64,000 nt of DNA from Nemertoderma westbladi (Eukaryota > Animalia > Xenacoelomorpha), in assembly GCA_032718475.1 (NCBI GenBank), contig JAUCBJ010001786.1, positions 25,226 through 89,225 of the forward strand, written 5' to 3'. Position numbers and translations under genes: made by a program. Each line of letters starts with the position of its first letter. Position 1 is the first letter of the stretch. The notes under the pieces are model-generated. The model saw nothing but the letters and a program-made list of their open reading frames with translations, did no database searches and was not told where the DNA came from. This document shows, piece after piece, positions 1 through 64,000 of this stretch.

Positions 1-1320
1 GAGCGTTGTGAATTTCCCCAGTATTATTGTGGGTGACTTTAATTTGCCAGACCTTGACTGGGAAAATGTATCCCACCCAGACAATGAAGTCTACAACAGT
101 TTTGGTGACCTTGTTTTAGAGAGCAGCTTAACCCAGCTGTAGCTCAAACCATCTCATGGGAACAACATTCTTGACCTCGTCCTGACTACAGACAATTCGG
201 CAGTTTCAAATGTAGATATTTCCGAACCATTTTCTACAAGAAAGCACGCTACTGTTGTTTTTGATGTGATGTTTACTGTTACAGTAAACGATGATAACAA
301 TGTCCACTGTTTGGAGACAAACCACGATTTTCAAAACGGGGATTACAACGGCTTTAAAAAGTTCCCTTGTAACATTAAATGGAGAGATACATTTAACGAA
401 TGCTCTACAGTTAACGATTTCTATGAATGCTTTGCCAGGGTTTTAAAGTCCAGGATTGAAACATACATTCCTGTTAAAGAACGTCGCTCACAAAAACGCA
501 GCTACCCGGCGTACGTCTGTATTTTGCACAACGCTAAACGCCGTCTGTGGCGTAGAAGGCACACACCAGGTGGTATGGGCCACTACCAACAGGTATCCAA
601 GGACGCCTCTAAGACTGCACACCATGCTGCTTGTGAGCGGGAAGTTAAAATTCTCAGTTCTGGTAATCCAAATGCAGTTTACCGCTACATCAATAACAAG
701 AAATGTAACTGTGGCATTGGCTCTCTCAAGTACAATGGGAATGCTGTCATGGACAACTCCTTGCTTTTTCATCTGTGTGCAATGTAACGTCAGGTACACC
801 CCAGGGCAGTGTTAATTGGACATATTTATTAATGACTTACTTGAACTTTTGGTTTCTGTTGATGAGGTGAGATGAAACTTTTTGCCGATGAGGTGAAGTT
901 GTATTCAATATCTGATTGTAACCATTCTTTAGCTGATGCTCTGCAAGTTTTAGAAAATTGGGCTAGCGATTGGCAATTAAGTATTGCATCACACAAGCGC
1001 AGTGTAATTTACATTGGTACTTCTAATATTAAACACACTTATTATTTAAATGGTAGACAACTTGACAGCAATGTATTTTTTAAAGATTTAGGACTGAGAA
1101 TTTCATCTGACCTTAAGTTTTCTAAGTGCATTAAGGAGCAGGTAGCTAATGCTACAATAGTTATAAATATGCTATTTTGCAACATCAAACTCTTTTTTCA
1201 GTAGTGTTGTGACAATCTGGAACCAACTGCCATCGAATGTAGTCTAGTGCAAATCCTTGCAGTCTTTCTGTCGTGAAATCTCGACAAATTTTAATCTGAG
1301 ATCTTTTTGTAAATATGATA
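1..1320 (+). mobile_element. Decayed CR1/L2-type LINE ORF2 fragments (APE endonuclease end, linker, mostly deleted RT, C-terminus)
   Basis: Frame 1 reads IIVGDFNLPDLDW, later GNNILDLVLT (APE motifs). SGTPQGSV lies near 790, KLFADEVKLY (degenerate FADD) at 875 and KDLGLRISSDLKFSKCI near 1080. A VVTIWNQLP-type C-terminus follows near 1205. Stops, frameshifts and internal deletions are present. Confidence 0.85.
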
Positions 1321-1537
1321 CCTAATTATAAATTTTTTATTTATTTTTAATCTATGTTTCCTTTTATTTTAATCTATGTATCATTATTTTGTCTGTTAAA
1401 TTTTCTTTGTTTTTCCAGTTATTGCATTGTAAATAGTCTGTAAATATATGTAATTTCAAAACTAGTTATGTGTTTTGGTGCATCTGCAGCAGGTCACGTA
1501 AAAGACTTATGACAAGTATTAGCGACAGTACCTTTAA

Positions 1538-4500
1538 GGAGGCACAAAATTCTATGTGCCAACTTTATACTATTCACGCTTGTGTAAATCAACTGTGGAC
1601 ACCTTGTGTTTATTCTATCATGAAACAAAAAAACTCATGTTGCTTACAAAGATCTATTTAAATCGGTGCAACAATACTAGCCAGCCAGTTTAGATTTTTC
1701 ACACACATCAGATTCACATGAACCTACCTATATCTCAACTGATTTTGAATAGGGTGTGATGAATTCAATGAAGAGTTTATTCTCTAATACTCACCGGGCG
1801 CGGGCAGGTTGTTTATTCCATTTAGGTCAAATATTTTTATGGCAGTAGGCACAATCGGTTGGCCTACAAAGTGTATTCTGTGTCAAAGAAGAGGTGCAGC
1901 TTGGAAGGGATTTCCATTCGCTTGTTGCATCGACCTTCGTTCTAACTGATCATGTTTGAAATGTATTTGATATACTGGTCAATAATATTGACAACCGCAT
2001 ACAATCTGTATCATTTTCACCTCCATGATAATTATATTCATGGGTGTCTAATGGACATCTAACGTCATGGGAAAGTTTATTCCTGCCAGTTTTCCAGTAA
2101 AAGTAAGGATGAACTGCTACAATCGAGTAATTCGCATTTACCAAGAACTACAAATACTGCCATAGATGGGTTTAGATTTCGATGTGCATTTCGATTTCGA
2201 TGTGCATTTCAAGTTTAATGCTGCTTTTAACATTTTAGCCGACTCTCTGCCACGCAAGCGTTTGGTGGATTAATTAGTAAATCTAAATGTATAGGCGATA
2301 TTGATACGTACACTGTACACTAAACTAACTTAGATTACGGTGCTAGTGTTTGGGGTTACCATCTGAGATAGCAGCTAATTTAACTGTTCTACCATCAACC
2401 GGTGGCATGGAAGGTTACGATATTGTAGGAACTGGAATTATAAAGAAATTGATTGCGGATATACATTCATCTACACATTGTGGCGGTACAGTGGAAGTTA
2501 GCGAAACTTCTCATCGTGGTTACAGTGTCAAATATGAGGGCATGTGTGATTGTTGTGGTTGGATTTATTCAACAGACACAAGCAGCGTTGTTGACGTACC
2601 CAAACCTGGATCGGGCCGGATAACTGCCGATGTGAATCTCAGATCAGTTTTAGCCTGGCTTTGCATTGGAGGAACTCAGTGGGACGCTGAAACTTTCTCC
2701 CGAGTTATGTCACTGCCATCGCCAGTGGCTAAACGAGCGTGACGGTTGAAAGTTGATGCTATATCCGAAACAACAGAAGCTCTGGCCCGTGGAAACGCTC
2801 TAAATTGCGCGCAGAAGGAATCGGATACCGTGATATGTGTCTCTTTCGATGGAACCTGGATGCGACATGGCCACCAATCACTATATGGAGTTGCCTTTAT
2901 TATATCAGAAAGTACAGGCCATGTACTTGATTTTGATGTTTGCTCCAAGTACTGTAGTGTATGTTGCCGCCAACAGGTTGTCGAAGAGGGACATGACTGC
3001 AATATAAATTATACCGGATCAAGTTCAGGGATGGAGCCGCAGTTGGCAGTCCAGATGTTTGGTAGATCTGTAGTAACCAATGGCTTGGTGTATGGGTCCA
3101 TTGTGTCGGATGGTGACAGCAGTGTGCTGAAGGCCATATTAGAGTCTGATCCATATAAGGACCAGAATGTAACCGTTGAGAAGAAGGAATGCATAAACCA
3201 TGTCTCCAAGCGTTTATTTACCGGTCTTTCCAATGTACGTAAGACACACAAGCTCGGGGGGAGAGGAGGTCTTACTGAGAAGCGGTGCCACCAGCTTCAA
3301 TCGTTTTATAGAAACGCAATAGTAAATAATATATCTGGAGTCGATATAGATAATCTTACCGATAATGAGAAATCCAATCTAATAGAAACTATACGAACAG
3401 AAGTGATTACAGCTGCCCATCATTATTGTGACTACGGCGATAATAATATTGAGAAACGTCATCAGTTCTGCCCTAACAATAAGTGGTGTAAATTTCGGAA
3501 CAAGGATCCCAGTTATAAGGTAGTTACTATAGTAAAGGAAATCAACTTGAAATTTATCTTGCAAGTGTACCAACGCCTTACAACAGATCAGCTTCTAGAA
3601 CGCTGTATTCCTGGCCTGACTCAGAATCGGAATGAGTCAATACATTCCAGATTGTGGACTCGCCTTTCTAAGGAGTCATGTGTGGGCCTAAAAACCCTTA
3701 TGTTTCATGTGTCGTATGCTGTTCTGATCCACAATAGGGGTTGCAGTGCCGAGCAATTGATATTGAAGAAACTCGGACTGGAAGAAGACGATGGTGACAT
3801 GGCTGAAAGAGCAGAGGCGGCAAACAATAGAAGGAGGTCAAAGAGTGCAGAGCTCAAGCACTCAAAAAAGTGGGAGGCACCTGACCCAAAAAACTATTCA
3901 TCGGGATCCTTTTAACCTTTTAGATTTAGATTATGACGTAATTTATAGGCTGTATTTTTAATTTTTTTAGATCTTATGTTCCATATTTTTAAATATAACT
4001 AATTTTATATTTCGAATATTCGAGTTTTTACTGTGGTTATTCCAGTTACCATTATCATATTTGCATTCTGTGGAAAGTGTAGAATATTTAGGAAAAAAAA
4101 ATTATTAAAAATCGTCAACAGCAAGCGATTTAAATTGAAATTTAAGAAATTTTTTTGTAATAAAATATTAAAGTATAACATAAAATAGCATTTATTTCAA
4201 TATTGATTTTTTCAAATGAAAAATGCTAAGGCTTTGCCAAAAATCAATGTAACAAGCTGATTTTTTGTACACATGATGCCTAGGTTGTCGTCTACAAATC
4301 CTACAGACAGAATTTCTATATCCTCACAAGTTCTTGATTTATTTTGAAAAATATCTCATTTTTTCGACTTTTTCACTTTTTTTCGTGCGAAAATGGTCCC
4401 TTTTGGTGTTTTTACACTTTTTGACAAAATATTAAAATTTTGTCTGTACAGCTTGTTTAGGGTGACCTAAATAAGAGCTCACCGAATTTTTGTCCTTGTG

Positions 4501-4710
4501 CAATATTTTTTATAGAAGCCTTAGTGATTTTTAGAGATTCCGCATTTTTTGCCAAAATTTTGTGTATATTTAAAATTTTCAATTTTTTTTTCCTTTTTCG
4601 TCAATTCCGACCTTTTATACAAGATATGTCAAAATCTCAAAGTAATACATTTATTACTTCAGTCTAGCTTTACATTTCAAATATGTATTGTCTTTTATTA
4701 TCCTCCCCCC
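1538..4710 (+). mobile_element. Kolobok/Mutator-like DNA transposon (boundaries tentative)
   Basis: Contains the transposase below. The right end ...CCTCCCCCC|TTAA (4710) fits Kolobok RR..YY termini with a TTAA target. The candidate left end TTAA|GGAGGC (1538) matches the right end only weakly. Confidence 0.5.
2350..3915 (+). pseudogene. Mutator-like/Kolobok DDE transposase with one in-frame TGA (2740-2742)
   Basis: ORFs 2350-2742 and 2746-3915 are in the same frame. Motifs: SFDGTW (D1), SKYCSVC..HDC, GSSSGME, SDGDSS (D2), ECINHVSKR, HQFCPNNKWC, TQNRNES (E). Confidence 0.85.
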
Positions 4711-4759
4711 TTAATTAAATTATCGAGAAGCCGTAAAGGTGTGCACAATGTCGCACTGA

Positions 4760-4930
4760 GATATTATTTAGGAGTGTATAGGTTTACACCAAATCTAGCT
4801 GTAGGCAGAGGGCAAAGGCGGTTGGAACTCTTTCAAACAGCGTCATTCTGTATCAATGTGCAAATTTTGGAATAGGTTGGTTTCTATGAATGATCCCAGA
4901 ATTACTAAAAGGGTTTTACATTTTTTTTAT
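4760..4930 (+). mobile_element. LINE ORF2 C-terminal fragment (RTEX-like, tentative)
   Basis: YYLGVYRFTPNLAVG and KFWNRLVSMNDPRITKRV resemble the post-RT region of RTEX-type LINEs. A further part of such an element lies at 23930-24310. Confidence 0.5.
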
Positions 4931-4989
4931 GTTTTAAATTTGAATATAACTCTATATACGCAGAATATAATAGAACAGAATAGAATATA

Positions 4990-5380
4990 TACGCTCCCTT
5001 GGTCAAATGGCAAAGACCTCGTGTGGGACTTTACCTGCACCCATCGCCTTGCCGCCTCATACTCAAATACCGCATGCTTAGATTGCTCAACAGTCGCTGA
5101 ATTGGCAGAAGGGCGGAAGCTTGCTAAGTATTGGAACTTTTTCAAACACTACTTAGTCCAGTCTGTCACTGTGGAGACGCTTGGTAGCATAGGCCCTTCA
5201 TCCTTGTCGTTCCTTCAGCAGTTAGCCCACCGCTTGGAGAAGGTCAGCGGCAACAAGAGGCCTACACAATTCCTGCGTCAACACCTTGGGTAGCAATCCA
5301 AGCTGGGAATGCCTCTTGCATAAAGGAGTCATTCAACCTCCCCAAGAACCGCTGCTTCCGGGTGACCAACGTGGCACCTT
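4990..5380 (+). mobile_element. 3' fragment of a CRE-like non-LTR retrotransposon (restriction-like endonuclease domain)
   Basis: LPWSNGKDLVWDFTC...AEGRKLAKY...VETLGSIG...FLRQHLG, then AIQAGNA in a shifted frame. This is the typical C-terminal RLE signature of CRE-clade elements. Confidence 0.75.
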
Positions 5381-5940
5381 AATCCAATCCTATCCTCTCC
5401 CTCCCTCCATTATTTTAATTTTAAATTTCTTTGCCCTATTCTGTACATTTTAATTAATTCGAAACAAATATTCAAATTATGTAGTACTGTACAATCAGTG
5501 TTTATATTATTTATTAATAATGTTTTACTCATCGTGCTTGTTTTGTAGTTGGTGTATTAGCCATGAAATATACTTTTAGCTAATTGATAAATAAAAAATC
5601 GATAGGATGGTACAGTGAATTACAGGCAATTTTTCAGGTAGTTGTGACGGGATCAAGGGATCCCGACCGGGTTTAGCAAGTACGCGTCACAGCGGGCTGA
5701 TGGATGGGCGCGATAGAATGTGGAATGTATAAACAGATAAGCTGTGAGTTTGATGTTCGACTGAAGTATAGTATAATATAGATAAAAGTATGCCACAGTT
5801 GATTGCTGATATATGATAGATACAGGTACCGGTAAGATAACAGGGTATACAGCACCGCAATGGCGGTCGAAATATGTCGCCGGTCCACGGTAAACTGGTC
5901 ACTGAGTAAACTGACCAGTAGTGGGGCATGCAACATAATA

Positions 5941-5958
5941 TTATGCAAATAGTTGTCA

Positions 5959-6022
<64 letters not shown>

Positions 6023-6413
6023 TGTCGTCGTCGTCGTTATGATTTTGACATGCTAATAACTTTGTCGGATTTAAAGCTGCCAAGTTGAAAATTTGTAGGT
6101 ATCAATATGAGCAAAAGTTGAGATTTTTGAGAGACTTTCAGACACCATCAGTGCAATGGTCTCCCGCTAGAGGGCCACATGTCTAAACATTAAATGCCCT
6201 CCCATTTCTTTGCTTTTAATCCGTTTAAGCTGAAACTTGGCAGATATGTATTAGACCATTAGCTGTGACTTTCAAAGGAGGCGAATCCATCTGCAGTTCT
6301 CCAGTCTGCCGCTAGAGGGCCAACGTGACTATTTGCATAAATTGACCTACCCCTAACAGTGTCAATTCGCTAAGGCTCTGCCAACTTCGTGCTGCGCGAA
6401 GTCCCCACTTCGT
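5941..6413 (+). mobile_element. Helentron/DINE-like non-autonomous element (probably 5'-truncated) inside the LTR
   Basis: Absent from the other LTR. Inverted repeat TTATGCAAATAGT / ACTATTTGCATAA, internal (GTC)n microsatellite, 3' palindrome ACTTCGTGCTGCGCGAAGT, no TSD. Confidence 0.6.
5957..6037. repeat. (GTC)n microsatellite
   Basis: About 27 GTC/GTT units. It accounts for the spurious poly-Asp ORF 5673-6083. Confidence 0.95.
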
Positions 6414-6700
6414 GTTACTCAGCTGATGCCTGCCCCCATTGGCTAGTAACCTACTTCACACCCTCTGCCCTGTGGGGGTGTTCCCCCCCCCCCCCCGCTG
6501 CTGTTACTTTCCTCTCTCTCAGGGGTGTAACCCCTGACCCCTATTGTGTGTGTGTTCTCTGGGGCCTATTGTCCCCGTTTACTGGGGTGACACGAGGTTG
6601 ATATTGGTAATCAACCTCGTGCTCCCAATATTGCTTAGAGGCGCTCTTTCCCACTTTATGGGGGTTGATGTGGCGGAATTGAATACGCTCACACTCCCCC

Positions 6701-8205
6701 TCTTCGCGGTATTTCAACTTTTCATAACGCGAGTTGAATATTTTTTGAATTTATTTAAAATGATTATTCCGATATCACTACTGGGTGTGGGACCATGGGT
6801 TTTGGGCACATTCAATGAACTGGGGGCGATTTATGGGCGAATATTGGGGTGACTTACAGGGTACGGGAATAATTTCATGTTTATAAGGGCCAGGGGTGGG
6901 AGGAAAAGTTAAGCAGTATTCAGGTTAGCCTGAGTACTATTAGGCCCTGGCCAACTTCCTGCTGCCTGTAGAGGTGGATTTGGTAATGCGCCAGGCCTAA
7001 AGGACAAGCACTGCCCTTAGCGGTCCCTGCCCAACAGCAGTTATTACGAGCCTGAAAAGGACATCGGAAAGTCTGCTGCTTGTGCCAGGGATTCGCGACG
7101 GGAAACGACAGCCCCCTTAGCTAAGCCGTACTGGTTCTCGATGACCAATCCCTTCGGGGTTTGCGAGGGGTGGGACGGACATGCGAAAGGGTTGGCCGAC
7201 TTACAGAGGAAGGGTTTGACGAGGACTGCCCTTAGTGGTCTCTGGTCAACAGCAGTTATTACGAGCCTGAAAAGGACATCAGAACGCCGGCTGCTTGTGC
7301 CAGGGATTTGCGACGGGAACCGACGACAGACCCCTTAGCCAAGCCGTACTGGTTCTCGATAATCATTCCCTTCGGGGTTCGTGAGGGGTGGGACGGACAC
7401 GCGACGGGGTCAAAAGACAAAGGACTGGACTCTACTGGCCTACCGACTGTTCGGAGCAGTTTCTCGGCTGCCGAAGCGACTACGAGCCTGAATAAGGTCT
7501 CGGAAAGCCTAGGTGGTTGGGTCTCTGCGATGAACCGACGGACCCCTAGCCAAGCCGTACTGGTTCTCGATGATTGAACCCTTCGGGGTTCGGGAGGGGT
7601 GGGACGGACACGCGAACGGGTCCACCGACATGACAGACTCCTAGCCAAGCCGTACTGGTTCTCGATGATTGATCCCTTTGAGGTTCGGGAGGGGTGGGAC
7701 GGATAAGCGACAGAGTCTACCGACTGGACCGACCCTTAGCCAAGCCGTGCTGGTTCTCGATGGTCGATCCCTTCGGGGTTCGGGAGGGGTGGAACGGACA
7801 CGCAACAGGGTCGACCGACACCGACACTACGGCACTAAGACTAGGACCGAGGGAAAATCTGGGGAACATTAGGTAGGCTAAAATCTGAGCTAACAGTGGG
7901 TAATTAAATAATATACTGTAGGGATTTATATTGTCGTGTATAATTATATTGAATATTTGGTGTATATTGATTTGGGGAATTAATTTATCAATTATCATTT
8001 AATTATCAATCAGGGTTCAACTGTAGGAAGTTACATTAAAGAGTATATCCAACCAATGCAACTTTTCCTCAACCGCAATCCTGCATTTAAGATATCATTC
8101 CTTCTCCACAATCAATATCCGGTGACTGGCCGGGACTCTGTGGTCTGTAAAGTCACGTCTCCAGCATCGGCGTTTTCCCCCCTGGTGTTTGGGATAACGG
8201 CAACA
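6701..8205 (+). repeat. 5' LTR of BEL/Pao element (~1.5 kb, contains hairpin array)
   Basis: Aligns end to end with 16687-18178. Roughly 30-40 substitutions (by eye, many at CpG) and small indels near 7925-8000. Confidence 0.95.
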
Positions 8206-8625
8206 AAATTGATAATTAAACGCGGCCAACTTCAACTGGTAGAAGTTGGGAATTCTACAATACTCTTCAAACTCTCTCCGTGCTTACCCAGCACCCACTA
8301 CGAGGAAACTCTGGTATTTGATTAATCAAATTTAGATTAATCATAATTTGTTTAATTAATCAACAAACTCGATCTAACCAACTCGTAGTCGGCAGATCAC
8401 ATATTGGAGAGTTGTTAACAGGGAATGGAAGTATCGATCACACCTATTGATATCATCCAAGTTGAGCCAGGAATCTGGCACGTTGAGGTGGAAGTACAAG
8501 GAACGAACGTCGGATGATTCAGGATTACCGTTCGGGTGGTCCAGTCTGAGTACAATACCTACGAGGAACTATTCTACAACATCGCATATCTAGCTATCAA
8601 CGAGGCATTGGAATGATGGCGAACA

Positions 8626-11600
8626 ATGTATCCGATACCGATGAGATGGACCACCATACAGATTCGGAAGCCGACGAGGTACCGAAATGTCAAGAACATG
8701 ACCCGTCGACTAGGGGCTCTCAAGGGCGGAGTAACTCGAGCGTATCAACGGATAGAGAAACAACTCAAGGGAGTCAAAACCCCCCTCAACGAGATACAAA
8801 CTCAGCTTCAGAGTATCCGAAACATCTTACAGCGATATGAAAGAATGATACAGTCGTACCAAGAGCTCGTTCCCTCCACCGATCAGGAAAACTATCCCAG
8901 GTTAGAAGAACACGTTGTACATCTAGATGGGTTCCGCAAACAACACCGGAGGACCCTTAGCCTTGTGAGAGGCTACGAAGAACAGTACTACAAGAGAGCC
9001 GAAAGAGCAGATGCAGAATCAGTGCGAACCTCCAGCACCAGGACAGCAAAACATCAAAGGAGATCGGGGTCCTCGAGAAACCAGCACTCCAGCGCGAGCG
9101 CGGTGTCCGGTTCAGCACACAGCTCTCAAGCGGGTCAACCACTCCAAGACCAGCTACGAGAACGGAAGGCATTAGCCCTCAAAGCTCGGATGGAAGATGA
9201 GTATATTCAACTGCAAGCCGAGCAAGATGTATTAGCCGCCAAAACGCAAAAACGAGAGGCCGAACAAGCAGCCGAACGGCAGGCCAAACAACGCAAACAG
9301 GAGGCTGAACAACATAGACGAGAGGCCGAACGGCAGGCCGAACAACGCAAACAGGAGGCCGAACGACGCGAACAGGAGGCTGAACAACATAGACGAGAGG
9401 CCGAACGGCAGGCCGAACAACGCAAACAGGAGACTGAACAACGTGGACGAGAGGCCGAACGAGAGATCAAACAACGTAAATGGGAAGCAGAAATGTGTAA
9501 ACAACACGCCGAGGCCCAAGCGATTCTCATCCACAAAAAGAATGCGGATATTGCAAAACTCACGGAATACGAAGCCGCACTTATAGAACGAGATATTCAA
9601 CTCTACGAGGACTGGGAAAGGGATATAGATCAGGAATATGAACCAATCCCGGTACCGGAATTAGAGAAGTCATTTATACCGACAGCGGCGAAACTTCCGA
9701 AACCCGAGATCCCGCCTACCAAACAGTCTACGTTATCGGCACAAGCACCGGTGTTCCATCCCCCACCGGCTACGCTTAAAAATGAGGAACTGTATTTCCC
9801 ATCCAACCACACGGCAACGAGTGTACCCAAGTACGAGCCTGAAAGGGACTCGGAACGGGACGCCACTCCTCAATCCAACAACTCGTTTACATCCACACCA
9901 CAAACCCGTAGTTGCGTCATCATTAAAACTCCACCTATCATTGATCCATCGAGTATGGGAGAGAGTGCTAATAACTATAACCCTCCGAACCACTCCAGTT
10001 CAGACGACGTCGGCATTATCCGGGCATTGGAAAACCGCCTCTCCATGCCCAAGATGGAGATCCGCACCTTTGATGGAGATCCCGTCGATTACCTCAGATT
10101 CAAGAAACGGTTCTTTGCGCAGATTGGATCAACGGACATAGCCGACGCACAGAAACTGGTATATTTATCGCAATACCTGGGTGACAAACCACGTCAAATC
10201 ATCGCTTGTTTTGAGGGAGGTTCTCATGAAGCATACTACGACGCATGGAAAACTCTAGACAAAAGATACGGAAATACCGGGACTATAATTAATAAAACTC
10301 TAGAGAAACTGATACAAGACGCGGGATCACTAGGGGAACCACAGAACATCCAGGAATTCTCAGACTCCATGAAGGATGCCTACTACACTCTAAAACCCTT
10401 AAATAAGGAGGACCAGGTGAACAACATCCTAAACCTTCGACAGATCGCCCGGAAGTTCCCCGGATGGCTGCAAAGCAAGTGGGCCTATAAATGCGTAGAT
10501 CTCCGGCGCAGACACCCAGATCGAGATCCCAGCTTCCTTGAAATGTCAGCATTCCTGGACGATATCTCCGAAGCCATGAATGATTCGATGTTCTCGAAAC
10601 AGAGTCTCGCCAAGTTGGACGGAATAGAGAGCAACTCCAGGAGTAAGACACCCACTCAGAAACCGAGATTCCGCCCTCCTCCGGTGAGTACGATGGCCAT
10701 CACCATGGCAGAGAATTCCGACGACGAAAACTACGAGGAACCGACATCAGCCGAGGAATGGGCATGTTATCTCGCGAATTGGGCACCCGAGAGGGAAGAC
10801 ATCACAAACCCCCTTCTCTGTCTCTACTGTGGAGAGAAACATAAAGTTGAATTCTGCAGGAAGTTCCAGTTTGCTGAACTCGTCCCACGCTTCGAGGCGA
10901 TTATGAAACACCGAGGATGCTTCTGGTGTCTTGGAACAGGTCACTACGTTCGGGATTGCGACCAAAGGTCGTGTTGTGCAGTTTGTAACAACCTACGTCA
11001 TCACACGCTCCTCCACATCCCCGCAAACTTTGACTTCACCACTCTCCCCTTCCGGATTGCAGCCAAACGAAGAGGAGAAACGAACCACATCTCCAAAGGA
11101 TCCCGGACGATTCAACGAAGGGAAACTAACCCGTTTAAAACCTCCACTAACGCATCACAAGTGACAAATATCTCAACCACGATCAACCTTATAAATCGCC
11201 GTTATATGGTCTTCACCAAGGTAATCCCAGTAAGAATTCAGGGAGTCGGCAAATCCTTGACAACGCTCGCGTTCCTTGATAACGGGTCGGACGGAACCAT
11301 CATCGACCGGGATTTCCTCGAGCAACTCGGCCTAGACTATGAACCTTGCAAACGGCCCATACAAACTATTACCGACCACAGAGAGGTAGAATCCGGGGAG
11401 GTGCAACTCCAGATGGAAGGAGTAATGAAGGGCTACGAGACGGTTAAGCTCACCATCAAGAACGCCTTGGTACACACAGACCTCCGAGTGCAGTTCCGAC
11501 AATCGGCCGAGTACGCCCCCCTTATACAGCTAGATCGAGACGATGTAGACCTATGGTGCCCGTCGTTGGATGTAAACCGCATCACCCTACTGATCGGACT

Positions 11601-11661
11601 TGATACACCGGAATTACACATCCCCCACCGGAGATGTCGCCCAATCTATAAAACAGGATGA
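8626..11661 (+). CDS. gag: BEL/Pao Gag plus aspartic protease
   Basis: Coiled-coil N-terminus and DUF1759-like LSMPKMEIRTFDGDPVDYLRFKKRF. Triple Cys array CLYCGEKH...CFWCLGTGH..C..CAVC..HHTLLH. Protease motif AFLDNGSDGT. Confidence 0.92.
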   Translation: MYPIPMRWTTIQIRKPTRYRNVKNMTRRLGALKGGVTRAYQRIEKQLKGVKTPLNEIQTQLQSIRNILQRYERMIQSYQELVPSTDQENYPRLEEHVVHLDGFRKQHRRTLSLVRGYEEQYYKRAERADAESVRTSSTRTAKHQRRSGSSRNQHSSASAVSGSAHSSQAGQPLQDQLRERKALALKARMEDEYIQLQAEQDVLAAKTQKREAEQAAERQAKQRKQEAEQHRREAERQAEQRKQEAERREQEAEQHRREAERQAEQRKQETEQRGREAEREIKQRKWEAEMCKQHAEAQAILIHKKNADIAKLTEYEAALIERDIQLYEDWERDIDQEYEPIPVPELEKSFIPTAAKLPKPEIPPTKQSTLSAQAPVFHPPPATLKNEELYFPSNHTATSVPKYEPERDSERDATPQSNNSFTSTPQTRSCVIIKTPPIIDPSSMGESANNYNPPNHSSSDDVGIIRALENRLSMPKMEIRTFDGDPVDYLRFKKRFFAQIGSTDIADAQKLVYLSQYLGDKPRQIIACFEGGSHEAYYDAWKTLDKRYGNTGTIINKTLEKLIQDAGSLGEPQNIQEFSDSMKDAYYTLKPLNKEDQVNNILNLRQIARKFPGWLQSKWAYKCVDLRRRHPDRDPSFLEMSAFLDDISEAMNDSMFSKQSLAKLDGIESNSRSKTPTQKPRFRPPPVSTMAITMAENSDDENYEEPTSAEEWACYLANWAPEREDITNPLLCLYCGEKHKVEFCRKFQFAELVPRFEAIMKHRGCFWCLGTGHYVRDCDQRSCCAVCNNLRHHTLLHIPANFDFTTLPFRIAAKRRGETNHISKGSRTIQRRETNPFKTSTNASQVTNISTTINLINRRYMVFTKVIPVRIQGVGKSLTTLAFLDNGSDGTIIDRDFLEQLGLDYEPCKRPIQTITDHREVESGEVQLQMEGVMKGYETVKLTIKNALVHTDLRVQFRQSAEYAPLIQLDRDDVDLWCPSLDVNRITLLIGLDTPELHIPHRRCRPIYKTG
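9250..9470 (+). repeat. In-frame tandem repeats in gag (EAERQAEQRKQ / EAEQHRR units)
   Basis: Repeated gaggccgaacggcaggccgaacaacgcaaacag and gaggctgaacaacatagacga blocks encode a charged coiled coil. Confidence 0.85.
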
Positions 11662-12674
11662 CGGATTTTATGCTGAACAAACAATAATGGGATGGACACT
11701 CTGCGGCATCAAGGAAGAGACTACCGACACCTATACATACCTTCCTAAATGTCAGATTAAAGAGAATGCAACATCCGTGGGTTATTGCTCAGCTACAGAC
11801 CTTGACGAGGATTTATTTCTTGAGACCGAGAAAACCCAGCAAGAGATGACTAAATACTTTAATCTAGAGACCCAAGAGTTCGCTGAAAAAGACGAAAACC
11901 CATCCGAGGAGGATCAATATTGTATGGACGTCCTGGACCAGGCCACGTTCGAAGATGGACACTGGTGTTCACCTATGTTATGGAAGGACCCAAACAAACC
12001 AATGGCAAACAACGCTAACATGGCCCTTAGGCGACTTAAGGGGATTCTCCGCCGGCTGAATGACCAACCCGAGATAAAGGAGAAATATAATACCGTAATC
12101 CAAGGATATCTCGACAATGGATTAGCAGAAATGGTACCACGGAATGAACTGCAAGGGGGTAAAAGAACATATTATCTTCCAACCCACTATGTGGTAGAAG
12201 CCCGGAAGGGTGGGAAAATCCGAGTAGTTAATGATGCCGCTGCTATGTATCAAGGCGAATCCCTGAATAGTCAGCTTTATACGGGGCCCAACATATATAG
12301 TACACTCATTGGCGTATTGATCAGGTTCAGAGAAAACCGGATAGCATTCACCTGCGACATCAAAGCCATGTTTCACCAGGTTCGTACGCTACCAAGAGAC
12401 TCAGACTGTCTATGTATCCTATGGCGATATGGTTCTAGTGAAAGAAGATCTTAAAGACCGTGTCCACTGGCCTGTGGCGCGAGTCGTGACAATACACCCG
12501 GTCAAAGACGGACTTGCGAGGACTGTGACGATACGAACGGCAAAGGGCCACTACCAACGCCCTATCCAGAGGCTGTGCCTTCTTGAAGGCAATGACAGTG
12601 GTGATTCTACGAGAGGTGATAAGTTCCCTACCGATCCTGCTGCAGACATTGGTGACAATGATAAACCCGTTTAA
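11627..12674 (+). pseudogene. pol: Truncated BEL/Pao pol: RT N-terminal half joined to integrase C-terminus (DUF5641-like)
   Basis: YAEQTIMGW, YYLPTHYV..KIRVVNDAA, SLNSQLYTGP and DIKAMFHQV are present. They are followed directly, in another frame, by GDMVLVKE..WPVARV..DGLARTV..RPIQRLCLL. The RT YVDD motif, RNase H and integrase core are missing. It is frameshifted from gag at the C-run near 11622. Confidence 0.9.
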
Positions 12675-12939
12675 ACCCTTCTCATCCTGTTGACAAACTC
12701 TTAAACTGTGATTTATCCACAATGAAAATGGACCCCCTTTAAACAACTGTAACCACGCAATGGTATTTGTGTTTCCTCGTGTGTTATGTGGAGTCCAGTG
12801 TCACCCTGCAGATGTTTCGACTGACGCAGGGTCGTTTATGTATTGTTTACCCTGATTTTGGTCATCGGGACCAACGACCTTGGATTATTGGAAATGGTAA
12901 AGATTTGAAGTGGAATTCATTGTATCCATTGTAGTATGT

Positions 12940-13370
12940 TATGTTGTCCGTTGCATGCGCAGTTCGGGGTGTAGGCGGTGTAATGAGTCCAGCTGTAGAT
13001 CCCGGATTGCCGCGCAACACCCCCTCTATCCCGTTATTCTGGTGGGTCCATGGTGCATCCACATGACTTCGACGATAGAGGTTTTATGTTCTCAGTTGCG
13101 TTATTCTGGTGGGACTGTTGCGTGGATTTTGGGGCGTAGGCGGTGTAACAAGTCCAGCTGTAGATCCCAGAATGTTGCGTAATCCCATCCCACATGACTT
13201 CTTCGGCTGAGCTTTATGTTGTTGGGAGTGTTATTCTGGTTGGTCCCTGGTGCATTCCACGTGACTTCACTCCCAGCGTCTTCATTGTCCGTTACGTGTG
13301 CAGTTTAGGGCGTAGGCGGTGTAACGAGTCCAGCTGTAGATCCCAGATTGCCGCGTAACACCCCTTCCAC
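12940..13370 (+). repeat. Three ~170-bp-period repeats, each containing a foldable ~58-nt unit, between pol and ORF3
   Basis: ggggygtaggcggtgtaayragtccagctgtagatcccrg occurs at 12966, 13131 and 13307. Confidence 0.8.
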
Positions 13371-13909
13371 ACCGAAAATTTACCAAAGAAGATGATTGAA
13401 TGTAGTTGGAAATGATGAAAAGAAACAGACAACTCTACTATAAACTGAAGGATGACGCGTATGATGATGAAAATGTAATGATGCGCACCATGGTGCTGCG
13501 CTTATAACAAATGATGATAGCCGGGGGGCTATAACCCCAATGATGATGTGGAAATAAACAAAATTGAGAATAAATGGTGGAACTAAATGATAAAATATGT
13601 TGAAATAATGAAATGTGAAATGAAATAATAATGAGAAATGGAAAAAGACAAAAAAATGTATAAAATGTATTAATAAAAGAATTGGAAAAAGAAGAGGACA
13701 TAAAAAGTCAAAAAACTGGTTGGATATTAATGTATACCTATAGTAACTGTAAATGCTCAATGTTAGCAATAGATGGTAGATGCCTATATAGCAATGTTAT
13801 TTAATAAAGTGAATTAAAAATAAACTGAATTATTCTGCAATCACTATAGTTTCAGACTTTCTGGACTTATAATTAACTGATCTAATTTGCAACGGACATA
13901 ATCGTAAAT

Positions 13910-16510
13910 ATGGACCCAAATCGCCAAATTATCGGCGAATTACGTAATACGATAGATCTACTGGAATATCCGCAACCTGGATCCCCTAACTTTGATACAA
14001 ATTGGAACGCCCTGATAAATGAGAACGTGCGAGTCGTTAAATTCACCGGGCGAGAGGGACCGGACTCTAAGAATCTACGAGCCCTCCGGTTGGCCGATGC
14101 AAGTACGAGACTGAAAAGAACTCGGAACGCAAAGGCCACCAGAGAGGACGAGATGTCGTACTGGGATACATTCCGGCAAAGCGTCTACAAATCCCGATGT
14201 CTGATATACGACAACGAAGGAAATGCGACGCCCACCTCGAAAGCGATTAGGTTGGCGAGATGTCAAAGTTTTGTCGACGACAAGAGTACGTACCTCGCCC
14301 ACTGGGGAAACCTGTCGGAGTGTACGGCGACGCTACGAGAGGAACGTAAATCAATCATCCAGAATCGCGACGACTACCAGGAAAAGTACGGGGCGAAAGA
14401 ATACGGTCAATCCTTGGTCGTCGTCCTCGGAACCCTGGAAGGTTTGGTATTGGTGTGTCGAATATTCCCGACACCCAGACAGGAAGTGCAGGCAGCCGGA
14501 GCGATCTGGTTACTACCTCCGGAAATCCAAAAAATCCTCTTCGACTTCGACGTCATTAAAATCGGGTCGGATATAAAAGCGGACGTCCGGAACGACTACG
14601 CGAACGCTCCTTTAGGAAGAGACCATCGAGACGACCTCAACGCCCTTAGTCATAACATCGACACCCAAACGCTATTAGCCTGGTTACGATTCGCCGAATT
14701 CATGCGAGGATTTCGAGAGGTGAGACAGACCAAATCCGGGATCGGCTACCTTGCAGTGCTAAACGGTGGCATCGACTTCAAACCTCAGAAATTCCGGGAT
14801 TATAATAAAATATATGGTGGATACCCGGGATTAGAAATAAAGAGCGAGTGGGAGGGTCGATGGAAGGACGTTGAGAGAAAGTGGACGATACACCAAAGGT
14901 GGGAGAATCCGGATCGACGGAACTACATCTACGTCGTTATGGAATCATACACCGTCGCTAAGTTTATCTGTAAAACTCTCAATAACCTCATCACGGCGGT
15001 TCCTCTTTCCTTCGTCGACTACGAATGGGATGAGGTTATAAACCACGCATTCAAAGCGGTCGAGAACATTACACCGGGAGAGACGAAAAAGCTCGCCGTT
15101 ATCGATTCCTGGGATGAGAGCGGACCTTACGACATCCCTACGATTACCGATCTTCTCGGTGCAGAGGAGCCTCTGATTTCTTCGGAAGGGGAAGAACTAT
15201 GGCTACATGAGGGTGTTCTACTCTCCACCCCGAAGCGACAACTCGAACCGGAAGCCGCTTACCAACCGGCCGCCAAACGGATTGCCTCGGCCGAACCTAC
15301 AATGGAAGCGGGCGTTTCAACCCCACTCGGCTCCGGTAGCCCTGCAAGGGAGTTAGTCACTACCTCCGCGTTGAGCGACTTCGGCGATATTTGCCAAAGG
15401 TTATCCCCATATCCTTTCCTGGGTGGCGAAGACTGGTCTTCGGAGATTCCGAGTACCAGCAATCAATGGTCCCACTCAGCGATACTGGTTGAAAAGGGTC
15501 CCAGCGCTGCGCCGACTCCCGATGATCTCCTCGGAATCCCTCCGTCGAAAACCCCAGCACCTCTTCGCCGACCAGCGGTGACAACTACACCCTCCGTTCC
15601 ACAGGATCCTATGCGACTAACCCGTTGGTACGCCGAGCAGACCGAATGGATCCACCGTCAGAAACGGTCGTCTGAGTTGAGACCGACGGGACACAAAGAA
15701 GGTTATCGGAGCGAGAACCTACTACGCCAAAGCCCGGCCTTCCGCGGGCTAACGACCACCGCGAATATTCAAAAGAGCGACCGACAACTCGAGTATTACG
15801 TCGGCGTCCCGATTCCGATATTCCCCGGTCGAGAGATGCAGTTGGAAGTGTGTGGTAACTGCGGTTCGGAGCAGTGCCCACACGGTAGAAGAAATCGGGT
15901 TACCGATTCGTGCCTCCAGCTCCTCGGGATACTCTATTGCCCATACTGCGCGACATCGGGCCACGATGTTTCAGTCTGTCCAGTCCTCTATAACCTCTGC
16001 ACTACGTGCGGTTTCCGTGGACATTCCACTAGCCCCCGCTGCTATATAAAATGTCCTACTAAAGACGTTACCGCTATGGGGAATATGGTCATGTTTGAAA
16101 CCTACGCAAACAGCCACGTAAAGACCAAGGTTTGGAGAAACGCTCGGAATATCGCGCAGGATATGGCGTGCGGGTATTTCTCCTTCCCGGAACGCCTCCA
16201 CACGTCGGCCATGCTGCCTTTCCATTACGTGGATCTGTTGCTGAGCGCCGGATTATTCGGCCCATTCGAAGTCATTAGACGATTATACTCGTATAAAGAG
16301 GAGTTCGGTGATGGAAAGTGGTTCCTAGAGGCGCGCAACACCGAGTTGGAAAGACGAACCGATATGATACCGATGCCGTCGAAAGGAAGAGCCGCCAGGA
16401 GACAAGCCGAAGCGTTGCTCACGATGGATGTTGATGCTCCCCTTCCAGCTCTAGCGATCGACGAGAGTCGACGGGCGAAGAGGAGAAAGGCGTATCAGAG
16501 AAAGAAATAG
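13910..16510 (+). CDS. Retrotransposon accessory ORF3: DEDDy-like 3'-5' exonuclease domain, disordered linker and Cys/His zinc knuckles
   Basis: 866 open codons. ExoI-like IYDNEG, ExoII-like LPPEIQKILFDFDVIKIGSDIKAD, IDTQTL..SGIGYLA, ExoIII-like YVVME. C-terminal CPYCATSGHDVSVC and CTTCGFRGHSTSPRC. Confidence 0.7.
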   Translation: MDPNRQIIGELRNTIDLLEYPQPGSPNFDTNWNALINENVRVVKFTGREGPDSKNLRALRLADASTRLKRTRNAKATREDEMSYWDTFRQSVYKSRCLIYDNEGNATPTSKAIRLARCQSFVDDKSTYLAHWGNLSECTATLREERKSIIQNRDDYQEKYGAKEYGQSLVVVLGTLEGLVLVCRIFPTPRQEVQAAGAIWLLPPEIQKILFDFDVIKIGSDIKADVRNDYANAPLGRDHRDDLNALSHNIDTQTLLAWLRFAEFMRGFREVRQTKSGIGYLAVLNGGIDFKPQKFRDYNKIYGGYPGLEIKSEWEGRWKDVERKWTIHQRWENPDRRNYIYVVMESYTVAKFICKTLNNLITAVPLSFVDYEWDEVINHAFKAVENITPGETKKLAVIDSWDESGPYDIPTITDLLGAEEPLISSEGEELWLHEGVLLSTPKRQLEPEAAYQPAAKRIASAEPTMEAGVSTPLGSGSPARELVTTSALSDFGDICQRLSPYPFLGGEDWSSEIPSTSNQWSHSAILVEKGPSAAPTPDDLLGIPPSKTPAPLRRPAVTTTPSVPQDPMRLTRWYAEQTEWIHRQKRSSELRPTGHKEGYRSENLLRQSPAFRGLTTTANIQKSDRQLEYYVGVPIPIFPGREMQLEVCGNCGSEQCPHGRRNRVTDSCLQLLGILYCPYCATSGHDVSVCPVLYNLCTTCGFRGHSTSPRCYIKCPTKDVTAMGNMVMFETYANSHVKTKVWRNARNIAQDMACGYFSFPERLHTSAMLPFHYVDLLLSAGLFGPFEVIRRLYSYKEEFGDGKWFLEARNTELERRTDMIPMPSKGRAARRQAEALLTMDVDAPLPALAIDESRRAKRRKAYQRKK

Positions 16511-16686
16511 TGGATCGGGATATTCCAGGAACATTTATTGAACATTTATTTTTATACACATATATATATAAACTCTAGGCCAAATTAATCAAGACTATGC
16601 AATATTAAATTTGGGTTTTTTATATTGGGAATGACCTACGCAAACTCAATCTACCGATAGACCTCACGAAGGTCATTGGGGGGGAC

Positions 16687-18178
16687 TGTTCGCGGTATTT
16701 CAACTTTTCATAACGCGAGTTGAATATTTTTTGTATTTATTTAAAATGATTATTCCGATATCACTACTGGGTGCGGGACCATGGGTTTTGGGCACATTCA
16801 ATGAACTGGGGGCGATTTATGGGCGAATATTGGGGCGACTTACAGGGTACGGGAATAATTTCATGTTTATAAGGGCCAGGGGTGGGAGGAAAAGTTAAGC
16901 AGTATTCAGGTTAGCCTGAGTACTATTAGGCCCTGGCCAACTTCCTGCTGCCTGTAGAGGTGGATTTGGTAATGCGCCAGGCCTAAAGGACAAGGACTGC
17001 CCTTAACGGTCCCTGGCCAACAGCAGTTATTACGAGCCTGAAAAGGACATCGGAAAGTCTGCTGCTTGTGCCAGGGATTCGCGACGGGAAACGACAGCCC
17101 CCTTAGCTAAGCCGTACTGGTTCTCGATGACCGATCCTTTCGGGGTTCGCGAGGGGTGGGACGGAGATGCGAAAGGGTTGGCCGACTTACAGAGAAAGGG
17201 TTTGACGAGGACTGCCCTTAGAGGTCTCTGGTCAACAGCAGTTATTAGGAGCCTGAAAAGGACATCGGAACGCCGGCTGCTTGTGCCAGGGATTTGCGAC
17301 GGGAACCGACGACAGACCCCTTAGCCAAGCCGTACTGGTTCTCGATGATCGTTCCCTTCGGGGTTCGTGAGGGGTGGGACGGACACGCGACGGGGTCGAA
17401 AGACAAAGGACTGGACTCTACTGGCCTACCGACTGTTTGGAGCAGTTTCTCGGCTGCCGAAGCGACTACGAGCCTGAATAAGGACTCGGAAAGCCTAGGT
17501 GGTTGGGTCTCTGCGATGAACCGACGGACCCCTAGCCAAGCCGTACTGGTTCTCGATGATCGAACCCTTCGGGGTTCGGGAGGGGTGGGACGGACACGCG
17601 AACGGGTCCACCAACATGACAGACTCCTAGCCAAGCCGTACTGGTTCTCGATGATCGATCCCTTCGGGGTTCGGGAGGGGTGGGACGGATAAGCGACAGA
17701 GTCTACCGACTGGACCGACCCTTAGCCAAGCCGTGCTGGTTCTCAATGATTGATCCCTTCGGGGTTCGGGAGGGGTGGAACGGACACGCAACAGGGTCGA
17801 CCGACACCGACACTACGGCACTAAGACTAGGACCGAGGTAAAATCTGGGGAACATTAGGTAGGCTAAAATCTGAGCGAACAGTGGGTAATTAAATAATAT
17901 ACTGTAGGGATTTATATTGTCGTGTATAATTATTGTGAATATTTGGTGTAATTTGATTTGGGGAAGCCCAATTAATTATCAATCAGGGTTCAACTGTAGG
18001 AAGTTACATTAAAGAGTATATCCAACCAATGCGACTTTTCCTCAACCGCAATCCTGCATTTAAGATATCATTCCTTCTCCACAATCAATATCCGGTGACT
18101 GGCCGGGACTCTGTGGTCTGTAAAGTCATGTCTCCAGCATCGGCGTTTTCCCCCCTGGTGTTTGGGATAACGGCAACA
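16687..18178 (+). repeat. 3' LTR of BEL/Pao element
   Basis: TGTTCGCGG...GGCAACA, preceded by the PPT and followed by the CCCCC TSD. Confidence 0.95.
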
Positions 18179-18399
18179 CCCCCCCATGCTATCTTCCCGG
18201 TGAGAAGATAGCATCAACCTCAAAGTGCGCTTCAATTCCACTGGAAGCTCAATCTACTATCGGGTGTGGGGTGGAGCTATTTTTCTTGAAGTCGGCTTTC
18301 CAGGCCGCTCCCTATGGGTATGATGTCACTACCCTCTGGCGCCTCGTGTCGGGCCGATCGTGCGCTTCTCTCACACAATTTTTGTTTCCCAACACTCTT

Positions 18400-19460
18400 G
18401 CCACTCTAGCTCCGCTCTAACTTCTCCACTCGAACTCTGCTCTAACTCCGCTCTACACCTGAATCGCACTCTAACTTCTCTCTCGCCAACAGCTCCTCTC
18501 ACTATCTCCTCTCTACTCTCTGCCACTCCCTAAGGCCCTAATCTCTAATGCTACCCCTGTGCTATCATACTATCTAACTCTCTAACTTACTAACTCTAAC
18601 TATCTCTCTAAGCCTACTAACTCTAACTCTAACTCTACTAACCACTAACTCTACTCCCTGCTAAGTCTACTTACTCTTACTCTAACTCTACTAACCACTA
18701 ACTCGACTCTCTGCGTCTACTAACTCTTACCCTACTACTACCTCTAACTCGGCTACCACCTTTATCTACGTGGTGCTTGTGGTGCCCACAACCATTCCAC
18801 CACTACTTCTAACTCTAACTAAAACCCCATAACTCTCTACTAACTCTAACTCTACTTAGTCTACTCCTTTCTACTCTCTACGTGGCGATTGCGGTGCCCA
18901 CAACCTCTCTCTGCTACCACCTTCTACGTGGCGCTTCCGGTGCCCACAACCTTCTGTTACTACCTCTATCTATGTGGCGCTTGCGGTGCCCACAACCATT
19001 CTACTACTACTTTCATATACGTGGCGCTTCCGGTGCCCACAACCTCTCTACTATCTGGCACCCTATGTGTCCGTCTCTACTACTCTACTACCTCTAACTC
19101 TCTAGCTCTACTACCTGGCACCCTCTAGCTCTACTACCTGGCACCCTATGTGCCCTCTCTACTACTCTACTACCTCTAACTCTCTAACTCTACTACCTGG
19201 CACCCTATATGCCCTCTCTACTACCCTACTACCCGGCACCCTATGTGCCCTCTCTACTACTCTACTACCTCTAACTCTCCACCTCCACTACTACCTCTAT
19301 CTACGTGGTGCTTCTGGTGCCCACAACCCCACTACTACTACTCGTGGCATGACAATATGCCACACTCCCTTTCCCCGCCGTCTTCTAACTCTACTTCTAC
19401 CTTACTTACTACTAACTATCTGACTACTAACTCCTTACTATCTTCTACTAACTATTTATT
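18400..19460. repeat. Strand-biased CTA/CT-rich low-complexity tract with short tandem repeats (3' region of outer element)
   Basis: ctaact/ctact runs with repeated acgtggcgcttccggtgcccacaacc and ctacctggcaccctatgtgccctct units. The + strand is G-poor. Confidence 0.85.
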
Positions 19461-19743
19461 ATTTAATTATTTATTATTATTTATTTTTAATTAAATAATT
19501 AACATTCTTGTGGGAAGGGCGTCTCGCCCTCATTCCCAACCCCTCAGTCCAAAATATTGGACGACTAAACTTTCAGGTGCCCCTTCTTCCAGTAGGCACT
19601 CTCCCACTGCCCTCCTATACATCCTCTTACTCTTCGCCACACTTTCTTTGCCAATTCCACCTGACCAGGAATTGGCTCTCCCTCTTCCGCCACCCTAAAA
19701 TCGGGTCTCTCCACCGCCTTCTTAACTATCCCGTCTCCTGGCA

Positions 19744-22700
19744 TCAAAATGCCACCTCCCTCCTTGTTATCTCCCGGATGAATAGAAAGTGAAAGAACAG
19801 GCAAAACAGAAGGTACAATAGTATTCCTATTCCTATCCCTTTCCATCCTGTCTTCCTTCTCAACTTCCCCCTTGTCGGTATGCCTCTCAACCAGACCGGC
19901 GTCTCTTCCGGACACTCCTCTGGACACTCCTCCGGACACTCCTCCGGACTATTGTCCTCCTGACACTCCACCGGACACTCCTTCGGAGTGTTGTCCTCCG
20001 GACATCTCGCCGTCCGCTCCTCTCCATCTCCATACCAATGCTTGCTGGGAAATCCATTCTCCTCCGCCAATTCTCCTTCTTCTACTTTCCTGTCTGGCTC
20101 TACTGTCTCCTGTTTCTCCTCTTCGTCCTCTGCGTCTACAGTGCCTGGTATCATGCACCCATGGTAACATGTCGTTACTGATCAACCGCCCTCTCCTGAC
20201 ATCTTCACTGGTACTACCCCGATTAGTACTTTTCTCTTCTTCTCCTCTTCTGTCGTGCTTGTAGCTGCTGTTTCTCTACACTCTCCAGATCTGTGTCCTT
20301 CTACCACACATCGATGACATAGTCCGTTTGCGTCTGTGTAGCCTATTCAATCTTGTTTAGGCAACGCTTGCCAGTGCTTACAACTCATGGTCTTATGGGT
20401 TCCGTCCCAATGTAATTGACATTCGAATCCTGGGTTATAGCGTTCCCTGTATAGTCCCTCACGTATCGCGCGTAGGTTTATATGTACCGATTTAGTGCTT
20501 TGGTTGTCTGGACTCGGCCTTCTGGGTATATTGGGATTGTGTTTATTTATGGTGTTATTTTCTTTCTGTCCCCGCCACGGTGTGGCCCTGCTACCAGCTA
20601 ACTGTGGGCTTGTAGGCCCCTGTATGGCCGGTGTGGTAGCGACTGTCCGCACAACCTGTTCTCGTCCAGGGAGTTTGATGTTCTTGCTCCTATTGGGGTA
20701 TATTGTTGATACCGGTATCGATATAGGCCTATTCACTTCTTGCCTACCTACCGATATGTACTCCGCGACTTCCGGGTTTAATCCCGTCGTCCGCGCTACC
20801 CTATCGCCTACTCTATCTCTCCCAGCATGGCCTATAATAGTATGTGCAGTAAGGCCTACAGTATGTCCTGCAGTCTGCATGTGCCCTTCCGAATCGAAGT
20901 TTATTCTTCTCGAATCTCCCCGCGACTACCGCACTCTCGATCGGCAGCTATATCCCGTCGGGAAGCTTCTCTTCAATCCCCACTCCTGTTCTCTTCTTCG
21001 TACCGGTACATCCTGTACTGCCCTCCTGGTGTGCGGTGCGTTTCTCCGGGGCGACGGCAATCTCCCGAAGTTCGACCCCACTGACTCCCTAACTCCAACT
21101 CTACTATCGACGGCTTGCTATCCGTCCTCGCTCTCCGGTTGCTCCTAGCAACGACTCTTCTATTATCTTCCCTCCTTCTCTCTTTGACCCCTTGGCTAAA
21201 CTCTACTAATCTTCTTCTCTCCTCGACCTCTCTGTTAAACTCTACTAATCTTCTCTCTTCTGACTGGGCTCGACGTTCCGTCGCCCGCTCTCTTGCGACG
21301 TCAACCTGTCTCTCTCTGCTCGATCGCACGCCGCTGGGGATACTCGCAATCCCCCTATTATTCTCCATCGCCGGGTGTTGCGGTTTACTTAATTCGGCCC
21401 GCGCATTATCCACCAACGCCTTTGGGACATTCTCTGCCCCCCCCCCCCCCCCCCCTCTCGCTACTAATCTCCCGTGGTGGGGCGCCCGTAGCCCCCCCCC
21501 CCCACCCGCCACTTCTAACTTCACTATTTCTTACTACACTTTTGCGTCCCTCTTGTCGGACACTCTCTACCCCCCCTCTCTCACCACTAATCTTTTGTGG
21601 TGGGGCTCCTGTAGCCCCCCCCCCCTCTTGCCACTTGCTACCTCCTGCCTACCAACTACGTGGCCTACCAGGCCGCCATCGGGTTGGCTCAACCCCGCCA
21701 CTTCCTGCCTACTAACTACGTGGCCTACCAGGCCGCCGTCGGGTTGACTCAACCCCGTCACCTCCTGTCTACTAACCACGTGGCTTACCAGGCCACCGTT
21801 GGGTTGGCTCAACCCCGCCACTTCCTGCCTACTAACTACGTGGCCTACCAGACCGCCGTCGGGTTGACTCAAGCCCGTCACCTCCTGCCTACTAACCACG
21901 TGGCTTACCAGGCCACCGTTGGGTTGGCTCAACCCCGCCACTTCCTGCCTACTAACTACGTGGCCTACCAGGCCGCCGTCTGCCGGGTTATGTACGTCCA
22001 ACATGCTCATATTAATAGCACCACCCATAGGCCCCCATATTGACCACCAATTCCCAATATTTTCTGTTAAATCAATTAAATCCCCTAAATCAATTAAATT
22101 ATTAGAATTATTAGAATTTGAAACGGGATTATTATTTAAATTATTTAAATTAGAATTATTATTATTTTCAAGATTTAAATTATTATTCGAATTATTTGAA
22201 TTACTCTGAATATTCGAATTAATATTATTATTTGAATTTAAATTTAAATTACCGGGTAAAATATCTGCTGTAATAAAGGGATTAGGGTTATTTACTACGG
22301 TACTATTAATACCAACATTTCCTAACGTACTACTACTATTACCCCCCCACCCGTACGGCTACTGTACGTACTGTACGTGTACCGCACGCTCTGTTCTCCT
22401 GCCTCACACTCTTTGCGTTCACTCTCTTGCTCCTTCCTTTCTGTCCTACATTTATATGCCAGATCTATCTCCCGCACCCGTCTTTCTTTTGCGGAGGATG
22501 TAGCAGACTTATCGGTTGCGACGGACTCCCGCCGCCCCTCCGTCCTACTAACTTTCCCCCGCTTTCCGGGGTTCTCGCTGACCTACGAGACCAAATCCTC
22601 GAAGTTAACCTCGGATTCGCCCTCGTGCGGTCCCTCCCAACCCACTAACTTAACTTCCCTGGCATCAACTAAGTATGGCCCTATGTACACTGCACCAGGC

Positions 22701-23260
22701 CCCATACCCCTACGTTCCCATAGCCCAAACAGTTCGAAGGCAACCCCTCTAGCTCTCTCCCTGGCTAGTTCTCCCTGCCCAGAACGCAGTAAGTAATCAA
22801 AATGTTCATTCGACTCACCTAGTTGCCTTTTCAACTTCACCTGGTCTATCTCGGCCCCTCCTCTAGCTTCCTTCAGTTGCTCCCGGGTCGCGGCGTAGGC
22901 TCGTCGGAGCCGGTCTCTGACCCCGACGTCCTCGTCGCCGACATCTCCTCTATCTCTCCGGGTCCGGCGTCGTACCGGCGGCTCCACCGTTGCCGTGCCG
23001 GTGGGCCGTCCGTCGCCCTCGGCCTGTGGCTGGCCGGCGACATCGGTACGTCGACCGACACTGTGTGTCGACTCGTCTCTCTCTCCTCCCGACTCATCTC
23101 TCCCTTCTCGTTGTAGACGGCCCCCCTCCTCTTGGATTGCCGGATCGCCTGTAGTCGACGGATCCGGCGTCATGGGTTGATACCGTCTCGCCGTGGCCTC
23201 GCGGATCGTTAGGTTGTCGTCCGGGGTCTGCGGCGGTGTCTTCTCTCTCTCTCTACTCAT
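19744..23260 (-). pseudogene. Decayed gag-like polyprotein of outer LTR element
   Basis: Collinear minus-strand ORF pieces start at MSREREK (ATG 23260). They run through Asn-rich and 20-aa repeat regions and a coiled coil to CQLHWDGTHKTMSC and CHRCVVEGHRSGEC knuckles (20278-20422). An acidic EECP repeat and a hydrophobic segment follow. Broken by stops and frameshifts. Confidence 0.65.
21640..21980. repeat. 60-bp minisatellite (~5.5 copies, alternating variants)
   Basis: Unit gcctactaactacgtggcctaccaggccgccgtcgggttggctcaaccccgccacttcct. On the minus strand it encodes GLVGHVVSRQEVAGLSQPDG. Confidence 0.95.
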
Positions 23261-23307
23261 CTTTACTCTTTCGTGGTCACAGTTGGCTGCGTCGGTGATA
23301 GTTCGAC

Positions 23308-23916
23308 TGTGACGGGATCGAGGGATCCCGACCGGGTTTAGCAAGTACGCGTCACAGCGGGCTGATGGAGGGGCGCGATAGAATGTGGAATGTATAAACG
23401 AATAAGCTGTGAGTTTGATGTTCGACTGAAGTATCGTATAATATAGATAAAAGTATGCCACAGTTGATTGCTGATATATGATAGATACAGGTACCGTTAA
23501 GATAACAGGGTATACAGCACCGCAATGGCGGTCGAACTATGTCGCCGGTCCACGGTAAACTGGTCACTGAGTAAACTGACCGGTAGTGGGGCATGCAACA
23601 TAATATATATCTTACTGCACTTGTGGCCTTGTTACTCAGCTGATGCCTGCCCCCCATTGGCTAGTAACCTACTTCACACCCTCTGCCCTGTGGGGGTGTT
23701 TCCCCCCCCCCCCCCCCCCGCTGCTGTTACTTTCCTCTCTCTCAGGGGTGTAACCCCTGACCCCTATTGTGTGTGTGTTCTCTGGGGCCTATTGTCCCCG
23801 TTTACTGGGGTGACATGAGGTTGATATTGGCAATCAACCTCGTGCTCCCAATATTGCTTAGAGGCGCTCTTTCCCACTTTATGGGGGTTGATGTGGCGGA
23901 ATTGAATACGCTCACA
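23308..23916 (-). repeat. 5' LTR of outer element (609 bp)
   Basis: TGTGACGGG...GCTCACA, followed by the TSD GTAGT. Confidence 0.92.
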
Positions 23917-23929
23917 GTAGTAGTAGGTA

Positions 23930-24310
23930 GGTTACGGTGTAGATGTTAAATCTACATTTAAAATACAGCAATTTACTAAACATTGTATTGAGTGTTTCAA
24001 TAATGTTTGGAAAAGTGAAGTTAGCGAAAAACCGAAACTGAGAATATACTTAAGCATTACTACTATTACTATTACTATTACTACTATTACTACTATTACT
24101 ACTAATTTATTAAATAGAAACCAACGAAGCATTCTTGCTCAATTTCGTTGTGGTGTTCTGCCGTTAAATGTTGAAGTAGGACGTTTTCAAAATAGACCGA
24201 TAGAAAGTAGAACTTGTGCAATTTGTAAGTAAGGCAAGTAGTATTGGAGAGGAAATTAATTTCCTTAGTAATTGTCCTGTTTACGATAGTGTTAAACGTA
24301 TTCCAAATAG
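23930..24310 (+). mobile_element. LINE ORF2 C-terminal zinc-finger remnant (RTEX-like, tentative) with an internal (TAY)n microsatellite
   Basis: VWKSEVSEKPKLRIY...QRSILAQFRCGVLPLNVEVGRFQNRPIESRTCAICK...EEINFLSNCPVYD. Confidence 0.7.
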
Positions 24311-25706
24311 TGTAAGACATTTAGGTGCCCTAGTTAAATTGGTTTACTTTAATGCAGTTAGATCAGGTTTTAACAAATCATCTATGATTACTAAGTATTC
24401 AGTTGGAAAACGACCCCGAGTCAGAAAACGACTCGGGGTGCGTGGCTATCATTGTATCCGGGAAGGAATGACACACAAATTTGAAAATAAATTTCTGAAT
24501 ATGGAATTCTGAATCCTACATTTAAATGAATATTTGTTACGTTTATATGAGTTTTTAATTGTTATTTTAGTTGTTATTTTAGTTTTTTTAACACAAAATT
24601 GTTATATTTCTATCACTATGACTGGCTCCAAACATTAATAAAAAGATGTTTAATTGCTTCTTTCAATTACTTGCTATTTTTATTTTATTTATGTCTTAGT
24701 ATAGTGCATAATATTTATATTTTGTTCTAGAACTTTACAATGTTGCCATGGTAACAATGATTTATGTTATAAAAATGTAGTGTTATACGGAACAACCGTT
24801 AACGTTAAGTAAGGAAAATTATGCAAAGTTACTGTACTATTGGGCTCTACAGTACAGTATATATTGCTTCTTAATTTATTTTTTACAAATATTATAGAAC
24901 ATATTATCTATTCATTTTGTTTAAAAATATTTTTCTAGAACAAATAAATCTTGTTCTAGAACATGGTATGAAAAAATTGTTTGGTGTTTAATTTTTAATT
25001 AGCCTGTATTTTATTATTAGCTAGTTTTACAAAATTTAATTAAAATATATAGTCAATTAAAATTCATAAAAGTAAAAGTAATTTTTTAAATTCTGGAACA
25101 AAATTAAATTATTTACTAAATATCTAAAATGTCGTAGAACATTTTACAAATAATGTAACAGAAACTATATTTAAAAAATGTTCTAGAACAACAGTCATTT
25201 ATTCCAGAACAATGTTTACATATAAAATGAATATATATTATGATCTAGAACATTTTCAAAGATCAGAGCAACACAAACTAGCTAGTATAAATATTTGGAA
25301 AGGGGCGTACCCAATACACAGTATCGCCCAAATATTTGTTCTCTAGAACAAAAGAAATAAGAAAGAATTTTTTAGAATAAATCTCATGATTATTGTCAAA
25401 ATTTAACATGAAACAATTATTGATCAAAAGTGGGTACCCAGGATGTCCTATTTTATCCTTTTCTATTTTGTGAAATATAATATAATTAATATATTGCATA
25501 TTTACAGCATTTTACTATCATGTTTCTGAGGCAGACACTTTTATACATACATCTACTGATAGTAGGCCCTATATACGATGATTTGTATCTACCTACAGTA
25601 TAGTATAATTATATGATATATACGATTATTTGTATCTACCAACAGTATTTTTTATAATTATATTCCAGAATATAATAGCACCAGGGATAACAATTATTTA
25701 CATTAA

Positions 25707-27047
25707 CCCTCCCTATTTGTACCGGGCTATAAAATGCTGTACAAATACCGGGGGGGGGGGGGGGTCATATTGACCCCACCCTCTAAAATCTACAAATATT
25801 AACGAAAACGTCTGATTTGTTGTTTGTACGTAGGTGTCACTAGTCTGGATCCGACCGAAAAAAAAAATTTTGAAAAAAATGTACTGGGGTGGTAATATTG
25901 CAGCACCAAAATTACAAGTAGTGCACAATTTTCACAAAATTTGAAAGTTACATTTTTCGGCTAATTGTTTTTCAATACAGGTTTTCTGGGGCGCAAAATA
26001 CATTGGAAAATATTTAAAAATGATATGATTACCATAAATGTCTGTTTAGTCCTCTATGCGCAGGAAAAAAATGAAAAAAACAAGTAACCAGCACTTTTCA
26101 GTTAGAACACAAAATTTTTAATTCACTTATACGATGCTGTAAATTCACAATTTCAGGTTTTCTAGGGCGCTGATTCTAATGAAATACATTTCAAATATGC
26201 CAGATCATTGCTACTTGTATTTTTCGGCGTAATTTGGCAAATTTTGGTGCTAGCACCAAATCAGAACCCTAACAAACCCGTATAACGCAAGAAACAAGGT
26301 GACACATTCAATTGATATATTTGATGGTTTTCAAAATTTGGTTCTAGCACCACATTTTGCACCCACATCCGAAAAATACAAGTTTGAGATGTCTAGTTCG
26401 ATAATTATATATTTCCATTGAATTCAGAACAGCCATAAACCTCTAAAATGCAAGAAATAAAGTGTCACAAGCAATTTTATCTATTGAATGGATTTTCAAA
26501 ATTTCGTGCTAGCACCAAAATTTGCACACAGCACCGAAAAATACAAGTTTGATACGCTTGGTGCAACTCGTAAATATTTCATCGAAACCAGAACCCCAAA
26601 AAACCCCAATTGCGTAAAAAACAAGTTTCAAACAATCAATTTACAAAATTTACATATTTCAAAATTTGGTGCTGGCACCAAAATTTGGCACCCGCCGAAA
26701 AAAACAAGTTTGAAATTTCTAAATCAATTTATATGAATTCCATCTAATTGCTAACAGCGAAAAACCGGCGTAAATCAAAAATAGAGATGTTAAAATTGAT
26801 ATTTTATGAAATGTAATTTTCAAAAAACGTCTCAAGAAAAGTGCCAAAAGTAGGGTTAAAAAATGGTGCTATAACTCGAAAACTACCCAATATTTTTGAA
26901 AATGGTTTTCACTACTAGGAAGACAATAGATTTTTTAGGAAAAGTCAAAAAGTTTCACATTCCCAACTGCGTTTGTTTCAGAATTATAATAAAAAAACCA
27001 TGGGGGGGTCATATTGACCCCCCCCCCCCCCCCCGGGTTTATTAGGG
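25707..27047. mobile_element. Non-autonomous piggyBac-type element (MITE)
   Basis: TTAA|CCCT...AGGG|TTAA ends, with the subterminal palindrome GGGGTCATATTGACCCC near both ends. No coding capacity. Confidence 0.8.
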
Positions 27048-27235
27048 TTAAGCTGTAAGTGGATCTTATCTCCTCTTATCGATTCAATCCGAAGAATACC
27101 GCGTATTCCTCTACCTTGGTGTAATTTGTCCCAAGATCAGCTGTCCTGTCGGTGGTGGGGATGAAAAGAAAACCGCATCGAGGTTTTGTTAGTTAGACTG
27201 GAGGAGTCAAAGGAAATATACTACTGTAGTGTAGT

Positions 27236-30200
27236 TAGCAAATCGTTAGACTTGATTACTATAAGAAAAAAAGCTACTGACTACTGACCTAGAGCAAAAA
27301 CGGCGCTAACGATTTTTATGAAATTTCGCATGAACCATGAAAATAGATTGGGTACTTGTGAAATTGGGGTTTAAATTGAAACATCTCAACTTGTTTTATT
27401 TCGAAAAATGGCCCCAAAACACGAAAATTGCCATAGGCGCAATTATAGAAACTCCAGCTGGCACTCTGAAAAATGTATAGAGATGGCCTGGTAATGCATT
27501 CAATAGGAAGGGCCAACTAACATTAACTGGTTTAGCAATGGCTATTACAGTCTCAGCAGCTGAATAACTCTTCCCAAGGCATCCTATGAGAAAATCTACA
27601 AGGTTACACACTCTGCTATGTTAATTTGCGTGCAAGCTAAATGACTGTTAGTTACGCAGTGTGTTAGCTACTATTGATTGTACTATGCTCTCATCTAATT
27701 ATTGTTTTATTTTGAAATCTTTATGCCAACATTAATACTGTGGAGGCTGTATGCTTATAAGGCTGAATGTCTACTCAGTCTCATAATGATTCTCCATAAG
27801 GATAACATGACAGTTTGAATTATAAAAATACGTTATAATAATAATATAATTGTTGTATTTAATTAATATCGTGGTTTACATTGAACAGTGTAAATTGTTA
27901 ATCGCGGTTTACATTGAAACATCTCAATTTGTTTTATTTATTACAAAAATAAGACCGAATTTGTCTTATCACTTCTTGTGCGCGATTGTATGACAACTGC
28001 TGTTATTATTAAATCAATTGACACCTCGACTCCTCTCTGACTACTCTATCCGATAAAATAAAATAATCATTTCGCTAACTGCTCTCTATCTTCTATAATC
28101 ACAACAGCTTTTATAATTCATTAGATGATTACAATGTAATAATTATAGTTTGAAGTTGTCTAGAAAATTTCTCGTACACCACCGGGACTACCCTCACACT
28201 AAATTATTATCAGACTAAACAAAAAGCTTTTACTTGATTCGTACTGTGGGGCGAGACACGAATGGCGAGCCATCAGCGAACTGATATAATTATATGGCCG
28301 TTTTTCAAAGGTATGTGTGTGTGTCAGTGTTTCAGTGTGTCAGTGTGTCGAAAGCCATAAATGTCGGAAGCCATAATCTACATTAAAATCTTCAGCTAAA
28401 TTGTATGATTGAGTCATTTTGATCGGTCTCTCCATGGAAATTAATTATTTAGCACCATACGATTAAAGTTATTTTGCACAGAAATTAGATATCTGGAATC
28501 CATGTACCCCATTCCATTATAGTTTTTTATTTTTTCAAGTGATTTGCGTTAATAAATGTATTTTTAATTGATTTAAACATAATTAACATTGTAAATTCAT
28601 ACGCTGATTCCATTCTCCTCCATAGAGCCTAAGGCATGGCAAGGGCAGCCGTGCCCAATAATATTTCTTTAAGTTCTACATTACTAACATGGCAATCTAA
28701 AGTCATTGACCAAGCCAGTGCCAAGGCGTCCAAGGACATGGCCTAACTGTAGTAGTCTAGTACAGTAGAAGGAATAGTTTTCCTTCAATACACCTCAGAC
28801 AGAGAGCAATTCATTTGCCTGTGCCTAGCAACGCGTGCTCCATAACATAAAACATATATCCTTGATTTCCAATCACCTCTCACGACAATTATTATTTGTA
28901 ATTAAAAATTTCAATTCGGTTTCTCTTTCCGTTATCTGGTTATTCAGTTATTGCATTATTAATAAATAAATGTTTTAAAATATATCTTACTTAATAAGTT
29001 AATAATTAATACTTGTCGCTAACATTCTCGCTATGGGGGTTTTAAGGGTGCTGATTACATTTATGATGTCAGTTTTCACGTTTACATAAATCTAGTCTTT
29101 CTGTCTGTCGGTCTTTCTGTCGGTCATTCTGTCAGTCAGTCTGTCAGTCAGTCTGTCAAAACATAAAAAATGATTCTAATTAACAAACATTCTCGCTATG
29201 GGGGTTTAAAGGGGTGCTGATTTTATTTCTTATGTTAGTTTTCAGGTTTACATAAATCTAATCTGTCTGTTTGTCGGTCTGTCGGATTTCTGTCAGTCAG
29301 TCAGTTTGTCAAAACTTAATAAAAATTACAAACTAACTAACATTTTAGCTATGGGGATTTTAAAAGTTGCTGATTACATTTCTGATGTCAGATTTCACGT
29401 TTACATAAATCTAGTCTGTCTGTCTGTCGCTCTGTCTGTCGGTCATTCTGTCAGTCAGTCTGTCAAAACATAAAAAAGAATTCAAATTAACAAACATTCT
29501 CGCTATGGGGGTTTAAAGGCTGATTTCATTTCTTATGTCAGTTTTAAGGTTTACATAAATCTAGTCTGTCTGTTTGTCGGTCTGTCGGATTTCTGTCAGT
29601 CAGTCAGTCTGTCAAAACTTCATAAAGAATACAAACTAACTAACATTCTCGCTATGGGGATTTTAATGGGTGCTGATTTAATTTCAGATGTCAGTTTTCA
29701 CGTTTAAAAAAAAATCTTGTTTGTCTCGTTGTCGGTCTGTCGGTCTTTCTGTCAGTCAGTCTGTCAAAACTTAAGAAAGTATACTAACTAACCAACAGTC
29801 TCGCTATGGGGGTTTTCTGGGTTGTTGATTTCATTTCTGATGTCAGTTTACACGTTTACATAAATCTAGTCTGTCTGTCTGTCGGTCTTTCTGTCAGTCT
29901 GCACTACTGTACTGTGGTTGGCATTACGTCATATACCTAACACTAATAATACCGTCTACAATACAGCCTATCTAGATCTATAGTACAGAATGGTTTTTTT
30001 GCCATAAAGAGCACTAAAAATGTCATTAATACTATCCACCAGTATACCTAGTCCAAGAGCCTTCCAATAAAACATGTATTCCAGCATGCTGCATGACGTC
30101 CACTGCACGTCTTAGTGCTGTCCATGGTGACGTGCAGTGGACGTCATATGCTCTAAGGGGTTAAGCAACACCCTCCCTACTTCGTCCTGTCGACACCCCA

Positions 30201-31092
30201 GCCATTTTCACCAATCCTTTTTTAGAGTTTATTAATTTTTTTGGTATTGGTGAAAGTTCTAGAACATTAGTAGATATGTTTTATATGATAGCTAGTATTT
30301 TTTTGCGAGCTAGTATTTTTTGAAATTATAAAAAATTTGAAAGTCCATGATATTTCAGGTTAAACTGTTGAAGTTTATATATTAATGATCAAAAGAATTT
30401 CCAAAAATTTATAGATAGTAAAAAATACTAGTTATATTCCATAAAAAATCTACTAAGGTTCTAGAACATTCACTAATATAAAAAAAACACTCAAAAACAC
30501 AAAAAAATAAAGGTTACATTCGGGACCCTTTTGCTTAAGGAGTCAAAATTGTAGAACAAATTCCCGAAGGTTACGACGTTTGCGAAAATCGCGACATTTG
30601 CGAAATTTGCGACGAATCCGTCAGTTTCTGTGCCCTAATGGGTTCGTGCCGAAACAATCAAATCTTACACACTTAACACACCCAAACTAATTTAAAGTGG
30701 GTATTAGTATGCGTGAATAATTAAATAGAAATTAAATTAATGAACGCTATTTCAACATGAAATCTACGGAATCAATACACAACACACGCACACCACTGAA
30801 TTTAAAGATTTATATAGATTGCAATTTATATTTGGCTACCTTTTAATGGGTGACTAATTGAATTATTCACCCCTATATATTTGTAGCCTTTTAATTTGTG
30901 CCTTTAATTTAATCAAACATTAAACTAAAATAAATGTCACAATATTGGTCTGTCTGTAGCTGGTCAATGAATCTCTAATAAATTTATTAATTAGTCGCTG
31001 ATCAGTCATTGAACATTTGAACACGTGCTGCTCGAAGACCCCACAACGTGTCTCCTGTGACTTGCTTCACGGGCCGACAGGCCCGTCTCTAG
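27236..31092 (+). mobile_element. Helentron-associated element family B, split by ~2.8 kb of nested repeats
   Basis: 27236-28246 aligns with 55213-56340. The 3' end (GACTTGCT, hairpin ACGGGCC..GGCCCGT, CTAGT) resumes at ~31050-31092. Confidence 0.8.
29020..29900. repeat. ~150-bp tandem repeat (6 copies) with GTCT microsatellite, DINE/Helitron central-repeat-like
   Basis: Unit aacattctcgctatggggg...gctgatt...gtttacataaatctagtctgtctgt...tgtcaaaac. Confidence 0.85.
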
Positions 31093-31540
31093 TTGATGTT
31101 TCTGATGATATAATCTCCAATGGTTACAAAGATTATCCAGCATTACTTTACAGGTGTGGAAGGGTTTACTGTTGAAGATCACCCATGGTGGTGAAAAGGC
31201 ATTCCTTTAGGAAACAGAGTGGAAGGGTTTACTTTGGAAGTCACCCATGGCGGTGAACAGGCATTCTTTTGGGAATCAGAGTGGAAGGGTTTACTTTGGA
31301 AGTCACCCATGGCGGTGAACAGACATTCCTTTTAGCAAACAGAGTGGAAGGGTTTACTTTGGAAGATCATCCATGGCGGTGAACAGGCTTTCTTTTGGGA
31401 ATCAGAGTGGAAGGGTTTACTTTGGAAGATCAGCCGTGGTAGTGAACAGGCATTCCTGTGGGAAACAGAGTGGAGGGGTTTACTGTGGAAGCTAACCCAT
31501 GGCGGTGAACAGGCTTTCCTTTGGGAATCAGAGTGGAAGG

Positions 31541-33886
31541 TGTGGGGAACTCAAATTGTGATATATATGATATGTCGTGTGGTCCTAACTCATTGGTACA
31601 TATAGTCCTACCTACCGGTATGTGAGAACTGCTGTTGTACCTAATGCTGTAACCTGTTTGAATATCATACTGCAATACTGATATACTTTATCTGTCAATC
31701 TGTCTATCTTCTTTTCTTCTTGGTTGCATGGGGGCCTCATTCAACTAGAACTCATTTCGGCCCGTGCACCACACTGGTGACCCAGACGAGATCTAAACTC
31801 GCAGCATAATGGTAAAGTTGCTGGAGGACCAAATCCAGGCGATCGCCAACGCCCCCCACGAGTTGAGGGAAGAGGCGGAACAACTCATCCACAATGCCCA
31901 AGTCGCAGCGGCAGCCCTCGCCCAAAACCCAGTTGCTATCCTGCTGATCAGACAGGACCCGGGCAACTTGATGGGGCGAGTAGATGGTGTTCCCCCTGAG
32001 GTCTTTAAAATACCTGAGTGTTTAAAGCTCATCTATCCCATCATAGTAGACATGTACCAAACAACAAAAGTCCCACAAGAAATGAAAACAAATAAGTTGG
32101 TGCCAGTTCCCAAGAAGGGCAACCTAACACTCTATGGTTCTTTTCGGGGAATCTCATTGATCTCGATTGCTGCAAAGCTATACAATAGGATTCTATTAAA
32201 TCGCATCAGGGATCCCATTGAGAGACTGCTCCGTGGAAATCAGAATGGGTTCCGTAAAGGTCGTGGGACCATGGAGCCCATTTTGGCACTTAGAAGGATA
32301 ATTGAAGAGTTATCAAAAAAGAAAGACAGGCATCTGGCTGTTATATTTGTTGACTTCTTCAAGGCCTTTGATTCAGTCTCTCGCTCACGTATGTTCAGCA
32401 TACTTTCATTATATGGGATTCTTTATGAAATTATTGCAGCAATCAGATCAGTATACGATGGTTCGACAACATTTGTGTCTACTGTTGATGGTGACACAGA
32501 ACCATTTGAAGTGTTATGGGGCGTCCTCCAAGGAGACACACTTGCACCATTCTTGTTCATTATTGTGGTTGACTATGTTCTATGCATGTCCTTAGATCAT
32601 TATAATGATGATGGGGTGATGATAACTCCACCTACTGGCTCCAGAAGTCGAGGAAATTAGAACATGCTGCTTCTAGTGTTGGTCTTTTTATAAACTTCAG
32701 AAAGACCAAAATTCTGACAGTTAACTTTTAAAGTCCTCAGCAAGTCTCTGATCGGATGAGCATAAGCTCAAAGGATGGTATGCTTGAGCATGTGGACGAC
32801 TTCTGTTACCTGGGATCATGGATCCGGAAGTCAGGTGAGGACCTTCGAATACGTAAGGGAAAGGCATGGGCAGCCTTGAATAGGCTTTCCAGGATTTGGA
32901 AGTCACCGAGACTTAATCGGAAACTTAAGGTCCGATTATTTAGAGCAGCAGTAGTTCCAGTACTCCTCTACGGGAGTCCATGCTGGGCTCTAAGTGCTGA
33001 GGACACCAAATCTCTGGATGGCACATTCACAAGAATGCTACGCCGGGTTCATTGTGTCAAGTACAATGCACACATCTCCAACCAGACACTATATAACATT
33101 GGAGGTGTCTCATTTGTTCCCCCAAGCTTGACACTAGAACAAAATCGCCTCCGCTTTGCAGGACATTGCTTTCGCCGTGAGGACCAGCCAGTGCATAATC
33201 TTGTACTTTGGCAGCCTCAAGGAGTGAATAAGCATGGTGGACAGCCCATGACTTTCTTGAGACGCATCTTAAAGGACACTGGCCTTAAAGATGCGGATGA
33301 TCTAGCAAATGTCATGGGTGATAGGGAGTTGTGGCGGTGCAATTTTGTTGACAAGCCGGCACAGCATTCTTAAAAATGCAGCTGCAATGCAGCATGCCGA
33401 TCCTAGTAGTAGTAATGGCCCTTCTCCATGTGGGCCCAGCCGATGCTTTCGCCGCTGTGGAAGCCCTCGAAATGCCTACCCTAGCTCACAGAGATCGTCA
33501 GCCAGCCGATGCGATGGTTCCACCAACCCACGCTGATGCTGCTACCGCCATCATCCAACAGTCTCCTATCCTCCAGGCAGGAGTTGCCAGAGCGGCGATC
33601 GCCCACCAAGTCCCTCTCCCATTTAAACTACCACCATTCTCGACCACCGAAATTCGCCGTTACTTCGTCCGAGTCGAGAGCGCATTCGAGCAGAGGGGAA
33701 TAGTGGCAGACCAGGATAAGTTTGTCCGACTTATCGCTGATATCGATGACAGCACACTCGACCTGGTAAACAATGAGGTTCTTCATCCCAACAATGCTGG
33801 CACAAACTACCTCGAACTGAAATTGAAACTTCTTGGTTGCATGGGGGCCTCATTCAACTAGAACTCGTTTCGGCCCGTGCACCACA
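31541..33886 (+). mobile_element. Deleted Gypsy LTR element carrying an RTE fragment
   Basis: 5' LTR at 31541-31773 (TG..CA). PBS TGGTGACCCAGAC is tRNA-Trp-like with one mismatch. Gag motif FKLPPFSTTEIRRYFVRVESAF...NYLELKLKLL. Only the last ~57 bp of the 3' LTR remain. 4-bp TSD AAGG. Confidence 0.88.
31978..33373 (+). mobile_element. RTE-clade LINE RT fragment (5'-truncated, catalytic region deleted)
   Basis: DGVPPEVFK, PKKGNL..FRGISL, QNGFRKGRGT, FVDFFKAFDSV, GVLQGDTLAPFLF, VDDFCYLGS and RLRFAGHCFR are present. The FADD segment is missing near 32660. Confidence 0.9.
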
Positions 33887-36800
33887 AAGGATTTACTTTG
33901 GAAGATCACCCATGTTGGTGAACTGGCATTCCTTTGAGAAACAGAGTGGAAGGGTTTACTGCAGAAGATAACCCATGGCAGTGAACAGGCCTTCCTTTTG
34001 GAAACAGAGGGAAGGGTTTACTGTGGAAGATTACCCATGGTGGTAAATAGGCTTTCCTTTGGGAAACAGAGTGGAAGAGTTGTAAGCGGATTCAATTCCG
34101 TGCATAACCCACCGAAAATCCGAAAATGGGATTAGTGGCATATTACCAATATAGTTGATGAGGTGACATTACCAATATTAATGTCACCTCATAACCAACT
34201 AAAGCGATACACCGTAAGCCACAGAGAGAGTTGAGAGGTCAAACCACCTGAGAGGAGGGACAAACAAGTTAGTAAGGCTAGCTTGTAGGGACGGTGACAA
34301 CAGTGAGTGGCGAGGTGACAATTAATCATGTTAAGGTGTGATGACTTGGGAACAATCCCTACCCCCACTATATAACTTATTCTACATCCGAATTTGATTG
34401 TTCTATTTTGCAGTTACCATGACAACCGCTGAAAACAGATGTTTTTATACAAAAATTATTCATTTGGACATAGACTTCACGATAAAATTTTTACGAAACT
34501 AGGTATGTGTTATCTGGAACACTAGTTAGAACTTTTAGTGAAACTCAAAACATTCCAGAAATATCTAGTTACCATGGTAACTGTAGTTTATTAAAGTCTA
34601 TATCATTAAAGTCTATATTCATAACTCTATTTGGAGCAAAACTGTAATATATACAAACTTGGGGTTTTGCAACTCATCTATAAGGTTCATATTCAAGCCG
34701 TTCGATGTTAATTACACAATCCAGTTACCATAGCAACAAGACTAAACAGATGTTAAAATTTATAAAATGATAACTTGAAGCACAAGTTAATAGTATTATG
34801 ACATTGACCAACACCTACCCCCACTATATGACTTATTCTGCATCCGAATTACATTGTTCTATTTTTCAGTTTCCATGACAACCCCTGCAAACAGATGGAT
34901 TTTGATAGAAAATCGGTAATTTGGACATAAACTACAATATTTTCTGAAACTCAGTAAATGTGTTATCTGAACCACAATCTGGACTGAATCTTTTTTCAAA
35001 GGTAAACCCAACAGTTCCAGAGAACTCTAGTTTCCATGGGAATCCACGAAGCTAAGGAAAATCAACTACTTTCGCTAAGAAAGATTTTCCTTAGCTGAGA
35101 TGGTCTATTCATAGTGGGCTATTTTACTTGTGTGAGGCAGATTTAGTGTTTTTTAAGTCCAGCAAAAACTAGCCTTTAAAAGTACCCTGAAATTTTGCAT
35201 GTATATACTACTCATCAAGGCGCGTCGTGTGGGATGGGTCTCATATCCAGGAAAAATCTGGTTTCCATGGCAACGGACTTAAGAAAAAAGTCCATGTATT
35301 TCAAGTCAATATTTATAACTCTATTTGTAGGAATACTATAATACATATAAACTTGGGGTTTCTCAACTCAACTATAAGGTCCATAGCAGAGCCGATTGAG
35401 GTTCAATAGAAATTCCAGTTACCTTTACAACAGGGCTAAACAGATGTTAAAATTTATAAAATGTTAATTTGAAGCCTAAGATTAAGGTGTTATGACTTGG
35501 GACTAACCCCTACCCCCACTATATAACTTATTCTGCGTCCAAATTTCATTGTTCTAGTTTGCAGTTACCATGACAACCGCTGAAAACAGATGTTTTTATA
35601 CAAAAATTACTCATTTGGACATAGATTTCGCGATAAAATTTTACGAAACTGGGTATGTGTTATCCGGACCACTAGTTGGAACTTTTAGTGAAACTCAAAA
35701 CATTCCAGAAATATCTAGTTACCGTGGTAACTGGAGTTTATTACAGATTATATCATTCAAGTCTATATTCATAACTCTATTTGTCCACGAAGCTAAGGAA
35801 AATCAACTACTTTCGCTAAGAAAGATTTTCCTTAGCTGAGATGGTCTATTCATAGTGGGCTATTTTACTTGTATGAGGCAGATTTGGGGTTTTTTGATAG
35901 GTGAAAAAACTAGCCTTTAAAAGTACCCTGAAATTTTGCATGTATATACTACTCGTCGAGGCGCATCTTTTGGGCCGGGTCTCATATCCAGGAAAAATCT
36001 GGTTTCCATGGTAACGGACTTAGAAAAAAGTCTATGTATATCAAGTCAATATTTATAACTCTATTTGTAGGAAAACTATAATACATATAAACTTGGGGTT
36101 TCTCAACACAACTATAAGGTCCATAGCAGAGCCGATTGAGGTTAAATCCACGAAGCTAAGGAAAATCAACTACTTTCGCTAAGAAAGATTTTCCTTAGCT
36201 GAGATGGTCTATTCATAGTGGGCTATTTTACTTGTGTGAGGCAGATTTGGTTTTTTTTGATAGGTGAAAAAACTAGCCTTTAAAAGTACCCTGAAATTTT
36301 GCATGTATATACTACTCGTCGAGGCGCATCTTTTGGGCTGGGTCTCATATCCAGGAAAAATCTGGTTTCCGTGGCAACGGACTTAGAAAAAAGTCTATGT
36401 ATTTCAAGTCAATATTTAAAACTCTATTTGTAGGAAAACTATAATAGATATAAACTTGGGGTATCTCAACACAACTATAAGGTCCATAGCAGAGCCGATT
36501 GAGGTTAAATAGAAAATCCAGTTACCTTGGCAACCGGGCTAGACAGATGTTAAAATTTATAAAATGTTAATTTGAAGCCTAAGGTTAAGGTGTTATGACT
36601 TGGGACCAACCCCTACCCCCACTATATAACTTATTCTGCATCCGAATTTCATTGTTCTATTTTGCAGTTACCATGACAACCGCTGAAAACAGATGTTTTT
36701 ATTCAAAACTTATTCATTTGGACATAGACTTCACGATAAAATTTTACAAAACTGGGTATGTGTTATCTGGACCACTAGTTGGAACTTTTAGTGAAACTTA

Positions 36801-37432
36801 AATTATTCCAGAAATTCTAGTTACCATGGTAACTGTAGTTTATTAAACTCTATATCATTCAAATCTATATTGATAACTCTATTTGTAGCAAAACTGTAAT
36901 ATATATAAACTTGGGGTTTTGCAACTCATCTATAAGATCCATATCCAAGCCGTTTGAGGTTAATTAGAAAATACAGTTACCATAGCAACAAGTCTAAACA
37001 GATGTTAAAATTTATAAAATGATAATTTGAAGCACAAGTTAATAGTATTATGACTTGGGACTAACCCCTACCCCCACTATATGACTTATTCTGCATCCGA
37101 ATTACATTGTTCTATTTTTCAGTTTCCATGACAACCACTGCAAACAGATGCATTTTGATAGAAAATCGGTAATCTGGACATAAACTACAATATTTTCTGA
37201 AACTCAGTATATGTGTTATCTGAACCACAATCTGTACTGAATTTTTTTTCAAAGGTTAAAGCAACAGTTCCAGAGAACTCTAGTTTCCATGGGAATAGAA
37301 GTTAATTATTGACAATTGCTACTAAGCGAGGCTAAGCAACGAACCAAAGTGTGGCCGTTTGTTTAATTTTCCTTAGCTTCGTGGTTGCATTTCCTTTAGG
37401 AAATGCCTTTCTCGTAGAAAAACCGCAATAGA

Positions 37433-38681
37433 TCCACGAAGCTAAGGAAAATCAACTACTTTCGCTAAGAAAGATTTTCCTTAGCTGAGATGGTCTATTC
37501 ATAGTGGGCTATTTTACTTGTGTGAGGCAGATTTGGTGTTTTTTGATAGGTGAAAAAACTAGCCTTTAAAAGTACCCTGAAATTTTGCATGTATATACTA
37601 CTCGACGAGGCGCATCTTTTGGGCTGGGTCTCATATCCAGGAAAAATCTGGTTTCCATGGCAACGGACTTAGAAAAAAGTCTATGTATTTCAAGTCAATA
37701 TTTATAACTCTATTTGTAGGAAAACTATAATAGATATAAACTTGGGGTTTCTCAACTCAACTATAAGGTCCATAGCAGAGCCGATTGAGGTTAAATAGAA
37801 AATCCAGTTACCTTGGCAACCGGGCTAAACAGATGTTAAAATTTATAAAATGTTAATTTGAAGCCTAAGGTTATGGTGTTATGACTTGGGACCAACCCCT
37901 ACCCCCACTATATAACTTATTCTGCGTCCGAATTTGATTGTTCTATTTTGCAGTTACCATGACAACCGCTGAAAACAGATGTTTTTATACAAAAATTACT
38001 CATTTGGACATAGTCTTCGCGATAAAATTTTACGAAACTGGGAATGTGTTATCTGGACCACTAGTTGGAACTTTTAGTGAAACTGAAAACATTCCAGAAA
38101 TATCTTGTTACCATGGTAACTGGAGTTTATTAAAGTCTATATCATTCAAGTCTAAATTCAATACTCTATTTGTAGCAAAATAATGTAATAAATATAAATT
38201 TGGGGTTTTGCAACTCATCTGTAAAGTCCATATACAATCCATTCGAGGTTAGTTACACAATCCAATTACCATAGCAATAAGACAAAACAGATGTTAAAAT
38301 TTATAAAATGATAATTTGAAACACAAGTTAGTATTATGACTTGGGACCAAGACCTACCCCCATTATATGACTTATTCTGCATCCGAATTACATTGTTCTA
38401 TTTTTCAGATTCCATGACAACCACTGCAAACAGATGCATTTTGATAGAAAATCGGTAGTTGGACATAAACTACAATATTTTCTGAAACTTGGTATGTGTT
38501 ATCTGAACCACAATCTGGACTGAATATTTTTTCAAAGGTAAAACCAACAGTTTCAGAGAACTCTAGTTTCCATGGGAATAGAAGTTATTTATTGGCAATT
38601 GCTACTAAACTAGGCTAAGCAACCTTTGTTTAATTTTCCGTAGCTTCGTGGTCGCATTTCCTTTAGGAAATGCCTTTCTAG
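37433..38681 (+). mobile_element. Representative full-length family A copy
   Basis: TC...CTAG termini inserted between A and T (aataga^tataaac) with no TSD. Subterminal inverted repeats and a 3' hairpin are present. Confidence 0.85.
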
Positions 38682-39683
38682 TATAAACTTGGGGGTTCTC
38701 AACTCAACTATAAGGTCCATATCAAAGCCGTTCGAGGTTAATTAGAAATTCCAGTCACCATCCACGAAGCTAAGGAAAATCAACTACTTTCGCTAAGAAA
38801 GATTTTCCTTAGCTGAGATGGTCTATTCATAGTGGGCTATTTTACTTGTGTGAGGCAGATTTAGTGTTTTTTAAGTCCAGCAAAAACTAGCCTTTGAAAG
38901 TACCCTGAAATTTTGCATGTATGTACTACTCTTCGAGGCGCATCGTGTGGGCTGGGTCTCATATCCAGGAAAAATCTGGTTTCCATGGCAACGGACATAG
39001 AAAAAAGTCTATGTATTTCAAGTCAATATTTATAACTATATTTGTAGGAAAACTATACTGTAATAGATATAAACTTGGGGTTTCTCAACTCAACTATAAA
39101 GTCCATAGCAGAGCCGATTGAGGTTAAATAGAAAATCCAGTTACCTTGGCAACCAGGCTAAACACATGTTAAAATTTATAAAATGTTAATTTGAAGCATA
39201 AGGTTAAGGTGTTATGTCTTGGGACCAACCCCTACCCCCACTATATGACTTATTCTGCGTCTGAATTTCATTGTTTAATTTTGCAGTTACCAAGACAACC
39301 GCTGAAAACAGATGTTTTTATACAAAAATAACTCATTTGGACATAGACTTCGCGATAAAATTTTACGAAACTGGGTATGTGTTATCTGGACTGGAACACT
39401 AGTTGGAACTTTTAGTGAAACTCAAAACATTCCAGAAATATCTAGTTACCATGGTAACTGGAGTTTATTAAAGTCTATATCATTCAAGTCTAAATTCAAT
39501 ACTCTATTTGTAACAAAATAATGTAATTTATATAAATTTGGGGTTTTGCAACTCATACATACAAGCAACCTACAAGCATACATACAACCTATACAAGCCG
39601 TTCGAGGTTAATTACACAATCCAGTTACCATAGCAACAAGACTAAACAGATGTCAAAATTTATAAAAGTGATAATTTGAAGCA

Positions 39684-39944
39684 GCCAGCACATGCCCATT
39701 TTGTTTGTAGTAATTTTAACTTCATTGACCGGCCTTTTAATAAATAAATAAAGCTCATATTTTGTAGTTAACAGTTATATTTAGGCCTTTTAAAATTACA
39801 TTCATTCATAATATAATTCCAGCATATATATACCGGTAAATTAAATATTCGATAGTTATTAATGTAGTGCAAATTTATAAATATTATCTGTGCATTTCAA
39901 TTTTACCCCGAAAGGGGGTGTACAATGTACATTAAACTATTATT
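39684..39944 (+). mobile_element. 261-bp 5'-truncated retroposed insertion (LINE/SINE 3' end)
   Basis: 13-bp TSD ATAATTTGAAGCA at 39671-39683 and 39945-39957. 3' stem-loop ACCCC-GAAAG-GGGGT, ATTAAA and a (TAT)n tail. Confidence 0.8.
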
Positions 39945-42900
39945 ATAATTTGAAGCACACGTTAATAGTATTATGACTTGGGACCAAAACCTGCCCCCAC
40001 TGTATGAGTTATTCTGCATCCGAATTACATTGTTTTATTTTTCAGTTTCCATGACAACCACTGCAAACAGATGCATTTTGATAGAAAATCGGTAATTTGG
40101 ACATAAACTACAATATTTTCTGAAACTCGGTATATGTGTTATCTGAACCACAATCTGGACTGAATCTTTTTTCAAAGGATAAACCAACAGTTCCAGAGAA
40201 CTCTAGTTTTCATGGAAATATAAGCTAATTATTGGCAAATGCTACTAGACTAGGCTAAGCAACGAACCAAAATGTGGCCGTTTGTTTAATTTTCCTTAGC
40301 TTCGTGGTTGCATTTCCTTTAGGAAATGCCTTTCTAGTAGAAGTTATTTATTAGAAAATGCTACTAAATGAGGCTAAGCAACGAGCCAGATAGTGGCACT
40401 TTGTTTAATTTTCCTTAGCTTCGTGGTTGCATTTCCTTTAGGAAATGCTTTTCTAGTAATATAAAAATGCAGTACTGGGGCACTGCTGCACTGGGGCTGG
40501 GGATGTCGTTATAATGCAGTGGTGCCATTACCGGGATCCACGAAGCCAAGGAAAATCAACAACTTTCGCTAAGAAAGATTTTCCTTAGCTGAGATGGTCT
40601 ATTCATAGTGGGCTATTTTACTTGTGTGGGGCAGATTTGGGGTTTTTTGACCGGTAAAAAAACTAGCCTTTAAAAGTACCCTGAAATTTTGCATGTATGT
40701 ACTACTCGTCGAAGCGCATCGTGTGGGCTGGGTCTCATATCCAGGAAAAATCTGGTTTCCATGGCAACGGACATAGAAAAAAGTCTATGTATTTCAAGTC
40801 AATATTTATAACTATATTTGTAGGAAAACTATAATAGATATAAAGTTGGGGTTTCTCAACTCAACTATAAAGTCCATAGCAAAGCCGATTGAGGTTAAAT
40901 AGAAAATCCAGTTACCTTGGCAACCGGACTAAACAGATGTTAAAATTTATAAAATGTTAATTTGAAGCCTAAGGTTAAGATGTTATGACTTGGGAACAAC
41001 CCCTACCCCCTCTATATAACTTATTCTGCGTCCGAATTTCATTGTTCTATTTTTCAGTTACCATGACAACCGCTGAAACAGATGTTTTTATACAAAAATT
41101 ATTCATTTGGACATAGACTTCGCGATAAAATTTTACAAAACTGGGTATGTGTTATCTGGACCACTAGTTGGAACTTTTAGTGAAACTTAAATTATTCCAG
41201 AAATTTAGTTACCATGGTAACTGTAGTTTATTAAACTCTATATCATTCAAGTCGATATTGATAACTCTATTTGTAGCAAAACTGTAATATATATATAAAC
41301 TTGGGGTTTTGCAACTCATATATAAGATCCATATCCAAGCGGTTTGAGGTTAATTAGAAAATACAGTTACCATAGCAACAAGTCTAAACAGATGTTAAAA
41401 TTTATAAAATGATAATTTGAAGCACAAGTTAATAGTATTATGACTTGGGACTAACCCCTACCCCCACTATATGACTTATTCTGCATCCGAAATACATTGT
41501 TCTATTTTTCAGTTTCCATGACAACCACTGCAAACAGATGCATTTTGATAGAAAATCGGTAATTTGGACATAAACTGCAATATTTTCTGAAAATCAGTAT
41601 ATGTGTTATCTGAACCACAATCTGTACTGAATTTTTTTTCAAAGGTTAAAGCAACAGTTCCAGAGAACTCCAGTTTCCATGGGAATATAAGTTAATTATT
41701 GACAATTGCTACTAAATGAGGCTAAGCAACGAACCAGATAGTGGCCGTTTGTTTAATTTTCCTTAGCTTCGTGGTTGCATTTCCTTTAGGAAAGGCCTTT
41801 CTCGTATAAATTACAGTTTTGCTCCAAATAGAGTTATGAATATAGACTTTAATGATATAGACTTTAATAAACTACAGTTACCATGGTAACTAGATATTTC
41901 TCGAATGTTTTGAGTTTCACTAATAGTTCCAACTAGTGTTCCAGATAGCACATACCTAGTTTCGTAAAATTTTATCGTGAAGTCTATGTTCAAATGAATA
42001 ATTTTTGTATAAAAACATCTGTTTTCAGCGGTTGTCATGGTAACTGCAAAATAGAACAATCAAATTCGGACGTAGAATAAGTTATATAGTGGGGGTAGGG
42101 ATTGGTCCCAAGTCATCACACCTTAACCTTAGGCTTCAAATTAACATTTTAAAAATTTTAACATCTGTTTAGCCCGGTTGCCAAGGTAACTGAATTTTCT
42201 ATTTAACCTCAATCGGCTCTGCTATGGACCTTATAGTTGTGTTCAGAAACCCCAATTTTTTTTTCCTACAAATAGAGTTACACATATTGACTTGAAATAC
42301 AGAGACTTTTTTCTAAGTCCGTTGCCATGGAAACAAGATTTTTCCCAGACATGTGACCTATCCTACACGACGCGCCTTGATGAGTAGTATATATATGCAA
42401 AATTTCATGGTACTTTTAAAGGCTATTTTTTTCTGGAGTCAAAAAACACTAAATCTGCTCCATACAAGTAAAATAGCCCACTATGAATACACCATCTCAG
42501 CTAAGGAAAATCTTTCTTAGCGAAAGTAGTTGATTTTCCTTAGCTTCGTGGATTCTACTAAATGAAGATTAATGTCAGAATTATAACTTGTCACTAAAGG
42601 TTTTCTTAGATTACTGTAGGTGAATCACATTTTTCGCAAGTATGCAAATTACTGTACTCTGTGTATCTGTAAAGATAGGAGTCTGAAGTATCTGTGTATG
42701 ATTTAATCCTGAGACATTATTTTTCCTTGTAAATTTACTAGAAAGGCATTTCCTAAAGGAAATGCAACCACGAAGCTAAGGAAAATTAAACAAAGTGCCA
42801 CAATTTGGTTTGTTGCTTAGCCTAGTTTAGTAGCATTTGCCAATAAATAACTTATATTCCCATGGAAACTAGAATTCTCTGGAACTGTTGGTTTTACCTT

Positions 42901-45900
42901 TGAAAAAAGATTCAGTCCAGATTGTGGTTCAGATAACACATATACCGAGTTTCAGAAATTATTGTAGTTTATGCCCAAATTACCGATTTTCTATCAAAAT
43001 GCATCTGTTTGCAGTGGTTGTCATGGAAACTAAAAAATAGAACAATGTAATTCGGATGCAGAATAAGTCATATAGTGGGGGTAGGTCTTGGTCCCAAGTC
43101 ATAATACTATTAACTTGTGTTTCAAATTATCATTTTAGAAATTTTAACATCTGTTTAGTCTTGTTGCTATGGTAATTGGATTGTTTAATTGACCTCGAAT
43201 GGATTGTATATGAACCTTACAGATGAGTTGCAAAACCCCAAATTTATATTTATTACATTATTTTGCTACAAATAGAGTATTGAATTTAGACTTGAATGAT
43301 ATAGACTTTAATAAACTCCAGTTACCATGGTAACAAGATATTTCTGGAATGTTTTCAGTTTCACTAAAAGTTCCAACTAATGGTCCAGATAACACATTCC
43401 CAGTTTCGTAAAATTTTATCGCGAAGTCTATGTCCAAATGAGTTATTTTTGTATAAAAACATCTGTGTTTAGCGGTTGTCATGGTAACTGTAAAATAGAA
43501 CAATTAAATTCGGACGCAGAATAAGTTATATAGTGGGGGTAGGGATTGATCCCAAGTCAGAACACATTAACCTTAGGCTTCAAATTAACATTTTAGAAAT
43601 GTTAACATCTGTTTAGCCCGGTTGCCAAGGTAACTGGAATTTCTATTTAACCTCAATCGGCTCTACTATGGACCTTATAGTTGAATTGAGAAACCCCAAG
43701 TCTATATCTATTATAGTTTTTCGACAAATAGAGTTATAAATATTGACTTGAAATACATAGACTTTTTTATAAGTCCGTTGCCATGGAAACCAGATTTTTC
43801 CTGTATATGAGACCCAGCCCAAAAGATGCGCCTTGACGAGTAGTATATACATGCAAAATTTTATGATACATTTAAAGGCTAGATTTTTCTGGAGTCAAAA
43901 AAAACCAAATCTGCCTCACACAAGTAAAATAGCCCACTATGAATACACCATCTCAGCTAAGGAAAATCTTTCTTAGCGAAAGTAGTTGATTTTCCTTAGC
44001 TTCGTGGACATTAATTATGTGCTGATTCAACGATTTAATTTGACTTTAGAAAGTCATACTAGAAAGGCATTTCCTAAAGGAAATGCAACCACGAAGCTAA
44101 GGAAAATTAAACAAAGGGCCACAATTTGGTTTGTTGCTTAGCCTAGTTTAGTAGCATTTGCCAATAAATAACTTCTATTCCCATGGAAACTAGAATTCTC
44201 TGAAACTGTTGGTTTTACCTTTGAAAAAAGATTCAGTCCAGATTGTGGTTCAGATAACACATACCAAGTTTCAGAAAATATTGTAGTTTATGTCCAAACT
44301 ACCGATTTTCTATCATAATGCATCTGTTTGCAGTGGTTTTCATGGAAACTGAAAAACAGAACAATGTAATTCGGATGCAGAATAAGTCATATAGTGGGGG
44401 TAGGTCTTGGTCCCAAGTCATAATACTATTAACTTGTGTTTCAAATTATCATTTTAGAAATTTTAACATCTGTTTAGTCTTGTTGCTATGGTACTAGAAA
44501 GGCATTTCCTAAAGGAAATGCAACCACGAAGCTAAGGAAAATTCAACAAACGGCCACACTTTGGTTCGTTGCTTAGCCTAGTTTATTAGCATTTGCCAAT
44601 AATTAACTTCTATTCCCATGGAAACTAGAGTTCTCTGCAACTGTTGCTTTAACCTTTGAAAAAAATTCAGTACAGATTGTGGTTCAGATAACACATATAC
44701 TGAGTTTCAGAAAATATTGTAGTTTATGTCCAAATTACCGATTTTCTATCAAATTGCATCTGTTTGCAGTGGTTGTCATAGAAACTGAAAAATAGAACAA
44801 TGTAATTCGGATGCAGAATAAGTCATATAGTGGGGGTAGGTGTTGGTTCCAAGTCATAATACTATTAACTTGTGCTTCAAATTATCATTTTATAAATTAT
44901 TACTTTTGTTTAGCCTGGTTGCCATGGTATCAGGTTTTTTTAATTTACCTCAATCTGCTCGGCTATGGCCCATATAGTTGAGTTGAGAAACCCCAAGTTT
45001 ATATATATTACAGTTGTGCTACAAATAGAGTTATTAACACTAGAACAGCTGACCGGTCAATTTTGACCGTTTTTGGTTTTGAAATCAACATTGTGAGAAT
45101 TCAGTTCTACTTGGGGTGCTGAAACTTCTTGACTTTTCCTAAATCTTCATTTGGTATGTCATCAGGGACAAAAATTTTTCTACCGAATATACTCAGGGGG
45201 TGTAGTTTTTAGATCATCATGGAAGGCTGAAGCGGTCAAAAATGACCGCAAGGCATTATATACTAATTCAAGAATAATAAACAGTACTGCACCCAACCCA
45301 CATAGTACACATAGCAGCATAGGCCTGTTTACAATTATACCTACCGGTACAAGTGTGCCTATGTACAGGAACACACTGTCAGTCGGTCTCTCCGCTCTGT
45401 ACGGTCTGTACCTACTATGTACACACTGAATACTGCAATACTCGAGTCAGTAGTACAAATAGGCTTACTGCCAGTCAGGGAGATCATCAAATTTGAGAAT
45501 ACCTCACATTTCAAATTATAGACCCAATTTTGGAATTACCTCAATTTTAATACAAGGTTAGGTTAATTCTCTAAATTTGAGTTAAATTTGATTATTTGAA
45601 GTCATAGTTGACCTAGTTCAGTAGTTGTTAGCTTGTTACTGTATTGCAACTAGGTAAAAAAATAAACTGATGTAGGCCTAGGGTAGTGTCTGAGTGTTGT
45701 GAAATATAATATTTAAAATTAAAACATATTCAGTATTAGTTTAAAAAGGCTTATACTTAAAAAGGCTACTGGTAGGGGTGCAGTGGGGTGGCTGATCAGA
45801 TGGTAGACATATAAAACGAAGTACAGAGCTTAAAGAACTTATATTTTTATATTGTTACTTTTTTGCTTGAATCAGTGAATATGCCCTAAAATCGGGAGAA

Positions 45901-46112
45901 AAAGTAGTAGGCCTACTTTTTTCCCCACTAGTAGGGAAAAAGTTGTCCCCGTAATATCTGAATATTGTAACTTTTTGTTGGGCACAGCTTTTGCAAAGTC
46001 GGCAACACAGCAACCTGCAATAATATTGCCACATAATAATGCACCATAGATCCATAATTTTGCATTGATTTTACTTTTTCTCCCGGTAAAAAAAGTAAAA
46101 TAAAACATTGGA

Positions 46113-46324
46113 GACCCTCCTAGCTCCTATTCTGCTAATCCTGAAATCACCAAAACTAAAGTCACTTTCACTAGTGTCCGGTTACAGGGTTAGCAAAGGA
46201 GCAGGTTACAGAGGTGAGTTGAAAGTAACCAAAAAACAATAAACAAGAGTTAGGAATATTGATATCACCTGCACTAAATTTCAGCATTAGCTGGTGATTT
46301 CAGGATTAGCAGATTAGGAGGGTC
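46113..46324. mobile_element. Small MITE-like fold-back element inside the piggyBac
   Basis: Inverted termini: ctcctattctgctaatcctgaaatcacca and tggtgatttcaggattagcagattaggag. Confidence 0.6.
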
Positions 46325-46679
46325 ACCTATTTGATTTGACACAAGTGCCAAAATATTTTTGGTGGAATTTCTAAAATTTCATTGAAAGTGTTGATCAAAA
46401 TTTTTGATCGAAATGTATATGTACAATCATTTCGTAATGTTAAAATTTTGGAATAAAAAGCAAAATCCATCCCTACACACTATCGACTATTGCAATGCAA
46501 CTTTAGTGCCTGCAAGGTTTACTCCAGAAATGAGATAAAGCCTCGAGAATAGGTTGGTGAAAAAGGTTATACTTTTTGCCCAAGTTATAAATGATTCTGG
46601 TTCCTCATAAGGTCAATTTATAAGGATTTACTGATTTATGTATGTATAGTAGGCCTATAAACAAACAGTCACTTAGATT

Positions 46680-47600
46680 TCTAAAACATTTCAGATGTCT
46701 TGATAAGAAAGCAGAGTCTAAAGACTGTTTAAAAAACTAGCGATTAGTGATGAGATGATGATGTTTCTACTGTGTTCCAGGTCCAGCATGTTCCATATGT
46801 TAATGACCCTGATAAAGAAGAGGTGATGTATGGAAAAAGCAGACCCAGACATGGCAGCATGGGCAGATGGGCGGGGCTTGGCCTTTGCTTCATAATTTTA
46901 TTATATATGGCCAGGTCATGATTGCATTGGATGTCTGGCTGGGATATTATGTTGCACATTGTTGTAATGGAGGATCAGGTTTAGATTTTTACATATAAGT
47001 TTAAAGCACATTATCAAATTGAACTTTAATTGATGTATTATTGTATACTGCAGTAGGTGGTGGTTCCAACTTTAGAGTCTCCAGTTGCCAGTCATATAGA
47101 ATAACTAACAAAAGAATCAAGTCCACATATATTGTATAAACCACGTCAAGCTGTCAACCTTTGCGGCAACATTTGTCTGGGATCCAAACTGATGGTACAG
47201 TATTCCAATTGACAGATAGAGCTAGGACATAGGACAGGCGAATATTACATAAGTCTTCAGGCTATCAGGAGAGGAATGGCTTCATTTGATATACAAAGTG
47301 TTAAAGAGGACATCAACGACCAGAAAACATATTTTTTTCCGAAGATGTGTGATATGAATGATGAACAGAACAGATGAATGCCAGAATATGTAAACTTCCA
47401 AATTCTGGAATTGATTCAACATCCACAAGATATAGTAGGTCTTCCTGAGTCTGTGACTGTGCAGCTGTGTGAGCTTGAATCTCGCAACAGTGAGGATTTG
47501 GTCTACTGTTCTTCTTACCAACAGTAAGGCTGTAAGGATAGAGAATTTCTCTAGTCTTCTGCATTTTTCTCACCAAACACTAACGGAGTTAACAATCATT
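46680..47600 (-). mobile_element. Highly decayed CR1/L2-type LINE 3' fragment inside the piggyBac
   Basis: Minus-strand remnants FQNLEVYI (KDLGV-like), LFIIHITHLRKK, QLEYC..SVWIP and FFIRVINIWNML. Confidence 0.55.
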
Positions 47601-48091
47601 AAAGTTATTGACTGTAAGTTACTGTGCTGTAAGGTTAAGCCTACCCTGCATACATGTCATGTCACAGGTTACACTGGTCACCCATTCTCACCAAGCTCTA
47701 TAAGCACTAAGCAGCAAAGCCTACTGCTACACCCTACTGCTGACAGGCTGGTGATGTTGTAGTTGTACAGGCTGGCGAAATTTGAGGTTTTGTCTCAAAT
47801 TTGAGGTTTAACCTCAAATTTCAATTTTCGCCCCCAATAAAAGCATGTTTGCATCGGTGAAATATTTTATTGCATCGATAAAAGTTCTTATTTTACATTA
47901 TATTTTAACATATTAAAAGTAGAAGTTGCTCCAATAGTTTCCCTAAGTCGCAGCAACACTCGATATTATGAGTCTAAAAATACCTCAAATTTGAACAAAA
48001 AACCCCAATTTTCGACAGTCTATTACCAGAATTCGAAATTTGGGGTAACCCCAAAATTGATGATCTCCCTGACTGACTGCTGTTCTTGATT

Positions 48092-49879
48092 ATGTCGGTG
48101 CGAAAAATATACCCATTGCGGGAACGAGTCCGAGAGTCAATACCGGTGGATTTGATAACAAACGATGGGGAGGCTTCGCTGGTAAGTGATATACCGGTAC
48201 CGGTCATCTGCACTGACACCACCTCAGCTGATGATGGTTTTGACTCAGATTGTGGTGTTAGTTCGAGCGCTAGTTCGGATGGAGAGACTAGGAATTTTGA
48301 TTCCGACAACCTAAGTTATGATAGCTCTGATCTCGATGAAGACGATACTGGTACCGGTATTTCCGGTTCCGATGATGGTGACCTTTTCGAACTGGCTGAA
48401 ATGATTGGTAAAGATGGGACTCGTTGGTTTAATCTTGAAACTGGAACTCCACATACCGGTACTGCTGGTCGTCGACCAGCAAGAAATGTTTTTAGCGAAC
48501 GTATAGGAACCAAACCATATGTGAGAAATCGTATAACTGATGTTTATTCAGCTTGGAAAGAGTTCCTATCTGAACCGATTCTTAAACTTATAACGGATTA
48601 CACAAATAAATTTGCGCACGATAATTTGGAAATAGACCTTCAATTAACTGTTACTGAGCTAGAGGCACATATTGGTTTACAATATATTCGCGGAGTTTAT
48701 GGTAAACACATTCCTCTAGATTCCCTATGGAATAAAGATATAGGAATCAAAATATTCCCAAATACAATGTCGCGAGACCGATTCCGCCTAATAAAACGAT
48801 GTTTTCGGTTTGATGATAAGAGTAAAAGAATGAGTCATTTTGCTACTGATAAGTTCACTCATATAAGAGAGGTATTCGACAAGTTTGTGGAAAACTGTTT
48901 GAGCAAATATATCCCATCATATTCACTAACGATTGATGAATAATTGTTACCCTTCAAGGGGAGGTGTAATCTAATGACATTTATGCCTAATAAACCGGAT
49001 AAATATGGAATCAAATTTTGGGTTTTGGTTGATCTAGAATCTAAATACGTCGTTAAAATATTGCCGTATCTGGGAAAACAAGAATCAGAAACCCGTGATG
49101 GTCTATTGGGGGAAGATGTAGTTATGCGACTAATGGCAGATCACCTCAACAGAGGATATAATGTGACAACAGATAATTTTTTCACGTCACTCCAACTAGC
49201 TAAGAGGTTGTATGATAAGAAAACATCTATAGTTGGTACAATGCGTAAAAACCGGAGAGAACTCTGCCCTAAGATGCTCGATTGTAGTGGAGGAAATGTC
49301 TTCGATAGTACTTTCTTTCATGAACCTGATAGTACAGCAGTTGTTGTCTCTTATCGACGAAAACTAAACAAAAACGTATTGCTTCTGTCTACTTTTCATG
49401 AAACTCCAACTGTCACTGCCACAGAAAAGAAAAAACCAGAAATTATCATGTATTATAACTCTCAAAAATGTGGAGTAGACATTTTTGATCAGATGTCCCG
49501 GCTCTATACTACTAAATGTGCCACGAGACGATGGCCTATGGCCGTCTGGGGCAACATACTTGATATTTGTCTAATTAACGCCCGTGTTGTTTATAATAAC
49601 GTTACTAATGCTAAGATGTCAAGACGTAATTTCATATTTGCGTTGGTCGATTGTTTGAAGGAGCCATACATGTCACAAAGAGATAATTCAAATCTAGAAA
49701 CTGTTATTTCACCACTTAACAACGTTGTACAAATTACCAAGAAACGGCGTGAATGTCGGACATCCGGGTGTAATAACAAAACTAATATTATATGCTTGAA
49801 ATGTTCTATGCCTAAATGTGGTAACTGTCTAACTGAAATTGAAAAATTTGCTAAAGCCGTATGTGTGCAGTGTTCATAA
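48092..49879 (+). pseudogene. piggyBac transposase with a single in-frame TAA (48941-48943)
   Basis: Acidic N-terminus, MSRDRF, TIDE*LLPFKGR, KPDKYGIKFW, TDNFFTS, YNSQKCGVDIFDQ, RRWP and a C-terminal Cys-rich domain. Confidence 0.95.
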
Positions 49880-52800
49880 ATTAACGTTTTTTGTGCTACA
49901 ATAAATAAATAAATTCCTATATGTGAATTTTCTGTTATATTACTATATTATTATATTATTATAATAAATTATTAATATATTATATATAAATTATTATTAT
50001 AATAAAATATAATATAATAATATAACATAACATAACATAACACTAAAATGTAACTACAATGTACACTAGTAAATACATTTTTACTAAACTGTACATTGAC
50101 AATGAATTTTAAAACCGGTCAAATTTGACCGTCATAGCCTTTCTAGGTTTACCGAAATCTCAGCTGTTCTAGTGTTAATATAGACTTGAACACTACAGTT
50201 ACCGTAGTAACTAGATATTTCTGGAATGTTTTGAGTTTCACTAAAAGTTCCAACTAGTGGTCCAGATAATACATACCCAGTTTTGTAAAATTTCATCGTG
50301 AAGTCTATGTCCAAATGAATAATTTTTACATAAAAACATCTGTTTTCAGCGGTTGTCATGGTAACTGCAAAATAGAACAATCAAATTCAGACGCAGAATA
50401 AGTTATATAGTGGGGGTAGGGATTGGTCCCAAGTCATCACACCTTAACCTTAGGCTTCAAATTAACATTTTAAAAATTTTACCATCTATTTAGCCCGGTT
50501 GCCAAGGTAACTGGATTTTCTATTTAACCTCAATCGGCTCTGCTATGGACCTTATAGTTGAGTTGAGAAACCACAAGTTTATATCTATTATAGTTTTCCT
50601 ACAAATAGAGTTATAAATATTGACTTGAAATACATAGACTTTTTTCTAAGTCCGTTGCCATGGAAACCAGATTTTTCCTGGATATGACACCCAGCCCAAA
50701 AGATGCGCCTCGACGAGTAGTATATACATGCAAAATTTCAGGGTACTTTTAAAGGCTAGATTTGCCGGGGGTCAAAAAACCCCAAATCTGCTCCATACAA
50801 GTAAAATAGCCCACTATGAATACACCATCTCAGCTAAGGAAAATCTTTCTTAGCGAAAGTAGTTGATTTTCCTTAGCTTCGTGGAATTGGATTGTGTAAT
50901 TAACCTCGAATGGATTGTACGAGAAAGGCATTTCCTAAAGGAAATGCAACCACGAAGCTAAGGAAAATTAAACAAACGGCCACACTTTGGTTCGTTGCTT
51001 AGCCTAGTTTAGTAGCAATTGTCAATAATTAACTTCTACGAGAAAGGCATTTCCTAAAGGAAATGCAACCACGAAGCTAAGGAAAATTAAACAAACGGCC
51101 ACACTTTGGTTCGTTGCTTATAGCCTAGTTTAGTAGCAATTGCCAATAATTTACGTCTATTCCCATGGAAACTAGAGTTCTCTGGAACTGTGGGTTTTAC
51201 CTTTGAAAAAAGATTCAGTCCAGATTGTGGTTCAGATTATAACACATATACCGAGTTTCAGAAAATATTGTAGTTTATGTCCAAATTACCGATTTTCTAT
51301 CAAAATGCATCTGTTTGCAGTGGTTGTCATGGAAACTGAAAAATATAATAATGTAATTCGGATGCAGAATAAGTCATATAGTGGGGGTAGGTCTTGGTCC
51401 CAAGTCATAATACTATTAACTTGTGCTTCAAATTATCATTTTATAAATAGTAACATCTGTTTAGTCTTGTTGCTATGGTAACTGTACTTTCTAATTAACC
51501 TCAAACGGCTTGGATGGATATGGAAATTATAGATGAGTTACAAAACCCCAAGTTTATATATATTACAGTTTTGCTAGAAATAGAGTTATCAATATAGACT
51601 TGAATGATATAGAGTTTAATAAACTACAGTTACCATGGTAACTAAATTTCTGGAATGATTTAAGTTTCACTAAAAGTTCCAACTAGTGGTGCAGATAACA
51701 CATACCCAGTTTTGTAAAATTTTATCGCGAAGTCTATGTCCAAATGAATAATTTTTGTATAAAAACATCTGTTTTCGGCTGTTGTCATGGTAACTGAAAA
51801 ATAGAACAATGTAATTCGGATGCAGAATAAGTTATATAGTGGGGGTAGGGGTTGGTCTCAAGTCATAACACCTTGCCCTTAGGCCTCAAATTATCATTTT
51901 ATAAATTTTAACATCTGTTTATCCCGGTTGCCAACGTAACTGGATTTTCTATTTAGCCTCAATCGGATCTGCTATGGACCTTATAGTTGTGTTGCAGAAA
52001 CCCCAAGTTTAAATCTATTATAGTTTTCCTACAAATAGAGTTATAAATATTGACTTGAAATACATAGACTTTTTTTGAAGTCCGTTGCCATGGAAACCAG
52101 ATTTTTCCTGGATATGAGACCCGGCCCAAAAGATGCGCCTCGCCGAGTAGTATATACATGCAAAATTTCAGGGTACTTTTAAAGGCTAGTTTTTTCGCCT
52201 ATCAAAAAACCCCAAATCTGCCTCACACAAGTAAAATAGCCCACTATGAATAGACCATCTCAGCTAAGGAAAATCTTTCTTAGCGAAAGTAGTTGATTTT
52301 CCTTAGCTTCGTGGAATTGGATTGTGTAATTAACCTCGAATGGATTGTACGAGAAAGGCATTTCCTAAAGGAAATGCAACCACGAAGCTAAGGAAAATTA
52401 AACAAACGGCCACACTTTGGTTCGTTGCTTAGCCTAGTTTAGTAGCAATTGTCAATAATTAACTTCTATTCCCATGGAAACTAGAGTTCTCTGGAACTGT
52501 TGCTTTAACCTTTGAAAAAAAATTCAGTACAGATTGTGGTTCAGATAACACATATACTGAGTTTCCGAAAATATTGTAGTTTATGTCCAAATTACCGATT
52601 TTCTATCAAAATGCATCTGTTTGCAGTGGTTGTCATGGAAACTGAAAAATAGAACAATGTAATTCGGATGCAGAATAAGTCATATAGTGGGGGTAGGGGT
52701 TAGTCCCAAGTCATAATACTATTAACTTGTGCTTTAAATTATCATTTTATAAATTTTAACATCTGTTTAGACTTGTTGCTATGGTAACTGTATTTTCTAA

Positions 52801-55212
52801 TTAACCTCAAACGGCTTGTATATGGACCTTATAGATGAGTTGCAAAACCCCAAGTTTAAATACAATACAGTTTTGCTACAAATAGAGTTATCAATATAGA
52901 TTTGAATGATATAGAGTTTAATAAACTACAGTTACCGTGGTAACTAAATTTCTGGAATAATTTAAGTTTCACTAAAAGTTCCAACTAGTGGTCCAGATAA
53001 CACACCCAGTTTTGTAAAATTTTATCGTGAAGTCTATGTCCAAATGATTAAGTTTTGAATAAAAACATATGTTTTCAGCGGTTGTCATGGTAACTGAAAA
53101 ATAGAACAATGTAATTCGGATGCAGAATAAGTTATATAGTGGGGGTAGGGGTTGGTCCCAAGTCATAACACGTTAACCTTAGGCTTCAAATTAACATTTT
53201 ATAAATTTTAACATCTGTCTAGCCCGGTTGCCAAGGTAACTGGATTTTCTATTTAACCTCAATCGGCTCTGCTATGGACCTTATAGTTGTGTTGAGAAAC
53301 CCCAAGTTTATATCTATTATAGTTTTCCTACAAATAGAGTTTTAAATATTGACTTGAAATACATAGACTTTTTTCTAAGTCCGTTGCCATGGAAACCAGA
53401 TTTTTCCTGGATATGAGACCCAGCCCAAAAGATGCGCCTCGACGAGTAGTATATACATGCAAAATTTCAGGGTACTTTTAAAGGCTAGTTTTTTCACCGG
53501 TCAAAAAAAACCAAATCTGCTCCATACAAGTAAAATAGCCCACTATGAATAGACCATCTCAGCTAAGGAAAATCTTTCTTAGCGAAAGTAGTTGATTTTC
53601 CTTAGCTTCGTGGATACTAGAAAGGCATTTCCTAAAGGAAATGCAACCACGAAGCTAAGGAAAATTAAAAATACGGCCACACTTTGGTTTGTTGCTTAGC
53701 CTAGTTTAGTAGCATTTGCCAATAATTAATTAAGTTCTATTCCCATGGAAACTAGAGTTCTCTGGAAATGTTGGTTTAACGAGAAAGGCATTTCCTAAAG
53801 GAAATGCAACCACGAAGCTAAGGAAAATTAAACAAACGGCCACACTTTGGTTCGTTGCTTAGCCTCATTAAGTAGCAATTGTCAATAATTAACTTCTATT
53901 CTCATGGAAACTAGAGTTCTCTGGAACTGTTGCTTTAACCTTTGAAAAAAGTTCAGTAGAGATTGTGGTTCAGATAACACATATACTGAGTTTCAGAAAA
54001 TATTGTAGTTTATGTCCCAATTACCAATTTTCTATCAAAATGCATCTGTTTGCAGTGGTTGTCATGGAAACTGGAAAATAGAACAATGTAATTCGGATGC
54101 AGAATAAGTCATATAGTGGGGGTAGGGGTTAGTCCCAAGTCATAATACTATTAACTTGTGCTTCAAATTATCATTTTATATATTTTAACATCTGTTTAGA
54201 CTTGTTGCTATGGTAACTGTATTTTCTAATTAACCTCAAACGGCTTGGATATGGATCTTATAGATGAGTTGCAAAACCCCAAGTTTATATATATTACAGT
54301 TTTGCTACAAATAGAGTTATCAATATAGATTTGAATGATATAGAGTTTAATAAACTACAGTTACCATGGTAACTAAATTTCTGGAATAATTTAAGTTTCA
54401 CTAAAAGTTCCAACTAGTGGTCCAGATAACACATACCCAGTTTTGTAAAATTTTATCGTGAAGTCTATGTCCAAATGAATAAGTTTTGAATAAAAACATC
54501 TGTTTTCAGCGGTTGTCATGGTAACTGCAAAATAGAACAATCAAATTCGGACGTAGAATAAGTTATATAGTGGGGGTAGGGATTGGTCCCAAGTCATCAC
54601 ACCTTAACCTTAGGCTTCAAATTAACATTTTAAAAATTTTAACATCTGTTTAGCCCGGTTGCCAAGGTAACTGAATTTTCTATTTAACCTCAATCGGCTC
54701 TGCTATGGACCTTATAGTTGTGTTCAGAAACCCCAAGTTTATATGTATTATAGTTTTCCTACAAATAGAGTTACACATATTGACTTGAAATACAGAGACT
54801 TTTTTCTAAGTCCGTTGCCATGGAAACAAGATTTTTCCCAGACATGTGACCTATCCTACACGACGCGCCTTGATGAGTAGTATATATATGCAAAATTTCA
54901 TGGTACTTTTAAAGGCTATTTTTTTCTGGAGTCAAAAAACACTAAATCTGCTCCATACAAGTAAAATAGCCCACTATGAATACACCATCTCAGCTAAGGA
55001 AAATCTTTCTTAGCGAAAGTAGTTGATTTTCCTTAGCTTCGTGGATTCTACTAAATGAAGATTAATGTCAGAATTATAACTTGTCACTAAAGGTTTTCTT
55101 AGATTACTGTAGGTGAATCACATTTTTCGCAAGTATGCAAATTACTGTACTCTGTGTATCTGTAAAGATAGGAGTCTGAAGTATCTGTGTATGATTTAAT
55201 CCTGAGACATTA

Positions 55213-56381
55213 TTAGCAAGTCGTTAGACTTTGATGATTACTGTAAGAAAAAAAAGCTACTGGCTACTGGCTACTGGCTACTGGCTACTGACCTAGAGTA
55301 AAAACGGCTCTAACGATTTTGATGAAATTTTGCATGGACCATGAAAATGGATTTCTAAGGGTACTTGTGAAATCGCTGTTTAAATTGAAACATCTCAACT
55401 TGTTTTATTTCAAAAAATAGCCCCAAAACACGAAAATTGCCATAGGCGCAATGTTAAAACACCAGCTGGCACTCATGAAAAATGTATAGAGATGGCCTGG
55501 TAATGCATTCAATAGGAAGGACAACTAACAAAGAAGTACTTTGTGTGCCAAGTTTCTCTACTCTAGTTAAGTTACTCTACTCAAGTTACTCTACTCTACA
55601 ACCCAGACAGTAATCAAACAAAACATTAACTGGTTTAGCTGGCTATTACAGTCTCAGCTGAATAACTCTTCCCAATGCATCCTTGCTATGTTAATTAATT
55701 GGCGTGCAAGCTAAATTACTGTTAGTTAAACAGTGTGTTGGCTACACAGTGTATTGTACTATGCTCTCATCGCATTATTGTTTTATTTTGAAATCTTTGT
55801 GCCATCATTAATACTGTGGAGGCTGTATGCTTATAAGGCTGAATGTTTACTCAGCCTCATAATGATTCTCCATAAGGCTAACATTATAATTTGAAATATA
55901 AAAATCTGTTATAATAATAATATAATTGTTATATTTAATTAATATCGTGGTTTACATTGAATAGTGTAAATTGTTAATCGCGGTTTACATTGAAACATCT
56001 CAACTTGTTATTTATTACAAAAATAAGAACGAATTTGTCTTATCACTTCTTGTGCGCGATTGTATTGAATTCATGACAACTGCTGTTATTATTATTATTA
56101 ATCAATTGACACCTCGACTCCTCTCTGACACTCTGACTACTCTATTCGATAGAATAAAATAATCATTTCGCTAACTGCTCTCTATCTTATAATCACAACA
56201 GCTTTTATAATTTATTAGATGATTACAACATAATAATTATAGTTTGAAGTTGTCTAGAAAAATTTTCGTACATCACCGGGACTACCCTCACACTAATTGA
56301 TTATCAGACAGAAAAAAAGCTTTTACTTGATTCGTACTGTCTCCTACGACTTGCTTCACGGGCCGCTAGGCCCGTCTCTAG
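55213..56381 (+). mobile_element. Helentron-associated element family B, intact copy
   Basis: Subterminal inverted repeats AGCAAGTCGT / ACGACTTGCT, 3' hairpin ACGGGCCGCTAGGCCCGT and CTAGT end. Inserted in a T-run; the empty site is at 42711-42730. Confidence 0.88.
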
Positions 56382-59300
56382 TTTTTCCTTGTAAATTTAC
56401 TAGAAAGGCATTTCCTAAAGGAAATGCAACCACGAAGCTAAGGAAAAATAAACATAAGTGCCACAATTTGGTTTGTTGCTTAGCCTAGTTTAGTAGCATT
56501 TGCCAATAAATAACTTATATTCCCATGGAAACTAGAATTCTCTGGAACTGTTGGTTTTACCTTTGAAAAAAGATTCAGTCCAGATTGTGGTTCAGATAAC
56601 ACATATACCGAGTTTCAGAAATTATTGTAGTTTATGCCCAAATTACCGATTTTCTATCAAAATGCATCTGTTTGCAGTGGTTGTCATGGAAACTAAAAAA
56701 TAGAACAATGTAATTCGGATGCAGAATAAGTCATATAGTGGGGGTAGGTCTTGGTCCCAAGTCATAATACTATTAACTTGTGTTTCAAATTATCATTTTA
56801 GAAATTTTAACATCTGTTTAGTCTTGTTGCTATGGTAATTGGATTGTTTAATTGACCTCGAATGGATTGTATATGAACCTTACAGATGAGTTGCAAAACC
56901 CCAAATTTATATTTATTACATTATTTTGCTACAAATAGAGTATTGAATTTAGACTTGAATGATATAGACTTTAATAAACTCCAGTTACCATGGTAACAAG
57001 ATATTTCTGGAATGTTTTCAGTTTCACTAAAAGTTCCAACTAATGGTCCAGATAACACATATCCCAGTTTCGTAAAATTTTATCGTGAAGTCTATGTCCA
57101 AATGAGTTATTTTTCTATAAAAACATCTGTGTTCAGCGGTTGTCATGGTAACTGTAAAATAGAACAATTAAATTCGGACGCAGAATAAGTTATATAGTGG
57201 GGGTAGGGATTGGTCCCAAGTCAGAACACATTAACCTTAGGCTTCAAATTAACATTTTAGAAATGTTAACATCTGTTTAGCCCGGTTGCCAAGGTAACTG
57301 GAATTTCTATTTAACCTCAATCGGCTCTACTATGGACCTTATAGTTGAATTGAGAAACCCCAAGTCTATATCTATTATAGTTTTTCGACAAATAGAGTTA
57401 TAAATATTGACTTGAAATACATAGACTTTTTTATAAGTCCGTTGCCATGGAAACCAGATTTTTCCTGTATATGAGACCCAGCCCAAAAGATGCGCCTTGA
57501 CGAGTAGTATATACATGCAAAATTTTATGATACATTTAAAGGCTAGATTTTTCTGGAGTCAAAAAAAACCAAATCTGCCTCACACAAGTAAAATAGCCCA
57601 CTATGAATACACCATCTCAGCTAAGGAAAATCTTTCTTAGCGAAAGTAGTTGATTTTCCTTAGCTTCGTGGACATTAATTATGTGCTGATTCAACGATTT
57701 AATTTGACTTTAGAAAGTCATACTAGAAAGGCATTTCCTAAAGGAAATGCAACCACGAAGCTAAGGAAAACTAAACAAACGGCCACACTTTGGTTCGTTG
57801 CTTAGCCTAGTCTAGTAGCATTTGCCAATAATTAGCTTCTATTTCCATGGAAACTAGAGTTCTATGGAACTGTTGGTTCATCCTTTGAAAAAAGATTCTG
57901 GAATGTTTTGAGTTTCACTAAAAGTTCCAACTAGTGGTCCAGATAATACATACCCAGTTTTGTAAAATTTCATCGTGAAGTCTATGTCCAAATGAATAAT
58001 TTTTACATAAAAACATCTGTTTTCAGCGGTTGTCATGGTAACTGCAAAATAGAACAATCAAATTCGGACGCAGAATAAGTTATATAGTGGGGGTAGGGAT
58101 TGGTCCCAAGTCATCACACCTTAACCTTAGGCTTCAAATTAACATTTTAAAAATTTTACCATCTGTTTAGCCCGGTTGCCAAGGTAACTGGATTTTCTAT
58201 TTAACCTCAATCGGCTCTGCTATGGACCTTATAGTTGTGTTGAGAAACCCCAAGTTTATATCTATTATAGTTTTCCTACAAATAGAGTTATAAATATTGA
58301 CTTGAAATACATAGACTTTTTTCTAAGTCCGTTGCCATGGAAACCAGATTTTTCCTGGATATGACACCCAGCCCAAAAGATGCGCCTCGACGAGTAGTAT
58401 ATACATGCAAAATTTCAGGGTACTTTTAAAGGCTAGATTTTGCCGGGGGTCAAAAAACCCCAAATCTGCTCCATACAAGTAAAATAGCCCACTATGAATA
58501 CACCATCTCAGCTAAGGAAAATCTTTCTTAGCGAAAGTAGTTGATTTTCCTTAGCTTCGTGGAATTGGATTGTGTAATTAACCTCGAATGGATTGTACGA
58601 GAAAGGCATTTCCTAAAGGAAATGCAACCACGAAGCTAAGGAAAATTAAACAAACGGCCACACTTTGGTTCGTTGCTTAGCCTAGTTTAGTAGCAATTGT
58701 CAATAATTAACTTCTATTCCCATGGAAACTAGAGTTCTCTGGAACTGTTGCTTTAACCTTTGAAAAAAAATTCAGTACAGATTGTGGTTCAGATAACACA
58801 TATACTGAGTTTCCGAAAATATTGTAGTTTATGTCCAAATTACCGATTTTCTATCAAAATGCATCTGTTTGCAGTGGTTGTCATGGAAACTGAAAAATAG
58901 AACAATGTAATTCGGATGCAGAATAAGTCATATAGTGGGGGTAGGGGTTAGTCCCAAGTCATAATACTATTAACTTGTGCTTTAAATTATCATTTTATAA
59001 ATTTTAACATCTGTTTAGACTTGTTGCTATGGTAACTGTATTTTCTAATTAACCTCAAACGGCTTGTATATGGACCTTATAGATGAGTTGCAAAACCCCA
59101 AGTTTAAATACAATACAGTTTTGCTACAAATAGAGTTATCAATATAGATTTGAATGATATAGAGTTTAATAAACTACAGTTACCGTGGTAACTAAATTTC
59201 TGGAATAATTTAAGTTTCACTAAAAGTTCCAACTAGTGGTCCAGATAACACACCCAGTTTTGTAAAATTTTATCGTGAAGTCTATGTCCAAATGATTAAG

Positions 59301-61459
59301 TTTTGAATAAAAACATATGTTTTCAGCGGTTGTCATGGTAACTGAAAAATAGAACAATGTAATTCGGATGCAGAATAAGTTATATAGTGGGGGTAGGGGT
59401 TGGTCCCAAGTCATAACACCTTAACCTTAGGCTTCAAATTAACATTTTATAAATTTTAACATCTGTCTAGCCCGGTTGCCAAGGTAACTGGATTTTCTAT
59501 TTAACCTCAATCGGCTCTGCTATGGACCTTATAGTTGTGTTGAGAAACCCCAAGTTTATATCTATTATAGTTTTCCTACAAATAGAGTTTTAAATATTGA
59601 CTTGAAATACATAGACTTTTTTCTAAGTCCGTTGCCATGGAAACCAGATTTTTCCTGGATATGAGACCCAGCCCAAAAGATGCGCCTCGACGAGTAGTAT
59701 ATACATGCAAAATTTCAGGGTACTTTTAAAGGCTAGTTTTTTCACCGGTCAAAAAAAACCAAATCTGCTCCATACAAGTAAAATAGCCCACTATGAATAG
59801 ACCATCTCAGCTAAGGAAAATCTTTCTTAGCGAAAGTAGTTGATTTTCCTTAGCTTCGTGGATACTAGAAAGGCATTTCCTAAAGGAAATGCAACCACGA
59901 AGCTAAGGAAAATTAAAAATACGGCCACACTTTGGTTTGTTGCTTAGCCTAGTTTAGTAGCATTTGCCAATAATTAATTAAGTTCTATTCCCATGGAAAC
60001 TAGAGTTCTCTGGAAATGTTGGTTTAACGAGAAAGGCATTTCCTAAAGGAAATGCAACCACGAAGCTAAGGAAAATTAAACAAACGGCCACACTTTGGTT
60101 CGTTGCTTAGCCTCATTAAGTAGCAATTGTCAATAATTAACTTCTATTCTCATGGAAACTAGAGTTCTCTGGAACTGTTGCTTTAACCTTTGAAAAAAGT
60201 TCAGTAGAGATTGTGGTTCAGATAACACATATACTGAGTTTCAGAAAATATTGTAGTTTATGTCCCAATTACCAATTTTCTATCAAAATGCATCTGTTTG
60301 CAGTGGTTGTCATGGAAACTGGAAAATAGAACAATGTAATTCGGATGCAGAATAAGTCATATAGTGGGGGTAGGGGTTAGTCCCAAGTCATAATACTATT
60401 AACTTGTGCTTCAAATTATCATTTTATATATTTTAACATCTGTTTAGACTTGTTGCTATGGTAACTGTATTTTCTAATTAACCTCAAACGGCTTGGATAT
60501 GGATCTTATAGATGAGTTGCAAAACCCCAAGTTTATATATATTACAGTTTTGCTACAAATAGAGTTATCAATATAGATTTGAATGATATAGAGTTTAATA
60601 AACTACAGTTACCATGGTAACTAAATTTCTGGAATAATTTAAGTTTCACTAAAAGTTCCAACTAGTGGTCCAGATAACACATACCCAGTTTTGTAAAATT
60701 TTATCGTGAAGTCTATGTCCAAATGAATAAGTTTTGAATAAAAACATCTGTTTTCAGCGGTTGTCATGGTAACTGCAAAATAGAACAATCAAATTCGGAC
60801 GTAGAATAAGTTATATAGTGGGGGTAGGGATTGGTCCCAAGTCATCACACCTTAACCTTAGGCTTCAAATTAACATTTTAAAAATTTTAACATCTGTTTA
60901 GCCCGGTTGCCAAGGTAACTGAATTTTCTATTTAACCTCAATCGGCTCTGCTATGGACCTTATAGTTGTGTTCAGAAACCCCAAGTTTATATGTATTATA
61001 GTTTTCCTACAAATAGAGTTACACATATTGACTTGAAATACAGAGACTTTTTTCTAAGTCCGTTGCCATGGAAACAAGATTTTTCCCAGACATGTGACCT
61101 ATCCTACACGACGCGCCTTGATGAGTAGTATATATATGCAAAATTTCATGGTACTTTTAAAGGCTATTTTTTTCTGGAGTCAAAAAACACTAAATCTGCT
61201 CCATACAAGTAAAATAGCCCACTATGAATAACCATCTCAGCTAAGGAAAATCTTTCTTAGCGAAAGTAGTTGATTTTCCTTAGCTTCGTGGATTCTACTA
61301 AATGAAGATTAATGTCAGAATTATAACTTGTCACTAAAGGTTTTCTTAGATTACTGTAGGTGAATCACATTTTTCGCAAGTATGCAAATTACTGTACTCT
61401 GTGTATCTGTAAAGATAGGAGTCTGAAGTATCTGTGTATGATTTAATCCTGAGACATTA

Positions 61460-62628
61460 TTAGCAAGTCGTTAGACTTTGATGATTACTGTAAGAAAAAA
61501 AAGCTACTGGCTACTGGCTACTGGCTACTGGCTACTGACCTAGAGTAAAAACGGCTCTAACGATTTTGATGAAATTTTGCATGGACCATGAAAATGGATT
61601 TCTAAGGGTACTTGTGAAATCGCTGTTTAAATTGAAACATCTCAACTTGTTTTATTTCAAAAAATAGCCCCAAAACACGAAAATTGCCATAGGCGCAATG
61701 TTAAAACACCAGCTGGCACTCATGAAAAATGTATAGAGATGGCCTGGTAATGCATTCAATAGGAAGGACAACTAACAAAGAAGTACTTTGTGTGCCAAGT
61801 TTCTCTACTCTAGTTAAGTTACTCTACTCAAGTTACTCTACTCTACAACCCAGACAGTAATCAAACAAAACATTAACTGGTTTAGCTGGCTATTACAGTC
61901 TCAGCTGAATAACTCTTCCCAATGCATCCTTGCTATGTTAATTAATTGGCGTGCAAGCTAAATTACTGTTAGTTAAACAGTGTGTTGGCTACACAGTGTA
62001 TTGTACTATGCTCTCATCGCATTATTGTTTTATTTTGAAATCTTTGTGCCATCATTAATACTGTGGAGGCTGTATGCTTATAAGGCTGAATGTTTACTCA
62101 GCCTCATAATGATTCTCCATAAGGCTAACATTATAATTTGAAATATAAAAATCTGTTATAATAATAATATAATTGTTATATTTAATTAATATCGTGGTTT
62201 ACATTGAATAGTGTAAATTGTTAATCGCGGTTTACATTGAAACATCTCAACTTGTTATTTATTACAAAAATAAGAACGAATTTGTCTTATCACTTCTTGT
62301 GCGCGATTGTATTGAATTCATGACAACTGCTGTTATTATTATTATTAATCAATTGACACCTCGACTCCTCTCTGACACTCTGACTACTCTATTCGATAGA
62401 ATAAAATAATCATTTCGCTAACTGCTCTCTATCTTATAATCACAACAGCTTTTATAATTTATTAGATGATTACAACATAATAATTATAGTTTGAAGTTGT
62501 CTAGAAAAATTTTCGTACATCACCGGGACTACCCTCACACTAATTGATTATCAGACAGAAAAAAAGCTTTTACTTGATTCGTACTGTCTCCTACGACTTG
62601 CTTCACGGGCCGCTAGGCCCGTCTCTAG
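61460..62628 (+). mobile_element. Family B copy duplicated with the 6.25-kb segment
   Basis: Same sequence and flanks as 55213-56381, offset 6247. Confidence 0.88.
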
Positions 62629-64000
62629 TTTTTCCTTGTAAATTTACTAGAAAGGCATTTCCTAAAGGAAATGCAACCACGAAGCTAAGGAAAAATAAAC
62701 ATAAGTGCCACAATTTGGTTTGTTGCTTAGCCTAGTTTAGTAGCATTTGCCAATAAATAACTTATATTCCCATGGAAACTAGAATTCTCTGGAACTGTTG
62801 GTTTTACCTTTGAAAAAAGATTCAGTCCAGATTGTGGTTCAGATAACACATATACCGAGTTTCAGAAATTATTGTAGTTTATGCCCAAATTACCGATTTT
62901 CTATCAAAATGCATCTGTTTGCAGTGGTTGTCATGGAAACTAAAAAATAGAACAATGTAATTCGGATGCAGAATAAGTCATATAGTGGGGGTAGGTCTTG
63001 GTCCCAAGTCATAATACTATTAACTTGTGTTTCAAATTATCATTTTAGAAATTTTAACATCTGTTTAGTCTTGTTGCTATGGTAATTGGATTGTTTAATT
63101 GACCTCGAATGGATTGTATATGAACCTTACAGATGAGTTGCAAAACCCCAAATTTATATTTATTACATTATTTTGCTACAAATAGAGTATTGAATTTAGA
63201 CTTGAATGATATAGACTTTAATAAACTCCAGTTACCATGGTAACAAGATATTTCTGGAATGTTTTCAGTTTCACTAAAAGTTCCAACTAATGGTCCAGAT
63301 AACACATTCCCAGTTTCGTAAAATTTTATCGCGAAGTCTATGTCCAAATGAGTTATTTTTGTATAAAAACATCTGTGTTCAGCGGTTGTCATGGTAACTG
63401 TAAAATAGAACAATTAAATTCGGACGCAGAATAAGTTATATAGTGGGGGTAGGGATTGATCCCAAGTCAGAACACATTAACCTTAGGCTTCAAATTAACA
63501 TTTTAGAAATGTTAACATCTGTTTAGCCCGGTTGCCAAGGTAACTGGAATTTCTATTTAACCTCAATCGGCTCTACTATGGACCTTATAGTTGAATTGAG
63601 AAACCCCAAGTCTATATCTATTATAGTTTTTCGACAAATAGAGTTATAAATATTGACTTGAAATACATAGACTTTTTTATAAGTCCGTTGCCATGGAAAC
63701 CAGATTTTTCCTGTATATGAGACCCAGCCCAAAAGATGCGCCTTGACGAGTAGTATATACATGCAAAATTTTATGATACATTTAAAGGCTAGATTTTTCT
63801 GGAGTCAAAAAAAACCAAATCTGCCTCACACAAGTAAAATAGCCCACTATGAATACACCATCTCAGCTAAGGAAAATCTTTCTTAGCGAAAGTAGTTGAT
63901 TTTCCTTAGCTTCGTGGACATTAATTATGTGCTGATTCAACGATTTAATTTGACTTTAGAAAGTCATACTAGAAAGGCATTTCCTAAAGGAAATGCAACC

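What the first reader, a model, noticed from the sequence alone, without database searches (positions are those of the whole stretch)
13910..16510. BEL/Pao retrotransposon carries an open DEDDy-exonuclease/zinc-knuckle ORF in the env position
Seen: an 866-codon ORF between the integrase remnant and the PPT, with no obvious signal peptide or TM segment, so it is not an env. It has D101-x-E103 after a hydrophobic strand (ExoI-like), LPPEIQKILFDFDVIKIGSDIKAD (ExoII-like, D225) and Y341-xxx-E345 (ExoIII-like, with E where D is usual). A Pro/Ser-rich linker and three Cys/His clusters (C648-C711) follow. Established: this motif order is that of WRN/EXD/Mut-7/RNase D-type DEDDy nucleases, several of which act in small-RNA silencing. 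Extra DEDDy ORFs have been reported in rotifer and nematode LTR elements. I do not know of this nuclease plus multi-knuckle architecture in BEL/Pao. Inference: an RNA-binding nuclease or pseudo-nuclease that counters silencing or processes element RNA. Caveat: the element is young, so an open frame alone does not prove selection.
Basis: partly seen in the sequence, partly recalled or inferred. Interest (0 to 1): 0.8.

Follow-up and report, generated by a model that had tools for sequence, protein, structure and literature searches.

The report
Ancient exonuclease gene in BEL/Pao retrotransposons
Where some jumping genes carry a viral envelope gene, this animal BEL/Pao retrotransposon and dozens of distant relatives carry a conserved extra gene whose product is predicted to fold like RNA-trimming exonucleases and has three zinc knuckles, so it likely binds and trims RNA for the element, although one whole branch has lost the cutting residues and still keeps the gene.

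Summary
Confirmed and extended. ORF3 (13910-16510, 866 aa) is open and lies between the integrase tail and the PPT of a BEL/Pao element whose pol is internally deleted. It has no Pfam hit. A family profile matches human EXD2 (E 2e-10). The AlphaFold model matches DEDDy exonucleases, best Nibbler (Z 13.4). D101, E103, D225 and Y341/E345 align with the D-E-D-Y-D of relatives; E for the last D is shared by two other members. A knuckle-motif scan gave 120 loci. In 30 of 33 loci with at least 1 kb upstream, ORF3 follows a BEL/Pao integrase. ORF3 and integrase trees are congruent, and dN/dS is 0.04-0.2 in the closest pairs. A 17-member clade has lost the catalytic residues but stays under purifying selection. 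In 8 of 24 relatives a UGA-C pol stop is followed by an open in-frame spacer into ORF3, suggesting readthrough fusion; this does not apply to the window copy. Best reading: an old accessory RNA-binding nuclease acting on the element's own RNA or particle; counter-silencing is the main rival. DEDDy ORF3s are known from rotifer LTR elements; I found no report of this architecture in BEL/Pao. Activity untested.

The parts
6696..6700 (+). 5-bp target-site duplication CCCCC (partner 18179-18183)
   Evidence: Sequence; empty-site joints 6696/6697 to 18179/18181 in public contigs
6701..8205 (+). 5' LTR (starts TC where the 3' LTR has TG; ends CA); no TGGCGCC primer site in the element
   Evidence: BLASTN 96.5% to the 3' LTR; 39 mismatches in 1492 aligned bases; primer-site search
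8617..11661 (+). gag-protease ORF of BEL/Pao type
   Evidence: DUF1759 E 4e-15; aspartyl protease E 1e-4
11594..12674 (+). Broken pol: the start of RT joined to the integrase C-terminal tail; the rest of RT, RNase H and most of integrase are missing
   Evidence: RT part matches relatives' pol at E 1e-21; DUF5641 E 7e-17 and no Peptidase_A17 hit
12675..13909 (+). Non-coding spacer with three 90-nt hairpin repeats (12944, 13109, 13285) and an AT-rich stretch
   Evidence: Repeats; folding z -2.1 to -2.5
13910..16510 (+). ORF3, 866 aa
   Evidence: six full-architecture or C-terminal homologues by phmmer
14120..15067 (+). DEDDy-type 3'-5' exonuclease fold (aa about 71-386): D101-x-E103, D225, Y341-xxx-E345, with a predicted helical insertion at about aa 108-164
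   Evidence: VIA-align Z 13.4, rmsd 3.5 A, 199 aligned, to Aedes Nibbler EXO; family profile against EXD2 E 2.1e-10
15095..15811 (+). Low-confidence Pro/Ser-rich linker (aa about 396-634)
   Evidence: pLDDT under 50 over nearly all of it; length varies across the family
15851..16042 (+). Three Cys/His zinc-knuckle clusters (C648-C711); the second is a canonical CX2CX4HX4C
   Evidence: Cys/His columns conserved in A3 and A5; weak matches to Lin28, nucleocapsid and TbRND knuckles
16043..16294 (+). Conserved, predicted helical domain after the knuckles; no known family
   Evidence: Alignment A5; no PDB sequence hit better than E 0.92; fold not tested on its own
16678..16685 (+). Polypurine tract
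   Evidence: Sequence
16687..18178 (+). 3' LTR with five 95-nt repeats, each holding a k-turn-like hairpin

Best explanation
ORF3 is a conserved accessory gene of one BEL/Pao lineage whose product is predicted to join a DEDDy 3'-5' exonuclease fold to three zinc knuckles, and it likely acts on the element's own RNA-protein particle, the knuckles gripping single-stranded RNA and the nuclease domain trimming or holding its 3' ends. Shown: the ORF, its position, the motif conservation, inheritance together with integrase, purifying selection, and loss of catalytic residues in one clade. Predicted: the fold. Inferred: RNA binding by the knuckles (by analogy to trypanosome TbRND, whose zinc fingers raise RNA binding and cleavage); action in cis (from apparent UGA-C readthrough that would fuse ORF3 to Gag-Pol in some relatives); binding as the core function with cutting as an option (from the dead but conserved clade). 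The window protein keeps D-E-D-Y-E and is more likely active than not (about 60%). In this element it must be translated from a separate message or by internal initiation, because the 1.2-kb spacer after pol is closed.
For: Fold: all 50 listed rows of the unbiased VIA-align search are DEDD/DnaQ-type nucleases or polymerase exonuclease domains, led by Nibbler Z 13.4 and 13.1. The family profile matches EXD2 at E 2.1e-10 and Egalitarian at E 0.012. Context: 30 of 33 loci with at least 1 kb upstream have a same-strand BEL/Pao integrase hit; Peptidase_A17 and/or DUF5641 were found upstream in 31 loci. Co-inheritance: 13 of 15 supported ORF3 splits are in the integrase tree, none conflicts, Mantel rho 0.85 over 31 loci. 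Selection: N-domain dN/dS 0.04-0.16 in the 11 closest pairs; C-domain 0.02-0.20 in 7 of 7 pairs; window family 24 synonymous against 17 non-synonymous differences, ratio 0.21, p 1e-6. In-cis hint: 12 of 24 relatives end pol with UGA-C; 8 of these have a stop-free in-frame spacer of 294-672 nt into ORF3, against 0 of the other 12. TbRND precedent: PMC7797062, abstract and section 13.
Against: No activity or binding data. ORF3 itself has no Pfam match, and no Foldseek hit reaches E 0.001 (best 0.027). The model has mean pLDDT 60, and ExoI sits at the edge of a low-confidence insertion. ExoIII has E instead of D, a state seen in only 3 of 52 rows. The readthrough pattern is absent from the window element and from 12 of 24 relatives, and its cases come from about two lineages, so the p-values overstate independence. 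The best structural match is a piRNA-pathway enzyme, which fits the counter-silencing rival equally well. Substrate (RNA or DNA) cannot be read from this fold. The 41 window-family differences are the best-supported rows that the tool printed out of several hundred, not a random sample.
Confidence: 0.45

Rival explanations
1. Counter-silencing in trans: ORF3 over-trims, sequesters or competes for piRNAs or their precursors, mimicking Nibbler/Mut-7 (active forms) or EXD1 (dead forms).
For: Best fold matches are Nibbler, with EXD1 at Z 11.1-11.3. The dead but conserved clade parallels EXD1 and Maelstrom (PMC5408684 discussion). A separately expressed ORF3 in the window element could act in trans.
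Against: Strict co-inheritance with integrase and low dN/dS everywhere tested show no arms-race signature, though no site-wise test was run. The apparent pol-ORF3 readthrough in relatives points to packaging. Nibbler leads NrnC, WRN and RNase D by only 1.5-2 Z units.
Confidence: 0.27
2. A DNA 3'-5' exonuclease that edits or trims the element's cDNA ends before integration, like WRN/EXD2 or polymerase proofreading domains.
For: The best sequence-profile match is EXD2; WRN Z 11.2-11.6 and Pol I exonuclease domains Z about 11.3. Readthrough would fuse it right behind integrase. Dada DNA transposons carry a DEDDy domain proposed to process 3' ends (PMC3706591 passage).
Against: It does not explain why a 17-member clade without catalytic residues is conserved. 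CCHC knuckles usually bind RNA (established knowledge).
Confidence: 0.13
3. An Egalitarian-like RNA adaptor that binds element hairpins and routes the RNA or particle to the germline, replacing env.
For: Egalitarian matches by profile (E 0.012) and by fold (Z 10.5-11.1). The gene occupies the env position. A dead clade exists. The window element has repeated hairpins.
Against: Egalitarian ranks below the active nucleases. The k-turn-like hairpins are not enriched in relatives (5 observed against 3.5 expected over 57 loci). 24 of 52 rows keep four acidic residues.
Confidence: 0.1
4. A recently captured host fragment that is open only because the element is young.
For: The LTRs differ at only 39 of 1492 sites, so an open frame alone is weak evidence.
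Against: Homologues at about 15-25% identity sit in the same position, with congruent trees and dN/dS far below 1.
Confidence: 0.02

Closest known systems
DEDDy-type ORF3 of bdelloid rotifer Juno and Vesta LTR retrotransposons and Athena/Terminon elements (Rodriguez et al. 2017, PMC5408684; parts 1-3 and 5 of 5 read)
   Same: Non-env ORF3 downstream of pol with an RNase D-like DEDDy domain; altered acidic motif (DEED there); no TM; function untested, with 3'-end processing or silencing roles proposed.
   Different: Different host elements (Juno/Vesta; that they are not BEL/Pao is recalled). The paper calls those ORFs recent, independent acquisitions with neutral intragenomic variation measured for other ORF3 types, and mentions only a Cys-His-Cys motif. 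Here the gene is old, co-inherited with integrase, under purifying selection, has three knuckles plus an extra domain, and includes a dead clade.
Trypanosoma brucei RNase D, TbRND (PMC7797062; abstract and section 13 read; PDB 7c42-7c4c)
   Same: DEDDy exonuclease plus C-terminal tandem CCHC fingers; fold match Z 11.0-11.2; nearest Atlas cluster of homologue P0002 has this architecture (0.86, a lead only).
   Different: A cellular protist enzyme with four fingers directly after the nuclease. ORF3 has three knuckles behind a 100-700-residue variable linker and sits in a transposon. Likely convergent architecture (inference).
Nibbler/Mut-7, EXD2, EXD1, Egalitarian and WRN exonuclease domains
   Same: Same fold and motif order; the cellular group also has active and dead members.
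   Different: 11-17% identity; ORF3 has family-specific insertions, the knuckle module and no Pfam PF01612 match. The donor gene cannot be named from these data.
Exonuclease domain in a C. elegans Cer LTR element (recalled from Malik, Henikoff and Eickbush 2000; nothing seen, paper not held)
   Same: If my recollection is right, an RNase D-like domain after integrase in a nematode LTR element, possibly of the BEL clade.
   Different: As recalled it lies beside an env gene and has no knuckle module. Unverified; it would remove the claim 'first in BEL/Pao' but not the rest.

Membership tests
DEDDy 3'-5' exonucleases (RNase D/WRN/EXD group) | RNase H-like DEDD fold | tested here: met
   Predicted model: Z 13.4, rmsd 3.5 A, 199 aligned to Nibbler EXO in a search of 48,161 chains; family profile against EXD2 E 2.1e-10
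DEDDy 3'-5' exonucleases (RNase D/WRN/EXD group) | ExoI D-x-E at the end of the first core strand and ExoII D on the following helix | tested here: met
   D101/E103 lie in predicted strand 37-43 and D225 in helix 162-171 of the model; these columns align with EXD2 IDCE and GVGCSED
DEDDy 3'-5' exonucleases (RNase D/WRN/EXD group) | ExoIII Y-x-x-x-D | tested here: not met
   The window protein has Y341-xxx-E345. 18 of 52 family rows are DEDD, 3 DEDE, 3 DEED. Strict motif not met in this protein; met in much of the family.
DEDDy 3'-5' exonucleases (RNase D/WRN/EXD group) | Pfam PF01612 gathering score | tested here: not met
   No hit for ORF3; best members E 0.019 and 0.2, below the cut-off
DEDDy 3'-5' exonucleases (RNase D/WRN/EXD group) | Acidic residues cluster and support two-metal 3'-5' hydrolysis | not testable with these tools
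   Model coordinates are not returned; needs inspection and an assay
BEL/Pao LTR retrotransposons | LTRs, target duplication, PPT, DUF1759 gag, protease, DUF5641 integrase tail | tested here: met
BEL/Pao LTR retrotransposons | Complete pol (RT, RNase H/Peptidase_A17, integrase core) | tested here: not met
   Deleted in this copy; present in relatives. The copy is non-autonomous.
BEL/Pao LTR retrotransposons | Placement in a named superfamily (BEL, Pao, Tas, Suzu, Sinbad, Dan, Flow) | not tested
env-like ORF3 | Signal peptide, TM anchor, fusion-protein homology | tested here: not met
   The single hydrophobic 19-mer is a predicted strand pair; 2 of 51 family rows exceed KD 2.0; no fusion protein among the listed fold hits
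Rotifer DEDDy ORF3 pool (Juno/Vesta/Athena) | Sequence clade membership | not tested
   Those sequences were not retrieved; none appeared among the 8 phmmer hits (hits are unnamed)
TbRND-like DEDDy + CCHC proteins | DEDDy domain followed by tandem CCHC fingers | tested here: met
   Architecture shared
TbRND-like DEDDy + CCHC proteins | Orthology to TbRND | tested here: inconclusive
   Weak knuckle match only with the 7-row profile (E 0.015), absent with the 86-row profile; fold Z below Nibbler

The most novel reading that the evidence does not exclude
One old BEL/Pao lineage uses a Nibbler/EXD-type nuclease with its own zinc-knuckle RNA grip as a standing third gene. It is expressed separately in some branches and packaged by UGA readthrough as a Gag-Pol-ORF3 fusion in others, and has turned into a pseudo-nuclease at least once. 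It turns a small-RNA-pathway enzyme against host silencing, by trimming or shielding piRNA-targeted RNA ends, and would be the first retrotransposon-encoded enzymatic counter-defence against the piRNA pathway.
Probability: 0.25. Interest if true: 0.85.

Novelty: new variant of a known kind. Interest (0 to 1): 0.62.

Why it matters
Why LTR elements carry enzymatic third genes has been open since the rotifer report, which found no evidence of benefit. This family supplies that evidence (deep co-inheritance and purifying selection) and a natural comparison set of intact, variant and dead active sites and of fused versus separate expression. That makes the question testable with recombinant domains. 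If the target is the host small-RNA pathway, it would be a transposon-encoded counter-defence built from the pathway's own enzyme class. The domain is invisible to Pfam, so such ORFs are probably left unannotated or called env.

Tried and rejected
No whole genome was held, so copy number and intact copies were not examined. The three word-indexed protein searches found nothing; this is a sensitivity limit, since phmmer found homologues. Of its 8 hits, P0008 and P0009 were dropped as short or unrelated matches. A single-sequence fold failed (pLDDT 34). Viral contigs gave no relatives. Atlas scores of 0.86 for PF01612 clusters are leads only. Rfam found nothing in 6500-18500; no tRNA genes. The run search listed no RNA holder, which is no evidence on expression; contig depths were not used. 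No contig of run X4 joined at the candidate acceptor 13855 and one ran across it unspliced, but contigs drop rare forms. The complex prediction of nuclease domain with knuckle domain returned 'no answer' (score 0.00, alignments not used). A link between the LTR k-turn-like hairpins and ORF3 was rejected: no enrichment in relatives. Origin of the knuckles from gag is not supported: best E 0.009 in a five-sequence test, E 3 for the window gag. The careful ML tree did not finish; the quick tree was used, and the window protein is a long branch of uncertain place. The fold of the C-terminal domain was not searched alone. Literature: ten searches found no BEL/Pao exonuclease ORF; 'exonuclease' has 0 occurrences in the main texts of PMC3118150 and PMC2774666. 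Subscription papers, Repbase and supplements were not seen and may hold a precedent. Earlier findings of the scan: nothing by sequence or words, and eight unrelated notes by place.
Full report
Observation. It sits in an LTR element with LTRs at 6701-8205 and 16687-18178 (96.5% by BLASTN; 39 mismatches in 1492 aligned bases), a CCCCC target duplication and empty-site joints in public contigs. Gag carries DUF1759 (E 4e-15) and the integrase tail DUF5641 (E 7e-17), both BEL/Pao markers. Pol is broken: the start of RT runs into the integrase tail, and RNase H and the integrase core are absent, so this copy is non-autonomous. No host gene was recognised; the other long ORFs tested were transposon pieces or had no hit. 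The host is taken to be an animal because BEL/Pao is a metazoan group (PMC3118150, abstract and passages).

Finding the family. ORF3 has no Pfam or PDB sequence match, and three word-indexed searches were empty. Exhaustive phmmer gave 8 hits. Six are real homologues: five have both the N-terminal domain and the Cys/His module, and one has the C-terminal part only. A degenerate pattern from the Cys/His module found 120 loci in metagenome contigs, from 25 of 64 parts scanned and about 310 stretches estimated; 114 of the 120 have the motif in an ORF of 60 aa or more. The pattern selects on the knuckles, not on the nuclease or the context. Iterated profiles recovered the N-terminal domain in 68 ORFs or fragments. 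Most loci come from a few assembly series, so host range is unknown.

Fold. The 48-row N-domain profile matches the exonuclease domain of human EXD2 at E 2.1e-10 and Egalitarian at E 0.012. An AlphaFold model built on a 51-row alignment (mean pLDDT 60, core blocks 75-93) gave no Foldseek hit under E 0.001, but Nibbler EXO ranked first. VIA-align against 48,161 chains ranks Aedes and Drosophila Nibbler EXO first (Z 13.4, rmsd 3.5 A, 199 aligned; Z 13.1), followed by NrnC, RNase D, Klenow, WRN, EXD1, TbRND, Rrp6 and Egalitarian at Z 10.5-11.9. The fold is therefore well supported; the donor gene is not resolved. D101/E103 lie on the first core strand, D225 on the helix after the fourth strand, and Y341/E345 on the last long helix. 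A helical insertion of about 57 residues after E103 is private to this element family.

Active-site states. Of 52 rows (duplicates, fragments under 230 aa and one row with unknown letters dropped), 24 keep four acidic residues (18 DEDD, 3 DEED, 3 DEDE including the window protein), 23 have lost at least one, and 5 are incomplete. Seventeen of the degenerate rows form one clade (SH-aLRT 100, quick tree). The window protein's ExoIII fails the strict YxxxD test, so I do not file it as a proven DEDDy enzyme; I put its activity at about 60%.

Context and history. Of 52 loci with the domain, 38 have a BEL/Pao integrase-profile hit, all upstream on the same strand; of the 33 with at least 1 kb upstream, 30 do. 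The exceptions are L013 and L009/L033, which carry the same ORF. Peptidase_A17 and/or DUF5641 were found upstream in 31 loci. For 31 loci the ORF3 and integrase trees share 13 of 15 supported splits with no conflict (Mantel rho 0.85, 0 of 2000 permutations). The window's RT fragment is only 23-35% identical to these relatives, so the association is old.

Selection. Pairwise NG86 dN/dS for the N-domain is 0.04-0.16 in the 11 closest pairs and below 0.57 in all 41 of 42 pairs where it is defined, including 0.04 within the dead clade. For the knuckle domain it is 0.02-0.20 in 7 of 7 pairs. Within the window's own family, 41 listed differences split 24 synonymous to 17 non-synonymous (ratio 0.21, p 1e-6, no stops); these are only the best-supported rows printed.

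Expression. In the window, pol ends with TAA and a closed 1.2-kb spacer, so ORF3 needs its own message or internal initiation. The candidate acceptor at 13855 has a weak pyrimidine tract and no contig support. One contig of run X4, 84% alike, begins near 13970 with letters I recognise from memory as a template-switch cDNA adapter. That suggests a relative of ORF3 is transcribed in sense, but it is a single contig from a run listed as probable DNA, and its start lies 60 nt inside the ORF. In relatives, 12 of 24 end pol with UGA-C; 8 of these continue in frame without a stop for 294-672 nt into the ORF3 start, against 0 of the other 12 (shuffle expectation 0.17 in total; Fisher p 0.001; 9 of 12 spacers in frame, p 0.004). 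That UGA-C is a leaky stop context is recalled. The cases come from about two lineages, so this is a lead for readthrough fusion, not proof.

Mechanism. The best reading (0.45) is an accessory RNA-binding nuclease acting on the element's own RNA or particle: knuckles grip RNA, as the fingers of TbRND do (PMC7797062, abstract and section 13), and the DEDD domain trims or holds 3' ends. The conserved dead clade suggests binding matters more than cutting. Rivals are counter-silencing in trans (0.27), cDNA-end processing (0.13), an Egalitarian-like transport adaptor (0.10) and a neutral passenger (0.02). No step of the mechanism was tested biochemically.

Comparison and novelty. DEDDy ORF3s are described for rotifer Juno/Vesta LTR elements and Terminons (PMC5408684, parts 1-3 and 5 of 5; PMC5718144 and PMC6431247, passages), and a DEDDy domain for Dada transposons (PMC3706591, passages). 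The kind is therefore known. Ten searches found no BEL/Pao case and no DEDDy-plus-knuckle ORF3. I recall, but could not check, an exonuclease domain in a C. elegans Cer element; subscription papers, Repbase and supplements were not seen. PMC11662393, PMC2774666 and PMC5603734 (passages only) added nothing. Verdict: a real, selected, lineage-wide new variant of a known kind; interest 0.62.

Noticed in passing
window 17094-17807 (3' LTR; counterparts in the 5' LTR near 7143-7700): Five 95-nt repeats each form a k-turn-like hairpin (3-nt bulge, tandem G-A/A-G pairs, four with a UUCG loop). 5 found against a shuffle mean of 0.2, maximum 2; the copies are not independent, folding z-scores are not significant, no Rfam match, not enriched in relatives. 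The k-turn consensus is recalled.
   Followed up: partly
window 12944-13374: Three 90-nt repeats in the pol-ORF3 spacer fold into long hairpins (z -2.1 to -2.5) around a shared apical sequence; possible packaging, promoter or internal-initiation signal.
   Followed up: partly
L008, L030, L032, L035, L067, L071, L072, L080 (pol stop to ORF3 start): UGA-C stop followed by a stop-free in-frame spacer: candidate programmed readthrough giving a Gag-Pol-ORF3 fusion.
   Followed up: partly
window 13970-14652 (run X4, record 2): A contig of a diverged family member starts with what looks like a cDNA template-switch adapter (recalled), so run X4 may be RNA-derived and ORF3 transcribed in sense.
   Followed up: no
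window 14130 to 17289: Runs X1 and X2 hold a joint that skips most of ORF3, the PPT and the start of the LTR: a deletion derivative of the family.
   Followed up: no
window 8206-8230 versus L014, L030, L032, L047, L071: Relatives have a TGGCGCCCAAC primer-binding site before gag; the window element has none.
   Followed up: partly
L006, L053, L044, L016 (ORF3 N-terminal parts); P0003: Some members carry 480-900 extra N-terminal residues with no Pfam hit; P0003 has the knuckle module twice.
   Followed up: no
window 5643-6693 and 23308-23916: Two repeats (97% alike) flanking this element recur about 17 kb downstream, so it may be nested in another repeat.
   Followed up: no
window 2743-3915, 31797-33861, 48077-49879, 36000-64000: Mutator-like transposase, an RT fragment, a piggyBac-type (DDE_Tnp_1_7) transposase split by a stop, and a large array of direct and inverted repeats.
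   Followed up: no
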